A stretch of DNA of 64,000 nt, from positions 4,601-68,600 of the forward strand of contig CAIQKM010000005.1 of the NCBI GenBank assembly GCA_903872345.1. The letters are read 5' to 3'. The notes beneath the pieces are model-generated. The model had not been told where the DNA came from and searched no databases. It saw only the letters and a program-made list of their open reading frames with translations. How positions within the stretch are numbered: the first letter of the stretch is position 1; each line of letters opens with the position of its first letter. This stretch comes from an uncultured Verrucomicrobia subdivision 3 bacterium (GTDB lineage: Bacteria > Verrucomicrobiota > Verrucomicrobiia > Limisphaerales > UBA11358). A program made the position numbers and the translations under genes. Positions 1 to 64,000 of this stretch are shown here, piece by piece.

Positions 1-1
1 T

Positions 2-301
2 TCGTTGGCAGAGCAAAGCAAGGCAAAGTATTATTGGCCATTTGATACAAATATTGCATTTGCAAAAGCCCGGCTCGCGCTGATAGCAGAGCATCAGGGT
101 CAGAAACAAGAAGCTGAGCGATTATTTGCAAGTGCTTCGGATTATCTGATGCGCGGTGAAAAGGCCATTCGTTTAGACATGGATAGAGAGGGAAACACAA
201 ATAATGTCCCCAACCAAAAAGCGGTGACACCTGCTGAATGGCGGATGGCCATCAAAAAGCTGGATGCCAACCACCACGTTAAGTGGTATTCACCAAACTA
301 A
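2..301 (+). CDS. 3' end of a gene entering from upstream of the window; hypothetical protein with helical, TPR-like tail
   Basis: ORF is open to the window edge (the track starts it at a TTG at 5). Region is visibly AT-richer than the bulk of the window. No catalytic motif recognised. Confidence 0.3.
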   Translation, partial: SLAEQSKAKYYWPFDTNIAFAKARLALIAEHQGQKQEAERLFASASDYLMRGEKAIRLDMDREGNTNNVPNQKAVTPAEWRMAIKKLDANHHVKWYSPN

Positions 302-380
302 TAGCTGGATCCCCTATGAGGGTTGCTAACTGGTAGCTTGCTATTTTACCAAAATCACCACCCCATCACCCTTGCCGCCC

Positions 381-417
381 AATTCGTGCCGCCTTCGTGA
401 AATTCGTGTCTCGCCCC
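381..417. repeat. Interspersed repeat family 'TTCGTG' (copy 1)
   Basis: aattcgtgccgccttcgtgaaattcgtgtctcgcccc differs from the copy at 10641-10677 at only 4 positions. Confidence 0.7.
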
Positions 418-506
418 GCCTTCCCTCTTTGCGAACCTCCTCCCCCTCCGCGACTCCGCGTTAATCCCCTTTTTACGGCCCGTCAGACGTTTCTCTCGCC
501 CCGAAA

Positions 507-3098
507 ATGTCGCCAAATCGTAACCAGACTTTGCATTTGGCCACTTCAAACGATACGCTATGCCTAATAATGGATCGGGCCGTGGCTGACCGTAAATCTA
601 AACCTCTCGCCAGTCTGCTGGAAAACTATCAGCGGAGTCCGACGGCTTTTGACGAGGTCCTGAGCGCCAACGGTGAACCCCGGTCCCAGTACGCCCGTTT
701 ATTGCCCGCCCTGCAGGAGTTGGGCCGTACCGAATGGCAGCGACGCCGCGACGCCTGCGAACGACTCGTTCACGAGCAAGGCATTACGTACAACGTTTAT
801 AACGATCCGCGCGGCACCGAACGGCTCTGGCAACTGGACCCCGTGCCGCTGGTCATCTCGCCCGCCGAATGGAGCAAGCTGGAGGCGGGACTGATCCAGC
901 GCGCCACCCTGCTCAACCATATTCTCACCGATTGTTACGGGGCGCAGGACTTGATCCGTTCCGGCTGGCTGTCCCCGGCGCTGGTGTTTGCGCAGCCGGA
1001 CTTTCTGCGGCCGTGCCACGGCATCCGCGCGCCCGGCAATTCGCATCTGAATTTCTACGCGGCCGATCTGGCCCGCTCCCCGGACGGACGCTGGTGGGTG
1101 ACCTCGGATCGCACCCAGATCCCCACCGGCATGGGCTATGCCCTGGCCAACCGGCTGGTGACCTCCCGCATTCTGCCCGAACTGTTTCAGGAGCATCATG
1201 TGCACCGGCTCGCAGGATTTTTTCGCAGCGTGCAGACCACGCTCACCCGGCTGTCGCCGCGCGGCACCGAAAACGCGCGGGTAGTGCTGCTGACGCCCGG
1301 GCCGCTGAACGAAACCTATTTCGAGCAGGCCTATCTCGCCCGTTACCTCGGCTACACGCTGGTGGAAGGTCAGGACCTCATGGTGCGGGACGAACGTGTA
1401 TTTCTCAAAACCCTCTCCGGCCTCGAACCGGTGGATGTGATTCTGCGCCGCGTGGATGATGATTTCTGCGACCCGCTGGAATTGCGCAACGATTCCATCC
1501 TCGGCGTGCCGGGATTGGTGGAAGCCCTGCGCGCGGGCAACGTGGTGGTGGCCAACGCCCTCGGCAGCGGGCTGGTGCAAAGCCCGGCCTTCATGCCGTT
1601 TCTGCCCGGCCTGTGCCGGCATATTCTCGGCGTGCCCCTCCAACTGCCGTCCGTGGCCACCTGGTGGTGCGGACAACAGGACGCGCGCGAGCACGTCCTG
1701 AAACATCTCGACCGGCTGGTGGTGAAACCGGCGTTTCGCACGCAGGTGCGTCCGCCCACCAAAGCGGACGAACTGAAGCGGCAAATTGAATTTGATCCCG
1801 ACCTGTTCGTGGCGCAGGAGGATGTGGATCTTTCCACGGCGGGCGTGTGGGACAAGCATGGCCTGGCCGCGCGACCGGTCAGCTTGCGCGTGTTTTTGGT
1901 GGCGCATGAAGGCAGCTATCGCGTGCTGCCGGGCGGACTGACGCGCGTCTCGCCGGACGCGGGCGGCCAGTTCATTTCCATGCAGACCGGCGGCAGCAGC
2001 AAAGACACCTGGGTGGTCTCCGATACGCCGGTGGAGGAAGTTTCCCTGCTGCATGAATCCGCCATGCGCGTGGAATTGCGTCGCACCGGCAACAACCTGC
2101 CGTCGCGGCTCGCGGATATTTTCTTCTGGCTCGGGCGTTATGCGGAACGCGCGGATGCCACGGCGCGGATTTTGCGCAGCGCCCTGCTGCGGTTCAATCC
2201 CGAACGCAACAGCAGCGCCCAGCCGGCCCTGCGTCCGTTGTTGAAAACCCTGGTGGCGCAGGGTCAGCTTCCCGACATGGAAGCCAAGCCGGAGCTCTAC
2301 CAGAATACGGAAGCCTTTGAAGCCGAGCTGCTGGCCGCCATTTTCGATCCCGATCATCCCGGCAGCCTGCGCCAGACCACCGAGCAGTTGCAACGGCTTG
2401 CCGCCGTGGTGCGCGACCGGACCTCGCACGACATGTGGCTGGTCCTGAGCGAACTGCACGACCGGTTCGCCCGCCCCGCCAGCAGCCTCGTGATGCTCGC
2501 CGGCGATGCCGTGAACGTGCTCACGCACACGCTGCTCAGCCTCGCGGCCTTCCACGGACTCGCCCGTGAAAACATGACCCGCGCGCAGGCGTGGCGTTTC
2601 ATTGACATGGGCCTGCGGCTGGAACGCACCCTGTATCTGGCCACGCTGCTGGACTCCACGCTAAAACTGCCCGATGCGGAAAATCCCAGCCTGCTCGAAG
2701 CCGTGCTGGAAGTGGCGGACAGCTCCATCACCTTCCGCTCGCGCTACAATCTGCTCGCCACCGTGCCGGCGGTGTTTGACCTGCTGATGCTGGATGACAA
2801 AAATCCGCGCTCGGTTTTGTTTCAGCTCAAGCAGCTCGTAAAACATTTTGAAAAGCTGCCCGTGGACCGGAACAACTCCGCCGGCCCGGGCAAGGTGCTG
2901 CTGCAAAAATGTCTGCAACGGCTGGAACGGATTGACGCGCGCGAACTCGCCGGTTCGCCGGCGTTGTGGGCCTCCAGCGACGCCGCCACCGTTATCCGGG
3001 AAACCCTGCAGGATTTACCGCAGATCTCCAACATCATTGCCGCGAATTATTTCGCGCATTCCACCCTCTCGCGCACCGGCCGGGAAAGCGAAACATGA
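507..3098 (+). CDS. Fusion of a circularly permuted type-2 ATP-grasp domain and an alpha-E domain
   Basis: 863-aa ORF. The N-terminal ~480 aa resemble COG2308-type circularly permuted ATP-grasp proteins. The C-terminal ~300 aa carry the alpha-E hallmark (IFFWLGRYAERAD ... ITFRSRYN). An alternative start Met lies at 570. The stop overlaps the next start (ATGA at 3095-3098). Confidence 0.8.
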   Translation: MSPNRNQTLHLATSNDTLCLIMDRAVADRKSKPLASLLENYQRSPTAFDEVLSANGEPRSQYARLLPALQELGRTEWQRRRDACERLVHEQGITYNVYNDPRGTERLWQLDPVPLVISPAEWSKLEAGLIQRATLLNHILTDCYGAQDLIRSGWLSPALVFAQPDFLRPCHGIRAPGNSHLNFYAADLARSPDGRWWVTSDRTQIPTGMGYALANRLVTSRILPELFQEHHVHRLAGFFRSVQTTLTRLSPRGTENARVVLLTPGPLNETYFEQAYLARYLGYTLVEGQDLMVRDERVFLKTLSGLEPVDVILRRVDDDFCDPLELRNDSILGVPGLVEALRAGNVVVANALGSGLVQSPAFMPFLPGLCRHILGVPLQLPSVATWWCGQQDAREHVLKHLDRLVVKPAFRTQVRPPTKADELKRQIEFDPDLFVAQEDVDLSTAGVWDKHGLAARPVSLRVFLVAHEGSYRVLPGGLTRVSPDAGGQFISMQTGGSSKDTWVVSDTPVEEVSLLHESAMRVELRRTGNNLPSRLADIFFWLGRYAERADATARILRSALLRFNPERNSSAQPALRPLLKTLVAQGQLPDMEAKPELYQNTEAFEAELLAAIFDPDHPGSLRQTTEQLQRLAAVVRDRTSHDMWLVLSELHDRFARPASSLVMLAGDAVNVLTHTLLSLAAFHGLARENMTRAQAWRFIDMGLRLERTLYLATLLDSTLKLPDAENPSLLEAVLEVADSSITFRSRYNLLATVPAVFDLLMLDDKNPRSVLFQLKQLVKHFEKLPVDRNNSAGPGKVLLQKCLQRLERIDARELAGSPALWASSDAATVIRETLQDLPQISNIIAANYFAHSTLSRTGRESET

Positions 3099-3967
3099 AC
3101 TACGCGATCACGCATCGCACGCTGTACGAATACGCCGCGCCGGTAAGCGTGTCGCACCATGTCGCGCGCCTCGAACCCCGCGCCACGCCCGGCCAGGCCT
3201 GCGAAGACTTCACCCTGGACATCCTGCCCAAACCCGCCCGCCGGCGGACCCGGGCGGACTATTTTGGCAACCGGCTGTGCCTATTTACCATCCAGGAAAT
3301 TCATGACGAACTGGAAGTGATCACCAAAAGCCGGGTGAGCGTGAATGCTCCCGCGCCGGCCTCGCTGGATAACTCCCTGCCGTGGGAGGAAGCCGCCCGG
3401 CTGTTCCGCGATCCGGTCTCGCCGGAGGTCGTCACGCCGTACGAATTTGTCTTTGATTCTCCGCAGTTGCGCGCCTCGCGGGAACTGGCGGATTATGCGA
3501 TGGAAAGTTTCCGCCCCGGCACGCCGCTGTTGGCCGGCGCCGCCGATCTGACGCGCCGAATTTTTGAGGATTTCAAATACGATCCCAAAGCCACCACCGT
3601 GGCCACGCCGCTGGAAGAAGTCTGGAAAAAACGACGCGGCGTCTGCCAGGATTTCGCCCATTTCGCCATTGCCTGCACCCGTTCATTGGGGTTGCCCGCC
3701 CGCTACGTCAGCGGCTATTTGCGCACCTATTCGCCGCCCGGCAAACCGCGTTTGATCGGGGCGGATGCCAGCCACGCCTGGTTCTCCATCTTTTCCCCGC
3801 AGGTCGGCTGGGTGGATTTTGACCCGACGAATAACGTCCAGCCCGCCGAGGAACACATCACCGTGGCGTATGGCCGTGATTATGGCGATGTCAGCCCCGT
3901 GGCCGGCATTCTGACCGGCGGCGGCAGCCACGTGGTGAAGGTGTCCGTGGATGTCCAGCCGCTCTGA
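3095..3967 (+). CDS. Transglutaminase-like family protein (bacterial transglutaminase N-terminal region plus Cys-His-Asp core)
   Basis: MNYAITHRTLYEY N-terminus typical of the family. Core motifs are GVCQDFAH (Cys), DASHAW (His) and VDFDPTN (Asp). I placed the start at the ATG that overlaps the upstream stop rather than the track's 2966. Confidence 0.85.
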   Translation: MNYAITHRTLYEYAAPVSVSHHVARLEPRATPGQACEDFTLDILPKPARRRTRADYFGNRLCLFTIQEIHDELEVITKSRVSVNAPAPASLDNSLPWEEAARLFRDPVSPEVVTPYEFVFDSPQLRASRELADYAMESFRPGTPLLAGAADLTRRIFEDFKYDPKATTVATPLEEVWKKRRGVCQDFAHFAIACTRSLGLPARYVSGYLRTYSPPGKPRLIGADASHAWFSIFSPQVGWVDFDPTNNVQPAEEHITVAYGRDYGDVSPVAGILTGGGSHVVKVSVDVQPL

Positions 3968-4002
3968 CGGCCCCTTGGGCACGTTAGCAGCCGGCGTGAA
4001 GG

Positions 4003-4455
4003 TCAAACATCAATCACCGAGCCCGGCCCGCCGCCCTTGTCGTCGGGCGGAGGCGTGGGACGCTGGCGGCGAACCGTCACCTTGCCGCCGCCGCCGGTCA
4101 GCAGGTTCAGGGTCACCGAAACCACGCTGATGATCACCGCGCCCAGAAAGGCATAGCCAAAGCTGCTCACCTGAAAATGCGGCCGCAGCAGGTAGCTGAC
4201 GAAGTACAGCAGCAGGGCGTTGATCACCAGCGTGAACAGGCCCAGCGTAAAAATCAGCAGCGGCAGGGCGAGCAGCAGCAGGATGGGCCGGACAAAGGCG
4301 TTCAGCAGCCCCAGCAGAAACGAGGCAAACAGGAGATCGGTGAATTTGTCGTATTGGATATGGCCGCGCAGGATCTCCACCGCCAGCGCCACCGCCAGTG
4401 TGTTGATCGCCCAGCTTTGCAAAAAGCGCAGCCACTTTTTCGTGTCAGGACTCAT
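4003..4455 (-). CDS. Phage holin family protein (superfamily IV / DUF360, YvlD-like) small membrane protein
   Basis: 150 aa with four hydrophobic helices. Pattern NAFVRPILLLLALPLLIFTLGLFTLVINALLL is typical of the family. Gly/Pro-rich tail. Confidence 0.75.
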   Translation of the reverse strand: MSPDTKKWLRFLQSWAINTLAVALAVEILRGHIQYDKFTDLLFASFLLGLLNAFVRPILLLLALPLLIFTLGLFTLVINALLLYFVSYLLRPHFQVSSFGYAFLGAVIISVVSVTLNLLTGGGGKVTVRRQRPTPPPDDKGGGPGSVIDV

Positions 4456-4552
4456 CTTAAACCATAACGAAGATGCGTTACGGACGGGTTAAAAACAAGA
4501 AACGAATTTTGATTGGCTTCCCGCCCGTTTCGCGCCAGAGTGGGCGCACCGT

Positions 4553-5440
4553 ATGAAAATATCATCCGTCGCCGTCTTGTTTGCGACCGTCACCGCCGTC
4601 ACCGCCGGACCGGTCACCGCCCCGGATGCCCAGTTGCAGAAATTATCCGGCGGCTTCGCCTTCACCGAAGGCCCCACCTGCGACGCGGCGGGCAATGTGT
4701 TTTTCGTGGATCAGCCGAACAACCGCATCATGGAGTGGAGCACGGAGGGAAAGCTTTCCACCTTCCTCCAGCCTTCCGGCCATGCCAACGGCATGATGTT
4801 CGACGCCCGGGGCAATCTCATCGCCTGTGCGGATGAGCGGAACGAGTTGTGGTCCATCACTCCCGACAAAAAGAGCACCGTATTGGTGAAGGATTATCAG
4901 GGCAAATATCTGAACGGTCCGAACGATGTCTGGGTGGCCCCCAACGGGGCGATGTTCCTGAGCGACCCCTTTTACGACCGCCCCTGGTGGGATCACCACA
5001 CCAAGGCCCTGCCGTCCGAGGAGGTTTTTTACCTCTCACCCGACCGCAAGACCCTGCGCCAGGTGACGGATGATTTGAAAAAGCCGAATGGCATCACCGG
5101 CACGCCGGACGGCAAAAACCTTTATGTCGCGGACATCGCCGCGCGCCAGACCTGGCGCTATGACATTTTGCCCGACGGTTCGCTCACGAACAAAACCTTC
5201 TTCTGCGCGCCCGGCTCCGATGGCATGACCATTGACGAACAGGGAAATATTTACATCACCGGCAATGGCGTGAGCGTTTTCAATCCGGCGGGAAAACTGA
5301 TCGAGCACATTGACGTGCAAGAGCCGTGGACGGCCAACGTTTCCTTCGGCGGTACCGATCATAAAACCCTCTTCATCACCGCGAGCAAATCATTTTACTC
5401 CATCCGCATGGCGGTAAAGGGCGGCAATCCGGCGAAGTGA
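4553..5440 (+). CDS. SMP-30/gluconolactonase/LRE family beta-propeller protein, secreted
   Basis: Signal peptide, then FTEGPTCDAAGNVFFVD, NGPNDV and GSDGMTIDEQGNIY repeats typical of gluconolactonase-like six-bladed propellers. Confidence 0.85.
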   Translation: MKISSVAVLFATVTAVTAGPVTAPDAQLQKLSGGFAFTEGPTCDAAGNVFFVDQPNNRIMEWSTEGKLSTFLQPSGHANGMMFDARGNLIACADERNELWSITPDKKSTVLVKDYQGKYLNGPNDVWVAPNGAMFLSDPFYDRPWWDHHTKALPSEEVFYLSPDRKTLRQVTDDLKKPNGITGTPDGKNLYVADIAARQTWRYDILPDGSLTNKTFFCAPGSDGMTIDEQGNIYITGNGVSVFNPAGKLIEHIDVQEPWTANVSFGGTDHKTLFITASKSFYSIRMAVKGGNPAK

Positions 5441-5449
5441 TATAAATGG

Positions 5450-5510
5450 GTAGCAGCCGACGTGAGGAGGCTCAAAACTGTTTTAGTGTGCGAACTCGCT
5501 CGTAGCCTAC
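5450..5510. repeat. REP-like hairpin, third copy with strongly degenerate right arm
   Basis: The left arm at 5450-5473 is identical to the 18891 copy. The right arm is only partly recognisable. Located between convergent genes. Confidence 0.45.
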
Positions 5511-5971
5511 GTATTCCCCGGCTTGGAGATTTCCGCAGCCTCTGCCTTGGTCCGCCTCAAATTCCGGAAAAAGAAAAACAAATACAGGGGTACCGCAATC
5601 GTGTATTGCAAAAGCGCGTAAAGCACGTACCCGATGATGATCATTGGCGAGGGCTTGACCCGCCCGCTGGAGCCATTTCGCAATACTTCGCCGATCGAAA
5701 AAATATGCACGTAAGGCATCCAATTGTTGTAGGGTCCCACTGCCGCGCCACAGTGCGGGCAAAACCACCCGTCCGGCGGTTGTTCGGTAGAGCAATGAGT
5801 GCAAGTTTGCACGATTTCTGGATCGGCAACCTTTTCCGCAATTTCCTTGTCCCACGGATCCGGCCGCACCGGGGCGTCCCGCACCCAGACAACCAGTCGC
5901 CAGAACATGACCATCACCAAACCGAAGATGGCCAGTCCGCCGATGACGCCATTGGGATCACTGGGGAGCAT
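5507..5971 (-). CDS. Hypothetical membrane protein with CxxC...CxxC zinc-ribbon
   Basis: 154 aa. N-terminal TM helix, CTHCSTEQPPDGWFCPHCG zinc ribbon, two C-terminal TM helices. No family name recognised. Confidence 0.5.
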   Translation of the reverse strand: MLPSDPNGVIGGLAIFGLVMVMFWRLVVWVRDAPVRPDPWDKEIAEKVADPEIVQTCTHCSTEQPPDGWFCPHCGAAVGPYNNWMPYVHIFSIGEVLRNGSSGRVKPSPMIIIGYVLYALLQYTIAVPLYLFFFFRNLRRTKAEAAEISKPGNT

Positions 5972-6037
5972 AAACTCTCAAAGCAATGTCTCACGCCCGG
6001 CGCGTCTGTCAACTGGTGAATGGCGAACGGGCACTGT

Positions 6038-6143
6038 GGAGCGGGGGTCTGTGACCCGCAGCAATGTCCAACCGCCAAATCGTAAACGTTATGCCAAGGC
6101 ATTCGGTAGGCGAATGTTGCTGCGGGTCACAGACCCGCGCTCC
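6038..6143. repeat. Long inverted repeat (27-bp arms, one mismatch, 52-nt spacer) downstream of uvrB
   Basis: ggagcgggggtctgtgacccgcagcaa (6038-6064) pairs with ttgctgcgggtcacagacccgcgctcc (6117-6143). Confidence 0.75.
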
Positions 6144-6174
6144 GATCAAATTAAGCCTCGCCCGATTTCGCATT

Positions 6175-8208
6175 TTACTTGCGCCCGCCCCGCCGCCCGC
6201 CCTTGCGGTAACTGGCCGGCTTCAATGACTTCTCCGCCGGCCCACCCTCCACCATGCGCTTGAGTTCCTTGATCTGATCGCGCAGCAGGGCCGCTTTTTC
6301 AAACTGCAAATCCTCCGCCGCCTTCAGCATTTCCTCTTCCAGTTCCTTGATGGTTTCGGTGAAGTCCACGTCCATTTTGGCATCCTTCAGGACGCCGGCG
6401 GCCTCTTCGCGCGTGGATTCATACACCGCCAGGCTTTCCTCCACGGCACGACTCACGCTGCGCGGCGTGATGTTGTGCTCCAGATTGTAGGCGATCTGCC
6501 GTTTGCGCCGGTATTCGCTCACCGCCAGGAATTTCTTGATGCTGTCCGTCATCACATCGGCATATAAAATCACCTCGCCGTTCAGATGCCGCGCCGCGCG
6601 CCCGGCGGTCTGGATGAGGCTTGTCTCGCTACGGAGAAACCCTTCCTTGTCCGCGTCCAGAATGGCCACCAGCGAAACCTCCGGCAGGTCGAGGCCTTCG
6701 CGCAAAAGGTTGATGCCCACCAGCACGTCAAATTCGCCTTTGCGCAGGGCGCGCAGGATTTCCACGCGCTCAATCGCATCAATCTCGCTGTGCAGATAAC
6801 GCACGTTCACGCCGATGTCGCGCAGGTAATCGGTCAGTTCCTCCGCCGTGCGCTTGGTGAGAGTGGTCACGAGCGTGCGCTCCTTTTTGTCGCTGCGCTT
6901 GCGGGCCTCCTCCATCAGATCGTCAATCTGTCCCTTCAACGGCTTGATGGTGATCTTGGGATCAATCAGCCCGGTCGGACGCACCACCAACTCCGCCACA
7001 TGGCCCTGCGACCACCCCAGTTCGCGCGGCGCGGGCGTGGCGCTGACATAAATGGTCTGGTTTTGCAGCGACTGAAATTCCAGAAAGTTCACCGGCCGGT
7101 TGTCCAGCGCGCTGGGCAGGCGGAAACCATGATCCACCAGCACCGTTTTGCGCGAGCGGTCGCCCTCGTACATCCCGCCAATCTGCGGCACGGTCACGTG
7201 CGATTCGTCCAGCACCAGCAGATAATCATTCGGGAAAAAATCAAACAGCGTCGTCGGCCGCGACCCCGGCGGACGGCTGGCGATGTGGCGCGAATAATTT
7301 TCAATCCCGGAACAGAACCCCATTTCCTCCATCATTTCCAGGTCATACTCCGTCCGCATCTTGATCCGCTGCGCCTCCAACAACCGGCCGTTGCGCTCGA
7401 ACCACCCGATGCGCTCGCCCAACTCCTCGCGGATGGAGAGGATGGCGCTCTTCATTTTATCGCCCGTGGTCACGAACTGTTTCGCCGGGAAAATCATGTT
7501 CGCCTGGAGCGCCTCCAGCTTGTTGCCCGTCAGCGTTTCAAAACGCGTCAGCCGTTCGATTTCATCGCCAAAAAATTCCACGCGCAGCCCGTCCTCGCGC
7601 CCGGCCGGCCAGACTTCCACCGTGTCGCCGCGCACCCGGAAATTGCCGCGCTCGAAGGCAATGTCATTGCGCGAGTATTGGAGATCCACCAGGCGGGAAA
7701 GAAACTGGTCGCGTGACAGCTCCTGACCCACGCGGACGGGGATGACCAGCGCCGCGTAATCCTCCTTGCTGCCGATGCCGTAAATGCACGACACACTGGC
7801 AATCACCACCACATCCTTCCGGCTGAAGAGCGAGGCCATGGTGGAGAGGCGCATGCGTTCGATGTCATCGTTGATGCTCGAATCCTTCTCGATGAACGTG
7901 TCTGTGCGCGGAATGTACGCCTCCGGCTGGTAGTAATCGAAATAGCTGACGAAATACTCCACCGCGTTGCGGGGGAAAAAGCTTTTAAACTCCGCATACA
8001 ACTGCGCGGCCAGCGTCTTGTTATGCGAAATGACCAGTGTCGGCTTGTTGACGTTCTTGATGACGTTGGCGATGGTAAACGTCTTGCCCGAGCCCGTCAC
8101 CCCGAGCAGGGTCTGGTGCTTCACGTCGGCCAGGATGCCTTTCGTGAGCTTTTCAATCGCCGCCGGCTGGTCGCCGGCGGGCTGGTAATCGGAAACGAGT
8201 TCGAACAC
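6175..8208 (-). CDS. uvrB: Excinuclease ABC subunit B
   Basis: 677 aa. [10 protein letters not shown] Walker A, helicase motifs, and the C-terminal UVR domain ([17 protein letters not shown]). Confidence 0.97.
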
Positions 8209-8294
8209 GGCAAGACATTAAAGCCGCCATCCCCGGTCGTCAAACGTGGCGTGACGCACCGGCCGATCAGGCTGGGCCGCGAGCGCCGAGTTCC

Positions 8295-10424
8295 TTACTG
8301 CTTCAATGACCGGTAGAAGCGCATGGGATTGGTGGCTTGCCGGTCGATGACCTGCCAGAACCCGTTGGAATCAGCCGTGTTGGTGCTGAGAAAAAACCAC
8401 GGACTGGAGGATAGATTGGAGGCCCATTCCACATAGTAGGGGAAGGTTGGCGTGCCCACGAAATTGATCTGGTTCGTACCTTGGCCGAGCTGTTTGATGC
8501 CGGTCGCCAGGCTCGTTCCTGTAACGGTCAGGGTGGCATCCACGCTCACCGCCACGCCGATGCTGTTGGTGACCACTACGGAATAAGTGCCGGCATCTCC
8601 GGCCCGGGCATTGCTGATTACCAATGTCGTGTTCGTTGCCAGGGCAATGGGCATAAAATTCTTCCGCCACTGATAACTCGAAGGCACCGCACTGGCAACC
8701 CCGACCGTAAAGCTTGCGTTGGTTCCAGCCCCGACGATCTGACTTTGCGGTTGGTTGGTGATGCTGGGCGAAATCAAACCAAATACTGAAACATTGGCGG
8801 TTGTGCCCACATAGACCCGGCCATTCACCACGGTTGGCACGGCGAACGAGACCGCCGGTCCCGGATTTTGACCCAGCGTGCTGCTACTATAAAGATCGGC
8901 CAGGCTGTACGCATCATAGGCATGTAACACAGCGGTGCTGGAATGATTTTCCAGTGCCCAGATGATGGCATTGGTCAGCCCGATCGATGACAAACTGGGA
9001 ATGGCGCCAATCGGTACATAGCTGGTGTTTGAATTGGTCGTAATGGTACCGCCCAGCACGGCATTTGTGAGGCTGAAGGCCAGCAGCGGACTGCGGATAC
9101 CGATATAATATACCAAGTGGTTGAAATAGACGGGGGTGCAGGCGCTCTTGAGCATTTTGCCGGTAATTTCCTGAACAATGAGGTCTCCCGCCGGCTGATA
9201 ATGGGTCAAATTATCCCGGTCCACCAAGTAGATTGTGCCAGCCTTGTCCGAACAAACCAGCAGATGCGGATGCGCCACGCTGCCGGCTTCGTCCGGCAGT
9301 ATGGCGATGCCGGCGGAGCCAAAATCCACATCATTCTGGTCCATGCTTTCCTGGTTATGCGGGGTGAAATAATCGGCCACTTGCAGTCCGTTTGTGCTGG
9401 CGAGCTTGATCAGACTGTCGCCATAATCATTATTCGTCGGACCGTCAAAGGTGCCGTTGCCGGTGGAAACATAAATGTTGCCGGCCGGATCGGTGGCCGG
9501 ACCGCACCCGTCTTCCCAAATCCCGGCTTGCGCGCCATTCGGATTGGTATTGAAAACCGCCACTTGGGCGAGCGTTTTGGCATTGTAACCCAGCAGCCAG
9601 CCGTGATAGGGATTCACATCCGCCAGCGAGGCGAAGGCAATATAGACAACCCCGTTATTCAGCAATAACCCCGGCCGATTATGCTCGCGCAACGGGTTGA
9701 AAGCCACCACTCCGTTGGTGCTGCCATCGCCCGTGCCGGCTACGGACGCCCGGATAACCACCGGCCCGCCAAATTTTTCCGCCCCGCTCGTGATGTCCAG
9801 CGCATGCAGCCGGTGGACGTAATTCGTAACGCCGCCAGCCATTTCCTTGGTCCGGGCTTCGACATAAATGGTGCCGCTGGCGGGATCAATGACCGGCGTA
9901 GCCGTAATGCCTACTTCTGGTGAAATGGGCGGCGTACCCAGTTCGGTGCTTGGTATGGTGGTGATGCCCGCAGCGGGATTCGTGAAACTGACCTGCCACA
10001 AGGGTGCTGAATTTGAACCGCCATTGCTGTCCGCATCAAATGCATAAACGCTGTCATGTTCGGTGGCCACAAACAGCACATTGTGCACCCTCCGGGAAAG
10101 GATGGCCACATTGGTCATGACCAATGGCTGGCCGAATACCTGACCATCCACCGGATAATTAAACAGCAGGCCAAAATTCGTTGAACTGACATTGGCCGGC
10201 GTCAGGATCATTTCGTTGGTGTTCTGTCCGGTCCGGGCATTGCTGTTATGATACGTCAACACCGCTCCATTTTGATAACCGCCTGCGGATGGTATGACAT
10301 ACGCAGCCATGGCTGGAGTCCCGACCAATGATAAGGCTGCCAAGAGGGACAACCACCAGCGAGCGCCAAACTTTAACCGCTGAATAAAAACCGAGCCGAG
10401 AAAGCATGTAAAATTTAGACGCAT
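8295..10424 (-). CDS. Secreted PQQ-like beta-propeller repeat protein with Ig-like (I-set) domain and C-terminal RFYR module
   Basis: Signal peptide. YHNSNARTGQN...VLFVATEHDSVYAFDADS resembles PQQ-like propeller surface proteins. Ig-like segment is ITNQPQSQIVGAGTNASFTV...GDAGTYSVVVTN. Ends ...MRFYRSLKQ. Confidence 0.7.
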   Translation of the reverse strand: MRLNFTCFLGSVFIQRLKFGARWWLSLLAALSLVGTPAMAAYVIPSAGGYQNGAVLTYHNSNARTGQNTNEMILTPANVSSTNFGLLFNYPVDGQVFGQPLVMTNVAILSRRVHNVLFVATEHDSVYAFDADSNGGSNSAPLWQVSFTNPAAGITTIPSTELGTPPISPEVGITATPVIDPASGTIYVEARTKEMAGGVTNYVHRLHALDITSGAEKFGGPVVIRASVAGTGDGSTNGVVAFNPLREHNRPGLLLNNGVVYIAFASLADVNPYHGWLLGYNAKTLAQVAVFNTNPNGAQAGIWEDGCGPATDPAGNIYVSTGNGTFDGPTNNDYGDSLIKLASTNGLQVADYFTPHNQESMDQNDVDFGSAGIAILPDEAGSVAHPHLLVCSDKAGTIYLVDRDNLTHYQPAGDLIVQEITGKMLKSACTPVYFNHLVYYIGIRSPLLAFSLTNAVLGGTITTNSNTSYVPIGAIPSLSSIGLTNAIIWALENHSSTAVLHAYDAYSLADLYSSSTLGQNPGPAVSFAVPTVVNGRVYVGTTANVSVFGLISPSITNQPQSQIVGAGTNASFTVGVASAVPSSYQWRKNFMPIALATNTTLVISNARAGDAGTYSVVVTNSIGVAVSVDATLTVTGTSLATGIKQLGQGTNQINFVGTPTFPYYVEWASNLSSSPWFFLSTNTADSNGFWQVIDRQATNPMRFYRSLKQ

Positions 10425-10640
10425 ACATCAAAAAACAAGGTGCTGTATAAGGTTTTTCTTTATACAGATTAATCCAAGTATTGAAAAGGCTTTATTCGCT
10501 TTGGAGTCAATCTGTTTGTATGCCGTTGCCCAAGCGCCCATTAAGGAGTCATGAACGGGCGCGAAGGAGTCGGGGCATGGTTTTGTGCTCTTTCCATCTG
10601 GCCTGCGCCTGCCAAAATGCCGTTGCCGCCTCAATTTTGG

Positions 10641-10677
10641 AATTCGTGCCCCATTCGTGAAGTTCGTGTCTCGCCCC
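10641..10677. repeat. Interspersed repeat family 'TTCGTG' (copy 2)
   Basis: aattcgtgccccattcgtgaagttcgtgtctcgcccc; see 381-417. Confidence 0.7.
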
Positions 10678-10794
10678 TTCCGCATCCTCCCGCGTTTGAC
10701 ATTTCAAAACCTGTGCTATATTGCCCGGGTGGAGGTTTACATGGTAAACTCACCGTCACGGCCAAACTTGCGCCCGGCTGCCCTGCTTTCCCCT

Positions 10795-10844
10795 GTGGAG
10801 TGCGGCGTCATGACGCCGCTTTGGAACTGGGAGACACGTCTCCC
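10795..10844. repeat. Half copy of the multi-hairpin element found complete at 44781-44864
   Basis: gtggagtgcggcgtcatgacgccgctttggaactgggagacacgtctccc is near-identical to 44781-44830. Confidence 0.65.
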
Positions 10845-10955
10845 CGTCCATCACACCGCCATGCCCACCCCCTCCCGGTGCGGGGTGGGGACGGCTCGTC
10901 CCCACGGTCGTGGATGTTGTGGACTGGTGGCCGCCCGCCAGCACCATCCAGGCCC

Positions 10956-11027
10956 AATCAAGGCAAAAACCCCGGCAATCGTGCTTGGTCAAGGCTTATC
11001 AAGCCTCATCAAGGCATATCAAGGCAT
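10956..11027. repeat. TCAAG[G/C]C heptamer array; four copies at exact 10-bp phasing (10989, 10999, 11009, 11019) plus one at 10958
   Basis: Read directly: ggTCAAGGCttaTCAAGCCtcaTCAAGGCataTCAAGGCat. Confidence 0.7.
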
Positions 11028-11100
11028 CCGCCAAAAAACATCCTTCCTTTGGAACTTCTCTCAAGTTTGGCGGTTGGAATTTGAAGTTACCTCGTCCCAT

Positions 11101-11220
11101 CCCCTTTGCGACTTTGCGACTTCGCGCCTTTGCGTTAAAACCTCGGCATCGAGTCACAATCAAGCCCCAATCAAGGCAGAAAACCCCTGTAATCGTGCTT
11201 CATCAAGCCTAATCAAGGCA
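11101..11220. repeat. Composite repeat: 'CCCTTTGCGACTTCGCG...TTTGCGTTAAAAC' unit followed by a TCAAG[G/C]C heptamer unit
   Basis: Same composite in the same order at 45789-45866. Heptamers at 11160, 11171, 11203 and 11213. Confidence 0.65.
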
Positions 11221-11329
11221 AACGTGAAATTTTCCCTGACCAACCCCATCCCGCAACCATCACCCAAAAGAGTTGGGCAGTTCGCCCGGCTCGCTGTAAC
11301 CCCCACAACCCAAACGCGTCTGCTCTTCC

Positions 11330-12340
11330 ATGAAACGGTCTATTTATGCCCAAGGATTTGCCCTCGCGGCGGCGTTCCTGCTGTCCGCCAGCGGGATGCG
11401 CGCGGCCGACACCTTCAAACCCGGCGACCTCTGGCCGGATGATCAGGGAAAGCACATCCAAGCCCACGGCGGCGGCGTCATTCAGTTAGGCGACACTTAT
11501 TACTGGTTCGGCGAAGACCGGGCGCCGGAGAATGGCCGGCGGATGCGCTGTGTCAGTTGCTATGCCTCCAAGGATCTCCTGCATTGGACCCACCGCGCGC
11601 AGGTGTTCAAGACCGACCATTTGGAGGATTTCGGCCGGGGCTGGATTCTCGAGCGCCCCAAGGTCTTTTACAACGCCAAGACCAAAAAGTACGTGATGTA
11701 CCTGCACATCGACGGCCCGTTGCCCGGGCATCGCGGCGGCTACGAACTGGCGCGCGTGGGCGTGGCGGTTTCCGATACCGTGGATGGCAACTATCAATAC
11801 CTCAAGAGCTTCCGGCCGCTGAACCATGAAAGCCGCGACCTCGGCCAGTTCATTGATGACGATGGCACCGCTTACCTGATTTTTGAGGACCGGCCGAACG
11901 GCTTTCACATCGCCCGGCTTTCCGATGATTATCTAACCGTGGAGAAAGACATCTGCCTGATTCCGGAACACCTGGAAGGCGGTGCACTGGTCCACTATAA
12001 CGGACTCTATTATGTCCTCGGCTCCCATCTGACCGGCTGGAATGCCAACCCGGATGTGTATGCCACCGCCAAATCCCTGTCCGGCCCGTGGTCGGAATTC
12101 AAAGACATCGCCCCGCCGGAAAAGAACACTTATGGCTCTCAATCCAGCATGTTGGTCAAGGTAACCGGCACCAAAACAACTTCGGTGATCTTCGTCGGCG
12201 ACATCTGGCGGCCGGACAACCTGGGAGATTCCCGCTATTTGTGGATGCCGTTGCAGATTGGCGATGGGAAATTGTCTTTGCCGGAACCGGCAGAATGGAC
12301 TTTGGACGTGCAAACTGGCGTCGCTACCGTTAAAAAGTAA
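11330..12340 (+). CDS. Glycoside hydrolase family 43 protein, secreted
   Basis: Signal peptide. IQAHGGGVIQLGDTYYWFGEDR and five-bladed propeller-like repeats typical of GH43. It is reminiscent of the exo-beta-1,3-galactanase subfamily, but that subfamily call is tentative. Confidence 0.8.
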   Translation: MKRSIYAQGFALAAAFLLSASGMRAADTFKPGDLWPDDQGKHIQAHGGGVIQLGDTYYWFGEDRAPENGRRMRCVSCYASKDLLHWTHRAQVFKTDHLEDFGRGWILERPKVFYNAKTKKYVMYLHIDGPLPGHRGGYELARVGVAVSDTVDGNYQYLKSFRPLNHESRDLGQFIDDDGTAYLIFEDRPNGFHIARLSDDYLTVEKDICLIPEHLEGGALVHYNGLYYVLGSHLTGWNANPDVYATAKSLSGPWSEFKDIAPPEKNTYGSQSSMLVKVTGTKTTSVIFVGDIWRPDNLGDSRYLWMPLQIGDGKLSLPEPAEWTLDVQTGVATVKK

Positions 12341-12350
12341 CCCAGCCATC

Positions 12351-13226
12351 ATGAAAAAACTTTTTGCCTCGGCCGCTTTGCTTGCCTCACTCATCGTCTC
12401 CCGCGCTGATATGTCATCTCCCATTCCGCTCTGGCCCGCCGGCGCACCCGGCGCGCTGGGCAATTCCGCCAAAGACATTCCCACCCTCACGCCCTATTTG
12501 CCGGATGGCACCAACGCCACCGGCGCCGCCATGGTCATCTGCCCCGGCGGTGGCTATGCCGGCCTGTCCCCGCACGAAGGCAACGATTACGCGCTCTGGC
12601 TGAACCAGTATGGCGTCACCTGTTTCGTGCTGAAATCGCGGCTTGGTTCCGGCGGCTACCATCACCCAGCCATGCTGTTGGATGCCGCCCGGGCCATGCG
12701 CTGGGTGCGGGCACACGCGGCCGATTACAAAATTGATGCCCACCGCATCGGCATCATGGGTTCCTCCGCCGGTGGCCACCTTGCCTCCACCCTCCTGACC
12801 CATTTCGACACCGGCAATTCCAACACCGCCGACGTCATCGAGCAGCAAAGCTCCCGCCCGGATCTGGGCATTCTTTGTTATGCCGTAATTACCATGGGTG
12901 AATTCACCCATCACGGTTCGCGGGACAACCTCCTCGGTAAAAATCCTGACCCCGCACTTGTAAAATTGCTCTCCAACGAACTCCAAGTATCCGACCAAAC
13001 CCCGCCGTGTTTCGTCTGGACGACATTTGAAGACAAGGCCGTCCCCATGGAAAACAGCCTGATGTTTGCCTCCGCCTTGCGGCAGCATCATGTGCCATTC
13101 GACCTGCACGTCTATCAAAAGGGCGGCCACGGCATGGGCTTGGCCGACAAACCTCCGTTCGCCCATCCCCATCCCTGGGCGGCGGACTGCCTCGTCTGGT
13201 TGCGCGTCCAAGGTTTTGTGAAGTGA
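12351..13226 (+). CDS. Alpha/beta hydrolase, esterase-type (carbohydrate esterase-like), secreted
   Basis: Signal peptide. Nucleophile elbow GSSAGGH. The start was moved to the ATG 10 nt after the GH43 stop, so the two genes are probably an operon. Confidence 0.8.
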   Translation: MKKLFASAALLASLIVSRADMSSPIPLWPAGAPGALGNSAKDIPTLTPYLPDGTNATGAAMVICPGGGYAGLSPHEGNDYALWLNQYGVTCFVLKSRLGSGGYHHPAMLLDAARAMRWVRAHAADYKIDAHRIGIMGSSAGGHLASTLLTHFDTGNSNTADVIEQQSSRPDLGILCYAVITMGEFTHHGSRDNLLGKNPDPALVKLLSNELQVSDQTPPCFVWTTFEDKAVPMENSLMFASALRQHHVPFDLHVYQKGGHGMGLADKPPFAHPHPWAADCLVWLRVQGFVK

Positions 13227-13482
13227 CCGGGCAGGATGTTCGCTGCCCCCAAATTCTAAGCCGTGGTCAGGCCGCAAACCGTTCGCACGGCTGGTTCTCT
13301 CCCTCTCCGCCATTGATAAATGAGGGAGGGTAGGGGTAAGGTGGCGCTCAACTATATAATCTCGGGGCCGTGTCAAGCTGCGGACGCGCCCGCGTTACGC
13401 TTCAATCCCGCATTGACCTGAATCGGGTTTTACCGCCAACCTGACCCCGGGCTTCTAACAAATAGAAGCCCCGTCAATCAAC

Positions 13483-14190
13483 ATGCCGAACCAAAAACAT
13501 AGCGCAACCACGTCAGACAAACCCAAACGGCCATACTGGGGCCTGCTGGGCCGGCGGTCCCTGCTGCTCCCCACCTGGCGCGGCTGGCTGTTGCTGCTCG
13601 GGTTGGCAGGCGGCTTGGGTTGGTTCGTATTGCACCATCTGGAACCGTTTTTGGCCGATAACGATCCGTTGCCCGATGGCGTGATGGTCGTGGAAGGCTG
13701 GGTGCCGGATTTCGGGATGCAGATGGTCATCCAGCAGGTCCGTCAAAGTCCTTATCACAAGATTTATGTGACCGGCGGACCGGTTGAAATCGGGGCACCG
13801 CTTTACCAATATCACACCCTCGCTGAATTGGGCGCGGCCACCCTGCGGGGCATGGGACTGGAGGCCTCCATGGTGCAAGCCGTCCCCTCACCACTGGTTT
13901 ACAAGGACCGCACCTACACCTCCGCGCTGGCCTTGCGTGACTGGTTTTTGGCCCATGGCGGCATTCCCAAGCAGATCAATTTAATCTCCGTCGGCCCGCA
14001 TTCCCGCCGCTCCCGGATGCTGTTTCAACGCGTGTTTGGCGATGCCGCCCAGATTGGCGTCACCGCGCTCGAAGATCCCAATTACGACGCCCGCCATTGG
14101 TGGCATACCAGCCAAGGGGTGCGAACCGTCACGGATGAGACCATTGCGTATTGCTACGCGAAGTTTCTCTTTTTCCGGTCACCGGAATGA
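13483..14190 (+). CDS. YdcF/ElyC (DUF218) family protein with N-terminal TM anchor
   Basis: 235 aa. TM helix, then VVEGW...YVTGG...DRTYTSALALRDW...ISVGPHSRRS pattern typical of DUF218. Confidence 0.7.
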   Translation: MPNQKHSATTSDKPKRPYWGLLGRRSLLLPTWRGWLLLLGLAGGLGWFVLHHLEPFLADNDPLPDGVMVVEGWVPDFGMQMVIQQVRQSPYHKIYVTGGPVEIGAPLYQYHTLAELGAATLRGMGLEASMVQAVPSPLVYKDRTYTSALALRDWFLAHGGIPKQINLISVGPHSRRSRMLFQRVFGDAAQIGVTALEDPNYDARHWWHTSQGVRTVTDETIAYCYAKFLFFRSPE

Positions 14191-14196
14191 CGGGAT

Positions 14197-14991
14197 CTAC
14201 GGAGTGAAAATCGCGTTCTGCACGCGCACCATGTCCGCCAGCGTGTTGCCCGTGGAGGCATCCCCGTGTTGCTCCGAGTTCAGCACCTTCCAGCCCCACC
14301 GTTCCGCATGGCCGTCCGCAAAGGCAAACGTGCCGCCCTTGGCATGGCGCACCGTCGGCGAATTCTGCCATTCCGTGGTCCCGGACTGCATCGCAAAATA
14401 ACCGTCATCAATGGTGTTGATGCTTTCGTCCACAAAAACCATCGCATTGACCGGCGCCGGCGAAATGATCTGGTTCATTTTCGTGTAGGCGGGATATTGG
14501 GGACCCAAAACATACTCCTGATCCCCGTTCATCCGGCCTTCAATGGAATAGTTGCGCACCAGTCGCGGCGAACTGGCGGCGGGGCACGCATAGACCCCCG
14601 GATTGGAGACATACGCAAATAACAAACCCTGTTGCAGGGCGAGAATGTTCGTGGCCCCGGTGGAGGTGTTCACCCAACCGGTTGTCTCGTTGATCCACGC
14701 CACCGTCGTGCCGCTCAAGGAATTGTCCATGACCGAATCCCCGGTGTCCCCCGCATACATGATCCAGCCCAGCCCCATCTGTTTCAAATTGCTAATGCAG
14801 GCAATGGTCTGCGCCCGCTGCTTGGCCCGGTTCAACGCCGGCAGCAGCATGGCCGCCAGAATCGCGATAATGGCAATCACCACCAGCAGTTCAATCAGGG
14901 TAAAACCCGTCCGCTGGCGCAAAGGAGTTTTGCGCGCCGGGCGTATCAATAAAATCGCTGCCGTCATTGTGGATGAATGGATCCAATTCAA
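14197..14991 (-). CDS. Prepilin-type N-terminal cleavage/methylation domain protein with H-X9-DG C-terminal motif (pseudopilin-like)
   Basis: [25 protein letters not shown] pilin N-terminus. C-terminal [13 protein letters not shown] is an exact H-X9-DG. The true start may be an internal Met. Confidence 0.85.
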
Positions 14992-15122
14992 TGGCTACCG
15001 GATTTCTCCGTCCATGGAATTTGCACCTTCCCCGCAATGTGAACCGATTCAGCTTAAAATCAAGCGGGAAAAGTCTTTGGAAAAGACGCTCCAGTCAATT
15101 AACGGTTCTGCTTGGCAAATTA

Positions 15123-16907
15123 CTATTCAGGTGCTGGCCATACCCAATCGCCTGTTCGTATATCCGGATCAAATGTATCGAATCCTCGCTCAGGAAACGC
15201 CCCGCCATCATCCTTCTCATTCCAGCCAATAGAATAGAGCAGATACCGGCCTGTATCCGTACGCTGATACTGCAACGGCTGACCTCCCATGATGTCATGT
15301 GGAATCGTCTTCAGAAATCGGGGCGACAAGGCATCCAATGTTTCTGGATATTTCCCCGTGGCCAGCCGATAACGCTCCAAACAACATGCCACCCGGGCTA
15401 AATCCACTGCCTCCTTCGTATAAATGAATAGCTGGCAGTCATGCTCATGGGAAAAACGCAGGCCATTCGCCCTAAAAATATACCAAGGGTGGGTTGCATC
15501 TTCCACTTCATCCAAATTAATATCATATTGTGGAAAAGCCAGGTGCCTAGCCGGGTCCGCAATCCGCAATGCCTGCTCAAAATCGGTTTGCGCTATCTTT
15601 AGCCGCTGCCGATCAAACCAGCCGTCCGGTAAGAGATGAAATTCTAAGGCACCCAAAAGCATCCAGCGATCCCACTGAAATGTATGCTGGTTCACAAAAC
15701 ATGAATACCCCGCATAAACGTAGTAGTCGCGCGGATATTGATAGTAATCAATGGTCGCAAGATCGCTCGCTCGCCTACCGCGCAAAGCCATTTGCAAGTC
15801 AGCGAGCAGATTCGGTTGACTCAGCTTCCATTCCAACTCCAACAAATCGGCGTCCGCCCATTCATGCTTTACCAAACCATCAACCACTGGCTGAAGCATA
15901 TCTCTCAGGATTCTTGCCCGAACCAGTTGAGAAATCATAAACGGTTCGGTTCGGATGGCATCGGCCAGTCGCAATCCCAGTTTGACATCATCCAGCGCCT
16001 CCTCTGTGCGGCCCAGTTCCAATTCAGCGATTGCCCGCAAACTTAATACCTGACCGCATCTTGCCAATGAAGAAAGATGCGGCTGGCAGATACCCATTGG
16101 CGGAGCTATTTGATAGCCGAGCGGATATCGTGAATATGGCATATGACTGGCACGCCGCAATTCCCCGATGGTTGCATCGTATTTGCTCAACGCCAGCAAG
16201 ACATCTTCGGCCGGTGATTGCGCTTCCGGACTGATGCTAAATTCATTGGTGAAATTAGTCTGCTCGTAAAAAGTCAGTATGGGAGACCGGTAATAATTCT
16301 GCCACGCTTTCAAATCAGTTGTGTGACCAGACTGCCAGACGGCACTTGCCGGTTGATTGCTACACTCTAAACGATGAAAAATCGAACATTCCATCCGGTT
16401 TACCACATTGGTGTCCGGGGGTTTTAGAGGCTCACCGTCTTTGTCCAGACACCATCGGTAAGAACTGGCCACAATGGGTGTCAGGGCAAAATTTTGGCCA
16501 TCCGGCACCGGCGATGGCACAAAACTAGCGAAATCGAATTTTTCGCCTTTGGCCTCGCGATCATGTTTGAAGGTTGTCCAATCATACCAGCCGCGAAAAT
16601 CCTCCTCCCCGTAAAAAACAAGGATTACGACCAGCAGCGCGGCTCCGATGAGCAAAGACTGTTTGAAAATGCGCCAGCTAAAGAACCAGCGACAAAACTT
16701 TCGGACCAGCTTGAATGAGAGAGCCAGCAGCCAGAATAGTAACAGCGCAGTTCCTGAATTTATCAGTAAATGGACCGTAAAATCAGCGGGCGCAAAACCG
16801 TTAATGCCCCACGAACCCACCCAGAAGGACTGCAAGCAGGTAACCAGTAGGCCGGTCAGCAAGGCGCTGACCACCCCCCACCTCGCTCTATGCCATTGGC
16901 TCTTCAT
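15123..16907 (-). CDS. Hypothetical polytopic membrane protein with large extracytoplasmic helical domain and GspG-like C-terminal motif
   Basis: 594 aa. N-terminal TM helices and a TPR-like helical middle. The C-terminus LERYRLATGKYPETLDAL...IPHDIMGGQPLQYQR...YLLYSIGWNEKDDGG resembles the globular domain of major type II pseudopilins. The gene is markedly AT-richer than its neighbours. Confidence 0.6.
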   Translation of the reverse strand: MKSQWHRARWGVVSALLTGLLVTCLQSFWVGSWGINGFAPADFTVHLLINSGTALLLFWLLALSFKLVRKFCRWFFSWRIFKQSLLIGAALLVVILVFYGEEDFRGWYDWTTFKHDREAKGEKFDFASFVPSPVPDGQNFALTPIVASSYRWCLDKDGEPLKPPDTNVVNRMECSIFHRLECSNQPASAVWQSGHTTDLKAWQNYYRSPILTFYEQTNFTNEFSISPEAQSPAEDVLLALSKYDATIGELRRASHMPYSRYPLGYQIAPPMGICQPHLSSLARCGQVLSLRAIAELELGRTEEALDDVKLGLRLADAIRTEPFMISQLVRARILRDMLQPVVDGLVKHEWADADLLELEWKLSQPNLLADLQMALRGRRASDLATIDYYQYPRDYYVYAGYSCFVNQHTFQWDRWMLLGALEFHLLPDGWFDRQRLKIAQTDFEQALRIADPARHLAFPQYDINLDEVEDATHPWYIFRANGLRFSHEHDCQLFIYTKEAVDLARVACCLERYRLATGKYPETLDALSPRFLKTIPHDIMGGQPLQYQRTDTGRYLLYSIGWNEKDDGGAFPERGFDTFDPDIRTGDWVWPAPE

Positions 16908-16947
16908 GCCGGTCTGCGGGTTTAAAACCTCACCGGATTAACCACAC

Positions 16948-17820
16948 CTAACGCCCCGGTGAATATAGTGTATTGTCCAACAACTTAATGCCCGGCTTCT
17001 CAAACGTGATGCGCCGCGATTTGTACAGTGCGCCCAAGGCCTGTTTAAAAGCATTCTTGCTGCACGCAAAGGTGGTCCGGATCGATTCGGGGCTGCTGTT
17101 GTCGTCGAAGGGCAGGCGGCCGTCGTTGGCTTCGAGCAGTTCCACAATTTTCACTTTCAGCGGCGTCACACGCTGGTAGCCGGCGCGGTCCAGGCTCAGG
17201 TCCAGTTTACCGTCCTCCCGCGTAGCTTTCACAAACCCTTTCACCCGCTGGCCGATCATCAGCGGGCTTGCGAGATGGTCATGGTACAGCAAACCAAAAC
17301 AGTCATTCTCCACGATGCACGTGTAGCCGAGCGGCGTCTGCCGGATGATCATCAAATTGACCTGCTGTCCGTCCTGATAGGTGTAGGTGTCGCCGGGTTT
17401 GTTCAGATACCGCCGCAACCGGCTGGAAGCCACGATGCGCTGGGTGGTCGTATCCAGATACACATAGACCACGACCCATTCTCCGAGGCGAACCGGATCG
17501 TCTTGCTCGCGAAACGGCAGCAGCAAATCTTTCGACAGACCCCAGTCCAGAAACGCGCCCACCTTGCGGTTCACGCTCACCACCTGCAAGCTCGCGAATT
17601 CGCCCACCATCACGCGCGGGGTCTCGGTGGTGGCGACCAGCCGGTCCTCGGAATCCAGGTAGATGAATACGTCCATGAGGTCGCCGGGAGCCACATCCTT
17701 GGGGATGTAGCGTCCGGGCAGGAGGATTTCGCCCAGTTCCCCGCCATTCAGATAAAGGCCGGGACCGGAAGCTCGTTCGATGGACAGTTTGTTCCGTCGG
17801 CCAATGGTCGCCATACCCAT
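16948..17820 (-). CDS. CvfB/YitL family S1-like RNA-binding protein
   Basis: Repeated S1-like segments (GEFASLQVVSVNRKVGAFLDWGLSKDLLLPFREQ) and a C-terminal winged-helix-like tail. The start is taken at the internal MGMATIGRRN rather than the track's 17892. Confidence 0.8.
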   Translation of the reverse strand: MGMATIGRRNKLSIERASGPGLYLNGGELGEILLPGRYIPKDVAPGDLMDVFIYLDSEDRLVATTETPRVMVGEFASLQVVSVNRKVGAFLDWGLSKDLLLPFREQDDPVRLGEWVVVYVYLDTTTQRIVASSRLRRYLNKPGDTYTYQDGQQVNLMIIRQTPLGYTCIVENDCFGLLYHDHLASPLMIGQRVKGFVKATREDGKLDLSLDRAGYQRVTPLKVKIVELLEANDGRLPFDDNSSPESIRTTFACSKNAFKQALGALYKSRRITFEKPGIKLLDNTLYSPGR

Positions 17821-18059
17821 AATGTAATCGGTTCCGGCCCCGGCGGGAGAAAAATCGGGGGCATCTTGCCCCCGCCCCGTAGCGGCGGGCATCCTTGCCA
17901 GCCGTGGAGCCGGTGCTTCCAGCCCGGCGGGAAAGGCTCCGCTGGCACCAGCGGTTGGTAATTCGCCAGCGATCGGATGTTTTCACGGTTCTCCCCGGGC
18001 GGCAAGATGCCGCCCTCCACGGCAGGCAGGGATGCCCACCGCATACATTTTAAGCCGGT

Positions 18060-18875
18060 ATGCGGACCGGCAAAAAATCGCCACCGGTCACTCTCGGATT
18101 TGCCAAAACCCTTCACAACCGCTTTACTGGGGCCGTGTTCAAGGAATGGTTTTTCCGCCCGAAACCGCCGGCGCCCGCGCCGGTGCCGCCGCCGGCCGAT
18201 ACCCTGCCCGTCGGCAACCGTCACCTGCCGCTCCGGCTGGTGCGGCATCCCCGCGCGCGGCGCTATCTGCTCCGCCTGCTGCCGGATGCCACCATCCGGC
18301 TTACCGTTCCACGCGGCGGCTCCATCGGCGAAGCCCGGCGCTTTGCCGTCAGCCAGACCGCCTGGCTGGAACAGCAATTGGAAAAACTCGCGCACCGTCC
18401 CCAGCGTCCGTCCGGCTGGTCCGTCGGCACCACGGTCCTCTATCTGGGCAACCTGCACCCCATCGAGGCGGACGAACCCGGCACCGTGCGGCTGAACACC
18501 CAGTTAATCAAGGTGGGCGACGCCACCAACCTGCGCCCGCCCATCGAAAAACACCTGCACCAGCTCGCCGCCCGGGAATTGCCGCCGCGTGTTTGGGAAC
18601 TGGCCCGACAGCATGGCCTCACCGTGCAACGCGTGACCGTGCGCAACCAGAAATCCCGCTGGGGCTCCTGCTCGCGGCGCGGCACCATCTCGCTCAACTG
18701 GCGGCTCATCCAGACCCCGGAACTGGTGCGCGACTACATCATCCTCCATGAACTGATGCACCTCCGGCAGATGAACCATTCCGACCGTTTCTGGCAGGAA
18801 GTCGCCGCCGTGTGCCCGAACTATCAGGCGGCTGAGCAATGGTTGAAAGAACACGCGCGGTTGTTGCGGGCGTAG
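18060..18875 (+). CDS. M48-family / YgjP-like (DUF45) zinc metallopeptidase-fold protein
   Basis: HELMHLRQMNHSDRFW (HExxH plus downstream motif) and an RWGSCS segment typical of YgjP. Start uncertain. Confidence 0.8.
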   Translation: MRTGKKSPPVTLGFAKTLHNRFTGAVFKEWFFRPKPPAPAPVPPPADTLPVGNRHLPLRLVRHPRARRYLLRLLPDATIRLTVPRGGSIGEARRFAVSQTAWLEQQLEKLAHRPQRPSGWSVGTTVLYLGNLHPIEADEPGTVRLNTQLIKVGDATNLRPPIEKHLHQLAARELPPRVWELARQHGLTVQRVTVRNQKSRWGSCSRRGTISLNWRLIQTPELVRDYIILHELMHLRQMNHSDRFWQEVAAVCPNYQAAEQWLKEHARLLRA

Positions 18876-18890
18876 CCGCGCTTTGAAACT

Positions 18891-18966
18891 GTAGCAGCCG
18901 ACGTGAGGAGGCTCTAAATAAATGAAGGCCTTAAAAATATTTGAGCCTCCTCACGTCGGCTGCTAC
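18891..18966. repeat. REP-like hairpin, perfect copy (24-bp arms GTAGCAGCCGACGTGAGGAGGCTC, 28-nt AT-rich loop)
   Basis: Arms at 18891-18914 and 18943-18966 are exact reverse complements. Located between convergent genes. Confidence 0.85.
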
Positions 18967-19006
18967 CTCCAATAAGGCTTAGATTGCCGCATGGGCTGGC
19001 CATTAA

Positions 19007-20443
19007 TCACTGCGCGATCAACCGCCGCAGCAAAAAGTAAACATCCGTGGACTCCATTTCCGGCGCCCGGCTGGCTCCCGGTTGCCCGGTAATAAGCACC
19101 GGCCAATCCTTTTTATCCGCCGGCCGCCGGCCATGCGACCCTTTCACCAACGTCGCGTCCAACGGAATGACATCCATGAGCATCCGGAAGCCCAGTTTCT
19201 TTTGCAACAACCGCCGGGCCACTTTCAATTTTGGAAACGCCAGCGCGGGGTCAATGAACAGTTCCACCGGGTCGTAGCCCGGCTTGCGATGGATGTCCAC
19301 GGTCCGGGCAAAATCCGGCGCCCGCGCATCATCCAGCCAGTAATAGTAAGTGAACCACGCGTTCGCATCCGCCACGGCAACCAGATCGCCCGCGCGCTCG
19401 TGATCAATACCGGCGGCGATTTTTTCCGCCTTGCCCAGCACGGTATCCACGCCAGTAGTCTTGCCCAGTACATTGCGAACCTCATCCTCCAAGGTCACAT
19501 CATTAAGATAAACATGCGCCACCTGATGATCCGCCACGGCGAACACCCGGCTGGCCCCGGCATCCAGAATTTCCCGCCCCAGCTCATCCTTCACCGTCAG
19601 CCAGCCGCGTTCCCGAAAAATCCGGTTCAGGTGGACGGGATTGTTCACATTCGTAATGCCATACTCCGAGAGCAGCACCACCGCAACGCCCCGTCCCGCA
19701 AAGAAATCAATCAACCCGCCCACCAGCGCATCCACTTCGCGCAGGTCGCGATGGATTTTGGGATTCAGCCCGCCGTCCGCAGCGTATGGCCCATGCCGTT
19801 GCAGGTTGTAATCCAGATGCGGCAGGTAAACCAGATTGAGCGTCGGCGCGTATGTCTGTTCAATCCATTTGGCCGACTCCGCAATCCAGCGCGACGCGGC
19901 ATCCGACTTGCCTTGCGGTGAATCCACCCCCGCCGCCGGTCCCCAAAAACCAAAAAACGGAAATTCCCCCAGCGCCTGCTTTACCTCGGTACGGATCGAA
20001 TAGGGCCACGCATAAACATCGAAAAATTTCCGCCCATCCGCCGGGTACATCGGGCGCGGCGTGATGGCATAGTCCACGCTCGAATACATGTTATACCACC
20101 AGAAACAATTCGCCGCCGTGGCGGGCGATCCCCCTCGCGCCGACCCCGGCGACGGAAGGCGGAGTTCATCCCAAATTTTCGGGCCGTGAACAATGTGATT
20201 GGACTGTTTCCAGAACTGCACCTCCGCCAGTTCGCGATGATACCAGCCGTTGCCCACAATCCCGTGCTGGGACGGCGCCCGCCCGGTGAGATAGTTGGAT
20301 TGCGCGGTGCAAGTGACTGCCGGAAACGCGGGGATAATGTGACTGAACATTCCCCGCCGCCGGAATTCTGCGATGCGCGGCGTGTGCTCGCCGATCAGTG
20401 CCTCGGTGAGCCCCACCACATTGATGACGGCCAGCCGGTTCAT
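19007..20443 (-). CDS. Alkaline phosphatase superfamily protein, nucleotide pyrophosphatase/phosphodiesterase type
   Basis: 478 aa. FPAVTCTAQSNYLTGRAPSQHGIVGNGW (Thr nucleophile context) is typical of NPP-type enzymes. The start overlaps the upstream stop by 4 nt. Confidence 0.8.
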   Translation of the reverse strand: MNRLAVINVVGLTEALIGEHTPRIAEFRRRGMFSHIIPAFPAVTCTAQSNYLTGRAPSQHGIVGNGWYHRELAEVQFWKQSNHIVHGPKIWDELRLPSPGSARGGSPATAANCFWWYNMYSSVDYAITPRPMYPADGRKFFDVYAWPYSIRTEVKQALGEFPFFGFWGPAAGVDSPQGKSDAASRWIAESAKWIEQTYAPTLNLVYLPHLDYNLQRHGPYAADGGLNPKIHRDLREVDALVGGLIDFFAGRGVAVVLLSEYGITNVNNPVHLNRIFRERGWLTVKDELGREILDAGASRVFAVADHQVAHVYLNDVTLEDEVRNVLGKTTGVDTVLGKAEKIAAGIDHERAGDLVAVADANAWFTYYYWLDDARAPDFARTVDIHRKPGYDPVELFIDPALAFPKLKVARRLLQKKLGFRMLMDVIPLDATLVKGSHGRRPADKKDWPVLITGQPGASRAPEMESTDVYFLLRRLIAQ

Positions 20444-21585
20444 TTGCCAGCACGTTTCTGAAGTTCCCGGATGGCGGCGGCTACCCGCAGCGGATCCATT
20501 TCATTTACTTCCACTCCCTGGCCGATGGCCGATAGCAGCGTAATGGTCAGCGTACCGCCCAGATGTTCGCGAAACTCCTCCAAACCGTTCAGCAACGTAA
20601 AGTGGCCCGCGTTGTCCGTATGCAACAATTCATCGGCGTACAGTCGGAAGCCCAGCCGCTCCAACAGGTCCAGAATGCGCAGGGCAGCGGGCGCGGCCAG
20701 CCGGCCGGTTTCGCAGGCGTACACCACATCCAACGCCATGCCAATGGCCACGGCCTCGCCATGCGAAATGGTGTAATTGGAAACCTGTTCCAGCTTGTGC
20801 GCGGCCCAGTGTCCGAAATCCAGCGGTCGCGCGGAGCCGATTTCAAACGGGTCACCGCTGGTGGCAATATGGTCCAGATGCAACTCTGCGCTGCGCTGGA
20901 TGAGGCGTTTCATGGCCGCCGGTTCAAAAGCCGCCAACCGGGCGGCGGACTGTTCCAACTCCGCAAAAAATGCCGCATCCCGGATGCACGCCACCTTCAC
21001 CGCCTCCACGTAGCCGCTGCGCTTGTGCCGGGCATCCAAGGTGCTCAGCAAATCAAAATCATTGATCACCGCAAACGGCGGAGTAAAGGTGCCGATGAAA
21101 TTCTTCCGGCCAAAGGCGTTGATGCCGTTTTTCACGCCCACGCCCGAGTCCGCCTGACTCAGCGTGGTCGTGGGAATGCGGATATGCCGCACGCCGCGAT
21201 GCGCCGTGGCCGCCGCAAACCCGGCCACATCCAGCAACGCCCCGCCGCCAATGGCAATGAGATACGAATGCCGGTCAATGCGGTACCGGAACAGGTGGGT
21301 GAGAATTTCCTCCGATAAATGGGTGGAATTCTTGGCGCTTTCCCCGCCACAGGTGAAGAGGGGCGGTCGCACCAAGGTCACCGGACTGCCGGCGGCAAAG
21401 TACTTTTCAATGCGGCCCTGCAGATCCGGACGCGCCAGCGCCAGGGTGTCCTCCAGCACCACGAGCGCCTTGCGGGAACCGGGGCCGGTCAGCACCTCGC
21501 GCAGCGTCGGGTTTTCCGGGGCAAACACGTCTTCCGTGAAGAAAACCCGCAGTTGCCACTCAACCTGGATGGACCGCTCAAGCAT
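20440..21585 (-). CDS. 3-dehydroquinate synthase family protein (sugar phosphate cyclase-like)
   Basis: IAIGGGALLDVAGFAAATAHRGVRHIRIPTTTLSQADSGVGVKNGIN matches the DHQS-fold nucleotide/metal region but deviates from the canonical AroB VDSSVGGKT. The start is set at MLERSIQ (21585) because the track's longer ORF would overlap hppA. Confidence 0.8.
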   Translation of the reverse strand: MLERSIQVEWQLRVFFTEDVFAPENPTLREVLTGPGSRKALVVLEDTLALARPDLQGRIEKYFAAGSPVTLVRPPLFTCGGESAKNSTHLSEEILTHLFRYRIDRHSYLIAIGGGALLDVAGFAAATAHRGVRHIRIPTTTLSQADSGVGVKNGINAFGRKNFIGTFTPPFAVINDFDLLSTLDARHKRSGYVEAVKVACIRDAAFFAELEQSAARLAAFEPAAMKRLIQRSAELHLDHIATSGDPFEIGSARPLDFGHWAAHKLEQVSNYTISHGEAVAIGMALDVVYACETGRLAAPAALRILDLLERLGFRLYADELLHTDNAGHFTLLNGLEEFREHLGGTLTITLLSAIGQGVEVNEMDPLRVAAAIRELQKRAGK

Positions 21586-21632
21586 GGACACGGCGCCAAT
21601 CTGCGCCAGCGGCCGGATTTTTTCGAGCCAAA

Positions 21633-24110
21633 TTATGCCGAAGTCGTTGGTTTTGTGTCTTCCACGGGAATCCGCATGCAGTAAAAGGACCGGTAGGCAA
21701 ACACCAGCGCCACCAGGAAACACACCGCCCCGATGATGTAGGACAGGCAGGAATCCGGGTTTTTCTGCTTCAACTCCACCGCAATCTCCACCGCCAGCAG
21801 GCCAAACAGCGTGGTGAACTTGATGATCGGGTTCATCGCCACCGAGGAGGTGTCCTTGAACGGATCACCCACCGTGTCGCCCACTACCGTGGCCGCATGG
21901 AGCGGCGTGCCTTTTTGCTTCAGGTCCACTTCCACGATTTTCTTGGCGTTATCCCACGCGCCGCCCGCATTGGCCATGAAGATGGCCTGAAACAGCCCGA
22001 AAAACGCGATGGCAATCAGGTAGCCGATGAAGAAATACGGATTGATGAACGGCAGCCCCAGCGCGAAGGCGAACACCACGATGAAGATGTTGATCATGCC
22101 CTTCTGCGCGTAGATGGTGCAGATTTCCACCACGCGCTTGCTGTCCTCGATGGACGCGGACTCCCGGTCCAGCCGGATGTTTTTCTTAATGAACACCACC
22201 GCGCTGTACGCGCCCGCCACCACCGCCTGCGTGCTCGCGCCGGTGAACCAGTAAATCACCGAGCCGCCCATGAGCAGGCCGAAAACAATCTGCGGCAACA
22301 CCAGACTGAGCCGGCCCACCGCATTGCCAAAGACATGATCCAACAGCATGATGATGCCGAAAATCATCGTGGTGGACCCCACCACCGCCGTCCCGATCAG
22401 TACTGGCTTGGCCGTGGCCTTAAACGTATTACCCGCGCCGTCGCCTTTCTCCAATTCCAGCTTGGCATTGGCAAAATCGGCCTTGAAACCAAAGTCCCGC
22501 TGAATTTCCGCCGCAATGCCGGGAATGGCTTCGATGCGACTCAATTCATAAACGGACTGCGCGTTGTCGGTCACCGGTCCAAAACTGTCCACCGCAATCG
22601 TCACCGGGGCCATCGCCAGAAAGCCAAACGCCACCAGCCCGAAGGCGAAGATCGGCGCCGCAAACGTGAACTGCCCGGGAATAAGGGCGATGAAGTCCGC
22701 ATTTTCCGAAAATAGAAATGAAATGAACATCAGCCCCAGAATGACCAGCCCCATCCAGAACGCGGAAAAATTGCCCGCCACAAACCCCGACAGCACGTTC
22801 AGCGAAGCGCCGCCCTGGCCCGACGCCGTCACCACTTCCTGCACATGCCGCGAATGCGTGCTCACAAAAATCTTGGTGAATTCCATGATCAGCGCCCCCG
22901 CCAGCGTGCCACAGCCGATGATCGCCGAAAGCACCCACCAGAGATGCGGCAGCGGGACGTCCACCATGGTGCCCTTGACCATTTGCGGCACTGTAAAATC
23001 TCCCAGCAACAGTTTGCTCGCGCCAAAACAGACGAGGATGGAGGCGATGGAGGTAATCCAAACCAGATCCGTCAGCGGCCGTTCCCAGTTAAAATCCTTC
23101 TTGTTGCCGTAACGCAACTTCGCGAAGAACAGGTTGAAGTAAAATGCCCCCAGCGAGGTCAGCACCATCAGCGATTGGATGGCAAACATCCAGATGATCA
23201 GCTTGGCGCAGAGCAGGGGCGAGAGTGCCAGCGCCAGCGCCAGAAAGGCGATCAGCGCCACGCCGGTGACGCCGTACGTTTCAAAGCCATCCGCCGTGGG
23301 TCCCACCGAGTCACCCGCGTTATCGCCCGTGCAATCGGCGATCACGCCGGGATTCTTCGGATCATCTTCCGGCAGATTGAAGACGATTTTCATCAGGTCG
23401 CTGCCGATGTCCGCGATTTTAGTGAATATGCCGCCGCCAATGCGCAACGCGCTGGCCCCGAGCGATTCGCCGATCGCAAAGCCGATGAAACACGGCCCCG
23501 CCAGTTCCGTGGGAATGAAGACCAAAATACCGATCATGCACGCCAGCTCCACGCAGATCAGCAGCAGCCCGATGCTCATGCCCGATTGCAGCGGAATCAG
23601 CAGGGTTTTGAGCGGATTGCCCTGTAACGCGGCAAAGGACGTGCGCGAGTTGGCCGTGGTGTTGATGCGAATGCCAAACCACGCCACGCCATAACTCCCC
23701 AAAATTCCAAAGATGGAGCACAGCAGAATCACCAGCACCTGGCCCACCGGCTTGCCCTGCAACCCGATGAAATAATAAATCATGCACAGCGCAATGAGCA
23801 CCCACAGCGCCGCGAGAAATTTGCCCTGCTGGAACAGGTAGGTTTTGCACGTCTCCCAAATGATGTTGGAAACCGCCTGCATGGAGTGGTGCACGGGCAG
23901 CGCCTTGGTGCGGACATATTCCCAGATGCCAAAGGCCGCGCCCACGATGCAGACGAACAGGCCGAGATATAATATCTCATGGCCGGTGACGGCCCCGTGC
24001 AAAAAACTGATCTGATCGAGGGAAGGAAGTTGAATGTCGGCATCCCCGGCCAAAGCATTGCCCGCCGCCGACAGAAGCATGGCAATGATTAGATAATTGC
24101 GTTTTGTCAT
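21633..24110 (-). CDS. hppA: Membrane-bound pyrophosphate-energised cation pump (H+-PPase), probably K+-independent type
   Basis: 825 aa, polytopic. DDPKNPGVIADCTGDNAGD, GGAWDNAKK and VGDTVGDPFKDTS motifs. GNTFKATAK has Lys at the A/K position that distinguishes K+-independent enzymes. Confidence 0.92.
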   Translation of the reverse strand: MTKRNYLIIAMLLSAAGNALAGDADIQLPSLDQISFLHGAVTGHEILYLGLFVCIVGAAFGIWEYVRTKALPVHHSMQAVSNIIWETCKTYLFQQGKFLAALWVLIALCMIYYFIGLQGKPVGQVLVILLCSIFGILGSYGVAWFGIRINTTANSRTSFAALQGNPLKTLLIPLQSGMSIGLLLICVELACMIGILVFIPTELAGPCFIGFAIGESLGASALRIGGGIFTKIADIGSDLMKIVFNLPEDDPKNPGVIADCTGDNAGDSVGPTADGFETYGVTGVALIAFLALALALSPLLCAKLIIWMFAIQSLMVLTSLGAFYFNLFFAKLRYGNKKDFNWERPLTDLVWITSIASILVCFGASKLLLGDFTVPQMVKGTMVDVPLPHLWWVLSAIIGCGTLAGALIMEFTKIFVSTHSRHVQEVVTASGQGGASLNVLSGFVAGNFSAFWMGLVILGLMFISFLFSENADFIALIPGQFTFAAPIFAFGLVAFGFLAMAPVTIAVDSFGPVTDNAQSVYELSRIEAIPGIAAEIQRDFGFKADFANAKLELEKGDGAGNTFKATAKPVLIGTAVVGSTTMIFGIIMLLDHVFGNAVGRLSLVLPQIVFGLLMGGSVIYWFTGASTQAVVAGAYSAVVFIKKNIRLDRESASIEDSKRVVEICTIYAQKGMINIFIVVFAFALGLPFINPYFFIGYLIAIAFFGLFQAIFMANAGGAWDNAKKIVEVDLKQKGTPLHAATVVGDTVGDPFKDTSSVAMNPIIKFTTLFGLLAVEIAVELKQKNPDSCLSYIIGAVCFLVALVFAYRSFYCMRIPVEDTKPTTSA

Positions 24111-24252
24111 AAGGGCTGATTGACGAAAACCCTACCGCAGCCCCCGGTGATTGGCCAGAGGTTTTTCGGGGGAGGCGTTGGAATTCCCCGGCCCGCATGA
24201 AAATCAAATTGTCAGCTTGCCGCTGCGCGCCGGTTTCCGCAAGCTGGTCGCG

Positions 24253-25266
<1,014 letters not shown>

Positions 25267-25283
25267 GTTGCCCGCTCGCCGGT

Positions 25284-25334
25284 GGGGCGGAGCTGCCGCT
25301 CCGCCCCGACGCCCAGCGCAGCGTGTGGGCGTCG
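25284..25334 (+). terminator. Two consecutive GC-rich hairpins just downstream of ruvB; possible terminator or part of a repeat mosaic
   Basis: ggggcggagc-tgcc-gctccgcccc (10-bp stem) is followed by cgacgccca-N10-tgggcgtcg (9-bp stem), 18 nt after the ruvB stop. There is no U-tract. Confidence 0.3.
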
Positions 25335-25695
25335 GTTCCCCGAAAAGGGTGTCGCGTAAGTGGCGCCGCTATCCCCGGCCCAAGCCCGTAGGGCTGACAT
25401 CTTTGTAGCGTTAATTACCAAACCTATCCAGCCCCGTCAGGGGCGACATCTGTTGCTCCATCCCGCATTATGCCGCTCCTGCGGAGCTTGCATGGTTGTG
25501 GGCCATTCTACAAATATGTCACGCCTACGGCGCTAGGGCGGGCGAGGCGAATACAGGTTTGAATATAGGTCCCTTCAACTTTAAAACAGTTCAACCACGG
25601 ATTAACGATAAACGCAGATGTTTAAAAGTTTGCGCCGCAGGAGCAGGTCGCTGCAATAGTGGCAGCCAATTTTTCCGAATCGTTGCTTGGGGATT

Positions 25696-25729
25696 CCTTA
25701 TCTGCGTCCATCTGCGTTGATCGGCGGTT
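25696..25729. repeat. 'CATCTGCG' repeat family copy, immediately downstream of the RND permease stop
   Basis: ccttatctgcgtccatctgcgttgatcggcggtt. Related copies at 32892-32928 (same orientation) and 45716-45748 (inverted). Confidence 0.65.
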
Positions 25730-28700
25730 TCAGATTGCCCCCTCTTTGGCCGGGCCGTTCTTTGGCTCGAACGCCCCGTACAAAATCGGCAGCAAAAAAA
25801 GCGTCGCCAGCGTGGCGGTCACCAACCCGCCGATGATCACCACGGCAAATGGCCGGGACGTCTCCGCGCCCACTTCGTGCGAGAGGGCCATCGGCAGCAG
25901 GCCCAGCGCCGCCATCAACGCCGTCATCACCACCGGGCGCACGCGCGACAGCGCGCCTTCGCGCACCGCCACCGACATTTCGTGCCCTTCATGCCGCAGT
26001 TCCCGCACCCGTTCCACCAGGATGACCCCGTTCAACATCGCAATGCCAAACAACGCCATGAAACCCACCAGCGCGGACACCGAGAGCGACAGCCCCGCCA
26101 GCGGCAGCGCAAAGATGCCGCCCACCGCCGCCAGCGGCACGTTAAGCAAAATGAGAAATGCCAGCGAACTCGAATCAAACGCCAGGAACAGCAAAAAGAA
26201 AATCGCCGTGAGCGTGATCGGTACGATCACTTCCAGTCGCCGTACCGCGCGCTGCTGATTCTCAAACGCTCCCGTCCATTCCAGCCGGTAGCCCGCCGGC
26301 AGCCGCACCTGGGCCGCCACTTTTTTCTGCGCCTCCGCCACCAGCGACCCCAGATCGCGGCCGCGCACGGAGAACTTCACCGCCGTGCGCCGTGCGTTTT
26401 CCTCGCGCCAAATCTGTGCAAACCCCGCCCGCACATCCACCGACGCCAGCGCTCCCAGCGTCAGCCGTTCGCCGTTGGAGCCAAACACCGGAATTTGCCG
26501 GATGGCATCCAGATCCGCCACCGCCTTGGGCGCGATTTTCACGACCAGGTCAAACGTCCGCTCGCCCTCCAGCACCTGCGTGGCGGTTGCCCCGCCCAGC
26601 GCCGTGGAAATAACCTGCTGCACATCCGCCACGGCGAGGCCGTAGCGCGCAATCGCATCGCGGTCCACCGTGATCTGCACCTGCGGCTGCCCCAACAATT
26701 CCTCCGCGCTCACGTCCACCGCGCCGTTAATGCCCTTGAGTATATTGACGATTTGCGCGGAGGTGGCCTGCAATTTCTCCGGGTTTTCGCCGTAAATCTT
26801 GATGCTCAATTCGCTCTTCACGCCGGACACCGCCTCGTTCACGTTGTCCTCGATGTTCTGACTGAACTGGAAATCCACGCCCGGAATTTGCTCCAGTTTT
26901 TGCTTAACCGCTTTTACCAAGTCCTCCCGGTTATGCGCGGTCTTCCATTCTTCGCGGCGGGGATTTAACTCCACGTCGCACTCCACCACGTCAAAGCCGT
27001 TGATGTCCGTGCCGTCATCCGGGCGGCCGAGCTGGGATACCACCGAGCGCACTTCGGGAAAGGCCACGATGGTGGAGCGGATTTTATGCGTGAGCTGCGC
27101 CGCCCCGCTGGGGGAAATGGTCTGCGGCATGAAGGCGCGCACCCACAGCGAACCTTCATCCAGTTTCGGCAAAAACTCCGACCCGATATGGCTCAGTACC
27201 AGACCCGCCAGGGCCAGGGCCAGAATGGCCGTGCCGAAAAATGCCGCACGGAATTTCAAGGCCGCGTCAAAGAGCATCGCATACGGCCGGTGCATCTTCC
27301 GCACCACCCACGATTCGCCGCCGGCAATTTTTTTCTGGAAGGCAAAACTCGCCAGCACCGGCACCACCGTCAGCGCCAGAATGGTGCCCACCACCAGCGC
27401 GAACGTCAGCGTCAGCGCCATGGGCTTGAATATCTTCCCTTCCACCCGTTGCAGTGTGTACAACGGAATGAACGCCGTCAGCAGAATGGCCTTGGAAAAC
27501 AAAATCGGCCGGCCCATCTGTTTCACCGCCTCCACGATTGTCTGCGGCAGCGATTTCATCCGGTCGCGCTTTTCTTCCAGCAGCCGCAGGATGTTTTCAA
27601 TCACCACCACGGCCGAGTCCACGATGATGCCAAAATCAATCGCCCCCATCGAAATCAGGTTCGCCGGAATCCCCCGCAGATCGAGCAGGAAAAACGCCCC
27701 CAGCAGCGCCAGCGGCACCACCGCCGCCACCACCAGCGCGGACCGGTAATTGCCCAGGCCCAAGAACAGGATCAACACCAGCAGCACCAGGCTGATGCCT
27801 TCAATAAGATTGTGCCGCACCGTGTGCAGTGTGCGCTGGATCAAATCCGTGCGGTCATAATACGTCACCAGTTTCACGCCCGCCGGGAGGTAATGCTCAT
27901 TGATGTCCGCCGCCTTGGCGCGCACACTTTTCAATACTTCCAGCGCGTTTTCGCCGCGCCGCAAAATCACGATTCCTTCCACGGCATCCGCTTCATCCGG
28001 CTGGCCGGGCGCCACCTTGCCCACGCGGCCCAGCCGAAGCTGTTCGCCAAACTGCACCGCTCCCAGATCGCGAATGCGAATGGGTGTGCCGCCGCGCGTG
28101 TCCACCGCGATATTTCGGATGTCGTCCAGGTTTTGGACAAAACCAATGCCGCGCACAATGTACAACTCCGAGCCGTGCTCAATATACGAACCGCCCGCGT
28201 TCTGATTCCCATTGGCCAGCGCCGTGAACACCTGGTTCAGCGTCAGGCCATATGAACGTAATTTAATGGGGTCAATCAACACCTGATACTGCTTGGTGGG
28301 ACCGCCAAAGCCGTTCACATCCACCACGCCCGGCACGGTGCGGAACTGCCGTTCCACCACCCAGTCTTCAATGGACTTCAGTTCCGTCTTGGGAAAACTC
28401 TGCGGCGCCTCCAGCGTGTAGCGGAAAATTTCGCCCACCGGCGTCGCATCCGGCGAAAGACTGGCCTGTGCGCCCGCCGGCAAGGTCACCTGCGACAGCA
28501 ATTCCGCCGCCTGGCTCCGCACAAAATGATTGTCCGCCGCATCGTCAAACACCAGCGTCACCTGCGAGAGGCCGAATTGCGACACCGACCGGATGGACGT
28601 CCGGCTCGGAATGCCGTTCATGACGTTCTCAATCGGAATCGTCACCAGCCGCTCCACTTCTTCCGCCGCGTGACCGGGGAACAGCGTGATGATTTGGAAC

Positions 28701-28837
28701 GAGACATTCGTCACGTCCGGGTAGGCCTCAACCGGCAGTTCGCGAAACGCGTTCACACCCGCCAGGGTGAACAACCCCAGCAAGGCCAGCACAATCGCCC
28801 GGTGCCGGAGCGCGTATTTGGTGGCGGCGGCAATCAT
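25730..28837 (-). CDS. RND efflux permease, CzcA/CusA (heavy-metal efflux) family
   Basis: 1035 aa. N-terminus ...LPVEAYPDVTNVSFQIITLFPG... is typical of HME-RND pumps. 12-TM architecture. 4-nt overlap with the upstream adaptor gene. Confidence 0.92.
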   Translation of the reverse strand: MIAAATKYALRHRAIVLALLGLFTLAGVNAFRELPVEAYPDVTNVSFQIITLFPGHAAEEVERLVTIPIENVMNGIPSRTSIRSVSQFGLSQVTLVFDDAADNHFVRSQAAELLSQVTLPAGAQASLSPDATPVGEIFRYTLEAPQSFPKTELKSIEDWVVERQFRTVPGVVDVNGFGGPTKQYQVLIDPIKLRSYGLTLNQVFTALANGNQNAGGSYIEHGSELYIVRGIGFVQNLDDIRNIAVDTRGGTPIRIRDLGAVQFGEQLRLGRVGKVAPGQPDEADAVEGIVILRRGENALEVLKSVRAKAADINEHYLPAGVKLVTYYDRTDLIQRTLHTVRHNLIEGISLVLLVLILFLGLGNYRSALVVAAVVPLALLGAFFLLDLRGIPANLISMGAIDFGIIVDSAVVVIENILRLLEEKRDRMKSLPQTIVEAVKQMGRPILFSKAILLTAFIPLYTLQRVEGKIFKPMALTLTFALVVGTILALTVVPVLASFAFQKKIAGGESWVVRKMHRPYAMLFDAALKFRAAFFGTAILALALAGLVLSHIGSEFLPKLDEGSLWVRAFMPQTISPSGAAQLTHKIRSTIVAFPEVRSVVSQLGRPDDGTDINGFDVVECDVELNPRREEWKTAHNREDLVKAVKQKLEQIPGVDFQFSQNIEDNVNEAVSGVKSELSIKIYGENPEKLQATSAQIVNILKGINGAVDVSAEELLGQPQVQITVDRDAIARYGLAVADVQQVISTALGGATATQVLEGERTFDLVVKIAPKAVADLDAIRQIPVFGSNGERLTLGALASVDVRAGFAQIWREENARRTAVKFSVRGRDLGSLVAEAQKKVAAQVRLPAGYRLEWTGAFENQQRAVRRLEVIVPITLTAIFFLLFLAFDSSSLAFLILLNVPLAAVGGIFALPLAGLSLSVSALVGFMALFGIAMLNGVILVERVRELRHEGHEMSVAVREGALSRVRPVVMTALMAALGLLPMALSHEVGAETSRPFAVVIIGGLVTATLATLFLLPILYGAFEPKNGPAKEGAI

Positions 28838-29979
28838 GATCCGGTGGCGTTATCGGTGAGGGATTGCAACAATAAACAGCCGTCGGTAACCACCAACTGG
28901 CCTTCTTTCAATCCGTCCAGGATGGCCACTTTGCCGTCGCGTTCCGCCCCGATTTTCACCGCTTGGCGCTGGTACTGGCCCGTATCGGTTTCCAGAAAGA
29001 CGTAATACTGGCCATCCCGCAAAAACACCGCCTTGGCCGAAATCAGGATTTTTAGCGGATCAGGCGACGGCATCTCCACCGCCACATATTGTTCCGCTTT
29101 CAACAGCCCTTCCGCATTGTCCACCACCCCGCGCACCCGCACCGTGCGCGTGTTCGGGTCGAGCGCCCCGCCCACCCAATCCACCCGGGCCTTGAAGTTT
29201 TTATCCGGATAGGACTTGGTGTGAATCGTGAATGCCTGATCCTGGTGAATCACCGGCAGGTCGGCCTCGGACACATCCAGCCACACCCACAGCCGCGTGG
29301 GATCCGTCACCACAAACAATGGCGAGGTGAATTGCGGAATGTTCGCCAGCATCTGATCCGGACGCACCTCCTGCCCCGGCGTTACGTTACGTTCCACCAA
29401 CGTGCCGCTCAACGGGCTCGGCAGCCGGAAAACCGAATCCGCCGCCGTGGCCGTGGATCCATAAATCGCCAGCCGCGCCGTCGCGCGCTGATACTCCGAA
29501 CGCGCGTCGTCCCGGGCATTTTGCGCCGCTTCCAGATCTTTTTTCGCCGCCGCCCCGTGTTCCAACAAATCCTGCGTGCGGTCAAAATTCTTCTGTGCCA
29601 CATCCAGATCACTTTGCGCCTTGCCCGCATCCGCCTGCGCCTGCCCAAAGTCGCCGGATTGGATTTCCGCCAGCGTCTGACCGTTGGTCACCGGCTGATT
29701 GACGTCCACCGGCAGCCGCCGGATGATCCCGGCGAACGGCGTGAAGACACGCACCGTCGCGTCATCATTCCACGCCAGCCGGCCGGTAAACGGCACCGAA
29801 GTCGCCTGCGGGGCGGGCACCAACTCCGCCACCAGCGACGCCAGTTGCGGCGAGTTCAGCGGCAGAATGACCTTGTCCTCCGTAACCTTGGGTGCGGTGG
29901 CCGGTGCGATATCATCGGGTTTCTGGTCGCAACCCGCCAGAATGGCCATGGCCAGGATCAGCAAATAAATAGGTTTCAT
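28834..29979 (-). CDS. RND efflux periplasmic adaptor (membrane fusion) subunit
   Basis: 381 aa. Lipoprotein-like LAGC, coiled-coil hairpin (DLDVAQKNFDRTQDLL...), beta-barrel C-terminus. Overlaps both neighbouring genes by 4 nt. Confidence 0.85.
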   Translation of the reverse strand: MKPIYLLILAMAILAGCDQKPDDIAPATAPKVTEDKVILPLNSPQLASLVAELVPAPQATSVPFTGRLAWNDDATVRVFTPFAGIIRRLPVDVNQPVTNGQTLAEIQSGDFGQAQADAGKAQSDLDVAQKNFDRTQDLLEHGAAAKKDLEAAQNARDDARSEYQRATARLAIYGSTATAADSVFRLPSPLSGTLVERNVTPGQEVRPDQMLANIPQFTSPLFVVTDPTRLWVWLDVSEADLPVIHQDQAFTIHTKSYPDKNFKARVDWVGGALDPNTRTVRVRGVVDNAEGLLKAEQYVAVEMPSPDPLKILISAKAVFLRDGQYYVFLETDTGQYQRQAVKIGAERDGKVAILDGLKEGQLVVTDGCLLLQSLTDNATGS

Positions 29980-31322
29980 TGGTGTTTCGGCAACTCAGGC
30001 ATTACTTGCATGGAAGTTTTCAAGGTGGCAATGGCCACAATGGCGTCGCTCGCCGCTTGGGCGGCATTGAGGCGGACATCATTGTCGTCCCGCTCGGCGG
30101 ACAGCAAATCCAGCAGGGCTGCGCCGCCCTTTTCATAGGCGTAGGCCACGGTCTTCGCGATGTGCGCGGACTTCGGCTCCAAAGCGCCGTGATAATCCTG
30201 CCAGCGTTTGACGGCTTCGTCACACGCCAGCCTAGCCGTGGCCACATCCGCCGCCGCCTGCGCCTCGGCTTTTTCCTGCGCCAGCCGGGCCTGATCCAGC
30301 GCCGCCTGCGCGGCCCGGATGTTGCCGCCATTTTGATTCCAGATCGGCAGCGGAAAACTCACGCCCAGACCCACCGTGTTGGGTGAATCCGCCGGCGAAT
30401 GTTCGTATTGCAGCGACACCGTCGGATCCGGCACCCGCTCCGCCCGTTGCAACCGCCATTCCGCCTCCGCCTGCCGCACCGCCGCCTGGGCCGCCACCAC
30501 ATCGGGCCGGCCCACGCCGACATGATTCGTATCCGGCGGCACGGGCTCCGTTGCCAGCGTCGCCAGCGAATCCGCCAAAACGCAATCGCCCTGCGGATGA
30601 ACGATGCCCAGCAGATTTTCCAGCGCCACCCGCGCCTGCGCGGCGGCGGACTCCGCCGACCGCGCCTGCAACTCATATTGATCCGCATTGATCTCAATGC
30701 GGTTCTTGTCCGCCTCCGAAATATCCCCGGCCTTGAATCGCGTGGCCGCAATCTGCGCCTCCTGCCGCAGCGTGCCCGCCGACTGGTTCAGCACCCGCAC
30801 ATTCTCCTCCGCCAGCGCCACGGCGGCGTACGCCTTCGTCACCGCCAAATCCAAGGTGCGCCGGGCGTCATAAAACTGCGCCCGCGCCGCCGTCAGGCCC
30901 GCCGCCGCCCCGCGCTGCCGATCCCCGCGCTTGCCCCCGATCTCAAACAACTGGTTGATCGCAAAAATCGTGTCATAGCTGCGATGCCACAGGCTGTTCC
31001 CCAGCACGGTGGAATTGGGCTGCCCGTCCGTATTGATTTTGCTCGTGGAAAGGGAGAGGGTCGGGTCGGGAAATTCCTCGCTCACAATTTTCTGCGCCAC
31101 CGCCGCATCCACCCCGCTCGCCGCCGCCAGCACATCCCAATTCCGCTGAAACGCCAGCCGCTGCGCGTCCGCCAGCGTCAACGATTGCAATTCCCTGACC
31201 ACGCCGGCCGGTGTGACCGCATTCGTAGCGGCCCCGCCCAAACTTTGGGCCCGGGCATGCGCCGCCAGCAGCACCAAACTCGCGCCAGTCAACCACTTCA
31301 ACCATGTAAGAGGACACTTCAT
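29976..31322 (-). CDS. TolC-family outer membrane efflux protein (CzcC-like)
   Basis: Two repeated alpha-helical/beta-barrel halves typical of outer membrane factors. The start is taken at MKCPLTWLKW..., which gives a signal peptide. Confidence 0.85.
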   Translation of the reverse strand: MKCPLTWLKWLTGASLVLLAAHARAQSLGGAATNAVTPAGVVRELQSLTLADAQRLAFQRNWDVLAAASGVDAAVAQKIVSEEFPDPTLSLSTSKINTDGQPNSTVLGNSLWHRSYDTIFAINQLFEIGGKRGDRQRGAAAGLTAARAQFYDARRTLDLAVTKAYAAVALAEENVRVLNQSAGTLRQEAQIAATRFKAGDISEADKNRIEINADQYELQARSAESAAAQARVALENLLGIVHPQGDCVLADSLATLATEPVPPDTNHVGVGRPDVVAAQAAVRQAEAEWRLQRAERVPDPTVSLQYEHSPADSPNTVGLGVSFPLPIWNQNGGNIRAAQAALDQARLAQEKAEAQAAADVATARLACDEAVKRWQDYHGALEPKSAHIAKTVAYAYEKGGAALLDLLSAERDDNDVRLNAAQAASDAIVAIATLKTSMQVMPELPKHQ

Positions 31323-31551
31323 CCACTCACAGGATGGCCTAACGAACCCCCGCCGTCTGCCGGGCATACCCTAATTGTTTTGTAGGGCAAAACCTGACAC
31401 GGTGAATAACGTTAAAGCCTCGGGTTTTGCATTTTCAAGCGAAACTTGAATCCGGTTGCACCCCATCCGGTTGCATAACACATTCCCCTTGCAACGCAAT
31501 GCAAGCGAGGTTAGAGTCGGCTCATAAGATTTAACCCAAGGAGAGTATATT

Positions 31552-32775
31552 ATGCAACAAACCCGCTACTGGCTCCCACTGGCCCTGTTTTTAGCCCTGC
31601 TCTCCCGTCTTAACCTCCAAGCCGATGCCTTGGACAATTGGACCACCAATCAAATATCCACCAATTATTGGGGTATTGATTGTGTCGTTTATGGCAACGG
31701 CCATTTTGTGGCGGGTGCGGAAAACCAGGATGACGAGGCGTTTTTCTCCTCGGAGGATGGCAAAAATTGGATGATGCGCTATTCCGGCGGCGGCCCGTGG
31801 GGGACTTCCTTGCAATTCGTCAACGGACGGTTTGTCGGCGTGGGTGGCTACAATTCCGTTTCCAGCTCGGCCGATTCAACCAACTGGACAATCTCTACTT
31901 TGCCTGCATATGTTGGGAGTGATTATGATGCCGGTTTTGGTGATGTAACCTACGGCAATGGTCTATATGTCAAGGTTGGCATAACCAATGGAATCGGCTC
32001 CATTCTCACTTCCTCGGACGGCAATACTTGGACCTACCGTCGGAAGACACCGGCAAATGGCGGATACATCAGCAGTATCGCTTACGGCACCGTTCCATTC
32101 TATCCCTCCACACAACCTTGGTTTGTGGCCGTGGGCAATAATGATGGACACTTTTATTACTCTTCCACCGGCGCAAGTTGGTCAGGTGGCAGCATACCCG
32201 GCGGGAATGTGGTTGGTTTTGGCAACGGTTTATTCATCATCCCCCTGACGGGCAGTTCCAATCTGGTTTCCTCCGATGGCCTCAACTGGAGCCAATTGAA
32301 GACCGGACTGACCAATAAGATTGGAAGGCCCATTTATCAAAATGGCATTTTTTGGGCTTGGGCGACAAATTATCTGGCCACTTCGGTTGACGGAACAAAT
32401 TGGGTTCAGTCTCCGAAACAAATTCCGTGCAGCGAGCAAGGAGGATTAAATGTTTCTTATTACCAGCCATTCGCAACAGATGGAAAAAGAGTGGTTACAT
32501 TTGGGAACACACAAGGGAATGATGTTTATTCAGATAACGGTTTCATTTACCTCTCCGACCCCCTCGTAAGCGTCCGCCTGACCAACAGTCCGACCCGCAA
32601 AGTGGTGCTTACCGGTCTGGCCGGCCGCAATTACCAAATCCAATCCGCCAGCAATCTGGGCGCCTCCGCCAATTGGCAGACCAACGCCACCCTCCAACTG
32701 ACCAACACCCCCTACCTCTGGTCCGATTCTTCCACCAATGCCGCCCGCTTCTATCGCGCCGTGCTCATGCCCTGA
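31552..32775 (+). CDS. Secreted Asp-box (BNR-like) beta-propeller protein with C-terminal RFYR module
   Basis: Signal peptide. Repeated S-x-D-G-x-N/T-W boxes (SSEDGKNW, SSADSTNW, SSDGNTW, SSDGLNW, SVDGTNW). Ends ...ARFYRAVLMP. Clearly AT-richer than flanking genes. Confidence 0.6.
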   Translation: MQQTRYWLPLALFLALLSRLNLQADALDNWTTNQISTNYWGIDCVVYGNGHFVAGAENQDDEAFFSSEDGKNWMMRYSGGGPWGTSLQFVNGRFVGVGGYNSVSSSADSTNWTISTLPAYVGSDYDAGFGDVTYGNGLYVKVGITNGIGSILTSSDGNTWTYRRKTPANGGYISSIAYGTVPFYPSTQPWFVAVGNNDGHFYYSSTGASWSGGSIPGGNVVGFGNGLFIIPLTGSSNLVSSDGLNWSQLKTGLTNKIGRPIYQNGIFWAWATNYLATSVDGTNWVQSPKQIPCSEQGGLNVSYYQPFATDGKRVVTFGNTQGNDVYSDNGFIYLSDPLVSVRLTNSPTRKVVLTGLAGRNYQIQSASNLGASANWQTNATLQLTNTPYLWSDSSTNAARFYRAVLMP

Positions 32776-32789
32776 ACGCCTTTTCTAAG

Positions 32790-32873
32790 GTAGCAGCCGA
32801 CGTCAGGAGGCTCTAAATAAATAATAAATAAACGTTTCCAAAGATATTTCAGCCTACTGACGTCAGCAGCTAC
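32790..32873. repeat. REP-like hairpin, second copy with imperfect right arm
   Basis: Left arm gtagcagccgacgtcaggaggctc at 32790-32813. Degenerate complement at ~32850-32873. Located between convergent genes. Confidence 0.6.
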
Positions 32874-32893
32874 CGAACCGGATTCCCCTTGCC

Positions 32894-34273
32894 TTATCTG
32901 CGTTCATCTGCGCCCATCTGCGGTTGACCTTCCCCGTTCCCTGCCGATTTCACCACCTTGTCCAAATTCCACCCAAACCGGTGCGTCAGCGGCCAGTACA
33001 CCATGAACGCCTGCCCGATCACATTTTGCACCGGGCACATGCCCCACGTGCGCGAATCGGAACTGTTGCACGTATTATCGCCCATGAACAGATAGGCATC
33101 CGGCCGGTTGGTAAAAATGGTGCTCTCGCGGGGAAACTTGGGCGCCAGATCCGGATACAGGTGATACTTCCGCGCCACCGTGCCGTTCACATGACCCGAA
33201 TATTCGCTCTCATGCGGCGGCGTGGCCGGATCAAAACCGTACACATTCGCAAAATGCGGCGTACTCGCATCCAGCCGCTCCCCGTTGATGCGCAGATGAC
33301 GGTCATCGCCGATCTGCACCTGTTCACCCGGCAACACCGTCAGCCGCTTCACGTAATAATCATCCTGATTCTTGATGGCCGTGCCCCGCGTGGAAAACAC
33401 CGCGATCTCCCCACGTTCCGGCTTTCGGAAATTGTAACTCATCCGGTTCACCAGCAGATGATCCCCGGCGGACACCTTCATGCGAATAATATCCTCCCCC
33501 TTGTGAAATACATGATCCGGCTGCCAGCTCAGGGCGGCGCGCAGCTCCAGCGCCTGTTCCCCGCAATCCGGCGGGAACCAGATGACATGCGCCACACCAT
33601 TGATCCACAGCGTCTGCTTGAGGTTAATTAGCACATGCACGGGCGGGTCAATGGAATCCAGCGGTCCATCCGTAAGCGCCACCAGATGAATGTACCGGTT
33701 TCCCGCGAACCATTCCTTCACGCGATTCCAGCCGGTGGGAATGACCAGACTATCCCGCAACCGCGTCTGTTCCTTGAGTTCCGCCGCGACCAGGTCCGGG
33801 TGGTAATCCTCCGGGCGATAATAGAGCAAATGCCGGTCCGCCGCCCAATAATCAATCTTGTCCTGACTGAAATCCGGCACGGAAGTGATGCCATAGAGCG
33901 TCGGCTGCATCGAACCCGTCGGAATCTTGAACGGTTGCAGGAAAAACGTCCGAATCGCCAGCGCCACCGCCAGCGCGACGAGTAAAACTTCGATGTTCTC
34001 CCGCGTGCTGCCATGCGGATACGGTCGAATCCATATGTCCGCCGCCGCCTGCAATTCCGTCAGCCGGGTGCCGGCCAGTTCGCCATCCCACGCTGCCACC
34101 GCCGCGCTTACCGCCATGAGTTTGGCCTGCATTTCTTCCTCCCCCTCGGGTGGCAGCAGGTCGCGCTGGGCCTGGAATAACCGTTCAAAATGCCGGTGCC
34201 GGGCATACGCCTCGCGAATGGTTTGAGAAAACATCCGGGCGGGCAAAACCTTGAAATGATAGATCAATGACAT
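32894..34273 (-). CDS. lepB: Signal peptidase I with long N-terminal cytoplasmic extension and enlarged periplasmic domain
   Basis: PTGSMQPTL (Ser box), GDHLLVNRMSY, FMGDNTCNSSDSRTWG. The start is taken at MSLIYHF (34273). The C-terminal ~12 codons run into an interspersed repeat. Confidence 0.85.
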   Translation of the reverse strand: MSLIYHFKVLPARMFSQTIREAYARHRHFERLFQAQRDLLPPEGEEEMQAKLMAVSAAVAAWDGELAGTRLTELQAAADIWIRPYPHGSTRENIEVLLVALAVALAIRTFFLQPFKIPTGSMQPTLYGITSVPDFSQDKIDYWAADRHLLYYRPEDYHPDLVAAELKEQTRLRDSLVIPTGWNRVKEWFAGNRYIHLVALTDGPLDSIDPPVHVLINLKQTLWINGVAHVIWFPPDCGEQALELRAALSWQPDHVFHKGEDIIRMKVSAGDHLLVNRMSYNFRKPERGEIAVFSTRGTAIKNQDDYYVKRLTVLPGEQVQIGDDRHLRINGERLDASTPHFANVYGFDPATPPHESEYSGHVNGTVARKYHLYPDLAPKFPRESTIFTNRPDAYLFMGDNTCNSSDSRTWGMCPVQNVIGQAFMVYWPLTHRFGWNLDKVVKSAGNGEGQPQMGADERR

Positions 34274-34638
34274 GCTGTCCCGATGCCGAGCGCGCACAAT
34301 ATAAGGGACACCCAAGGAAACGCCATCTGGAAAGGGGAAGCGCGTAAAACATCCAACCTCCAGTACGCTCTCACAAAATCCGGCGGCATGGCCAAACCAT
34401 CGTCCATTTGGACTGCGCCGGCAAAGCGAAGCGGCGACGGCGGTTTTCCACTCGCGAACTCGGCGACACGTATTTCCCAAAGCGGCTTTGTACTTCGGGA
34501 TGGCAACTGCAAGGCGGAACCGGTTCAAATTCAGCCGCCTCGAGCCGCTGCCGTCTTATCCGCAACCCGCATTAAATTTCTGTCATTCACCCGATTTGGC
34601 TCGCCATTCAGCCGCAAAACTTCGATAACCATCACCAT

Positions 34639-35649
34639 ATGAAATCGATTTTCCCGCTCCTGACCCTGCTCGCGCTCACCACCGCCGTGGCCCGCGCGGA
34701 TGAACCCTACCATTTCCTCAAGGAAATCCCCCTCACCGGCGACGGCGGCTGGGATTATCTCTCCGTGGATTCCGACGCCCACCGCCTCTATGTCTCCCAC
34801 GGCACGAAGGTGCTGGTCGTTGACCTCACCTCGGACACCGTCACCGGCGAAATCACCAACACCCCCGGCGTCCATGGCATCGCCATCGCGCCCAAACTGA
34901 ACCGCGGCTACGTCAGCGCCGGCCGCGCCAATCAGGTGAACATCGTGGATCTCGCCACCCTGCAAACCACCGCCACCGTCGCCACCGGCCAGAATCCCGA
35001 CTGCATCCTCTTCGAGCCCGGCCAGAATGAGGTCTATGCCTTCAACGGTCGCAGCAAGTCCGCCACCGTCATCGCCGCCGATACCGGCAAGGTCGTCGCC
35101 ACCATCCCCGAAGGCGGCAAACCCGAATTCGCCCAGGCCGACCCCGACGCCAATCGCGTTTTCAACAACATCGAAGACACCAGCGAACTCGTGGCCATTG
35201 ACACCAAGACCCACACCATCGCCAACCGCTGGCCCATCGCCCCCGGCGAAAGCGCTTCGGGCATGGCCATTGACGTGAAGAATCACCACCTGTTCCTCGG
35301 CTGCGACAACAAGCTCATGGCCATGGTGGACGACACCACCGGCAAAATCGTCGCCACCGTTCCCATCGGCGAAGGGGTTGACGCCAATGCCTTCGACCCC
35401 GGCACGCAACTCGCCTTTGCCTCCTGCGGCGACGGCACCACCACCATCGCCAAGGAAGACGGCAACACCCTGACCGTCGTCCAAACTCTCAAGACTGAGC
35501 GCAGCGCCCGCACCATGACGATTGACCCCGTCACCCACAAAATCTATCTCGCCTCCGCCAAGTTCGACGCCCCGGAACCCGGCCAGCGGCGCGGCAAAAT
35601 AGTGCCCGGCACGTTTAAAATTCTGGTTTACGGACTGGATCAAAAGTAA
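34639..35649 (+). CDS. YncE-like / YVTN-type seven-bladed beta-propeller protein, secreted
   Basis: Signal peptide. Repeated ~40-aa units (RLYVSHGTKVLVVDLTSDTVTGEI, RGYVSAGRANQVNIVDLATLQ, ...). Sits 9 nt upstream of the outer-membrane factor gene. Confidence 0.75.
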   Translation: MKSIFPLLTLLALTTAVARADEPYHFLKEIPLTGDGGWDYLSVDSDAHRLYVSHGTKVLVVDLTSDTVTGEITNTPGVHGIAIAPKLNRGYVSAGRANQVNIVDLATLQTTATVATGQNPDCILFEPGQNEVYAFNGRSKSATVIAADTGKVVATIPEGGKPEFAQADPDANRVFNNIEDTSELVAIDTKTHTIANRWPIAPGESASGMAIDVKNHHLFLGCDNKLMAMVDDTTGKIVATVPIGEGVDANAFDPGTQLAFASCGDGTTTIAKEDGNTLTVVQTLKTERSARTMTIDPVTHKIYLASAKFDAPEPGQRRGKIVPGTFKILVYGLDQK

Positions 35650-35658
35650 ACTCCGCCC

Positions 35659-37080
35659 GTGCCTGCCCGTAACAAAGTCTGGCCGCTGTTCCTCGGAATG
35701 GCGCTCTTAGCCGGTTGCGCCCATTACGAGTCGCAGCCGCTCTCGCCGTCCCAAACCGCCGCGCAATTGCAAGACCGCCGGTTGGAGGACCCCGGTCTCA
35801 AAGCGTTTCTCGCGCAAAACCTCGGCCAGGAGCCCGTCGCCTGGCCGCTGGCGGCATGGGATCTAAAATCCCTTACGCTCGCCGCGTTTTATTTTCATCC
35901 CGACCTCGCCGTCGCCCGCGCCCAATGGCAGCTTGCCGCCGCCGGCCTCAAAACCGCCGGTGCCCGGCCCAATCCCTCTATCACCGCCACCCCCGGCTAC
36001 GACTCCGGCATCCCGGATAATTTCAGTCCGTGGCTCATTCCGGTGTCCGTGGACATCCCGATTGAAACCGCCGGCAAACGCGGCAAACGCCTCGCCGAAG
36101 CCGCGAAAGTCGCCGAGTCCGCCCGCTGGAGCTTTGTCTCCGCCGCCTGGCAAGTGCGCAGCAACGTCCGCGCCAGCCTGCTGGACCTCCAATTCGCCGA
36201 CCGCCGCACCGCACTGCTTCAAACCCAGGTCACCGCCGAAACGGAAATCGTCCAGCGACTGCAACAACAGCTCGATGCCGGGGCCATCGCCCGACCCGAC
36301 CTGACCGTCGCGCAAATGGCCCTGAATCGGTCGCAACTGGATCTCGCCGATGCTCAATCCAAACAAGCTCAGGCCCGCTCCCGGCTCGCCGAAGCTTTGG
36401 GAGTTGGTTTGGATGCCGTAACCGGTCTCAAGCTGGACTTTGATTTCCCCGCCACCGCGCCGGATGCCCTCACCGCACCCGATGCCCGTCGCACCGCCTT
36501 GCGCGGCCGCGCGGACGTCCTCGGCGCCCTCGCCGATTATGCCGCCGCCGAGGCCGACCTCCGCTTGCAAGTCGCCAAACAATATCCCGACCTCCACCTC
36601 GGCCCCGGCTACGCCTGGAACAACGGCAACGCCGGCGACAGCCAGTGGAGTCTCGGCCTGACACTGGAGCTGCCCATCCTCGATCAAAACCAGGGCCCCA
36701 TCGCCGAAGCCGAAGCCCGCCGCAAACTGGCCGCCGCCAAATTCATCGCCGTGCAAGCCCAGGTGATCGCGCAAATCGACCGCGCCAATGCCGGTCTCGC
36801 CGCCGCCCGCCAGCAAGTGTCAACCAGCCACACCTTGCTCAAGTCCGCCGAATCGCAGGCCCAAGCCGTCACCGCCCAAGTGCAAGCCGGTGCCGCCACG
36901 CGCCTCGATTTATTGAGCGCCCAAATGGATTTGAACGCCGTCCGCCTCGCCCAACTCGACGGCGAGGCCCAGTTCCAAACCGCCCTCGGCGCCCTCGAAG
37001 ACGCCCTGCAACAACCCGCCGAATGGAACGCCATCGCCCTCAAAACCTCTGCCGCGGAAGCGAAAGGAAAGCAGCCATGA
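35659..37080 (+). CDS. Outer membrane efflux lipoprotein (TolC/NodT family)
   Basis: GTG start gives MPARNKVWPLFLGMALLAGC, a signal peptide with lipobox. Duplicated helical repeats typical of outer membrane factors. Confidence 0.85.
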   Translation: MPARNKVWPLFLGMALLAGCAHYESQPLSPSQTAAQLQDRRLEDPGLKAFLAQNLGQEPVAWPLAAWDLKSLTLAAFYFHPDLAVARAQWQLAAAGLKTAGARPNPSITATPGYDSGIPDNFSPWLIPVSVDIPIETAGKRGKRLAEAAKVAESARWSFVSAAWQVRSNVRASLLDLQFADRRTALLQTQVTAETEIVQRLQQQLDAGAIARPDLTVAQMALNRSQLDLADAQSKQAQARSRLAEALGVGLDAVTGLKLDFDFPATAPDALTAPDARRTALRGRADVLGALADYAAAEADLRLQVAKQYPDLHLGPGYAWNNGNAGDSQWSLGLTLELPILDQNQGPIAEAEARRKLAAAKFIAVQAQVIAQIDRANAGLAAARQQVSTSHTLLKSAESQAQAVTAQVQAGAATRLDLLSAQMDLNAVRLAQLDGEAQFQTALGALEDALQQPAEWNAIALKTSAAEAKGKQP

Positions 37081-38156
37081 AAAATATTTTCCGCAAGGAA
37101 CATCCAACATTCAACATCCAACGCTCAACATCCAGTGTTTGTCTCTTGCTCGCCGCCCTCCTGACCGCCGGCGCCCTCGCCGGTTGCAGCAAACCCGGCG
37201 GTGACAAGGACGACAAACCCAAAGCCGACGACGCCGCCGACAGCAAGCCCGATGCCCCGGCCGATGCCGGCGTCACCATCGACGCCGATACCCAATCCCG
37301 CCTCGGCCTCGCCACCGGCAGCCCGACCGTCGCCGACTGGCAGCCCGAAATCAAAGCTTACGGCCAGGTCCTCGACCGCGCCCCCCTCAGCGACGCCCTC
37401 CTGGAACTCAACCGCGCTGAAATCGCCTTGGACAGTTCCCGCGTGGAACTCGACCGCGCCAAAGTCTTGCAAGCCCAAAACAACCTTTCGCAGCGCGCCT
37501 TTCAGGATATTGAGACCACCTGCAATCAGAATTTCTCCGCCGCCCAGGCCGCTTATTTGAAAATCCGTCAAACTTGGGGCCCGGAAATCGCCGGCCTCAC
37601 CGGCGACATCGTCCTGCCCCCCGGCACCGTCCGGAAACCAAACCCCCAGCTCGCCGCCCTCACCGATAACAGCAGCCTAATCCGCGTGGACCTGCCCGCC
37701 GGTGAACGTCTCCCCGAATTGAAAGGTGCCGTGCGCCTCGTTCCGCTCGCCGAAAAAGTTGCCCCCGTGAACGGTATCTGCTTCGACCGCCTGCCCGTCA
37801 TGGATCCCCAAACACAGCAGGAATCCATCCTCTGTATGGCCGACGGTGCCGATGCTCAAAAACTCATCCCCGGCGAAGCCGTAACCGCTTACATCAAAAC
37901 TTCCGGCACTCCGGTCAGCGGCGTGGTCGTTCCCGCCAGCGCCATTCTGCGCTATCAGGGTGCGACCTGGATCTATGTCCAAACCGGCACCAACCGTTTC
38001 AGCCGCTCGGCCGTCACCCTGGACCGTTCCGCTGAGAACGGCTGGTTCATTACGGATGGCCTCGCCGCCACCAACCACATTGTGGTCACCGGCGCCCAAA
38101 CGGTTCTGTCCGCCGAATTAAGCGGCATCGGTTTTAACACCGGTCAACGCGACTGA
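37077..38156 (+). CDS. Probable RND periplasmic adaptor lipoprotein (divergent)
   Basis: The ATG overlaps the upstream stop (ATGA at 37077-37080). Lipobox LAGC, a low-complexity D/K/P linker, a coiled-coil segment and a C-terminal beta domain (...ATWIYVQTGTNRFSRSAVTL...). Its position between the outer membrane factor and the RND pump supports the call. Confidence 0.65.
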   Translation: MKNIFRKEHPTFNIQRSTSSVCLLLAALLTAGALAGCSKPGGDKDDKPKADDAADSKPDAPADAGVTIDADTQSRLGLATGSPTVADWQPEIKAYGQVLDRAPLSDALLELNRAEIALDSSRVELDRAKVLQAQNNLSQRAFQDIETTCNQNFSAAQAAYLKIRQTWGPEIAGLTGDIVLPPGTVRKPNPQLAALTDNSSLIRVDLPAGERLPELKGAVRLVPLAEKVAPVNGICFDRLPVMDPQTQQESILCMADGADAQKLIPGEAVTAYIKTSGTPVSGVVVPASAILRYQGATWIYVQTGTNRFSRSAVTLDRSAENGWFITDGLAATNHIVVTGAQTVLSAELSGIGFNTGQRD

Positions 38157-38169
38157 CGCGCCTCCCATC

Positions 38170-41100
38170 ATGCTCCGGCAACTCGTAGAACTTTCTTTGC
38201 GCAAACGCGGCGTGATCATCACGCTGGCGGCCGCCCTCATCTGCTGCGGCGTGCTCGTGACCCTGCGCTCCAAGCTGGACGTCTTCCCCGACTTCGTCCA
38301 GCCGCAGGTCACCGTCCAGACCGAGGCCCCCGGCCTTGCCTCCGAACAGGTCGAGTCTCTCGTCACCCGCCCCGTAGAAAGCGCCCTCAACGGCGCCGGC
38401 AATCTCGATTCCATCCGCTCCGAATCCATCCAGGGCCTGTCCGTTGTCACCGCCGTCTTCAAGGAAGGCACCGAAATCTATCAGGCGCGCCAGATGATCG
38501 CCGAGCGCCTCGCCCAGTTGAACGGCGACCTCCCCGCCGGCGTCCAGACGCCCAAGATGGAGCCGCTCACCTCTTCCACCATGGACCTCCTCAAGTTCGG
38601 CCTCGTGTCGGACAAGCTGTCCCCCATGGAACTCCGCACGTTTGCCGACTGGACTGTCCGCCCGCGCCTGCTTTCCGTTCCCGGCATCGCCGCCACCAAG
38701 GTCTTCGGCGGTGAAGTCCGCCAGTTGCAAATCCAGTTGCGGCCCGACCGCCTGACCGCCTTTCAAGTTTCCGTGCAGGATGTCACCACCGCCGCCAGCC
38801 AGGCCACCGGCGTGCGCGGAGCCGGTTACGTGGAAACCACCGCCCAACGCCTGGTCATCCAAACCGACGGCCAGCAGACCACGCCTGAACAACTCGGCAA
38901 CATCGTCGTCGCCCAACACGCGGGTCGCAGCGTGCTCCTGAAAGATGTCGCCAACGTTGTCGCCGCCGGCGCGCCCCAATTCGGCGACGCTCTCATCAAC
39001 GGCAAACCCGGTATCCTCATCACCACCGCCAGCCAATATGGCGCCAATACGGAAGATGTAACCCTCGGCGTGGAAGCCGCGTTGGATGAACTGAAACCCG
39101 TCTTTGCCGCCGAAGGCGTCCAGTACGTCCCCGGCCTGCACCGCCCCGCCAACTTTATCGAAATCGCCATCCACAACATGCGCTCATCGCTCCTGCTCGG
39201 TGCGGTGCTGGTGGGCGTGGTGTTATTCCTCTTCCTGCTCGATCTGCGCACCGCGCTGATTTCGTTCATCTCCATCCCGCTCTCGCTGCTCGCCACCATC
39301 ATGGTGCTGGATCACTTCGGCATCACGCTCAACACCATGACCCTCGGCGGCCTCGCCGTGGCCATCGGCGTGGTCGTGGACGACGCCATCATTGACGTCG
39401 AAAACATCCTGCGCCGCCTGCGCGAAAACCTCACGCTGCCCGAGCCGCGTCCGCTCTTCACCGTGGTGCTTGAAGCCTCGCTGGAAGTGCGGAGCGCCGT
39501 CGTGTACGCCACCTTCATCGTCGCGCTGGTTTTCCTTCCCGTGCTGCTGATGGGCGGTTTGCAGGGCAAGTTCTTCGCCCCGCTCGGCTTCGCTTTCATT
39601 CTCGCCATCATGGCCTCGTTGCTCGTGGCGCTCACCGTCACGCCCGCGCTCTGCTTCGCGTTGCTGTCCCGCACCAAACCGCATGCGGAACCCGGCTATC
39701 TGCGCTGGTTGAAACAAATCCATGGCGCCTGGCTGGAACGGATCAGCCGCTGGCCCAAAAGTGTCATCGCCGTTTCCCTCCTCCTGTTCTTCACCGCGCT
39801 GGGCACACTGCCGTTCTTCGGCGGCGAATTTCTCCCCGATTTCCGCGAAGGCCATTTTGTCGTCGGTGTCACCATGACGCCCGGCACGTCGCTCGGGGAA
39901 ATGAAACGGCTCGGCACGCAAATTTCCGCCGATATTCTCAAAATCCCCGGCGTCCAAAGCGTGGAGGAACAAATCGGCCGCGCCGAAATGGGCGAAGACA
40001 CCTGGGGCCCGCACCGCGGCGAAATGCACGTGGAACTCAAGCCCGATCCCGATCTCGACCAGGAAAAAATCCAGAACCAGATTCGCGATGCGCTCGGCAA
40101 ATATCCCGGCGTGCAGACCGAAGTCCTCACCTTCCTCGGCGACCGCATCGGCGAAACCATCGCCGGCGAAACCGCCCAGGTGGTAGTGAACGTGTTCGGC
40201 GATGACCTCGACGTGCTCGATGCCAAGGCCAATGAAGTCGCCCAAGTGCTAAGTAAAGTATCCGGTGCCGCCGATGTGCAGGTCGCCGCGCCGCCCGGCA
40301 CTCCGCGCGTAGTTGTGAAGCTCCGCCCCGACCGTCTGACCCAGTTTGGCTACCGCCCTGTTGAAGTGTTGGAAGCCGTCCAGACCGCCTATCAGGGCAG
40401 CGTGGCCGCGCAGACTTACGAAGGCGACAAGGTGTTCGATGTGAATGTCATTTTGGAACCGGCCGCGCGCCGGGAACCCGAAACCATCGGCAACCTGCTC
40501 GTCGGCAATTCCGCCGGCGTTCGCCTGCCGTTAAACCAGCTCGCCGATGTCTATCTCGCCAACGGCCGCTACGCCATTCTCCACGATGGCGCCCGCCGCC
40601 GCCAGACCGTCACGTGCAATCCCGCCGGCCGCGACGTCGCCTCCTTCGTAGCCGATGCCCAGAAAGCCGTTGCCGCCCAAGTCACCTTTCCCGCCGGCGT
40701 CTATGCCGAGTTTAGCGGCGCCGCCGAGGAACAGGCCCAGGCCCAGCGCGAATTGCTGCTGCATTCCGGCCTCACCGCCGTGGGCATCATTCTGCTGCTC
40801 TCCATGGTCTTCCGCCGCGCCAGCCATCTGTTCCTCGTGCTGGCCAACGTGCCTTTCGCCCTCGTCGGCGGCGTGCTCGCCATCTTTCTGGCCGGTTATT
40901 TCGGCGGTGGCCAGGCCTCGCTCTCGCTCGGCACCCTCGTGGGTTTCGTCACCCTCTTCGGCATCACCATGCGCAATTCCATCATGATGATCTCGCACTT
41001 CGAACATCTCGTGAACGAGGAAGGCATGACTTGGGGCGTCGAAGCCGCCCTGCGCGGGGCCACCGAACGCTTGATTCCCATTCTCATGACCGCCCTCGTC

Positions 41101-41280
41101 ACCGGCCTCGGCCTCCTGCCGCTCGCCCTCGGCAGCGGCGCCGCCGGCCGCGAAATCGAAGGCCCCATGGCCACCGTCATCCTCGGCGGCCTCGTCACCT
41201 CCACCCTCCTGAACCTCCTCGTCCTCCCGACCCTCGCCCTCCGCTACGGAACCTTCGGCCGGAAGGAAGAAAAGCTGTAA
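38170..41280 (+). CDS. RND efflux permease, CusA/CzcA (heavy-metal efflux) family
   Basis: 1036 aa. LDVFPDFVQPQVTVQTEAPGLASEQVE N-terminus and a 12-TM architecture. Confidence 0.92.
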   Translation: MLRQLVELSLRKRGVIITLAAALICCGVLVTLRSKLDVFPDFVQPQVTVQTEAPGLASEQVESLVTRPVESALNGAGNLDSIRSESIQGLSVVTAVFKEGTEIYQARQMIAERLAQLNGDLPAGVQTPKMEPLTSSTMDLLKFGLVSDKLSPMELRTFADWTVRPRLLSVPGIAATKVFGGEVRQLQIQLRPDRLTAFQVSVQDVTTAASQATGVRGAGYVETTAQRLVIQTDGQQTTPEQLGNIVVAQHAGRSVLLKDVANVVAAGAPQFGDALINGKPGILITTASQYGANTEDVTLGVEAALDELKPVFAAEGVQYVPGLHRPANFIEIAIHNMRSSLLLGAVLVGVVLFLFLLDLRTALISFISIPLSLLATIMVLDHFGITLNTMTLGGLAVAIGVVVDDAIIDVENILRRLRENLTLPEPRPLFTVVLEASLEVRSAVVYATFIVALVFLPVLLMGGLQGKFFAPLGFAFILAIMASLLVALTVTPALCFALLSRTKPHAEPGYLRWLKQIHGAWLERISRWPKSVIAVSLLLFFTALGTLPFFGGEFLPDFREGHFVVGVTMTPGTSLGEMKRLGTQISADILKIPGVQSVEEQIGRAEMGEDTWGPHRGEMHVELKPDPDLDQEKIQNQIRDALGKYPGVQTEVLTFLGDRIGETIAGETAQVVVNVFGDDLDVLDAKANEVAQVLSKVSGAADVQVAAPPGTPRVVVKLRPDRLTQFGYRPVEVLEAVQTAYQGSVAAQTYEGDKVFDVNVILEPAARREPETIGNLLVGNSAGVRLPLNQLADVYLANGRYAILHDGARRRQTVTCNPAGRDVASFVADAQKAVAAQVTFPAGVYAEFSGAAEEQAQAQRELLLHSGLTAVGIILLLSMVFRRASHLFLVLANVPFALVGGVLAIFLAGYFGGGQASLSLGTLVGFVTLFGITMRNSIMMISHFEHLVNEEGMTWGVEAALRGATERLIPILMTALVTGLGLLPLALGSGAAGREIEGPMATVILGGLVTSTLLNLLVLPTLALRYGTFGRKEEKL

Positions 41281-41400
41281 GCCGTAATTAACTCCATTAA
41301 CTCCACCTGTTTCCCTCCAAGCGACTGTTCTTTTACCGATAGCCTTCGCTTCCAAACGAACCGGTCGCAAACCCTCCGCAAGCCTCGAAGAGGCGGTGTG

Positions 41401-41576
41401 ATAATAGCCCGGTGTTTCAACGCCGGGTTTACAGCCGCACATCTCCTCAGTCCCACCGGGACGGCTGACATTGTCGTAATGCATACGACGCAAAATGTTT
41501 CCACGTTCGTCAGCCGTCCCGGTGGGACGGTCAGCTTTGCGCGGCCCCACCCGGCATTGAAATGCCGGGCTATTAT
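41401..41576. repeat. Nested palindromic element (~176 nt)
   Basis: Outer arms 41401-41428 / 41549-41576 are each themselves a small hairpin. Inner arms gtcccaccgggacggctgac (41450-41469) / gtcagccgtcccggtgggac (41509-41528) are a perfect 20-bp complement. A third cccggtgggac copy lies at ~41584-41594. Confidence 0.75.
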
Positions 41577-41713
41577 CGAATTGTCCCGGTGGGACAACGC
41601 CCCCATTTCGGCTTTATTTCCACCACTTAAACTTAAATCTTTCAGGACCAAAACCGCTTCTCTAACATAAAACCACCATCGCCCCGCCCCGGCGGCGCGG
41701 CTCCTTTAAAAAT

Positions 41714-43063
41714 ATGAATCCCGAAATTTCCCAGGCCATTCAGTCCAAAATGCGCGCCGGCGGCGTGGCTAACGCCACCATCGACACCTTTCTCGCCGCC
41801 GTGGCCAAGGTCGCCGCCGGTGAACGCGGCCAAATTCCCGAGTCCACGATTGAACCCGTGGCGGAATTGCCGACGCTCGAATCCCTGCCGGCTGCCGGCG
41901 GCGGAGCAGGGGACCTGCTCAATCAGCTCGCCGTCATCAAACTCAACGGCGGACTCGGCACCGGCATGGGCTTGGACCGTGCCAAATCGCTCATCAAGGT
42001 CAAAGGCGAGGACACCTTTCTGGATTTCATCGCCAAACAGATTTTGCATCTGCGCGCCCAAAGCGGTGCCCCGAACCTGGCGTTTTACCTGATGGACAGT
42101 TTTAGCACTCAAGCCGACACCCTGGCCTATCTCGCCAAATATCCCACGCTCGCCATCGACGGCGAACTGGATTTCCTGCAAAGCAAGGTGCCCAAGCTCG
42201 ACGCCAAAACCCTGCTGCCGGTGTCCTGGCCCGCCGCCCCGGAAATGGAATGGTGCCCGCCCGGCCACGGCGACATTTATCCCTCCCTGCTCGGCTGCGG
42301 CCTGCTCGACAAATTGCTGGCGCGCGGCATCAAGTACCTGTTCGTTTCGAACTCCGACAACCTCGGCGCCACCGTGGATCTGCGGTTGCTTAACCATTTC
42401 GCCGCTTCCGGCAATTCCTTCCTCATGGAAGTCGCCACCCGCACCGGCGCCGATCGCAAAGGCGGTCACTTGGCGCGTCGGAGTGCGGACAGCCGCCTGC
42501 TTCTACGCGAAAGCGCCCAATGCCCCGCTGCGGACGAGACCCAGTTTCAAGACATCACCCGCCACCGGTTCTTCAATACCAACAATCTCTGGATCCGCCT
42601 CGATCACCTCAAGGCCGAACTCGAAAAACGCGGCGGCGTGCTTCCGCTCGCCCTCATCACCAATTCCAAAACCGTGGATCCGCGCGACGCCGCTTCGCCC
42701 AAGGTCATCCAGATCGAGAGTGCCATGGGCGCGGCCATCGAATGTTTCGCCAAGACGGGCGCGGTGGTCGTGCCCCGCAGCCGGTTCGCCCCCGTCAAGT
42801 CCACCTCCGACCTCCTCGCCCTGCGTTCCGACGCCTATCGCCTCACCGAAGAGTATGTGCTCACGCTCGCCGAATCCCGCCACGGCCAGCCCCCCGTGAT
42901 CGACCTCGACAGCAAACACTATAAACTGGTGGCCGACTTCGAAGCCGCCTTCCCCCACGGCGCACCCTCCCTGATCAACTGCGAATCCCTAAAAGTCACC
43001 GGCAAAAAGATTTTCCCCGCCAACCTGGTGCTTGAGGGCAAAGTGGAGTTCACCGAGAAATAG
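41714..43063 (+). CDS. UTP--glucose-1-phosphate uridylyltransferase of the UDPGP (eukaryote-type) family
   Basis: 449 aa. LAVIKLNGGLGTGMG signature, PPGHGD, SNSDNLGA. Unrelated in length and motifs to the ~290-aa GalU type. Confidence 0.85.
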   Translation: MNPEISQAIQSKMRAGGVANATIDTFLAAVAKVAAGERGQIPESTIEPVAELPTLESLPAAGGGAGDLLNQLAVIKLNGGLGTGMGLDRAKSLIKVKGEDTFLDFIAKQILHLRAQSGAPNLAFYLMDSFSTQADTLAYLAKYPTLAIDGELDFLQSKVPKLDAKTLLPVSWPAAPEMEWCPPGHGDIYPSLLGCGLLDKLLARGIKYLFVSNSDNLGATVDLRLLNHFAASGNSFLMEVATRTGADRKGGHLARRSADSRLLLRESAQCPAADETQFQDITRHRFFNTNNLWIRLDHLKAELEKRGGVLPLALITNSKTVDPRDAASPKVIQIESAMGAAIECFAKTGAVVVPRSRFAPVKSTSDLLALRSDAYRLTEEYVLTLAESRHGQPPVIDLDSKHYKLVADFEAAFPHGAPSLINCESLKVTGKKIFPANLVLEGKVEFTEK

Positions 43064-43258
43064 GCCGGCCGGTGAATGTAGCGCCGGCTTTCCAGCCGGC
43101 GGGTTCGGGCGGCTTTCCAGTCGCCCGTCCCCCATTGGATGTTGGGCGTTCGATGTTGGGTGTTGGATGTTTTTCCATTCGCATGTTTCCCCGCCTTCCC
43201 CATTTGCCAAAATCCCGGAAACCATGCACCTTCTCCCATCGTCTGCCGCCATAACAAA

Positions 43259-44512
43259 ATGAGAACATTATCCCTGGCCCTCGGCCTCCTGTGCCTCGCG
43301 CTCACCGCGCCGGCCCAGTCGCTGCCCGCCATCAAACTGCAACCCGTCTTCACCAAACTCACCGGCCAGCGCCCCGTTTGGATCAGCGAATCTCCCGATG
43401 GCACCGGCCGCCTCTTCGTCGTCTATCAGGACGGCAAAATCCTCATCGTCCGCAAAGGTTCCGACGGCACCGATGCGAAAGAATTCTTCAACATCACGGA
43501 CCGCAACCCGCACTTTGACAACGAGGACGGCCTGCTCAGCCTCGCCTTTCACCCCGGCTACGCCACGAACGGCCTCTTCTACGTCTATTACAACCAGAAG
43601 AACAACGAAGACAAGTGCGACCAGCCCCTGAACTTCCCCTTCCGCAGCGTCATCAGCGAGTTCAAAGTCTCCGCCACCGACCCCGACCGCGCCGACCTCA
43701 AGACCGAGCGCATCCTGCTCCAGGTGCAGCAACCCTTCAGCAATCACAAAGGCGGCGAACTCGTTTTTGGTCCGGATGGCTACCTGTACCTCGGCCTCGG
43801 CGACGGCGGTGCGGGCGATGATCCGTTCAACAGCGGCCAAAACTGCGCCACCTTGCTCGCCAAGATCCTGCGCATTGATGTGAATTCCAAAACCATGGCC
43901 GCCTTTGGCGATCCCTCGCATCATCTCGAATACGGCATCCCCAACGACAATCCCTTCGTGCCCGAACCCAACATGGGCGACCGCGGCGCGCGCAAGGAAA
44001 TCTACGCCCTCGGCCTGCGCAATCCTTGGCGCTTCAGCTTCGACCGCGCCAACGGCGCGCTCTGGTGCGGCGATGTCGGCCAGAACCTCTGGGAAGAAGT
44101 GGACCTCATCACCAAAGGCGGCAACTACGGCTGGAATGTCCGCGAAGGCGCGCACCACTTCAAGCCCGGTCCCCCCGGCGCGCAATATATCGAACCCGTC
44201 ATCGAATATCCCCACCGCAAAGACCTCCTGCCCCAATGCCTGTACCCCGACCATGAAATCGGCTACTGCGTCATCGGCGGCTATGTTTATCGCGGCAAAC
44301 AGTTCCCCGCCCTCACCGGCGTGTACATCTACGGCGACTACAATTTGGGCAACATCTGGGGCTTCCGCTACGATTACGCCGCCAACAAGCTTCTCAGCCA
44401 CGGCACCCTGCTGGCGCAATCCGGCCACCTCACCAGCTTCGCCGAAGACGCCGACGGCGAAGTCTACGCCCTCATGGAAGACGGCCATCTTTTCCAAATC
44501 GTCGCGCCATAA
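43259..44512 (+). CDS. PQQ-dependent sugar dehydrogenase (soluble glucose/sorbosone dehydrogenase family), secreted
   Basis: Signal peptide. HKGGELVFGPDGYLYLGLGDGG, LGLRNPWRFSFD and GDVGQNLWEEVD motifs. The start is placed at MRTLSLALG (43259). Confidence 0.85.
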   Translation: MRTLSLALGLLCLALTAPAQSLPAIKLQPVFTKLTGQRPVWISESPDGTGRLFVVYQDGKILIVRKGSDGTDAKEFFNITDRNPHFDNEDGLLSLAFHPGYATNGLFYVYYNQKNNEDKCDQPLNFPFRSVISEFKVSATDPDRADLKTERILLQVQQPFSNHKGGELVFGPDGYLYLGLGDGGAGDDPFNSGQNCATLLAKILRIDVNSKTMAAFGDPSHHLEYGIPNDNPFVPEPNMGDRGARKEIYALGLRNPWRFSFDRANGALWCGDVGQNLWEEVDLITKGGNYGWNVREGAHHFKPGPPGAQYIEPVIEYPHRKDLLPQCLYPDHEIGYCVIGGYVYRGKQFPALTGVYIYGDYNLGNIWGFRYDYAANKLLSHGTLLAQSGHLTSFAEDADGEVYALMEDGHLFQIVAP

Positions 44513-44673
44513 TGGCGTTTCGACCGAGCCGGCTCGTGCCGAGCGGTTGTAATGACGGCTGTGTGCAAAGCACCAGCCGCAACGTGGCTAATTTATATCC
44601 TATGTTAGGCCTAGCAGCGCGTTTGAGGGTTGAGACGGCGTGGTCATTGGGTCTGGTTTAATTTTTTACCGTT

Positions 44674-44718
44674 TGGCTTGATGAGGCTTGATTTGCCTTG
44701 ATTGCTGGGGTTTTGAAG
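44674..44718. repeat. Inverted-orientation TCAAG[G/C]C heptamer array (10-bp phasing at 44675, 44685, 44695)
   Basis: ggcttgatgaggcttgatttgccttgattgc read directly. Confidence 0.65.
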
Positions 44719-44780
44719 CAAAAGGCTAAACGCTGAAGGCTAAAGGCTAAATTAAAAATGTGGGGCATGGCGAGGGCGAT

Positions 44781-44864
44781 GTGGAGTGCGGCGGCATGAC
44801 GCCGCTTTGGAACTGGGAGACATGTCTCCCAGTTCAAAGCGCAGACATGTCTGCGCACTCCACA
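44781..44864. repeat. Three-hairpin element closed by an outer stem (gtggagtg ... cactccac)
   Basis: Inner hairpins are gcggc-atgac-gccgc; ctttggaactgggagac-at-gtctcccagttcaaag (~15 bp, one bulge); and the cgcagacatgtctgcg palindrome. Confidence 0.7.
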
Positions 44865-44894
44865 CAAATGGCGAGGTGGCAGTTTTCATTTTTG

Positions 44895-44948
44895 GCGTTT
44901 GCCTTGATATGCCTTGATCATGCACGATTATTGGGGGTTTTGCTTTAA
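44895..44948. repeat. Inverted copy of the heptamer/'ATCGTGC' repeat unit seen at 10956-11027
   Basis: The reverse complement reads cattaaagcaaaacccccaataatcgtgcatgatcaaggcatatcaaggcaaacgcc. Confidence 0.6.
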
Positions 44949-45082
44949 TGGTGCTCTGATGGACGGGGTGAGCCGCCCCTTCAGGGCTGAGTTTCGTGTG
45001 TGGACGAACCCAGAGCGTTGCTCTGGGCTGGTATGGGGCCGCGCCGTTGGCGCTCGGCAGGTGGCTGGGTGATTTTTCACAC

Positions 45083-45112
45083 TGGTTTGATTTGGTTTGA
45101 TTTGGTTTGATT
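45083..45112. repeat. Perfect 3 x 10-bp tandem repeat TGGTTTGATT
   Basis: Read directly. The reverse complement AATCAAACCA is a one-base variant of the TCAAG[G/C]C heptamer context. Confidence 0.85.
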
Positions 45113-45788
45113 CACGGGAAAACCCAATGATTCAGGGTTCTTCGGGTTTGAGTTCTTCGCGGAGGGTTTCGGGCAGACGGGTGATTTTACTGGTGCGGTT
45201 CATAGGTTAAGCGATGGTGGAGGGTTGAGGATGGCGGATGGAATTATTCGCGTGGCGATTGGGAATGCATTTCGGGTCCGGGCCCGGATTTCGGAGATCG
45301 GGAGGAAAGTGGAGGGCGGATGTTTTAGGCATGGCGGTGCGGCTGTTGGGCTTGGTCATTGCTGCGCCCGGGGACGGGCGCGCTCCGGGGGGTGGCGTTG
45401 GTTGGGTTTGGCTCATGTGTTTTTAGCTGAGTATGGCATGGTTCTGGAAAAAATAATACGCGCTCACAGCGCACTCGGGTGGAAGGGCCGTGGTTATTGG
45501 GGAAAAACGGGGTCGAAAATTGAAAATTGGCTGAAATCAGGGAAACTGATTTTACGGAACCCGCATAAACATTGGGTGGAAACGGGGTCGGGTGAAAAAG
45601 GCGTGGGAAATTTTCCAAAATCCGGGGAAAGGGCAATGTTTTAACGATAAAGACGCATTATGCCGGTGGCGGTTTTAAAAGTTTTTCCAGCGTGACGCTG
45701 GACCCAATTATTTTTAACCGCAGATGGACGGATAAATACAGATGGGGATTACCCAACCAACCGGGATTCGCACCCCACCCCAAAACTC

Positions 45789-45866
45789 CCCCTTTGCGAC
45801 TTCGCGTCTCAGCGCCTTTGCGTTAAAACGCATGCAATCAAGGCTGCTCATCAAGGCAAACGCTGA
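45789..45866. repeat. Second copy of the composite 'TTTGCGAC...GCGTTAAAAC' plus heptamer repeat
   Basis: ccctttgcgacttcgcgtctcagcgcctttgcgttaaaac followed by gcaatcaaggctgctcatcaaggcaaacg; compare 11101-11220. Confidence 0.65.
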
Positions 45867-46062
45867 AAATATTTATGCACTATCGGCCGGCTGAATCGGC
45901 CCGGCAAACGAACCCGCCGCATTTTTCCCTTTATCGGCGGATAAAACCCCCGCAGAATCTCGCCACCAAGATGAGACCGATTTTTGCCGCCACCCGCCAC
46001 GTTTCCCCCATGAAACGAATTGCCACCATCGGCCCGGCTTGGGCCAAATTTAAAAACTTCTG

Positions 46063-48582
46063 ATGGCCCTCTCGCTCCAGTTTGCTTTCCCGCTGCCCAA
46101 CGGCCTGCACGCCCGTCCCGCCAGCCTGCTCGAAGCCGTCACGCGCCGCTACCTCGCCGGCATCACCCTCGCCAACCGGCGCACCGGCGCCAGCGCCGAT
46201 GTCAAAAGCGTGCTCGCTCTCATCGGCCTGGACACCCGTCATCAGGACGCCTGCGAATTCACCATCAGCGGTCCCGACGAACGCGAAGCCCTCGCCGCCC
46301 TGACCGTTTTCATTCGCGACACCCTGCCGCATTGCGATGACCCGCCGCCCGACGGCGGCGGAGCCGTGGCCGCACCCCGGTTACCGGCCATGCTGTCAGC
46401 GGAAGCCATCACCGCCTTTTACGGCACCCCGGTGGTGCCCGGCATTGCCGCCGGCCGCGTCGTGCTCGCCGGCGGATTCCAAATTCCCGCCAGCCTGCCG
46501 CGAAGCGGTTGCGCCGATCCCGCCGCCGAGTGGGAAACCCTCGCCGCCGCGCTGCAACGCGTCATTGCCTACTACGACCAACGGCTCGCCGCCGCCAAAA
46601 ACCAGCTTATCCGCGATTTGCTGCAAGCGCATCAGGCCATCGCCCGCGACCCCGAACTCAGCCGCCAGTTGCACCAGGCCGTCGCCCAGGATGGCCGCAC
46701 CGCCGCCGGGGCCATTGCGGACACCACCGCCCATTTCACCGACCTCTTCGCCCGCAGCGGCAGCGCCCTGCTGCGCGAACGCGGCCTGGATATTCAGGAT
46801 GTGGCGCTGCACCTGCTGCGACAGGTTTACGGCGCCGCCGCCCAAACCCGCGAGATCAAGCTGGACGCCCCCGCCATCCTCCTCGCGGAATCCCTCACGC
46901 CCGGCCAGTTCCTCGCGCTGGACCGCACTTTCCTGCGCGGCCTCGTGCTGCTGCACGCCGGCACCACCTCCCATACCGTTATTTTGGCCCGCAGCTTTGG
47001 CCTGCCCACCCTCACCGGCGCGGCCGTGGCGGATGCCGCCGCCCTCGCGGGACAGGAAGCCGTGCTCGATGGTTTTGCCGGGGCCTTGCTCACGCAGCTC
47101 ACCGACCCCGCCCGCCGCTATTATGCGCGGGAACAACTCCGGCTCATCGGCCGGCAGGAACACCTGCAAGCCATCGCCGCCCGCGCCGCCGCCGCCCCGG
47201 TCACGCGCAAAATCGAGATCGCCGCCAACATCGCCACCGCCGGCGAAGCCGCCGCCGCCTTCGCCGCCGGCGCGGAAGGCATCGGCCTGTTCCGCACGGA
47301 AATGCTGTTTCTGGACCGCGAGTCCCCGCCCGATGAAGCCGAACAGTTCGCCGCCTATCGCGAAGTTCTCGCCCAGGCGGGCGAGCGCACCGTCATCATC
47401 CGCACCCTCGACAGCGGCGGCGACAAACCGCTCGATTACCTCCATCTCCCCGCCGAGGACAACCCCTTCCTCGGCTTTCGCGCCGTCCGGATTTATCCCC
47501 GCTTCGAGGAACTGTTCCGCACCCAAATCCGCGCCCTCCTCCGCGCCTCGGCGCATGGCAAACTAAAATTGCTCGTGCCCATGATCGCCATGCTCGACGA
47601 AGTGCGGTGGGTAAAACGCATCATCGCCGAGGAACAGGCCCGCTGCACCGCCGCCGGCATTCCCTTCGCCGCCACCATGGAAGTCGGCGCCATGATCGAA
47701 GTGCCCGCCGCCGCTTTCATCATGGACACCCTCTGCCATGAACTGGATTTTTTCAGCATCGGCACCAACGACCTCCTGCAATATTTCACCGCCGCCGACC
47801 GCGCCAACCCCAACGTCGCCGCCCTCTACAATCCCCTGCAACCCGCCTTTCTCCGCCTGCTCAAACTGGTCGTGGACGAGGCGCACAAACACGGCAAATG
47901 GATCGGTCTCTGCGGCGAAATGGGCGGCCACGCCCGCTGGCTCCCGCTGCTCGCCGGGCTCGGCCTGGATGAAATCAGCGTGCCCGCCCCGGCCATCGCC
48001 CAGATCAAGGCCGAACTCGCCGGCTGGCCGCCGGCGCCTTGCCGCCAGTTGCTCGCCGCCGCCCTCAATTGCGCCACCGCCAATGAAGTCGCCGGCCTCC
48101 TCCGGCAGGCTTCCGCCCAGGCGACCGTCCCGCTGTTCGCCCCGGAACTGGTGCTCACCGGCCAGACCGCCCTCACCCGCGAGGAAGCCGTCAAGCTCGC
48201 CACCGACCGCCTCTACGTCCTCGGCCGCACCGACGATTCGCGCGGCCTGGAACAGGCCGTTCTGGACCGGGAAAAAAACTGCTCCACCGGCTTTGGCTTC
48301 GGCTTCGCCATCCCCCACGGCCAGACCGACGCCCTCCGCTCCGACTCCCTCGTCCTCGTGAAGCTGAACACCCCCGTTGCCTGGAACGCCCTCGATGGCC
48401 GGCCCGTCAGCGTGATTTTCCTCCTGTGCATTCGCGAAAGCGAACCCGTCGCCCGCCACCTCCCCGTGCTCGCCCGCCTCGCCCGCCGCGTCATGGACCC
48501 CGATTTCCGCGCCCGCGTGCTGGCCGAGAACGAACCGCCGGCGCTTTACGCGTTGCTTCAGGGATACTTGAAAATTGAGTAA
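46063..48582 (+). CDS. Multiphosphoryl-transfer PTS protein: HPr domain, Enzyme I and EIIA type-2 domain
   Basis: N-terminal HPr-like GLHARPAS. EI core HAGTTSHTVILARSFGLPT and FFSIGTNDLLQYF. C-terminal EIIA-2 GFGFAIPHGQTD. The domain order matches the E. coli PtsA/FrwA-type architecture as I recall it. Confidence 0.9.
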   Translation: MALSLQFAFPLPNGLHARPASLLEAVTRRYLAGITLANRRTGASADVKSVLALIGLDTRHQDACEFTISGPDEREALAALTVFIRDTLPHCDDPPPDGGGAVAAPRLPAMLSAEAITAFYGTPVVPGIAAGRVVLAGGFQIPASLPRSGCADPAAEWETLAAALQRVIAYYDQRLAAAKNQLIRDLLQAHQAIARDPELSRQLHQAVAQDGRTAAGAIADTTAHFTDLFARSGSALLRERGLDIQDVALHLLRQVYGAAAQTREIKLDAPAILLAESLTPGQFLALDRTFLRGLVLLHAGTTSHTVILARSFGLPTLTGAAVADAAALAGQEAVLDGFAGALLTQLTDPARRYYAREQLRLIGRQEHLQAIAARAAAAPVTRKIEIAANIATAGEAAAAFAAGAEGIGLFRTEMLFLDRESPPDEAEQFAAYREVLAQAGERTVIIRTLDSGGDKPLDYLHLPAEDNPFLGFRAVRIYPRFEELFRTQIRALLRASAHGKLKLLVPMIAMLDEVRWVKRIIAEEQARCTAAGIPFAATMEVGAMIEVPAAAFIMDTLCHELDFFSIGTNDLLQYFTAADRANPNVAALYNPLQPAFLRLLKLVVDEAHKHGKWIGLCGEMGGHARWLPLLAGLGLDEISVPAPAIAQIKAELAGWPPAPCRQLLAAALNCATANEVAGLLRQASAQATVPLFAPELVLTGQTALTREEAVKLATDRLYVLGRTDDSRGLEQAVLDREKNCSTGFGFGFAIPHGQTDALRSDSLVLVKLNTPVAWNALDGRPVSVIFLLCIRESEPVARHLPVLARLARRVMDPDFRARVLAENEPPALYALLQGYLKIE

Positions 48583-48760
48583 TACCGCTTGAAGTTTGAA
48601 ACTTCACTATGATCCGTGGTGTATAATGGCTGCGCCGCGCCGGGCGCGAGCGGAGCGCGGCGTTCAAAGCAAAAGCGGTCTGGCCGATGCCAGCGCCCTG
48701 GTTCCTCGTACTTTGAAGCGGGCTGAACCGCGCTCCGTTTTCATAGCTTTGATTCAATAA

Positions 48761-51700
48761 TCAGGGTCCGAGCATCACGCGATAGAAACGAGCACGAAGG
48801 TTCGTCAAACCAGCATCCGTCCAATTGAAGGGCGGCACGGGAGAATTGGTGGTAAAGAGAGTCTGCCAGCCGCCCGCCGCCAAATTGGTTGAACCTTCAA
48901 TGGTGTAATTGGGACCGGCGTCGCCGCTGATGGTGAGGCCAAACTGCCCCGTCGTGAATCCCGCCACCCCCAGCACGGGCTTGCGCGGCGAGATCACTCC
49001 CACCCAAAAGTTTTGGGTCGCCGCCAGACTGGCCGTATTCGTTACCACCACCGTGAACTGGTTGCTGGTGCCGCCCATGACCACGGGCGGACGCCAGGTA
49101 ACAACGCCGCTCGCCGGGTTGATCCCCGCGCCGGCGGGCGCGACGGGCAACGAAAAACCGAGCGCCAGCGCCGGCGCATTCCGATCACCCGCCTGATTGG
49201 TCACGGACAAGGTTGTCCCGGCGATGAGGACACGGTTGGTGATCGCCGCCAGAACCGGAGGCAGCAACGGGTTCAACCAGACCGCGCTCATTGGCAACAC
49301 GGTATAAGTGAGCTGGCCATTGGTCACGACCATGGACGGCTGGAACCCGCCAAACCAGGAGCCATCGGGATTGATGGTGGCACCGCCGAGCGTATAGCCG
49401 TTGGTGCTGTTGAGCGATGGACCGGTCAGAATCAGGGCCTGCGCGGCGGCGACGTTGGTGCCCAGACTGATGGTCACTTTCACGGCGTTGGCGGCGTCCT
49501 TGTTGTTCAACACCGCCCCCAGCGCGCCATTGGTATAACGAATGCCATAGGCGGCGAAATTGATGGCGGGCGCCGGTGCAATGACCGCCGGCAGGGCGCT
49601 GCCGCCGGCGGCGATGGAAAACAGTTTGAGGGCATAATATTCCGGCCGCGCCGCCACCACGCCCGTACCGTTGTCGGCAATCGGCGTATAGGATGAGGCG
49701 CCGCTGCCGCCACTGTGAAAATTGATCCCCTGGCCCCCGTTGACGGCGATAGTGAACAGCACATCCACGGCCCAGAGCGCGGAACCATATTGGGCGCTAT
49801 TGGTGTTGCCCCCGCCGGAAAAGGAGCCGGACTCGTCCACACGAAAACCTTGCGGCAGGCTGAAATGACCGGCCGCCGACACGAGGTTGCTCACGTCGGC
49901 CGCCAGGCTGGGATCCAACTGGAGCAGCTCCGCCATGGTGGCATTGGTGGACGTGGCGCTGTCGCGGTAATAGTGATGGGTTGCCAGGGAAATCACCTTT
50001 GACTCATTGGTTATAAACGGCAGGGTGTAACCCGAAACATTCCAGGACGTGGCCGGGCCGGTGATCGTCCAGCCCACGCCATGATTGGTCACCGCCCAGC
50101 CGGGCACCGAGTTGGTGATGGCGGCGGCAAAAGGCTGCCACTCCGCGAGGAAATTCGCGTAGCTGTAAGTATTGGTGCGGTAATAGTCGTGATACAAATC
50201 CGGTTCGTTGCCAATTTCAAATCCCAGCAGGCGCGAACCCAGCGCATTGGCGGCGTACGCCGCTTCGGCGGCGGCGTTGGCCGCCGTGTTGGAGACCTGG
50301 TTGACGGCATAAATCACGCTCCAATTTGTGGGCAGGGCGTTCACAAAACCGGCCAGGGCGTCCACCTGCGCGGGCGTGATAGCCGGACAGTTGGACAATC
50401 CGTTCCAACACGTCGAATCCACCGAAGCCGCGCCGATGCGCAAGACGCCTGCACCCAAACGGCCCAGCATGCCGAGCAAGGAGATGTCGTTTGAGCTAAA
50501 GAGGCTGCCGCTCATCTGCGCTTTTTCATAACTGAATCCGCAGAAAGCCGGATTGATCGGTATGCCCGTATTCGTGGCCGAAAAGCTGACCGAGGCGTTC
50601 ACCACGGAATTGCTGACCGCAGTGACCACCAACTGCAACAGCGAGCCGGTATCGTTAAGGCTGGCGGCCATGCCGGCCGGCAACGAGTTCAGCGCCCAGG
50701 TTCCGCCACCGCTTTTGGCCCCGTACGCCAGCAATGGAATGGTGCCGACGTAATATGCGAAAGCCGAACCGATGACGTTGACTCTGGCAGTTCCTTGGAT
50801 GACCAAGTTGCTGACGGACAACATCGGCGCGACGGGATTGGCCGGAACCTGATTATTAAATTCCATGATTGCACCGGCACTGACACCCAAAGTGAGCGAA
50901 CTGTTGGTGAGGGTCTGCGCCAGACCCATGACCTGTACGCAATTCGTGGCGCCATCGGCGACCGTCACGGCCCCGGAGAGGCTGCTGGCCGAGGAGATGG
51001 CCAACCGGCCGGCATTGATGACCGTCGTGCCGGTGTAGGTGTTGGTGCCGAGCAACGCCAGCAAACCGGTGCCATTCTTAACCAGCGAACCCGGTCCCAT
51101 GAGGTTTCCCCAAAATGCGTTGCTGGAATTATTGCCGCCTGCGGTCAGCGTGATGGCGGCGGGAGTGGTGGCATTATTCTGAAGCGCCACAGTCACGCCG
51201 GCCGTTGCCCCCGCCAGTCCGCCAACGGAAAAAGCCCGGCCACTGACGGCCTGATCGAATTGCAAAACGCCGCCGTTCAGCGTGACCGTGCTGTACTGGG
51301 CGGCGTTCGCATTGGCCAGGTCATTGGTGCCGGCGTTGACGGTCAGCGGCCCGGTGAAGGTGTTGGCGTTGGAGAGCACCAGTGCGCCCGCGCTGTTCCA
51401 GAGCAAACCGGAGCCGGCGGGATTTTCATTAATCAAACCCGGAATCACCAACGTGTAAGCGGCATTGTTGACTGCAATTTGCGCCTGCGGGCCGGCGAGG
51501 GTGATGGTGCGGGACGGGGCGAGCCAGAAGATGCCGCCATTGGCGCTGCTGGCTTCGGTCAAGCTGGCGCCGTTGGTGATCACCAGATTATTGTTCGTGT
51601 TCCCCAGGCTGTAGTCGGCCTGAATGCCGAGTGACCCGCCCAGAACGCTGATGGTTCCGGAATAGGGTTGAGCCAGACTATTGTAACGAAACGTCAACGT

Positions 51701-52114
51701 GCCCGCGCCGGTCTTGCTGAAACCCTGGGTGCCGGACAACACAACATAAAAATACACGTTCCCGCCATTGGTTACGTATATGGTCGGCGACCCGGCGGAT
51801 ACCTGGGCGACCAGCCTGTCATTGGCAGTATCCGAGCCGAAGGCGAGGCTCCCGCCGCCGTAGAGGATATTGATCGTGCCGTTGGTGAACGGGCTGCCGG
51901 TCGTGAGATAGGGTTGCAGGCCGTTGGTCCAATTGACCACGGCATCCACGGAATTGGGCACCCCGCCGGGAGACCAGTTGCCAGCACTGCCCCATTGTCC
52001 GCCGGAGGGGCCAATCCACGTGCTCTGCGCCGACAGGGAAAAGACACTGATCGCAAGCAGCCATACCGGCAGCCAGGCAACCCGGATACGGCCGCATGTT
52101 CGGAAAATCATCAT
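48761..52114 (-). CDS. Giant secreted protein: N-terminal PATR repeats, GH79-like glycoside hydrolase region, Ig/cadherin-like domain, RFYR C-terminal module
   Basis: Signal peptide. Repeats of the type NTYTGTTVINAGRLAIS. Central FEIGNEPDLY (candidate acid/base Glu) and FRVDESGSF (candidate nucleophile), then YGSALWAVD...GINFHSGG...YYALKLF as in bacterial GH79. Ends RARFYRVMLGP. Confidence 0.7.
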   Translation of the reverse strand: MMIFRTCGRIRVAWLPVWLLAISVFSLSAQSTWIGPSGGQWGSAGNWSPGGVPNSVDAVVNWTNGLQPYLTTGSPFTNGTINILYGGGSLAFGSDTANDRLVAQVSAGSPTIYVTNGGNVYFYVVLSGTQGFSKTGAGTLTFRYNSLAQPYSGTISVLGGSLGIQADYSLGNTNNNLVITNGASLTEASSANGGIFWLAPSRTITLAGPQAQIAVNNAAYTLVIPGLINENPAGSGLLWNSAGALVLSNANTFTGPLTVNAGTNDLANANAAQYSTVTLNGGVLQFDQAVSGRAFSVGGLAGATAGVTVALQNNATTPAAITLTAGGNNSSNAFWGNLMGPGSLVKNGTGLLALLGTNTYTGTTVINAGRLAISSASSLSGAVTVADGATNCVQVMGLAQTLTNSSLTLGVSAGAIMEFNNQVPANPVAPMLSVSNLVIQGTARVNVIGSAFAYYVGTIPLLAYGAKSGGGTWALNSLPAGMAASLNDTGSLLQLVVTAVSNSVVNASVSFSATNTGIPINPAFCGFSYEKAQMSGSLFSSNDISLLGMLGRLGAGVLRIGAASVDSTCWNGLSNCPAITPAQVDALAGFVNALPTNWSVIYAVNQVSNTAANAAAEAAYAANALGSRLLGFEIGNEPDLYHDYYRTNTYSYANFLAEWQPFAAAITNSVPGWAVTNHGVGWTITGPATSWNVSGYTLPFITNESKVISLATHHYYRDSATSTNATMAELLQLDPSLAADVSNLVSAAGHFSLPQGFRVDESGSFSGGGNTNSAQYGSALWAVDVLFTIAVNGGQGINFHSGGSGASSYTPIADNGTGVVAARPEYYALKLFSIAAGGSALPAVIAPAPAINFAAYGIRYTNGALGAVLNNKDAANAVKVTISLGTNVAAAQALILTGPSLNSTNGYTLGGATINPDGSWFGGFQPSMVVTNGQLTYTVLPMSAVWLNPLLPPVLAAITNRVLIAGTTLSVTNQAGDRNAPALALGFSLPVAPAGAGINPASGVVTWRPPVVMGGTSNQFTVVVTNTASLAATQNFWVGVISPRKPVLGVAGFTTGQFGLTISGDAGPNYTIEGSTNLAAGGWQTLFTTNSPVPPFNWTDAGLTNLRARFYRVMLGP

Positions 52115-52150
52115 GGTCAGAAAGGTGAAATATAAACGCGGTCAGGCACC

Positions 52151-55100
52151 CTAAGGTCCAAGTAAAACGCGGTAAAAGCGCGCTGGCGTTAGGGAAGTAT
52201 TTGTTTCTGTCCAGACAAACGGCACGAGCGGCGCATTGGTGGCAAAGCGGATTTGCCAGCTTGCCGGGGCGAGGTTCGTCGTGGCTTGGATCGTATAGTC
52301 AGGGCCGTAGTCCCCGGAAATTCTGAAACCAAACTGTTTTCCGGAAAAGGCCGGCGACGAAATGAGCGGTGCCTGCGGCCGGATGACATTCACATAAAAG
52401 CTTTGCGTGGCGGCCAGATTTGCCGTGTTAGTGACAACCACCATGAACGGATAATTCGTCCCGCTTTGCGCGATCAGCGGACGCCAGGTGATCACTCCGC
52501 TCGCCGGATTGATGTTCGCCCCGCCCGGACAGGTCGGCAGGGCAAAACCCAGCGCCAAGGCGGGCACATTGGGATCGGTGGCCTGGCTCGTCATTGCCAG
52601 ACTGGCGCCGGCGACAAGCGTCCGATTGGTGATCGGCAGGCAGACGGGTGGCAACGTGTTGGTGTAGTTGGCCACGGTTGCAAAAAACGCGGTGCTGGCG
52701 GTCAAGGTGCCATCGCTGACTGACAGATTTATGCTGGCGTAACCAGTTTGGTTCGTGGCCGGCGTGACGGTCAACGTACTGTTGGTGCCGCTGCCGCCAA
52801 GAATCAGATTTGCATTGGGTATGAGTGTCGGATTTGAGGAGGCGGCGGTCACAATCAAGGATGAGGGGGAGACCGAAGTGTCATTGACCCAAAATGGCAG
52901 CGGCGCTGAAGGAGTGTTTTTGGCCAGGACCTGATCAAGCACGGTGCTGATGGAAGGGGTGTCATTCACGCTCAAAACCGCCGGGGCGGACGTGATCGCA
53001 CCAGCGCTGTTGGTGATAACGCAACGGAAACTGGCACTGTTGTCCGCCAGCGTCGGCGTGAGAGTATAACCGACGGTGTTCGCGCCCGCAATATTGGTAC
53101 CGTTTCGCTGCCATTGATAAACCGGCGGAGGGGTGCCGGCGGCAACGGCGGTGAACGCCGCCATATTGCCAAGGATGACATTGGTTGAGACCGGCTGGCT
53201 GACAATCACTGGCGGGTAGTTGCTCGATGAAATTGAAACCGTGGCGACGACTGTTTTACCAAGGTAAGGATACGAAGGCAGCGTCAGCGTGAACGGATTG
53301 CTGTTGATGGTCACCGTGAGCTGGTTGACGAGCTGGGCCGAGTTGGTAAAGGGAACGATGGTGTTCGTATAAGGCGCCACCATGTTTTCATACGGATCGG
53401 CCGCGTATAGCGTGGCGATTTGATTGCTGGTGACCATGATCAGCACCGTCGGCCGCGAAACGGATACGGTCAGGTTGGAAGCAAAGAGCGTGGCATTATT
53501 GGTATGGAATACGGCACCCAGCCAGGATTCCGCAGGCACGGAGAGCGCTTGTAAAGCGGCGGTGTTGGTAACGATTACCCAGGGCCGGTTGCCGTTGGTT
53601 GAATACGCGGCCAGGGCGGTCGGCGAAATTCCGGGAAGCACCGCCCAGTCGAAGGTCAGATTATTCGTGGCGGGCGAACTTTGATCCGCATAAAACGAAA
53701 AGATGCGCGCGCCTGACGCCGCCGCACCGGTGGTTTGCGGGACATCCCGCAAGATTTTCACGCCGCCAGCCGGCGGCAGGTAGCCGACCCCCTGATACAG
53801 GGCCCAACTGATGGCGGCGTTGGTGACGCCACCGCCGGTACCGGGAATGGCAAACGTGGTGCCGTTGGTCAGGCCATACGTAATCGTATTCGAGGCGGAA
53901 AGACATTGGTTCAGCGAAGTCGTCGTCGGATACGCATCCTGGGTGGTGTCGAAGCCCGCGCCCAAATGGACAACCGCCATATCGAGATAAAAAACGGCAC
54001 TGTGGCCGGACAAGGAGATGGGGCTGTTCCAGGTGTCGGTGCGCACATTGCGGGACTGTTCCCAACCGCTGACACCGCTGTTGTTGGCGGCCGCCGTGCC
54101 GGCGAAGGGCAGATTGCCATAAACATAGCGCCAGTAATTCGTGAAGGCGGAGTCCGGGACGGTCTTCGTCGTCACGCCGGGAATCCGGGTGTAATCACAG
54201 GACGCCTCGAAAGGCGCCGCCCCCGTGGAGTTATAACTTACCACGCCGTATTCATTGCCATTCGCGTAAATGTAACTGCCGCCCAGCGGCACAAAAATCT
54301 GACGCCCTTGCGGATAATAGCCCGCGAGCGGATTTTGCAGATTTTCAATGGCGCAGGTCCGTTGGGAAGCGCCGCGGAAGGTGACCAGGTAATTGGGGTA
54401 ATGCTGGCAGGAATAATCTGAAGAATAAAAATGTGTGAAGGTATGGTTGGTAAACGGCCAGCGGTTCGTGCCCGGGTTGTTGTTATTGTTCCAGGTGAGC
54501 AACGCTTGCAATTCATTGGTGCGATAGCCGTAACCGATGATGTTGTTGAGCCAACTGTTCAGATTATAGGTGGGGGTATATTCTGTGCTCGAAGTCATAC
54601 TTCGTGAAGCCAGCACGCGATCCGGATAGCCTTGGTTCACCGGGGCAACGCCTTGAATCATGCAATCGGCATAAAGCTGGTTGATGCCCAGCACCGGAGG
54701 CATGGCCCAGCGCGGATAATTGGCCATGTCATTGCGGCACTGAATCAGTCCGTTGAGATACGATCCGCCATAAAGCAACAGGTAGGGCGTGCCATGTTCC
54801 CCCAGCATATAGTCCACCGTCATCTGCGGCAGCGACGTATAAGCGGGCCACCCCGGCGGCCCCTCATGTTTCGCCCCCATCAGCGAACAGCCATGCCAAA
54901 AATGCTGAAAGGTGGCGTCCAATCCTTCCAACCGCACGGCGTTCGTGCTCTGCGTGAGATATTTCAACACGATGCCTTGCGAGGTCCAGACCATGTTTCC
55001 GCCGGTGACTTGGAATTGCAGGTTCGCGGTGGTGATGGACCCGTTGGCCGGCGTCATATACATGGTGTCAATATGGCCGTTCCGCCACAGGTCGGGGATG

Positions 55101-57478
55101 CGATTGCCCCACGCGTCGATGTCGCTCACCGGCACCAGCCCCGGCACCAGCCGGTTTAATTGCCGGGAATACAGGCAGACGCTGCCGATCGCATATCCCT
55201 CGCACAAATCGGCCCAGGTATGGCAATAGCCCCATTCATCGGTGATGTCCCACGGGACATGCGTGTATGCCAGCGTGGCGGTGATGAGCCGGGGCAGGAG
55301 ATTGGTGATGAGGGAAGGATTGTTGCCGATGTAAAACGAAGAATTGGAATTGATGAGCGCGGCATAGATGGCGGTCAGGCGCGGCAGGTGGATCAGCCAG
55401 CCCGTGGAACTGCCATTCTCCGTCATGACGTACCCGGAATTGGCGGGCGGGTAGTTGGTGATATCGAGAAAAATTCCGTTGGTGCCCAAGGCGGCAACGT
55501 AGCCGGCGATACTCGCATCGCTGCCCGGCGCCGCCAGGTAGAAATCGTTGGGAAATTGGTTTTGATTATGCAGCAGCCATAGTTCAAATGCATCCGCCTC
55601 ATTGCTGGCGACGGCGACGTTCACGAGGTCCAAGGAAACCGTGCTGGCGCTGGTGCTGGGCAGATAGTTGCCGGCGCCCGCATAACTGGCCGAGACGGTG
55701 TGGAGACCGGAGGCCAGCCCCAGCGTGGAGGGAATCGCCGCGACACCTCCCGCCAGCGCCACGGGATTCCCCAGGGCCTGGCCATCCACAAAAAACTGCA
55801 CCGAGCCGGTGGCCGTGCCGGGTGAGACCGTGGCGGTGATGGCGGAAGCGGTGCCATAATCCGTCTCGTTGCCGCTCAAAACCGTGGCGGTGGCAATGGG
55901 CGTATTGGTGGCCCCGCTGACCAGCAACTGCACGCAGGCAATGCCCGCGTTGGTGGCGAAGGTGATCGCGGCGCCGTTGGCGCCGTTGGTTGCCGTGCCA
56001 GCCACCCGGTAACTGCCGGCATGGAGAATGCCGCCGCTGTTCACTTGCACCAAATTATAGGTGCCATCAGCCAGTGGAGCAGCGGCATTGACCGTAAAAG
56101 TCTGCCCGGCCAGGGACAGGGTGCCCGCAGCCACAACCAGCGCCGGATCGGTGCCATCGTAGTTCAAGGTGACCGGTTGCACCCCCAAGGCGACCGTACC
56201 GGCAGGCGCACCCTGGATCACCGCATTGGCCGAATTACCACCGGCGATCAAGGCGGTGCTGCCGCTCAAAGTGTAGGCATTGAGGCTGGAGACATCATAG
56301 GTTGCGCCCGCCGCGATGGTGAGGGAAGGCGTGTTGTTGATGGTGCCGGTTCCACTCAACGCCAGTGTGCCGGCGTTGATGATCGTCGCACCGGTGTAGG
56401 TGTTGGTGGAGCTTAAGACCAGCCGGCCCGCGCCCACTTTGGTCAGCCCGCCGCCGCCCTGAGCGAGCGGTTGATCCGCCGTGAAAGAATTGCCCGCACT
56501 GTTTATGTCCAACGTCACGGTTTTGCCACTGGTGAAACCGACGACATGACCGAAGTTGGTCATGACCGTGCCGGTGATCTGCAAGGTGCCGCCATCGAAA
56601 ACCAGACTCGCCGCCGGGGCGCCCAAATTGTTCGTCGCACTGACACCCAGCGTGCCGCCACTGATCTTGGTGGCGCCGGTATAGGAGTTTGTACCGGATA
56701 GAATCAAAGTGCCGACATCATTTTTTTGCAGGCCGGATCCGGCCGCGCTTTCATTAATAATGCCCGGGATGGCGAGCGAATAATTCGTGGTAGCCACGTC
56801 AAAATTGGCGGCCGGGCAGGCCAGCGTCACGCTCCGTGTCGCCGCCAGCGTGACTGCGGCCAGAGCGGTGGGATTGAAATAGAGTTGCGCGTTGTTGCTA
56901 ATGACAATCCCATTGGCGGCTACGCCCAGATTAGCATCCACGTTCAGGCCGAGCGAGCCGCCCGAAAGGATGATGTTCCCGGCGAGCGGCTGGGTTGACG
57001 TGCTGGCATAGCGGTAAGTCAGAGTGCCCCCGCCGGTCTTGTTAAAACCCTGCGTGCCCGCGGTGGTAAAATACGAATACAAGGCGCCGCCGTTGCTGAC
57101 ATTGATGACCGGCGTGCCCGCTGAGGTCTGGAAGTTTAACACCAGATTGTTACCAGCCAGTCCAAAAGCGGTGGTCGCCGTCAAATTAAGCGTGCCCACC
57201 GTATTGGTGACACTGGCGGCGGGATTGTTGACGGGGCTGGTGTTATTGAAGGTCACCATGGTGTCCACCGCATTGGGAACATTGGCCGGCGACCAGGCGC
57301 TGGCGGCACTCCATAAGGCATTTGAACCAACCCAAAGATTCGTGGTCGGCTGGGCTTGAACCCCGGCGGCACCGGCGATCAGCAGCGCGGCCAAAATACC
57401 CGCCCTCCAGCTCCATGGGCGGAATAACCTGGCGATTATTTGGACCGGTCGCTGGGTGATGTTGGTTGGGTCCGGCAT
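52151..57478 (-). CDS. Giant secreted protein: PATR repeats, Ig-like domains, PL8-like polysaccharide lyase region, I-set Ig domain, cadherin-like domain, RFYR C-terminal module
   Basis: Signal peptide. PATR units (NSYTGATKISGGTLGVS, NTYTGATIINAGTLALSG). Central GEHGTPYLLLYGGSYLNG, RGASQRTCAIENLQNP, DYTRIPGVTT and AVVHLGAGF resemble the His/Tyr, Arg and beta-sandwich motifs of family-8 lyases. Ends PARFYRVLLGP. Confidence 0.65.
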   Translation of the reverse strand: MPDPTNITQRPVQIIARLFRPWSWRAGILAALLIAGAAGVQAQPTTNLWVGSNALWSAASAWSPANVPNAVDTMVTFNNTSPVNNPAASVTNTVGTLNLTATTAFGLAGNNLVLNFQTSAGTPVINVSNGGALYSYFTTAGTQGFNKTGGGTLTYRYASTSTQPLAGNIILSGGSLGLNVDANLGVAANGIVISNNAQLYFNPTALAAVTLAATRSVTLACPAANFDVATTNYSLAIPGIINESAAGSGLQKNDVGTLILSGTNSYTGATKISGGTLGVSATNNLGAPAASLVFDGGTLQITGTVMTNFGHVVGFTSGKTVTLDINSAGNSFTADQPLAQGGGGLTKVGAGRLVLSSTNTYTGATIINAGTLALSGTGTINNTPSLTIAAGATYDVSSLNAYTLSGSTALIAGGNSANAVIQGAPAGTVALGVQPVTLNYDGTDPALVVAAGTLSLAGQTFTVNAAAPLADGTYNLVQVNSGGILHAGSYRVAGTATNGANGAAITFATNAGIACVQLLVSGATNTPIATATVLSGNETDYGTASAITATVSPGTATGSVQFFVDGQALGNPVALAGGVAAIPSTLGLASGLHTVSASYAGAGNYLPSTSASTVSLDLVNVAVASNEADAFELWLLHNQNQFPNDFYLAAPGSDASIAGYVAALGTNGIFLDITNYPPANSGYVMTENGSSTGWLIHLPRLTAIYAALINSNSSFYIGNNPSLITNLLPRLITATLAYTHVPWDITDEWGYCHTWADLCEGYAIGSVCLYSRQLNRLVPGLVPVSDIDAWGNRIPDLWRNGHIDTMYMTPANGSITTANLQFQVTGGNMVWTSQGIVLKYLTQSTNAVRLEGLDATFQHFWHGCSLMGAKHEGPPGWPAYTSLPQMTVDYMLGEHGTPYLLLYGGSYLNGLIQCRNDMANYPRWAMPPVLGINQLYADCMIQGVAPVNQGYPDRVLASRSMTSSTEYTPTYNLNSWLNNIIGYGYRTNELQALLTWNNNNNPGTNRWPFTNHTFTHFYSSDYSCQHYPNYLVTFRGASQRTCAIENLQNPLAGYYPQGRQIFVPLGGSYIYANGNEYGVVSYNSTGAAPFEASCDYTRIPGVTTKTVPDSAFTNYWRYVYGNLPFAGTAAANNSGVSGWEQSRNVRTDTWNSPISLSGHSAVFYLDMAVVHLGAGFDTTQDAYPTTTSLNQCLSASNTITYGLTNGTTFAIPGTGGGVTNAAISWALYQGVGYLPPAGGVKILRDVPQTTGAAASGARIFSFYADQSSPATNNLTFDWAVLPGISPTALAAYSTNGNRPWVIVTNTAALQALSVPAESWLGAVFHTNNATLFASNLTVSVSRPTVLIMVTSNQIATLYAADPYENMVAPYTNTIVPFTNSAQLVNQLTVTINSNPFTLTLPSYPYLGKTVVATVSISSSNYPPVIVSQPVSTNVILGNMAAFTAVAAGTPPPVYQWQRNGTNIAGANTVGYTLTPTLADNSASFRCVITNSAGAITSAPAVLSVNDTPSISTVLDQVLAKNTPSAPLPFWVNDTSVSPSSLIVTAASSNPTLIPNANLILGGSGTNSTLTVTPATNQTGYASINLSVSDGTLTASTAFFATVANYTNTLPPVCLPITNRTLVAGASLAMTSQATDPNVPALALGFALPTCPGGANINPASGVITWRPLIAQSGTNYPFMVVVTNTANLAATQSFYVNVIRPQAPLISSPAFSGKQFGFRISGDYGPDYTIQATTNLAPASWQIRFATNAPLVPFVWTETNTSLTPARFYRVLLGP

Positions 57479-57643
57479 TCGCTTTTGAATATTATAATCA
57501 CGCGGCTACGATTCTGGCAGGGTGAAGCGGATCGATTGGCGCTGCACCCGCGACCACCGGCTGTCCGGCCGTACCGGAACCATGGCAGTAACCGGGCGAG
57601 ACGAAAACATTTTCATGGCGCGTTACCAACGGGTTGACGGCGA

Positions 57644-58393
57644 CTAAAAGGAATTAACCCCCATGAAATCATTCTGGTCGCCCCGCAATTGCAGCCAATT
57701 CCATTTCTCCACATGCCCGTCACAACAGGAAAACACCGCCCGCGCATTGCCGTCATGCCGGATCGCCGGCTGCTTTTGGGGGTTGTAACTGGACCAGCCC
57801 GTCAAACTGGCGGCAAAGGTGACGTCCGTCCAATAGCCGCAGGTGGGTTTGGAGTCCGGCCAGGTGACCTTGGGCGTGCCGATATCCCCGAGCAGCCACA
57901 ATTGGGCGGAGCGGCGCAAAGCCCCCAATTTTTGGCTGCCCGCCCCGTTGGGCACGGTCGGATAATTGAAATAATCTCCCTGACACGGGCCGTAGCCCTG
58001 CCAGGTGACTCCGAAATAGGCCGTATCGCCGGCATTGATGTCCGCGGCTTGCACCACGGGACAACGCCAAACCGTGCCGCTGTTGGTGGTCGTTAATCCC
58101 ACAATATAGCCTTTGATCATGATGAACCACCAGTTGGTGAAATTAATCATCCCGCCCTGGTAAGGAACGGAATTGATGGACGGCAGATAATCCTGGTTGT
58201 CGTTGGCGTAAAGCATCGCGGCCAGCGCCAGTTGTTTGTTGTTGCTGACACACTGAATGGACTTGGCGTGATCTTTGGCCTTGGCCAGCGCGGGCAGCAG
58301 CATGGCCGCCAGAATGGCGATAATGGCAATGACCACCAATAACTCAATCAGGGTGAACGCCCGCCGGAGGATGGGGCAAGTTTTGATGCGCAT
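57644..58393 (-). CDS. Prepilin-type N-terminal cleavage/methylation domain protein, H-X9-DG-like (pseudopilin-like)
   Basis: [29 protein letters not shown] pilin N-terminus. The C-terminal [15 protein letters not shown] has His-to-DG spacing of 11 rather than 9. Confidence 0.85.
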
Positions 58394-58743
58394 AGGTTGT
58401 AATAAGGGTGAATTTCAATCAGATTATAAAGTTCTAATCCCGCGCAACAACGGGCAGTTTGCGCAGGCTTGGTATGTTTTGCGCACGCCCTTGATTTGTC
58501 CCGGCGCCCGCGCCGTTCAGTAAGAAAAGCAAATGGCCACCGGTGGGAAACGCGCTTCGCCGCGAGCCATGCTTTGTTGCGAACTCCGTTGCGAACATTT
58601 TGAAAAATAGTGCAGCCGTTCGGAGCGTGGCCGTTTATTTGGCATTTTCGCTTCCGGTTTAAAAAATGTCGCGGGGCGTCCAACCCAATAGACGCCCCGC
58701 GACGGGGTTAACCCAAACCCAACCCCAAACCCACTCCATCAGC

Positions 58744-61700
58744 TCACGGATAACGCAGTTGGAAGAACACGTTCGGTTGCGCCGGATTGATGGTGATCGT
58801 CTCGTTCGTCACGTTGCCGGAGCCCGTCAGCGGGAACCATTGGTTCGTGGCCGTGAGGCTCACAGCGTTCGTGTAGAGCTGCCAGCCCTTGTGATCCGGC
58901 GCCCAGTTGAATGACAGCGTGCTGCCGGCCGACGCGGCCGTGAAGTAAGCCGTCGCGGGGTTCGTGTTAACGATGATGGCCGGCAATTCGGTCAGGTTGA
59001 CCGTATAGAGGTTGGTGGTTACGCCGTCCTGCGCGGTAACCAGCACTTTAATCACGTTGGTCGAGCCGACCCCAAAGTTGGTCAGCGTAATGCTCGGCAC
59101 GCTGGAGGTCAGGGTTTGGATCGCCAGGCCGTTCAAGAACAACTTGTTGGAAGCCGTCAGATCTCCGTTGATCACGGTCACCGTCAGGTTGGTTCCAAAG
59201 GCGTTGGTCGCCGCATAGGCGAATACGTTGGTGGCAAAGCCGGGCGTCAAACTGTCGGCCGGATTCAAGGCCAGCGAGGTCAAAAAGGCGTTCGTTTTGA
59301 GCGGCACCACGGTAATGCTGCCCGTGCCGGTGATATAAGCCGGATCCGTGGCGGCACTGTAGACACCCGGAGCCTTGCTCGCGCCGTTGATGATCAGCGC
59401 CGCCACCTGGTCGGTTCCCGCGAAGTCCAGTTGCAGCACCGCCGCATTGGACACGGTAACGGTCGAGCGCCAGAAGAGGGTCGGCTGCGCGAGCTCCAGC
59501 GTGCCGGCACTGACGGTGGTGTTGCCGGTGTAAGTATTCGTGCCATTCAGCGTCACGAGGCCGGGACCGTTGGCCGTGAGTCCGCCGGCGCCGGTGATCA
59601 GCACGGTATTGGCTTCGGTAATGGAATAACCGCTTTCGGCATAAAAGTTATGCGTGCCGGTGGCGGCCAGAACGATATTCAGCGTGAGGTTGTCAATCGC
59701 GGCGCCGCCGCCCGCCAGACCGCTGATGGTCAGGTTCTGCTGGCTGCCCACGCCGCCTGTTACTATGCCGACGGCGTCGGCCTGGCCCAGGGCCGGATCA
59801 TAGTTCTCAATGGTGCCATTATTGAAGTTCAGCGTGGCCCGGCTGCTATTGGTTATCGCTTGCGTGGCACCGATGTCGATGACGTAGGCGCTCAACAAAC
59901 CGGAGCCGTTGGTGCCTTTGCCCAGATTGTATGTGGAAGTCACGCCGGGATCGCCGGTCGAGACGTTGTAGTTCAGCCCCAGGGTGCCGGCCAGCACGGT
60001 GCCGCCATTTTGATTGATGGTCGCATTGGCGCTGGCGGAGACGGTTGCACCGTTATCATAACTCATATAGACGGTTCCGACATTAAGTATGCCGTTGGAC
60101 ACGCTCAACGTGCCGTTGCCGCCCGTGGAGTTGTTATTCACGACATACAGGTTGTTGACGACAGCATCGAGGCTGCCGGCCGTCGTATCGAAGGAAAAGG
60201 CGGGCGGGCCGCCATTGTTGTTTACCCCGACGTTAAGGGTTCCCACCGCCGCTCCGGTGCCGCCGATGCCGCGCAGGATAAGCGTCGGGTTGCTCAACCC
60301 GGCGTTGAAAGCAACGGTGCCGGCCGCATTATGATAGCCGCCCAACTGAATGTTCCCCACGTCGAAGACGTTTGACTGGCCAAGCAGCAGCGTTGCCGTA
60401 TCGCCCGTGGCCGCCGCCGTGAGGCCGCCATTGGCCAGCAGGATGTTGTTGGCCGTGATGTTGTTCGTCTGCGCCAGTTTGACGGTCGAATTGGCCCCAA
60501 TCGCACCATAAAAGGTGATATTCCCCGCTGGAAAGTTGAACGTGCTCAAGCCGCTCAAATCCACGGTGGTGACCGCCGTGGCCGCCGTGTTCGGGGAGAA
60601 GTTCAAGCTGGAGGTGACCGTCAGATTGCCGTTGGTGATGACGGCGGCGCCGCTGCCCAGGGCGGACAGGTTCAAATTGGCGACCGACTGATTTTGGCCG
60701 CCGAGGTCAAGCGTCGCGGGCGCGGTGTAGGCAATGGTGGTGCCAGGCGGCAGGACGCTGTCCGCATTGGTAATCGCCAGCGTGCCGCCGGCCAGCGTGG
60801 TCGGCCCGGAATAACTGCTGGTGGCGGCCGTCCCGTCAATTATCAGTTTGCCGCTGCCAGTCTTGGTGAATCCGTCGCTGCTCGCCGCCAGGGGGCCAAC
60901 GATCAGATTGCCGGCCGGGGTATTAAAGACCGACCCGGAAGTAAGGTTGATAAATACGTCCAAGGTTTCGGTGGCGGCCGAATCGTTTTCCACCAGACCG
61001 CCGGCGCCCAAAGTCAGGAAGGAACCGGGCGACGTGACATTAAAGGCCCCCGCATTGTTGCTGAAGGTCACTGCGGAAACGTTATACGAATTGTTCATTA
61101 CCGGAGTCAGGCGCGTGGAGCCCGCAAACAACAGGGCGTCGCCCGTGTCACCGCTCACATCGGGAGTGGTGCCATTGAGCCAGTTCAAGCTGCTCCAGTT
61201 GTTGTCGCCGGCCGCCCCATCCCAGACCAAGGTTCCATTGGCAATGGTGACATTAATATTGGCCGTGTAGCTGTCGGCTTGCGCATCGGTGACCGTAAAG
61301 GGCACCGCATAGGTTCCCGGGGCCAGCGTACCCGGGACCGAGTAGGTGGAGGAATAAAGATTGCCGGCACTTGAAAAAGTTTGCACCGAGCCGCCCAGAT
61401 TGCTGAAGTCGGCCGTCACCCCGATGCCGGTGCTGCCCGTGCCGGGCGTCACGGTCACCGTAAACAAATAGCTTTGATGCACGCCGGTGGCGGGACTCAC
61501 CGCGCCCGCCCCGGAAAGCAGCACGCCCGTGGAGTAGTGCAGCGTCACCGCATTCGCGGAAGTCACCACCGTATAATGGCCGTAATTGGACGGCTTGGTC
61601 GCCCCCACCCAGTTTGGAACCGCATTGAACGTGCCCGCGATGCCACCGGGGGCCGTGATAAGCGTATAGTCGCTGCCGGTGGCGAGGGCCGCCGCCGGGG

Positions 61701-64000
61701 CGGTAATATTAACCGTGTTACCGCTCGAATCGTTGGCCGAAAGCACTCCGGTGACGGTCAGTTTGTCATTGTTGGCGCTGGCCACCGTGGTATCCACATT
61801 GAACGTGCAAGTGGCACCCTGATCCAGCGTCAGATTGTTGTTCAAGGTCAGGGTTCCGTGGTTGGTGGTGCTGCCATAGAAACCGGCCCGGATGCCGGCC
61901 CCATTGGCAACTTCCACATTGCCGTTCACCGTTCCGATACCGCTCACGCTGCCGCCGGCCACCGTGGCATAAGAAATGGCGGAAACATCAAAGGTGGACC
62001 CGCCGCCCACAAAAATATTCGAAGAGGTAATCGTACCGCTGGCACCAATGACCAGGGTGCCACCATTGGTAATGGTGGTGTTGCCCGTGTAGGAGTTGGC
62101 GGCGGTCAAGGTAAGCGACCCGCTGCCCACGGTCAGCGCAAGCCCCTTGGTCAGGTTGGTGGCGGCAATGACGCCATCAACAATCGACCCGCCAAAGCTC
62201 GAAGTGCCCCCGCTGTAATTCAATGTCACCGGATTGGCCGTGCTGCTGTTGGTGATGATCACGGCCGTGGCGGCGGGATCCATGGCCAGACCCGCGACTT
62301 TCAGACCGTAGCCGGCCAGATCCAGTGTCGCCGCATTGCCGCTGCTGCCCAAGGTCAAGGGCGAGGTGGCGGGAATGGCGTTGGCAACCCCCAGTTTCAA
62401 GGTGCCGAGGGCGTTCGTGGTGGCGCCGGTGTAGGCGTTGGCGCCGCTCAGGATCAAGGTGCCGGCGCCCAGCTTGGTCAAACTGCCGCCGCTGCTCGAA
62501 AGTCCCGTGGCGAGGGTGATGCTCTGGCCGCCGGTGTTGAGCGAGTAAGCCTGATTGGCCGCCGTGCTGAACCGGCTCGAATAATCGGTTTTATTGTTGG
62601 CGCTAAATTGGAGGGTGCCGCCGTTGAAATTAATGGGGCCGCCGTAGCCCAGGGCTGTGGCGTTGTTCAACACCATCACCCCGCCGTTGAGAACCGTGCT
62701 GCCGAAATAATAATTGGCCAGGCTGTTGGTCAGATAACCGGTACCGCTCTTCGTAATGCCGGCATAATAGGCGATGGCGCCGCTGCCCAGCAGCGTATAG
62801 TTATGCGTCGAGTTGTTGAAAACCACATTATTGGGCGAAAGCACCGAATTGTTGGTGACTATGATGTTCGGGCCAACGGGCGTCAGGGAATCGTCAAACT
62901 GCACGGAGGGTCCCAACAGGTTAACTTCCGCATAGGTTTTGCCGGCCGTTCCGCCCAAACTCCAGAGGCTGTTCGTCGTCCAATTGTTTGAACCGGAGGT
63001 GGGCGGGGCCCAAACCAGGGGAACGATGGACGAAACATTCAGATTGATTTGATTGGTGCTGGTGCCGTCGGACAGGGCCGCCGTAAATCCCTGCGGCAAG
63101 GCGCCCAAGGCGAAGGAGCCAAAAACACCGGCGAAATTGGTGTTAACCAGCGTGCCGTATTTGAGGAGCGGAATGGCGGTGCCCGTCTGCCAATTGCCAC
63201 CGGACAGAACGATGGGCGCCGGCACGTTGGTGACGAAGGTGAGGTTGCTGCTGATATTCAACAACGGCACGGTCGGCAAGCCGGACGGGCCGGGCGCAAA
63301 GGACAAAACCGAGTTGTTGGTGCCAACCAGCGTCAGATTGGAAACCAGCAGCGAACTGCCCGGGGAAGTGGCGATCACCGCATTGGTGGAATTGGCACTC
63401 ACGATCAGGGTGCCGCTGTTGGTGGTCGTGGTGCTGAGAAACAGCGTGCCACCGGCCACCGTCGAGGTGCCGACAAAATTATTGGTCCCGGCCAGAATGC
63501 CTTCGCCCGGGCCGACGAATCTAAGCGCGGATCCTGATGCCGTTTGCACATTGCCCAGAATCGCCAGGGTTTGTCCCGCCGCCGCCGAACCAATGGCCGG
63601 CGTCCCGCCGCCTTCCAGGTGGACGGTTTGAAAAGCCGGCATGATGGTATACACGTTGCCAAAACCGGTCGTCGGGGTGCCGGCCGTATTGTTCAACGAA
63701 AGCCCGGAACTCGCATTGGAGATGGTAATGCTGCTCGCATTGCCCAGCGAACCGGCTTGATTCAGTTCGATCTTACCCTGGCCGATGATAATCGGTCCGG
63801 TTAGCCCGCTATTAACCACGCCGCTGTAACGGCCGGTCAATGTGCCTGGTCCCAGCTTCGTAAAGCCCTGGGTGCCGGTCGTGGTGAAATACCAATACAA
63901 GCCGGCCCCGCCGCTGCAATTGATGACCGGCGTGCCCGCCGAGGTTTGAAAGTTCAACACCAGGTTGGCGCCGGCAAACCCAATGGTGGAAGTCGTGGCC
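58744..64000 (-). CDS. Giant PATR-repeat surface protein (5' end outside the window) with cadherin-like beta-sandwich domain and divergent C-terminal module
   Basis: More than 1738 aa of PATR-type units (NAYTGATTNALGTLKLG, NSYTGNTTITNGGTLVIG, NTYTGNTTVSAGTLELA). The frame stays open to the window edge, and the residues there parallel residues ~100-130 of the 1775-aa paralog. The C-terminal LTSLALNP...YTVNLT segment is cadherin-like. Ends ...VFFQLRYP. Confidence 0.8.
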   Translation of the reverse strand, partial: ATTSTIGFAGANLVLNFQTSAGTPVINCSGGAGLYWYFTTTGTQGFTKLGPGTLTGRYSGVVNSGLTGPIIIGQGKIELNQAGSLGNASSITISNASSGLSLNNTAGTPTTGFGNVYTIMPAFQTVHLEGGGTPAIGSAAAGQTLAILGNVQTASGSALRFVGPGEGILAGTNNFVGTSTVAGGTLFLSTTTTNSGTLIVSANSTNAVIATSPGSSLLVSNLTLVGTNNSVLSFAPGPSGLPTVPLLNISSNLTFVTNVPAPIVLSGGNWQTGTAIPLLKYGTLVNTNFAGVFGSFALGALPQGFTAALSDGTSTNQINLNVSSIVPLVWAPPTSGSNNWTTNSLWSLGGTAGKTYAEVNLLGPSVQFDDSLTPVGPNIIVTNNSVLSPNNVVFNNSTHNYTLLGSGAIAYYAGITKSGTGYLTNSLANYYFGSTVLNGGVMVLNNATALGYGGPINFNGGTLQFSANNKTDYSSRFSTAANQAYSLNTGGQSITLATGLSSSGGSLTKLGAGTLILSGANAYTGATTNALGTLKLGVANAIPATSPLTLGSSGNAATLDLAGYGLKVAGLAMDPAATAVIITNSSTANPVTLNYSGGTSSFGGSIVDGVIAATNLTKGLALTVGSGSLTLTAANSYTGNTTITNGGTLVIGASGTITSSNIFVGGGSTFDVSAISYATVAGGSVSGIGTVNGNVEVANGAGIRAGFYGSTTNHGTLTLNNNLTLDQGATCTFNVDTTVASANNDKLTVTGVLSANDSSGNTVNITAPAAALATGSDYTLITAPGGIAGTFNAVPNWVGATKPSNYGHYTVVTSANAVTLHYSTGVLLSGAGAVSPATGVHQSYLFTVTVTPGTGSTGIGVTADFSNLGGSVQTFSSAGNLYSSTYSVPGTLAPGTYAVPFTVTDAQADSYTANINVTIANGTLVWDGAAGDNNWSSLNWLNGTTPDVSGDTGDALLFAGSTRLTPVMNNSYNVSAVTFSNNAGAFNVTSPGSFLTLGAGGLVENDSAATETLDVFINLTSGSVFNTPAGNLIVGPLAASSDGFTKTGSGKLIIDGTAATSSYSGPTTLAGGTLAITNADSVLPPGTTIAYTAPATLDLGGQNQSVANLNLSALGSGAAVITNGNLTVTSSLNFSPNTAATAVTTVDLSGLSTFNFPAGNITFYGAIGANSTVKLAQTNNITANNILLANGGLTAAATGDTATLLLGQSNVFDVGNIQLGGYHNAAGTVAFNAGLSNPTLILRGIGGTGAAVGTLNVGVNNNGGPPAFSFDTTAGSLDAVVNNLYVVNNNSTGGNGTLSVSNGILNVGTVYMSYDNGATVSASANATINQNGGTVLAGTLGLNYNVSTGDPGVTSTYNLGKGTNGSGLLSAYVIDIGATQAITNSSRATLNFNNGTIENYDPALGQADAVGIVTGGVGSQQNLTISGLAGGGAAIDNLTLNIVLAATGTHNFYAESGYSITEANTVLITGAGGLTANGPGLVTLNGTNTYTGNTTVSAGTLELAQPTLFWRSTVTVSNAAVLQLDFAGTDQVAALIINGASKAPGVYSAATDPAYITGTGSITVVPLKTNAFLTSLALNPADSLTPGFATNVFAYAATNAFGTNLTVTVINGDLTASNKLFLNGLAIQTLTSSVPSITLTNFGVGSTNVIKVLVTAQDGVTTNLYTVNLTELPAIIVNTNPATAYFTAASAGSTLSFNWAPDHKGWQLYTNAVSLTATNQWFPLTGSGNVTNETITINPAQPNVFFQLRYP

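Follow-up and report, generated by a model that had tools for sequence, protein, structure and literature searches.

The window, the whole 64-kb stretch of DNA analysed here, has a GC content of 59.8% and is ordinary chromosome. Its genes encode a circularly permuted ATP-grasp protein, UvrB, a GH43 protein, an esterase, CvfB, YgjP, a phosphodiesterase and a DHQ synthase, together with an H+-PPase, RuvB, two RND efflux operons, signal peptidase I, UDPGP, GSDH, a PTS HPr-EI-EIIA fusion and two prepilin-type N_methyl proteins. It also holds the open reading frames (ORFs) of five proteins, A to E, whose tails an earlier note had grouped as a single shared C-terminal module; four of them end in RFYR plus a few residues, and the fifth in FFQLRYP. 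The ORFs and their terminal domains are:

8295..10424, minus strand: protein A, 709-aa ORF, ending NPMRFYRSLKQ
8298..8510, minus strand: RFYR domain of A, final ~71 aa (HMM A3, E 6.1e-23)
31552..32775, plus strand: protein B, 407-aa ORF, ending ARFYRAVLMP
32557..32772, plus strand: RFYR domain of B, aa 336-407 (HMM A3, E 1.3e-23, hmm positions 3-74); stop codon at 32773-32775
48761..52114, minus strand: protein C, 1117-aa ORF, ending ARFYRVMLGP
48764..48985, minus strand: RFYR domain of C, final 74 aa (HMM A3, E 3.4e-28)
52151..57478, minus strand: protein D, 1775-aa ORF, ending ARFYRVLLGP
52154..52378, minus strand: RFYR domain of D, final 75 aa (HMM A3, E 3.2e-26)
58744..>64000, minus strand: protein E, partial ORF of a giant PATR protein, ending VFFQLRYP
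58747..58968, minus strand: FFQLRYP module of E, predicted beta-sandwich at the C-terminus (HMM A7, E 9e-41)

The six-frame translation of the window contains exact RFYR four times, each time 4-5 residues ahead of the stop of A, B, C or D, against a rough chance expectation of about 0.5 in about 128,000 translated residues; the looser pattern [RK]F[YF][RK] has eight matches over all six frames. HMM A3 (24 tails) matched all four proteins over about 70 residues, the domain of B was also recovered by HMM A5 (E 8.5e-18), and beyond A to D neither profile found a further copy of the RFYR domain in the 64-kb window. S, T and N are abundant in these tails, and those of A and B share only 25-36% pairwise identity with those of C and D, as might be expected if their likeness reflected chance or low complexity and not homology. 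We regard this explanation as refuted: the HMM E-values run from 6.1e-23 to 3.4e-28, the W, Y, D and RFYR positions stay in register in 345 copies, the AlphaFold2 fold is confident, and the databases hold thousands of relatives. The module common to the four RFYR tails is ~70-75 aa long by HMM, so that the first estimate of 50-60 aa was slightly short.

Sec signal peptides are apparent by inspection at the N-termini of all four RFYR proteins, as the earlier note had read them, and the bodies behind them differ. Protein A has an Ig_3/I-set domain (aa 553-634; Pfam Ig_3, 2.6e-10) immediately before its RFYR domain, and the body of B, which has no Pfam match, is propeller-like, with six S-x-D-G-x-x-W repeats. 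In C the signal peptide is accompanied upstream by PATR repeats, weak GH79_C/Alpha-L-AF_C matches and an Ig/cadherin-like domain common to D; the upstream part of D comprises a signal peptide, PATR repeats, Big_3_5, a PL8 lyase (Lyase_8 and Lyase_8_C), Ig_3 and the cadherin-like domain, the lyase being matched by Pfam Lyase_8 at 1.6e-18 and by NCBIfam chondroitinase-AC at 2.4e-15, under the cut-off of that model. These bodies had been described as unrelated, which goes too far: C and D are 40% identical across their N-terminal 390 aa (the PATR region) and 58% identical across their final 167 aa, PATR regions are common to C, D and E, and an Ig_3 domain is common to A and D.

The signature across 345 aligned copies is G22, G25, Y28, [IV]30, [QE]31, A32, S33, [ND]35, L36, W41, F56, D58, R66, F67, Y68 and R69, or, written as a pattern, G-x2-G-x2-Y-x-[IV]-[QE]-A-S-x-[ND]-L-x4-W ... 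F-x-D ... R-F-Y-R. Conservation reaches 99% at W41, 86% at D58, 83% at R66, 87% at F67, and 94% at both Y68 and R69. AlphaFold2, run on the alignment, confidently predicted an all-beta domain with six to seven strands (pLDDT 87.5, pTM 0.75), RFYR being within the last beta-strand. Because RFYR lies in this strand and the protein ends 4-6 aa beyond it in 111 of 123 terminal copies, the pattern of RFYR plus a few residues is simply the end of a folded domain, with no extra tail; proline is the final residue in 77 of the 135 carriers that end in a copy (57%). A strand in which R, F, Y and R are conserved consecutively is constrained on both faces, as would suit a functional surface no less than a core, and the conservation of R and D could be purely structural (a salt bridge).

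Structural comparison pointed only to generic FN3/Ig-like folds. Foldseek matches in the PDB were weak overall (E 0.01-0.3, TM 0.54-0.73), the best being the FnIII domains of the pectate lyases Pel3 and PelI (TM 0.69-0.73, E 0.01-0.07), with engineered FN3 scaffolds also among the best; neither the PDB nor BFVD yielded a match at E<1e-3, and BFVD added nothing. The profile had a sole PDB sequence match, 7rpy, which was discarded, the alignment being mostly to the expression tag ENLYFQG. No model in Pfam-A or NCBIfam covers the module in the five whole proteins (E<=0.1) or in 41 diverse copies (E<=10). As modelled, the RFYR domain is a self-contained FN3/Ig-like beta-sandwich of ~70 residues.

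The inclusion of the fifth tail did not hold as stated. HMMs A3 and A5 did not match the tail of protein E (hhalign probability 0.6-1.4%), which has a family of its own: 13 close homologues, all C-terminal and all ending VFFQLRYP. AlphaFold2 modelled this tail as all-beta (pLDDT 76), with FN3 scaffolds as the best structural matches. Three more distant copies of the E type in related loci end VFYRLVLPTP, VFFQLIYP and VFYRLRLP, and a profile broadened by these three aligned to the RFYR type with an hhalign probability of 27% (E 6.6e-4) over the W...FYR half, in the same register that had been proposed earlier for the fifth tail. Three bridging sequences are matched at the same residues by the two HMMs, among them an ORF in locus L066 (21 and 32 bits). 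The link to the four RFYR tails runs only via intermediates. These alignments lend moderate support to a common ancestry of the FFQLRYP and RFYR types, and we conclude that the E tail belongs to a separate, tight family, probably a divergent sister and a distant branch within one superfamily.

Searched exhaustively with the profile, 1.84 billion cluster representatives gave 42,274 matches to the RFYR domain at E<=1e-3, of which 3,912 reached E<=1e-10. Matches that bear an organism name are mostly from Verrucomicrobiota, with at least Hydrogenedentota besides, and the named members (Verrucomicrobiae, Hydrogenedentota) are annotated as "hypothetical", "cadherin-like", "LRR" or "cohesin domain-containing". 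The family is very large and has no curated model in the copies of Pfam-A and NCBIfam searched; a folded domain of this abundance and spread takes the place of the short lineage-specific tag first supposed. A scan for RFYRV[LM]LGP over one genome per species gave 65 related loci of 20 kb, a sample biased toward one subfamily by the pattern to which the scan was limited. The titles of most name Verrucomicrobiota MAGs (subdivision 3, Pedosphaera, Limisphaerales), those of a minority Bifidobacterium, Lentisphaeraceae, Limnocylindrales, Acidoferrum, Acidiferrales or Sulfopaludibacter. One contig carries RFYR module genes and a separate Por_Secre_tail gene. A tblastn search of plasmids gave no match, and searches of the literature on RFYR, or on C-terminal sorting or a novel domain in Verrucomicrobia, found nothing relevant.

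Whether the module is C-terminal, as the earlier note had it, depends on what is counted. By protein the claim stands: in the window and the 65 related loci, where all 103 carriers have a single copy, 98 of 103 matches finish within 10 aa of the stop. Twenty-nine carriers lie outside the search pattern, 24 of them terminal, 4 internal-only and 1 without a stop in its locus, so that the pattern-independent ORFs having a stop in the locus are terminal in 24 of 28 cases. A complete copy stands at the end of 112 of 115 short database proteins, which are fragments from a word-index protein search, fit for C-terminal statistics and not for architectures, and 135 of the 149 best representatives end in a copy. 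Between them, >85-95% of carriers finish exactly at the domain boundary. By copy the claim fails in multi-copy proteins: tandem arrays of 2-6 copies occur in 148 of the 149 best representatives, a list ordered by summed score and therefore over-representing tandem proteins, and 275 of their 410 copies are internal. The minority of copies that do not end the protein are followed by ordinary globular domains (GH5-like catalytic, Ig and others) and never by a membrane anchor; one copy of intermediate type lies directly behind the signal peptide, ahead of a domain that is FGE/SUMF1-like by motif.

The company kept by the domain is extracellular. Among 71 multi-copy proteins the partners are fn3 (in 34), then F5/8 type C, Ig, cohesin, PKD, LRR_5 and RHS, to which the carriers at large add PL8, GH79-like, GH5-like and PATR; PEP-CTERM, Por_Secre_tail and autotransporter domains are absent from the 25 most frequent of 73 partner families. 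A crude heuristic found signal peptides in 47 of 71 carriers, compared with 164 of 338 controls in the related loci (p=0.009). The FN3-like fold, the head-to-tail arrays and the frequent company of canonical fn3, Ig and cadherin-like domains would all suit a generic FN3-like spacer or stalk without a specific ligand, its terminal bias a by-product of 3' duplication and shuffling; the best match of the last copy lies within its own protein in 40 of 120 cases, consistent with local duplication. We nevertheless think a spacer quite unlikely. Spacers normally lie between functional domains, and a domain that ends its carriers as regularly as this one has nothing to space; tens of thousands of clusters preserve the R-F-Y-R / D / W signature very strongly; and the arrays are the main content of many carriers, which consist only of a signal peptide, fn3 and RFYR copies.

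The strictness with which carriers stop precisely at the domain boundary is unusual, and it recalls a C-terminal secretion or sorting domain like the T9SS CTD, in which a putative machinery for export or attachment at the outer membrane of Verrucomicrobiota and relatives would recognise the last copy, and internal copies would be duplicates serving as spacers. The ~70-aa beta-sandwich resembles the T9SS CTD, the signal-peptide-bearing passengers are many and unrelated, carriers are numerous, with several in 64 kb and many in a related locus, and the same genomes have a second, related type of C-terminal module (FFQLRYP). Last copies, too, are alike across proteins: the best match of a last copy is the last copy of another protein in 73 of 120 cases, against a pool share of 35%, although this likeness can stem from shared ancestry of whole architectures. 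The tandem arrays, common among the top matches and made up largely of internal copies, speak against such a signal, as do the copies placed before GH5-like or Ig domains or right after a signal peptide, which a signal dependent on a free C-terminus would not tolerate. There was no match to Por_Secre_tail or CHU_C, and T9SS CTD structures were absent among the 50 best Foldseek matches in the PDB.

The gene neighbourhood likewise weighs against a secretion or sorting domain. The 64-kb window has none of the T9SS machinery genes (PorK/L/M/N, Sov/SprA, PorU/V) and nothing resembling a dedicated sorting machinery, and all-against-all ORF clustering found no non-carrier neighbour family recurring in more than 6 of the 65 loci, so that the co-located machinery gene envisaged earlier did not emerge. 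The gene for signal peptidase I adjoins gene B, a placement that is probably coincidental, as it does not recur in related loci. Taken with the internal and tandem copies, these results leave a secretion or sorting domain rather doubtful. On a broader version, the RFYR domain and its FFQLRYP sister would together serve an undescribed pathway of outer-membrane secretion or surface anchoring in Verrucomicrobiota and some other phyla, as the domain by which proteins are recognised or attached, a functional counterpart of the T9SS CTD. We judge this unlikely; if true, the domain would mark the glycan-degrading and adhesin proteins that these bacteria, abundant in soil and fresh water, secrete or expose on their surface.

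We tentatively favour, by analogy, the reading that the RFYR domain stands at the end of secreted enzymes and adhesin-like proteins as a non-catalytic module for binding or retention. Carriers would be exported by Sec and would then fold; the terminal domain, single in the window and tandem elsewhere, would act as a non-catalytic binding module, holding its passenger on a cell-surface polymer or partner, or on the polysaccharide substrate, in the manner of SLH domains, cell-wall-binding repeats, CBMs and dockerins; and it would stay on the protein instead of being removed as a signal. We prefer attachment because terminal position, frequent tandem repetition and diverse passengers together make the pattern of avidity-based attachment; the extracellular partner domains and the signal peptides of the carriers count in the same direction. 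Against a binding module, the rule of ending the protein is stricter than CBMs usually show, and secretion signals like the T9SS CTD have it just as typically. The earlier proposal of a sorting, anchoring or secretion role therefore divides: anchoring or binding fits better, and sorting or secretion is a possible function weakened by the tandem and internal copies.

Verrucomicrobiota of the Pedosphaera/Limisphaerales type are abundant and degrade polysaccharides; their export and display of enzymes are poorly understood. The RFYR domain is an uncurated addition to a class of extracellular accessory domains already known, and it markedly prefers the end of secreted proteins. A curated model would close an annotation gap by labelling much of the extracellular proteome in these Verrucomicrobiota. 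If the domain mediates surface retention or export, it would offer a handle on a mechanism of envelope targeting; if it proves to be one more FN3-like accessory module, the result is routine.

Several known systems invite comparison. The RFYR domain resembles the T9SS CTD, an Ig-like beta-sandwich of ~70-100 aa, in its extreme C-terminal position, Sec-exported carriers, many unrelated passengers and many copies per genome. The Ig-like beta-sandwich itself, which the RFYR domain has by AlphaFold2, is a generic trait of many families, and the single copy at the extreme C-terminus, seen in the window (4/4) and in the related loci, is not kept family-wide, where arrays of 2-6 and internal-only copies occur. 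Unlike the T9SS CTD, the RFYR domain is often tandem and sometimes internal or N-terminal, and its named hosts are mainly Verrucomicrobiota, in which we know of no described T9SS. The models PF18962, PF13585 and TIGR04183 did not match (five proteins at E<=0.1; 41 copies at E<=10), nor did any other Pfam or NCBIfam model, and the earlier note, too, had seen no match to the T9SS CTD. With PEP-CTERM/exosortase substrates the domain has in common a C-terminal feature on secreted proteins of the same phylum. The related loci do encode PEP-CTERM proteins, on ORFs other than the RFYR carriers. The RFYR tails differ from both PEP-CTERM and LPXTG tails in having no PEP motif, no transmembrane or other hydrophobic helix, no basic tail and no NCBIfam match, a distinction that the earlier note had already drawn correctly.

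The FN3 accessory domains of secreted CAZymes, such as the N-terminal FnIII of PelI and Pel3 (PDB 3b4n, 4u4b), are similar in size, in their all-beta structure and in their association with secreted CAZymes, and the TM scores of 0.69-0.73 to these domains span 73-75 columns. The fn3 model (PF00041), in contrast, matched none of the 41 copies of the RFYR module, the order of the signature residues differs, and hhalign gave a probability of 0.4% between the module and the canonical FN3 domains of the same proteins, in which fn3 is a separate unit. FN3 domains are usually linkers, whereas the RFYR module is strongly terminal. Dockerins are Ca-binding helical modules, a type of fold that is excluded by the all-beta RFYR domain. 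SLH, dockerin and known CBM families had no Pfam match in the window proteins or the 41 copies. The likeness to SLH domains, cell-wall-binding repeats, LysM, tandem CBMs and dockerins is one of architecture: like them, the RFYR domain is terminal, single or in short tandem, and joined to diverse catalytic and adhesive passengers.

Genes C and D, two of the window genes whose products end in the RFYR domain (a C-terminal beta-sandwich of ~70 residues), are immediate neighbours:

48761-52114, reverse strand, gene C
52151-57478, reverse strand, gene D

The two genes, lying side by side, look like a tandem pair. They have in common an N-terminal PATR region and a C-terminal two-domain cassette (Ig/cadherin-like plus RFYR domain, 58% identity), whereas their central catalytic parts differ, being GH79-like in C and PL8 in D. 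Similar ends combined with different centres suggest that the enzyme core is swapped in the manner of a cassette.

The tail of E, a partial giant PATR protein, belongs to a second family of C-terminal beta-sandwiches:

58747-58968, reverse strand, FFQLRYP-type module, also found at related loci L036, L046 and L014

The family consensus is ...L.F.WAPDH.GW.LYTN.VGL....W.PV.GS...T...I.I.P....VFFQLRYP*. The module is extremely conserved across 13 metagenomic homologues and terminal in 13/13 of them; Pfam has no entry for the family.

RFYR-domain and intermediate-type modules also occupy non-terminal positions at related loci:

L010, L024 and L034, ORFs at ~4457-6500, GH5-like enzymes with an internal RFYR domain
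L065, ORF at 8390, reverse strand, aa 96-168, intermediate-type module, hit by the RFYR profile as well as by the FFQLRYP profile

In the GH5-like enzymes the domain (aa ~230-330) precedes the catalytic domain, and a ~260-aa PEP-CTERM protein adjoins each enzyme. The intermediate-type module is N-terminal, right behind the signal peptide, and is followed by an FGE/SUMF1-like domain called by motif only. The sole PDB sequence match of the RFYR-domain profile was 7rpy_A, a cohesin-containing construct, which we set aside because the alignment partly falls on its TEV-site expression tag (ENLYFQG); it is a caution on false positives driven by tags.

Other genes of the window are:

14197-14991, reverse strand, prepilin-type N-terminal methylation-motif (N_methyl) protein
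57644-58393, reverse strand, N_methyl protein
32894-34528, reverse strand, signal peptidase I (Peptidase_S26 at aa 352-512)
46063-48582, forward strand, PTS HPr, Enzyme I and EIIA(2) fused in a single 839-aa polypeptide
35659-37080 and 38170-41280, OEP and pump of the second RND operon
15123-16907, reverse strand; 34531-35643, reverse strand; 37140-38156, forward strand; sizeable ORFs without a Pfam match

The first of these ORFs (594 aa) has low GC3, 0.53 against ~0.75 in its neighbours. The third stands at the place where the second RND operon would be expected to have its membrane-fusion protein, but matched none of the HlyD models. Signal peptidase I has an unusually long N-terminal extension (~350 aa), and its gene is convergent with RFYR-domain gene B, 120 bp from B's end. 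The gene of one N_methyl protein separates those of D and E, two giant secreted proteins; one of the two N_methyl proteins matches DUF1559 weakly. Both N_methyl proteins may be paralogues of the type II secretion pseudopilin-like sort that is typical of PVC bacteria.

A 251-kb metagenomic contig (L066) carries a gene with two RFYR-domain copies (9323-10228), which a frameshift appears to split, and, 9 kb away, a small separate gene with the Por_Secre_tail domain of T9SS (19283-19609). Because both genes lie on the same contig, the RFYR domain and Por_Secre_tail can coexist within one organism.

Follow-up and report, generated by a model that had tools for sequence, protein, structure and literature searches.

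Pilin-like proteins and giant PATR-repeat proteins in a glycan-utilization locus of a Verrucomicrobiota bacterium

Introduction

Pseudopilins of the H-X9-DG/DUF1559 family account for some of the largest expansions of genes in Planctomycetota, Verrucomicrobiota and Lentisphaerota, and the literature on DUF1559, H-X9-DG, PATR or pseudopilins with PVC taxa yielded almost nothing on what they do. The same phyla play a major part in breaking down complex polysaccharides, but do so without the SusC/D paradigm. In the 64,000-nucleotide stretch of DNA analyzed here (the window), a pilin-like gene lies among three giant genes, named G1, G2 and G3, and the question raised by this locus is whether its product serves the giant proteins, serves glycan use more generally, or stands beside them by chance. 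An earlier note, made from the sequence, had proposed the pseudopilin as a dedicated partner of the giants.

Organization of the locus

Four minus-strand genes occupy positions 48761-64000 (Table 1), with intergenic gaps of 350, 165 and 36 nt in the exact ORF calls, whose coordinates agree fully with the gene number, sizes and gaps given in the earlier note. G1, which runs beyond the window, is 1853 aa long in a fuller copy of the locus (L001). This copy also reveals, upstream of G1 and just beyond the window, another pseudopilin (328 aa) and a XylR/AraC-type regulator; its order is an AXE1 acetyl esterase, a divergent XylR-like sugar-binding/AraC regulator, the 328-aa pseudopilin, G1, a terminator, the 249-aa pseudopilin, G2 and G3.

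The 350-nt gap between G1 and the 249-aa pseudopilin holds an intrinsic-terminator-like hairpin that begins 41 nt past the G1 stop codon and folds at -36.9 kcal/mol (z -5.4), with none of 200 shuffles equally stable. A candidate promoter, read by eye, has its -10 hexamer ending 30 nt 5' of the pseudopilin ATG. Because of the strong terminator after G1 and of the other pseudopilin and the regulator before it, the locus comprises two tandem units, each with a pseudopilin first and then the giant secreted enzyme(s). That this terminator parts G1 from the embedded pseudopilin counts against G1 as its specific partner.

The four genes form the distal part of a glycan-utilization locus on the chromosome of a Verrucomicrobiota bacterium, and relatives of the locus carry the labels Limisphaerales, Pedosphaera or Verrucomicrobiota. 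A mobile element or prophage was rejected on account of the surroundings, which are ordinary chromosomal housekeeping genes; tRNA and Rfam scans of the window gave no match.

Table 1. Coordinates of the features described in the window, with the basis of each assignment.
Feature	Position (nt)	Strand	Residues (aa)	Description or basis
709-aa Ig-domain protein	8295..10424	-		Ends ..RFYRSLKQ; tail family; no adjoining pseudopilin
Second pseudopilin of the window, 264 aa	14197..14991	-		N_methyl match, weak PF07596 match; canonical H-X9-DG by alignment
594-aa membrane protein	15123..16907	-		Directly upstream of the second pseudopilin; hydrophobic N-terminal segments; weak GspG-like C-terminus
407-aa protein	31552..32775	+		Ends ..RFYRAVLMP; tail family; no Pfam match
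G3, 1117 aa	48761..52114	-		ORF and domain matches
G3, N-terminal part		-		Signal peptide; N-terminal beta-helix with PATR
G3, catalytic part	49283..50635	-	494-944	GH79 catalytic and beta-domain
G3, C-terminal part	48764..49264	-	951-1117	Ig and FYR-tail module
G2, 1775 aa	52151..57478	-		ORF and domain matches
G2, N-terminal part		-		Signal peptide; N-terminal beta-helix with PATR
G2, Big_3_5		-	534-614	
G2, central part		-	620-1010	No assigned domain
G2, lyase part	53384..54436	-	1015-1365	PL8 super-sandwich and Lyase_8_C
G2, Ig_3		-	1422-1490	
G2, C-terminal part	52154..52654	-	1609-1775	Ig and FYR-tail module
Pseudopilin, 249 aa	57644..58393	-		Prepilin motif, pilin-like model
Pseudopilin, H-X11-DG motif	57713..57757	-	213-227	
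Promoter-like TTGTTG-16-TATAAT	58423..58450	-		Read by eye; -35 under the scan threshold
Intrinsic-terminator-like hairpin	58668..58703	-		15-bp stem, 11 G-C pairs, then AUUUUUUAAA
G1, giant PATR protein	58744..64000 and beyond the window end	-		ORF without in-frame stop before the window end
G1, parts		-		Sec signal peptide; N-terminal beta-helix; 4 PATR stretches; subtype-B tail ..VFFQLRYP

The giant proteins

All three giants are built alike, with a Sec signal peptide, a paralogous N-terminal region of PATR beta-helix and an Ig-like C-terminal region, the C-terminus being modeled as tandem Ig-like sandwiches. The common N-terminal region that had been pointed out is clearly present, G2 and G3 being 40% identical over 395 aa (E 3e-50) and G1 and G2 45% identical over 193 aa (E 5e-24), a sequence likeness that far exceeds chance. 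The PATR units previously ascribed to the giants are equally present in all of them, as 3, 2 and 4 stretches (4 in G1) that pass both the Pfam and the TIGR02601 thresholds.

That two of the giants carry catalytic regions, as also proposed, held for G3 and for part of G2. Residues 494-944 of G3 match solved GH79 enzymes (5bwi, E 6.5e-69; 3vny, E 2e-53), and its GNEPD (E637) and VDES (E761) motifs align with conserved motifs of the GH79 structure 7pr9, these two glutamates being those which we take, from general knowledge of clan GH-A, to be catalytic. By homology, G3 is a clear GH79 member of the beta-glucuronidase/heparanase type. In G2, residues 1015-1365 match Lyase_8 (67.6 bits, E 1.6e-18) and Lyase_8_C (26.6 bits) in Pfam, which accounts for the PL8 sandwich and C domains, but residues 600-1010 gave no match to Lyase_8_N, the catalytic N-domain of PL8 (Pfam, E up to 1; PDB sequence search, E up to 10). 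A related giant in another locus (L092) does carry Lyase_8_N. G2 can be said to carry PL8-like lyase domains, with a putative PL8 activity. The domain scan of G1 detected no catalytic domain.

The pseudopilin and its family

The cleavage/methylation motif of the 249-aa protein, at residues 10-33, scores above the cut-offs of PF07963 (30.4 bits; cut-off 21.2) and TIGR02532 (31 bits; cut-off 16.3), and an alignment of 39 sequences shows its FTLIELL motif and the Glu5 of the mature protein to be invariant; on these sequence features it belongs to the type IV pilin/pseudopilin class. Its AF2 model (pLDDT 77.8) combines a long N-terminal helix (residues 15-65) with a small beta-sheet head. When this model was compared with the PDB, Foldseek returned pilin structures only, through the N-terminal helix only (best E 0.15), and gave no indication of the function of the head. 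Two further candidates were rejected, the T2SS major pseudopilin GspG (TIGR01710 matches residues 11-69 only, with 34.6 bits against a cut-off of 88.85, and PF08334, the GspG globular domain, has no match in the protein) and the Verru_Chthon cassette (TIGR02596-TIGR02600; a helix-only match to protein D, 23.3 bits against a cut-off of 70).

The description of the protein as H-X9-DG-like was right as to the family, which follows from homology, but has to be amended as to the spacing, which is H-X11-DG in a clade with a 2-aa insertion relative to H-X9-DG. The protein scores below both PF07596 and TIGR04294, relatives at 46-53% identity with the canonical H-X9-DG match one or the other, and the columns of H213, D225, G226 and H227 are invariant. 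Homology thus makes it a member of the H-X9-DG/DUF1559 family with a variant motif and a divergent head; the aromatic residues W88, W89, W109, Y134, W166 and W233 of this head are almost invariant in the alignment. The family is huge, with at least 7999 matches.

The N-terminal helix is nearly invariant, with 20 invariant positions across the 39 sequences, which argues that these pseudopilins would rely on a common prepilin peptidase and assembly apparatus whose genes lie elsewhere. Filament assembly requires Glu5 and the conserved N-terminal helix. As previously remarked, the window holds no gene for a secretion ATPase, a platform protein or a secretin, at least among its approximately 38 larger ORFs, and none was found in the L001 flank; a classical T2SS gene cluster with linked GspD, GspE and GspF was accordingly rejected within these ORFs and this flank. 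The absence of machinery genes from the window is true but uninformative on T2SS membership. The pairing of the second pseudopilin of the window with a large envelope protein was likewise found again, through an N_methyl match in the former and the 594-aa membrane protein upstream of it.

A quite different kind of protein may be considered at this point, namely an inner-membrane-anchored periplasmic one, cleaved or uncleaved, which would never enter a filament and would act as an oligosaccharide-binding or chaperone-like partner of transporters, sensors or periplasmic steps. Points in its favor are the hint in the Pfam name SBP_bac_10, the directly flanking membrane sensor kinases (HisKA_3, Y_Y_Y) with which many operons pair the pseudopilin, and the Ala, in place of Gly, that precedes the cleavage site in the pseudopilin and in roughly half of the related sequences. 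However, the predicted fold resembles a pilin and lacks the two lobes of a periplasmic binding protein, the locus has a cytoplasmic regulator of the XylR/AraC type, and Glu5 is invariant in a helix almost perfectly conserved across paralogues, so that we regard such a role as improbable.

Genomic neighborhoods of the pseudopilin

The earlier note had suggested verifying, across PVC genomes, whether such pseudopilins adjoin PATR giants. The pseudopilin lies inside a CAZyme operon in 11 of the 12 independent neighborhoods of its clade relatives (46-73% identity; phylogenetically, this sample of 12 is not independent), and in nine of the 12 it is directly followed, on its own strand, by a CAZyme or PATR gene, for which our own arithmetic gives P < 1e-6 for nine or more on the assumption that 10% of genes are of these kinds. 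The usual order in these operons is regulator, pseudopilin, enzymes, and the pseudopilin subclades follow the type of operon. A closely similar set occurs in L092/L093, with a PATR-PL8 giant, AXE1, a pseudopilin, GH88, the same type of regulator, two pseudopilins and a PATR giant. Seen from the giants, three of seven loci of their close N-terminal relatives have a co-directional pseudopilin no more than 3 kb upstream, and giants of the same type were also found without a pseudopilin in the available flank.

These data bear directly on chance adjacency, according to which both families are so numerous that a pseudopilin between PATR giants would mean nothing functionally. The size of the pseudopilin family speaks for it, as do the second pseudopilin of the window, which lies outside any CAZyme operon, one clade relative that stands alone, with an efflux pump on one side and a pyruvate:ferredoxin oxidoreductase on the other, and the presence of a PATR protein at only one of 80 sampled PVC prepilin loci. 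By contrast, the prevalence of CAZyme operons among the clade neighborhoods, with a conserved position of the pseudopilin, and the match between subclades and operon types speak against it, and the sampled PVC loci contain only about 28 additional prepilin genes per Mb, a density to be set against the three of seven relatives of the giants that have one close upstream. We consider chance very improbable, and the adjacency is supported as more than an accident of copy number.

The association does not, however, single out PATR giants. Partners without PATR include GH3, GH16, GH88 and GH78 enzymes and a PL8 lyase, and the link is therefore with glycan operons in general. The count of one in 80 is a lower bound from a home-built PATR profile, made from the repeats of the window and less sensitive than Pfam (it recovered two of the four PATR proteins recorded by Pfam in locus L007), and the patterns used to draw the 80 loci described the conserved helix, so that this background consists of mixed PVC prepilin genes and not of close relatives. 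The link of pseudopilins to glycan-utilization operons in general is well supported, and pilin-like proteins probably serve glycan use. As for the dedicated partnership with the giants, its first half, an adjacency exceeding what copy number predicts, stood, while its specificity for PATR did not.

The breadth of the association would also suit a glycan-capture pilin, a functional analogue of SusD. The head would then bind the target polysaccharide while displayed on either a type IV filament able to retract or a short pseudopilus spanning the periplasm, and bring the substrate to surface enzymes or to the periplasm, with no part in the export of the giants. CAZyme operons with enzymes of any size, including GH3/GH16 and GH88 without PATR giants, fall under this reading, as do the pseudopilin subclades that follow operon type and the nearly invariant head aromatics. 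The window ORFs scanned, and the Pfam matches recorded for the L001 genes and for most related operons, include no SusC/SusD or TonB-dependent receptor, and some other binding specificity factor would therefore be needed. Glycan-binding minor pilins moreover have a precedent (PMC9934059). Against a capture pilin stand the small size of the head and the fact that no carbohydrate-binding fold or module was recognized in it, the Foldseek matches being to the pilin helix only. We judge this reading possible, though rather unlikely, and the exoproteins described below weigh further on it.

The C-terminal FYR tail

The giants had been said to end, all three, in an RFYR-type module or a variant of it. 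This applies to G2 and G3, whose C-terminal modules are 58% identical over 167 aa (E 2e-55) and end in RFYRV.LGP. It does not extend to G1, whose ..VFFQLRYP reaches only 6.6 bits with a tail profile from which G1-type tails had been left out; on this score the G1 tail is a different subtype, a variant of RFYR by pattern only. Many unrelated secreted proteins bear the FYR tail, a small beta-sandwich, at their very C-terminal end, and some of them carry it in tandem copies. A word-indexed search with the tail profile returned only 37 short fragments, and an exhaustive search had to be used to gauge the extent of the family; there, 117 of the best 150 matches end at the C-terminus. With Pfam and NCBIfam, including models of the T9SS C-terminal domain (CTD), no match to the tail was obtained on the giants at E 0.01, nor on isolated tails with NCBIfam at E 0.1, and Foldseek placed the C-terminal module among generic Ig/cadherin folds only, with no clue to sorting.

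Proteins with the FYR tail recur in the pseudopilin-linked CAZyme operons. Among the proteins examined, the tail is borne by those presumed to be extracellular (PATR giants, PL8, GH16 and Ig proteins) and is absent from GH3, GH88 and GH78. In the 80 sampled PVC prepilin loci, five of 14 tail proteins directly adjoin a pseudopilin and ten of the 14 are on the same strand, an adjacency that is only modestly significant by our own arithmetic (gene-rank null, about P = 0.03). A capture pilin leaves these frequent tail-bearing neighbors unexplained.

Proposed role of the pseudopilin

Taking these observations together, we infer that a role in export or presentation is the most likely among several possibilities. 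The pseudopilin would be the subunit that its operon contributes to a shared machine of the type II secretion/type IV filament kind, and would aid the export or display of exoproteins, a reading that we hold tentatively, at somewhat short of even confidence. From a mechanistic point of view, the regulator would induce both units upon release of a sugar from an acetylated polysaccharide that contains uronic acid; a prepilin peptidase would cut the pseudopilin, whose conserved N-terminal helix would let it join the shared machine encoded elsewhere, and whose head would adapt this machine to its operon. Most likely, tail-bearing exoproteins would thereby be helped across the outer membrane or held at the surface, and the enzymes would then cleave the polymer outside the cell. 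We know of no characterized T2SS that uses cargo-specific pseudopilins, which counts against the export part of this scheme. Furthermore, GH3 and GH88 enzymes usually act inside the envelope, and their presence in several pseudopilin-led operons means that glycan capture or uptake fits these operons as well as, or better than, export.

More broadly, the hundreds of H-X9-DG paralogues in PVC bacteria may be operon-specific plug-ins of one filament machine, each co-induced with one glycan operon, which would form with the FYR tails a PVC-specific system of sorting, display or capture. Such a generalization is unlikely to hold as a whole. The pattern is not unique to the window, which is a typical case of it, and the pseudopilin clade offers a practical marker for polysaccharide-utilization operons in PVC genomes. 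The reproducible position of the pseudopilin between regulator and enzymes, its subclades by operon type and the tail-bearing exoproteins alongside it lead to concrete experiments.

Comparison with known systems

The giants share with type Va autotransporter passengers such as Shigella IcsA the PATR/TIGR02601 repeats in a beta-helix, and residues 341-411 of G2 match IcsA itself (PDB 5ke1). They differ in ending in an Ig-like domain, with the FYR tail, and not in a C-terminal beta-barrel; no autotransporter beta-barrel translocator was reported in G1, G2 or G3 by the domain scans, so that a type Va autotransporter was rejected and export must take another route.

With the GspG-K pseudopilins of the T2SS (Pul, Eps, Xcp), the 249-aa protein has in common the cleavage/methylation motif, the invariant Glu5, the hydrophobic N-terminal helix and a pilin-like predicted fold, whereas it is larger than GspG, lies away from any gsp operon, leads an enzyme operon and has very many paralogues. 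It shares with the H-X9-DG/DUF1559 family the invariant H, D and G columns and the taxonomic range (Planctomycetota, Verrucomicrobiota, Lentisphaerota), and departs from it through the 2-residue insertion of its clade, which turns the motif into H-X11-DG, and through its scores below both family models.

The closest parallel in context is the alginate cluster of Verruconatronum alginivorum (PMC13274419). There too a pseudopilin, pulG-like and with 67 paralogues, is embedded in a verrucomicrobial polysaccharide-degradation cluster, and a pseudopilin is over-expressed on alginate; its authors put forward T2SS export of the alginases as a proposal, without a functional test. The enzymes of that cluster are alginate lyases, and the available part of the paper describes neither PATR giants nor a FYR-tail module (PMC13274419).

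Like the T9SS CTD of Bacteroidota, the FYR tail is a small C-terminal beta-sandwich on many unrelated secreted proteins. It differs in its lack of a match to CTD models and in its occasional tandem copies, and a T9SS CTD was rejected on the lack of such a match and on the generic Ig/cadherin hits of Foldseek; to our knowledge, T9SS is not known in Verrucomicrobiota. A Bacteroidota-type PUL was rejected as well, given that no SusC/SusD was seen in the window ORFs scanned or the L001 Pfam records, and the marker gene is here pilin-like, without a TonB-dependent receptor. The overall logic is nevertheless that of SusC/SusD PULs, with a regulator, one or more substrate-specific accessory genes and co-regulated CAZymes, the accessory gene marking the operon and diversifying alongside it. 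If the broader reading were true, plug-in pseudopilins and FYR tails would together be the functional counterpart of SusC/D plus the T9SS CTD in Bacteroidota.

Organization of the gene block

The earlier note had described the block as four minus-strand reading frames separated by gaps of 350, 165 and 36 nt, and these positions and gaps proved exact. The frame of G1, one of three giant PATR-repeat proteins (G1, G2 and G3), has no stop up to base 64000; comparison with L001, a 52.8-kb ENA metagenome scaffold bearing a longer copy of the locus, revealed that the window edge halves the locus and that full-size G1 has 1853 aa. Just past base 64000 (L001 1601-3866), an XylR-like sugar-binding/AraC regulator is divergent from another pseudopilin gene, which comes before G1 and encodes 328 aa with the canonical H-X9-DG, and an AXE1 acetyl esterase lies farther upstream, beyond the regulator. 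A strong terminator hairpin (15-bp stem, -36.9 kcal/mol, z -5.4, then a U-run) begins 41 nt past the G1 stop codon, and a TTGTTG-16-TATAAT box lies upstream of the 249-aa pseudopilin. Together with the L001 context, these signals make two tandem units, pseudopilin followed by G1 and pseudopilin followed by G2 and G3, the best reading of the block, rather than one four-gene operon.

Features of the gene block and C-terminal tails in the window
Feature	Position	Strand	Description
G3	48761-52114	-	ORF, 1117 aa
G2	52151-57478	-	ORF, 1775 aa
Pseudopilin	57644-58393	-	ORF, 249 aa
G1	58744 to window end	-	ORF, open through base 64000
G2 unmatched region	54449-55681	-	410 aa, residues 600-1010
Tail	48764-49072	-	G3
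Tail	52154-52462	-	G2
Tail	8298-8606	-	protein 8295-10424
Tail	32464-32772	+	protein 31552-32775
Related tail subtype	58747-59055	-	G1

The remainder of the window has ordinary chromosomal content (uvrB, ruvB, H+-pyrophosphatase, UDP-glucose pyrophosphorylase, GH43, a PTS EI/HPr/EIIA fusion and others). As already noted from the sequence, none of the scanned ORFs codes for a secretion ATPase, a platform protein or a secretin. An 839-aa HPr + Enzyme I + EIIA(2) fusion, a multiphosphoryl-transfer PTS protein (46063-48582, +), is convergent with G3. About 1.5 kb without a convincing ORF (44513-46062; G+C 0.55 vs about 0.61), flanked by a glucose/sorbosone dehydrogenase gene and the PTS gene, gave no tRNA or Rfam match. 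Two full RND efflux sets, each comprising an outer-membrane factor, a membrane-fusion protein and an AcrB-type pump, occur within 16 kb (25730-31367, -; 35659-41280, +) and flank a long S26 signal peptidase (544 aa) together with two proteins that lack a Pfam match.

The giant proteins and their C-terminal tail

By sequence comparison, the giants are true paralogues in their common N-terminal region (G2/G3: 40% identity across 395 aa, E 3e-50; G1/G2: 45% across 193 aa, E 5e-24), and PATR repeats scored over threshold in all three, which upholds what had been claimed for this region. All three carry Sec-type signal peptides; domain scans reported no autotransporter barrel domain in any of them, and autotransporters were rejected on this ground.

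Two giants had been credited with carbohydrate-active catalytic regions, and this held fully for G3 only. Its residues 494-944 align full-length with solved GH79 enzymes (5bwi, E 6.5e-69; Acidobacterium beta-glucuronidase 3vny, E 2e-53), with the GNEPD and VDES motifs conserved in the alignment to 7pr9, although Pfam alone yielded no more than sub-threshold hints. G2 matches Big_3_5, Lyase_8 (67.6 bits), Lyase_8_C and Ig_3, but its likeness to chondroitinase AC is confined to the sandwich and C-terminal domains. Residues 600-1010, at the expected place of the PL8 catalytic alpha/alpha domain, detectably resemble no Pfam family or PDB chain, and are either highly divergent or a replacement catalytic domain; G2 is therefore described as PL8-like only, a putative lyase of predicted activity. 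A related PATR-PL8 giant in a sister locus, L092, has Lyase_8_N, but the lyase regions of this protein and G2 are only 23% identical. In G1, no catalytic domain could be recognised.

The claim that all giants end in an RFYR-type module or a variant was borne out for G2 and G3, which share a 167-aa module (58% identity, E 2e-55), modelled by AlphaFold with high confidence (pLDDT 92.1): an Ig-like domain leads into a small sandwich of six strands, and the RFYR motif is placed by sequence on the last of these. The G1 tail (..VFFQLRYP) scored 6.6 bits against a profile made without G1-type tails, and is at best a second subtype related by pattern. Foldseek returned generic Ig/cadherin folds only, and the tail falls outside every Pfam and NCBIfam model. 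A profile from four window sequences matched 9042 cluster representatives among 1.84 billion (E <= 1e-3). The tail lay at most 8 residues from the C-terminus in 117 of the best 150 matches, and in 78 of the 79 single-copy matches among them; some proteins have tandem copies. It is a C-terminal beta-sandwich of ~70 aa, ending ..[RQ][FY][FY]R[VLA].., on secreted proteins that are otherwise unrelated. Within operons led by a pseudopilin, its carriers are the presumed extracellular proteins (PATR giants, PL8, GH16, Ig proteins), and none of the GH3, GH88 and GH78 enzymes examined has it. We regard it as a candidate domain for sorting or anchoring in PVC bacteria.

The pseudopilin and its genomic neighbourhoods

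With its prepilin cleavage/methylation motif, the 249-aa protein is classed by sequence as a type IV pilin-class protein. It had been called H-X9-DG-like; membership of that family is supported by homology, relatives at ~50% identity matching PF07596 and TIGR04294, but it matches neither model itself and its spacing is H-X11-DG, a 2-residue insertion typical of its clade (59% identity or more). H213, D225, G226 and H227 are invariant in the alignment with 38 relatives. The N-terminal helix has 20 invariant positions over 39 aligned sequences, two of them distant paralogues encoded in the same genome, which speaks for a prepilin peptidase and assembly machine common to all paralogues. The AF2 model (pLDDT 77.8) combines a long helix with a small beta-sheet, for which Foldseek found pilins only, through the helix only. 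GspG was rejected as an identity, the score being under threshold and a globular-domain match absent. Directly upstream of the second window pseudopilin (14197-14991), a 594-aa protein with hydrophobic N-terminal segments (15123-16907, -) has a C-terminal stretch (..PHDIMGGQPLQYQRTDTGRYLLYSIGWNEKDDGG..) that weakly resembles the GspG globular domain (T2SSG, E 0.15; TIGR01710, E 0.069).

The family search gave at least 7999 matches, and we compared the surroundings of twelve independent relatives (46-73% identity).

Gene content around relatives of the pseudopilin
Locus	Gene content
L005	sugar-binding regulator, pseudopilin, PATR proteins
L006	two pseudopilins, then PL8 giant without PATR, ..RYYRVLIGP tail
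L007	sensor kinase + response regulator, PATR giant, two pseudopilins, GH78, PATR protein, heparinase II/III
L009	pseudopilin, PATR protein, DUF2341/LamG protein, sulfatase
L092/L093	GH92, PATR-PL8 giant, AXE1, pseudopilin, GH88, then regulator of L001 type, two pseudopilins, PATR giant
L094	GH130, GH5, GH29, GH92, then pseudopilin, sensor kinase; farther on pseudopilin + PATR giant
L095, L130, L131, L132	HisKA_3 sensor kinase + response regulator, pseudopilin, then GH3 and/or GH16
L011	orphan pseudopilin

Eleven of the twelve lie in a CAZyme operon, usually after a regulator. Chance adjacency of pseudopilin and giants is very improbable in our estimate: at a generous 10% CAZyme/PATR background, by our own arithmetic, this count is far from chance, although the operons are not fully independent. 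The beta-glucan-type module recurs in five loci (those of the seventh row and L096); in L130, L131 and L132 the pseudopilin is preceded by an Ig protein (550-700 aa) whose tail is FYR-like, and GH16 bears the tail in L095 and L130. Pseudopilin subclades follow operon type, the uronate/PL8/PATR group being 59-80% identical internally and the separate beta-glucan subclade 56-68%.

In the reverse direction, a same-strand pseudopilin lay <=3 kb upstream in 3 of 7 loci with close relatives of the giants' N-terminal domain (one with three in tandem), and any prepilin gene was rare near distant PATR-like proteins (2/24). Across 80 PVC prepilin loci (1.02 Mb), PATR neighbours, detected with our own profile, which is less sensitive than that of Pfam, occurred in only one. 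A prepilin-like ORF was directly followed by a same-strand ORF of >= 600 aa in 23 cases; of nine of these large ORFs that were scanned, five looked carbohydrate-active (heparinase II, GH123, Hepar_II_III, GH78, a beta-helix protein), and 5 of 14 tail-bearing ORFs immediately adjoined a pseudopilin. The interpretation in the earlier note gains partial support: the association is real, but with glycan operons, and possibly with tail-bearing exoproteins, rather than with PATR giants as such.

Proposed function and comparison with known systems

The locus is a verrucomicrobial glycan-utilisation locus of pseudopilin-led units, whose Sec-exported enzymes combine a PATR region with Ig-like C-terminal domains. 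The known activities of the PL8, GH79, acetyl esterase, GH88 and GH92 families, the last two found in L092, point to an acetylated polysaccharide containing glucuronic acid as the target.

We tentatively propose that the pseudopilin aids outer-membrane passage or surface presentation of its operon's tail-bearing exoproteins through a T2SS-type machine: one prepilin peptidase and assembly machine would serve all paralogues via the invariant helix, and the divergent pseudopilin head would supply operon specificity. Independence from a T2SS, as the earlier note had suggested, appears unlikely because the helix is conserved. The main rival, a glycan-capture pilin analogous to SusD, is somewhat less likely overall, but would account for the GH3- and GH88-containing operons at least as well as an export role; these enzymes usually act inside the envelope. 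A periplasmic role outside any filament seems improbable and, like chance adjacency, ranks below both export and capture.

A Bacteroidota-type PUL was rejected, as the scanned ORFs included no SusC/SusD-type genes. DUF1559 is scarcely mentioned in the literature searched, and pilins go unmentioned in a key study of freshwater Verrucomicrobia MAGs; our locus is one typical case of a widespread, under-described architecture. The only directly comparable report found is on the alginate cluster of Verruconatronum alginivorum (2026), which contains a pulG-like pseudopilin with 67 paralogues, a pseudopilin being induced on alginate, and for which T2SS export was suggested (PMC13274419).
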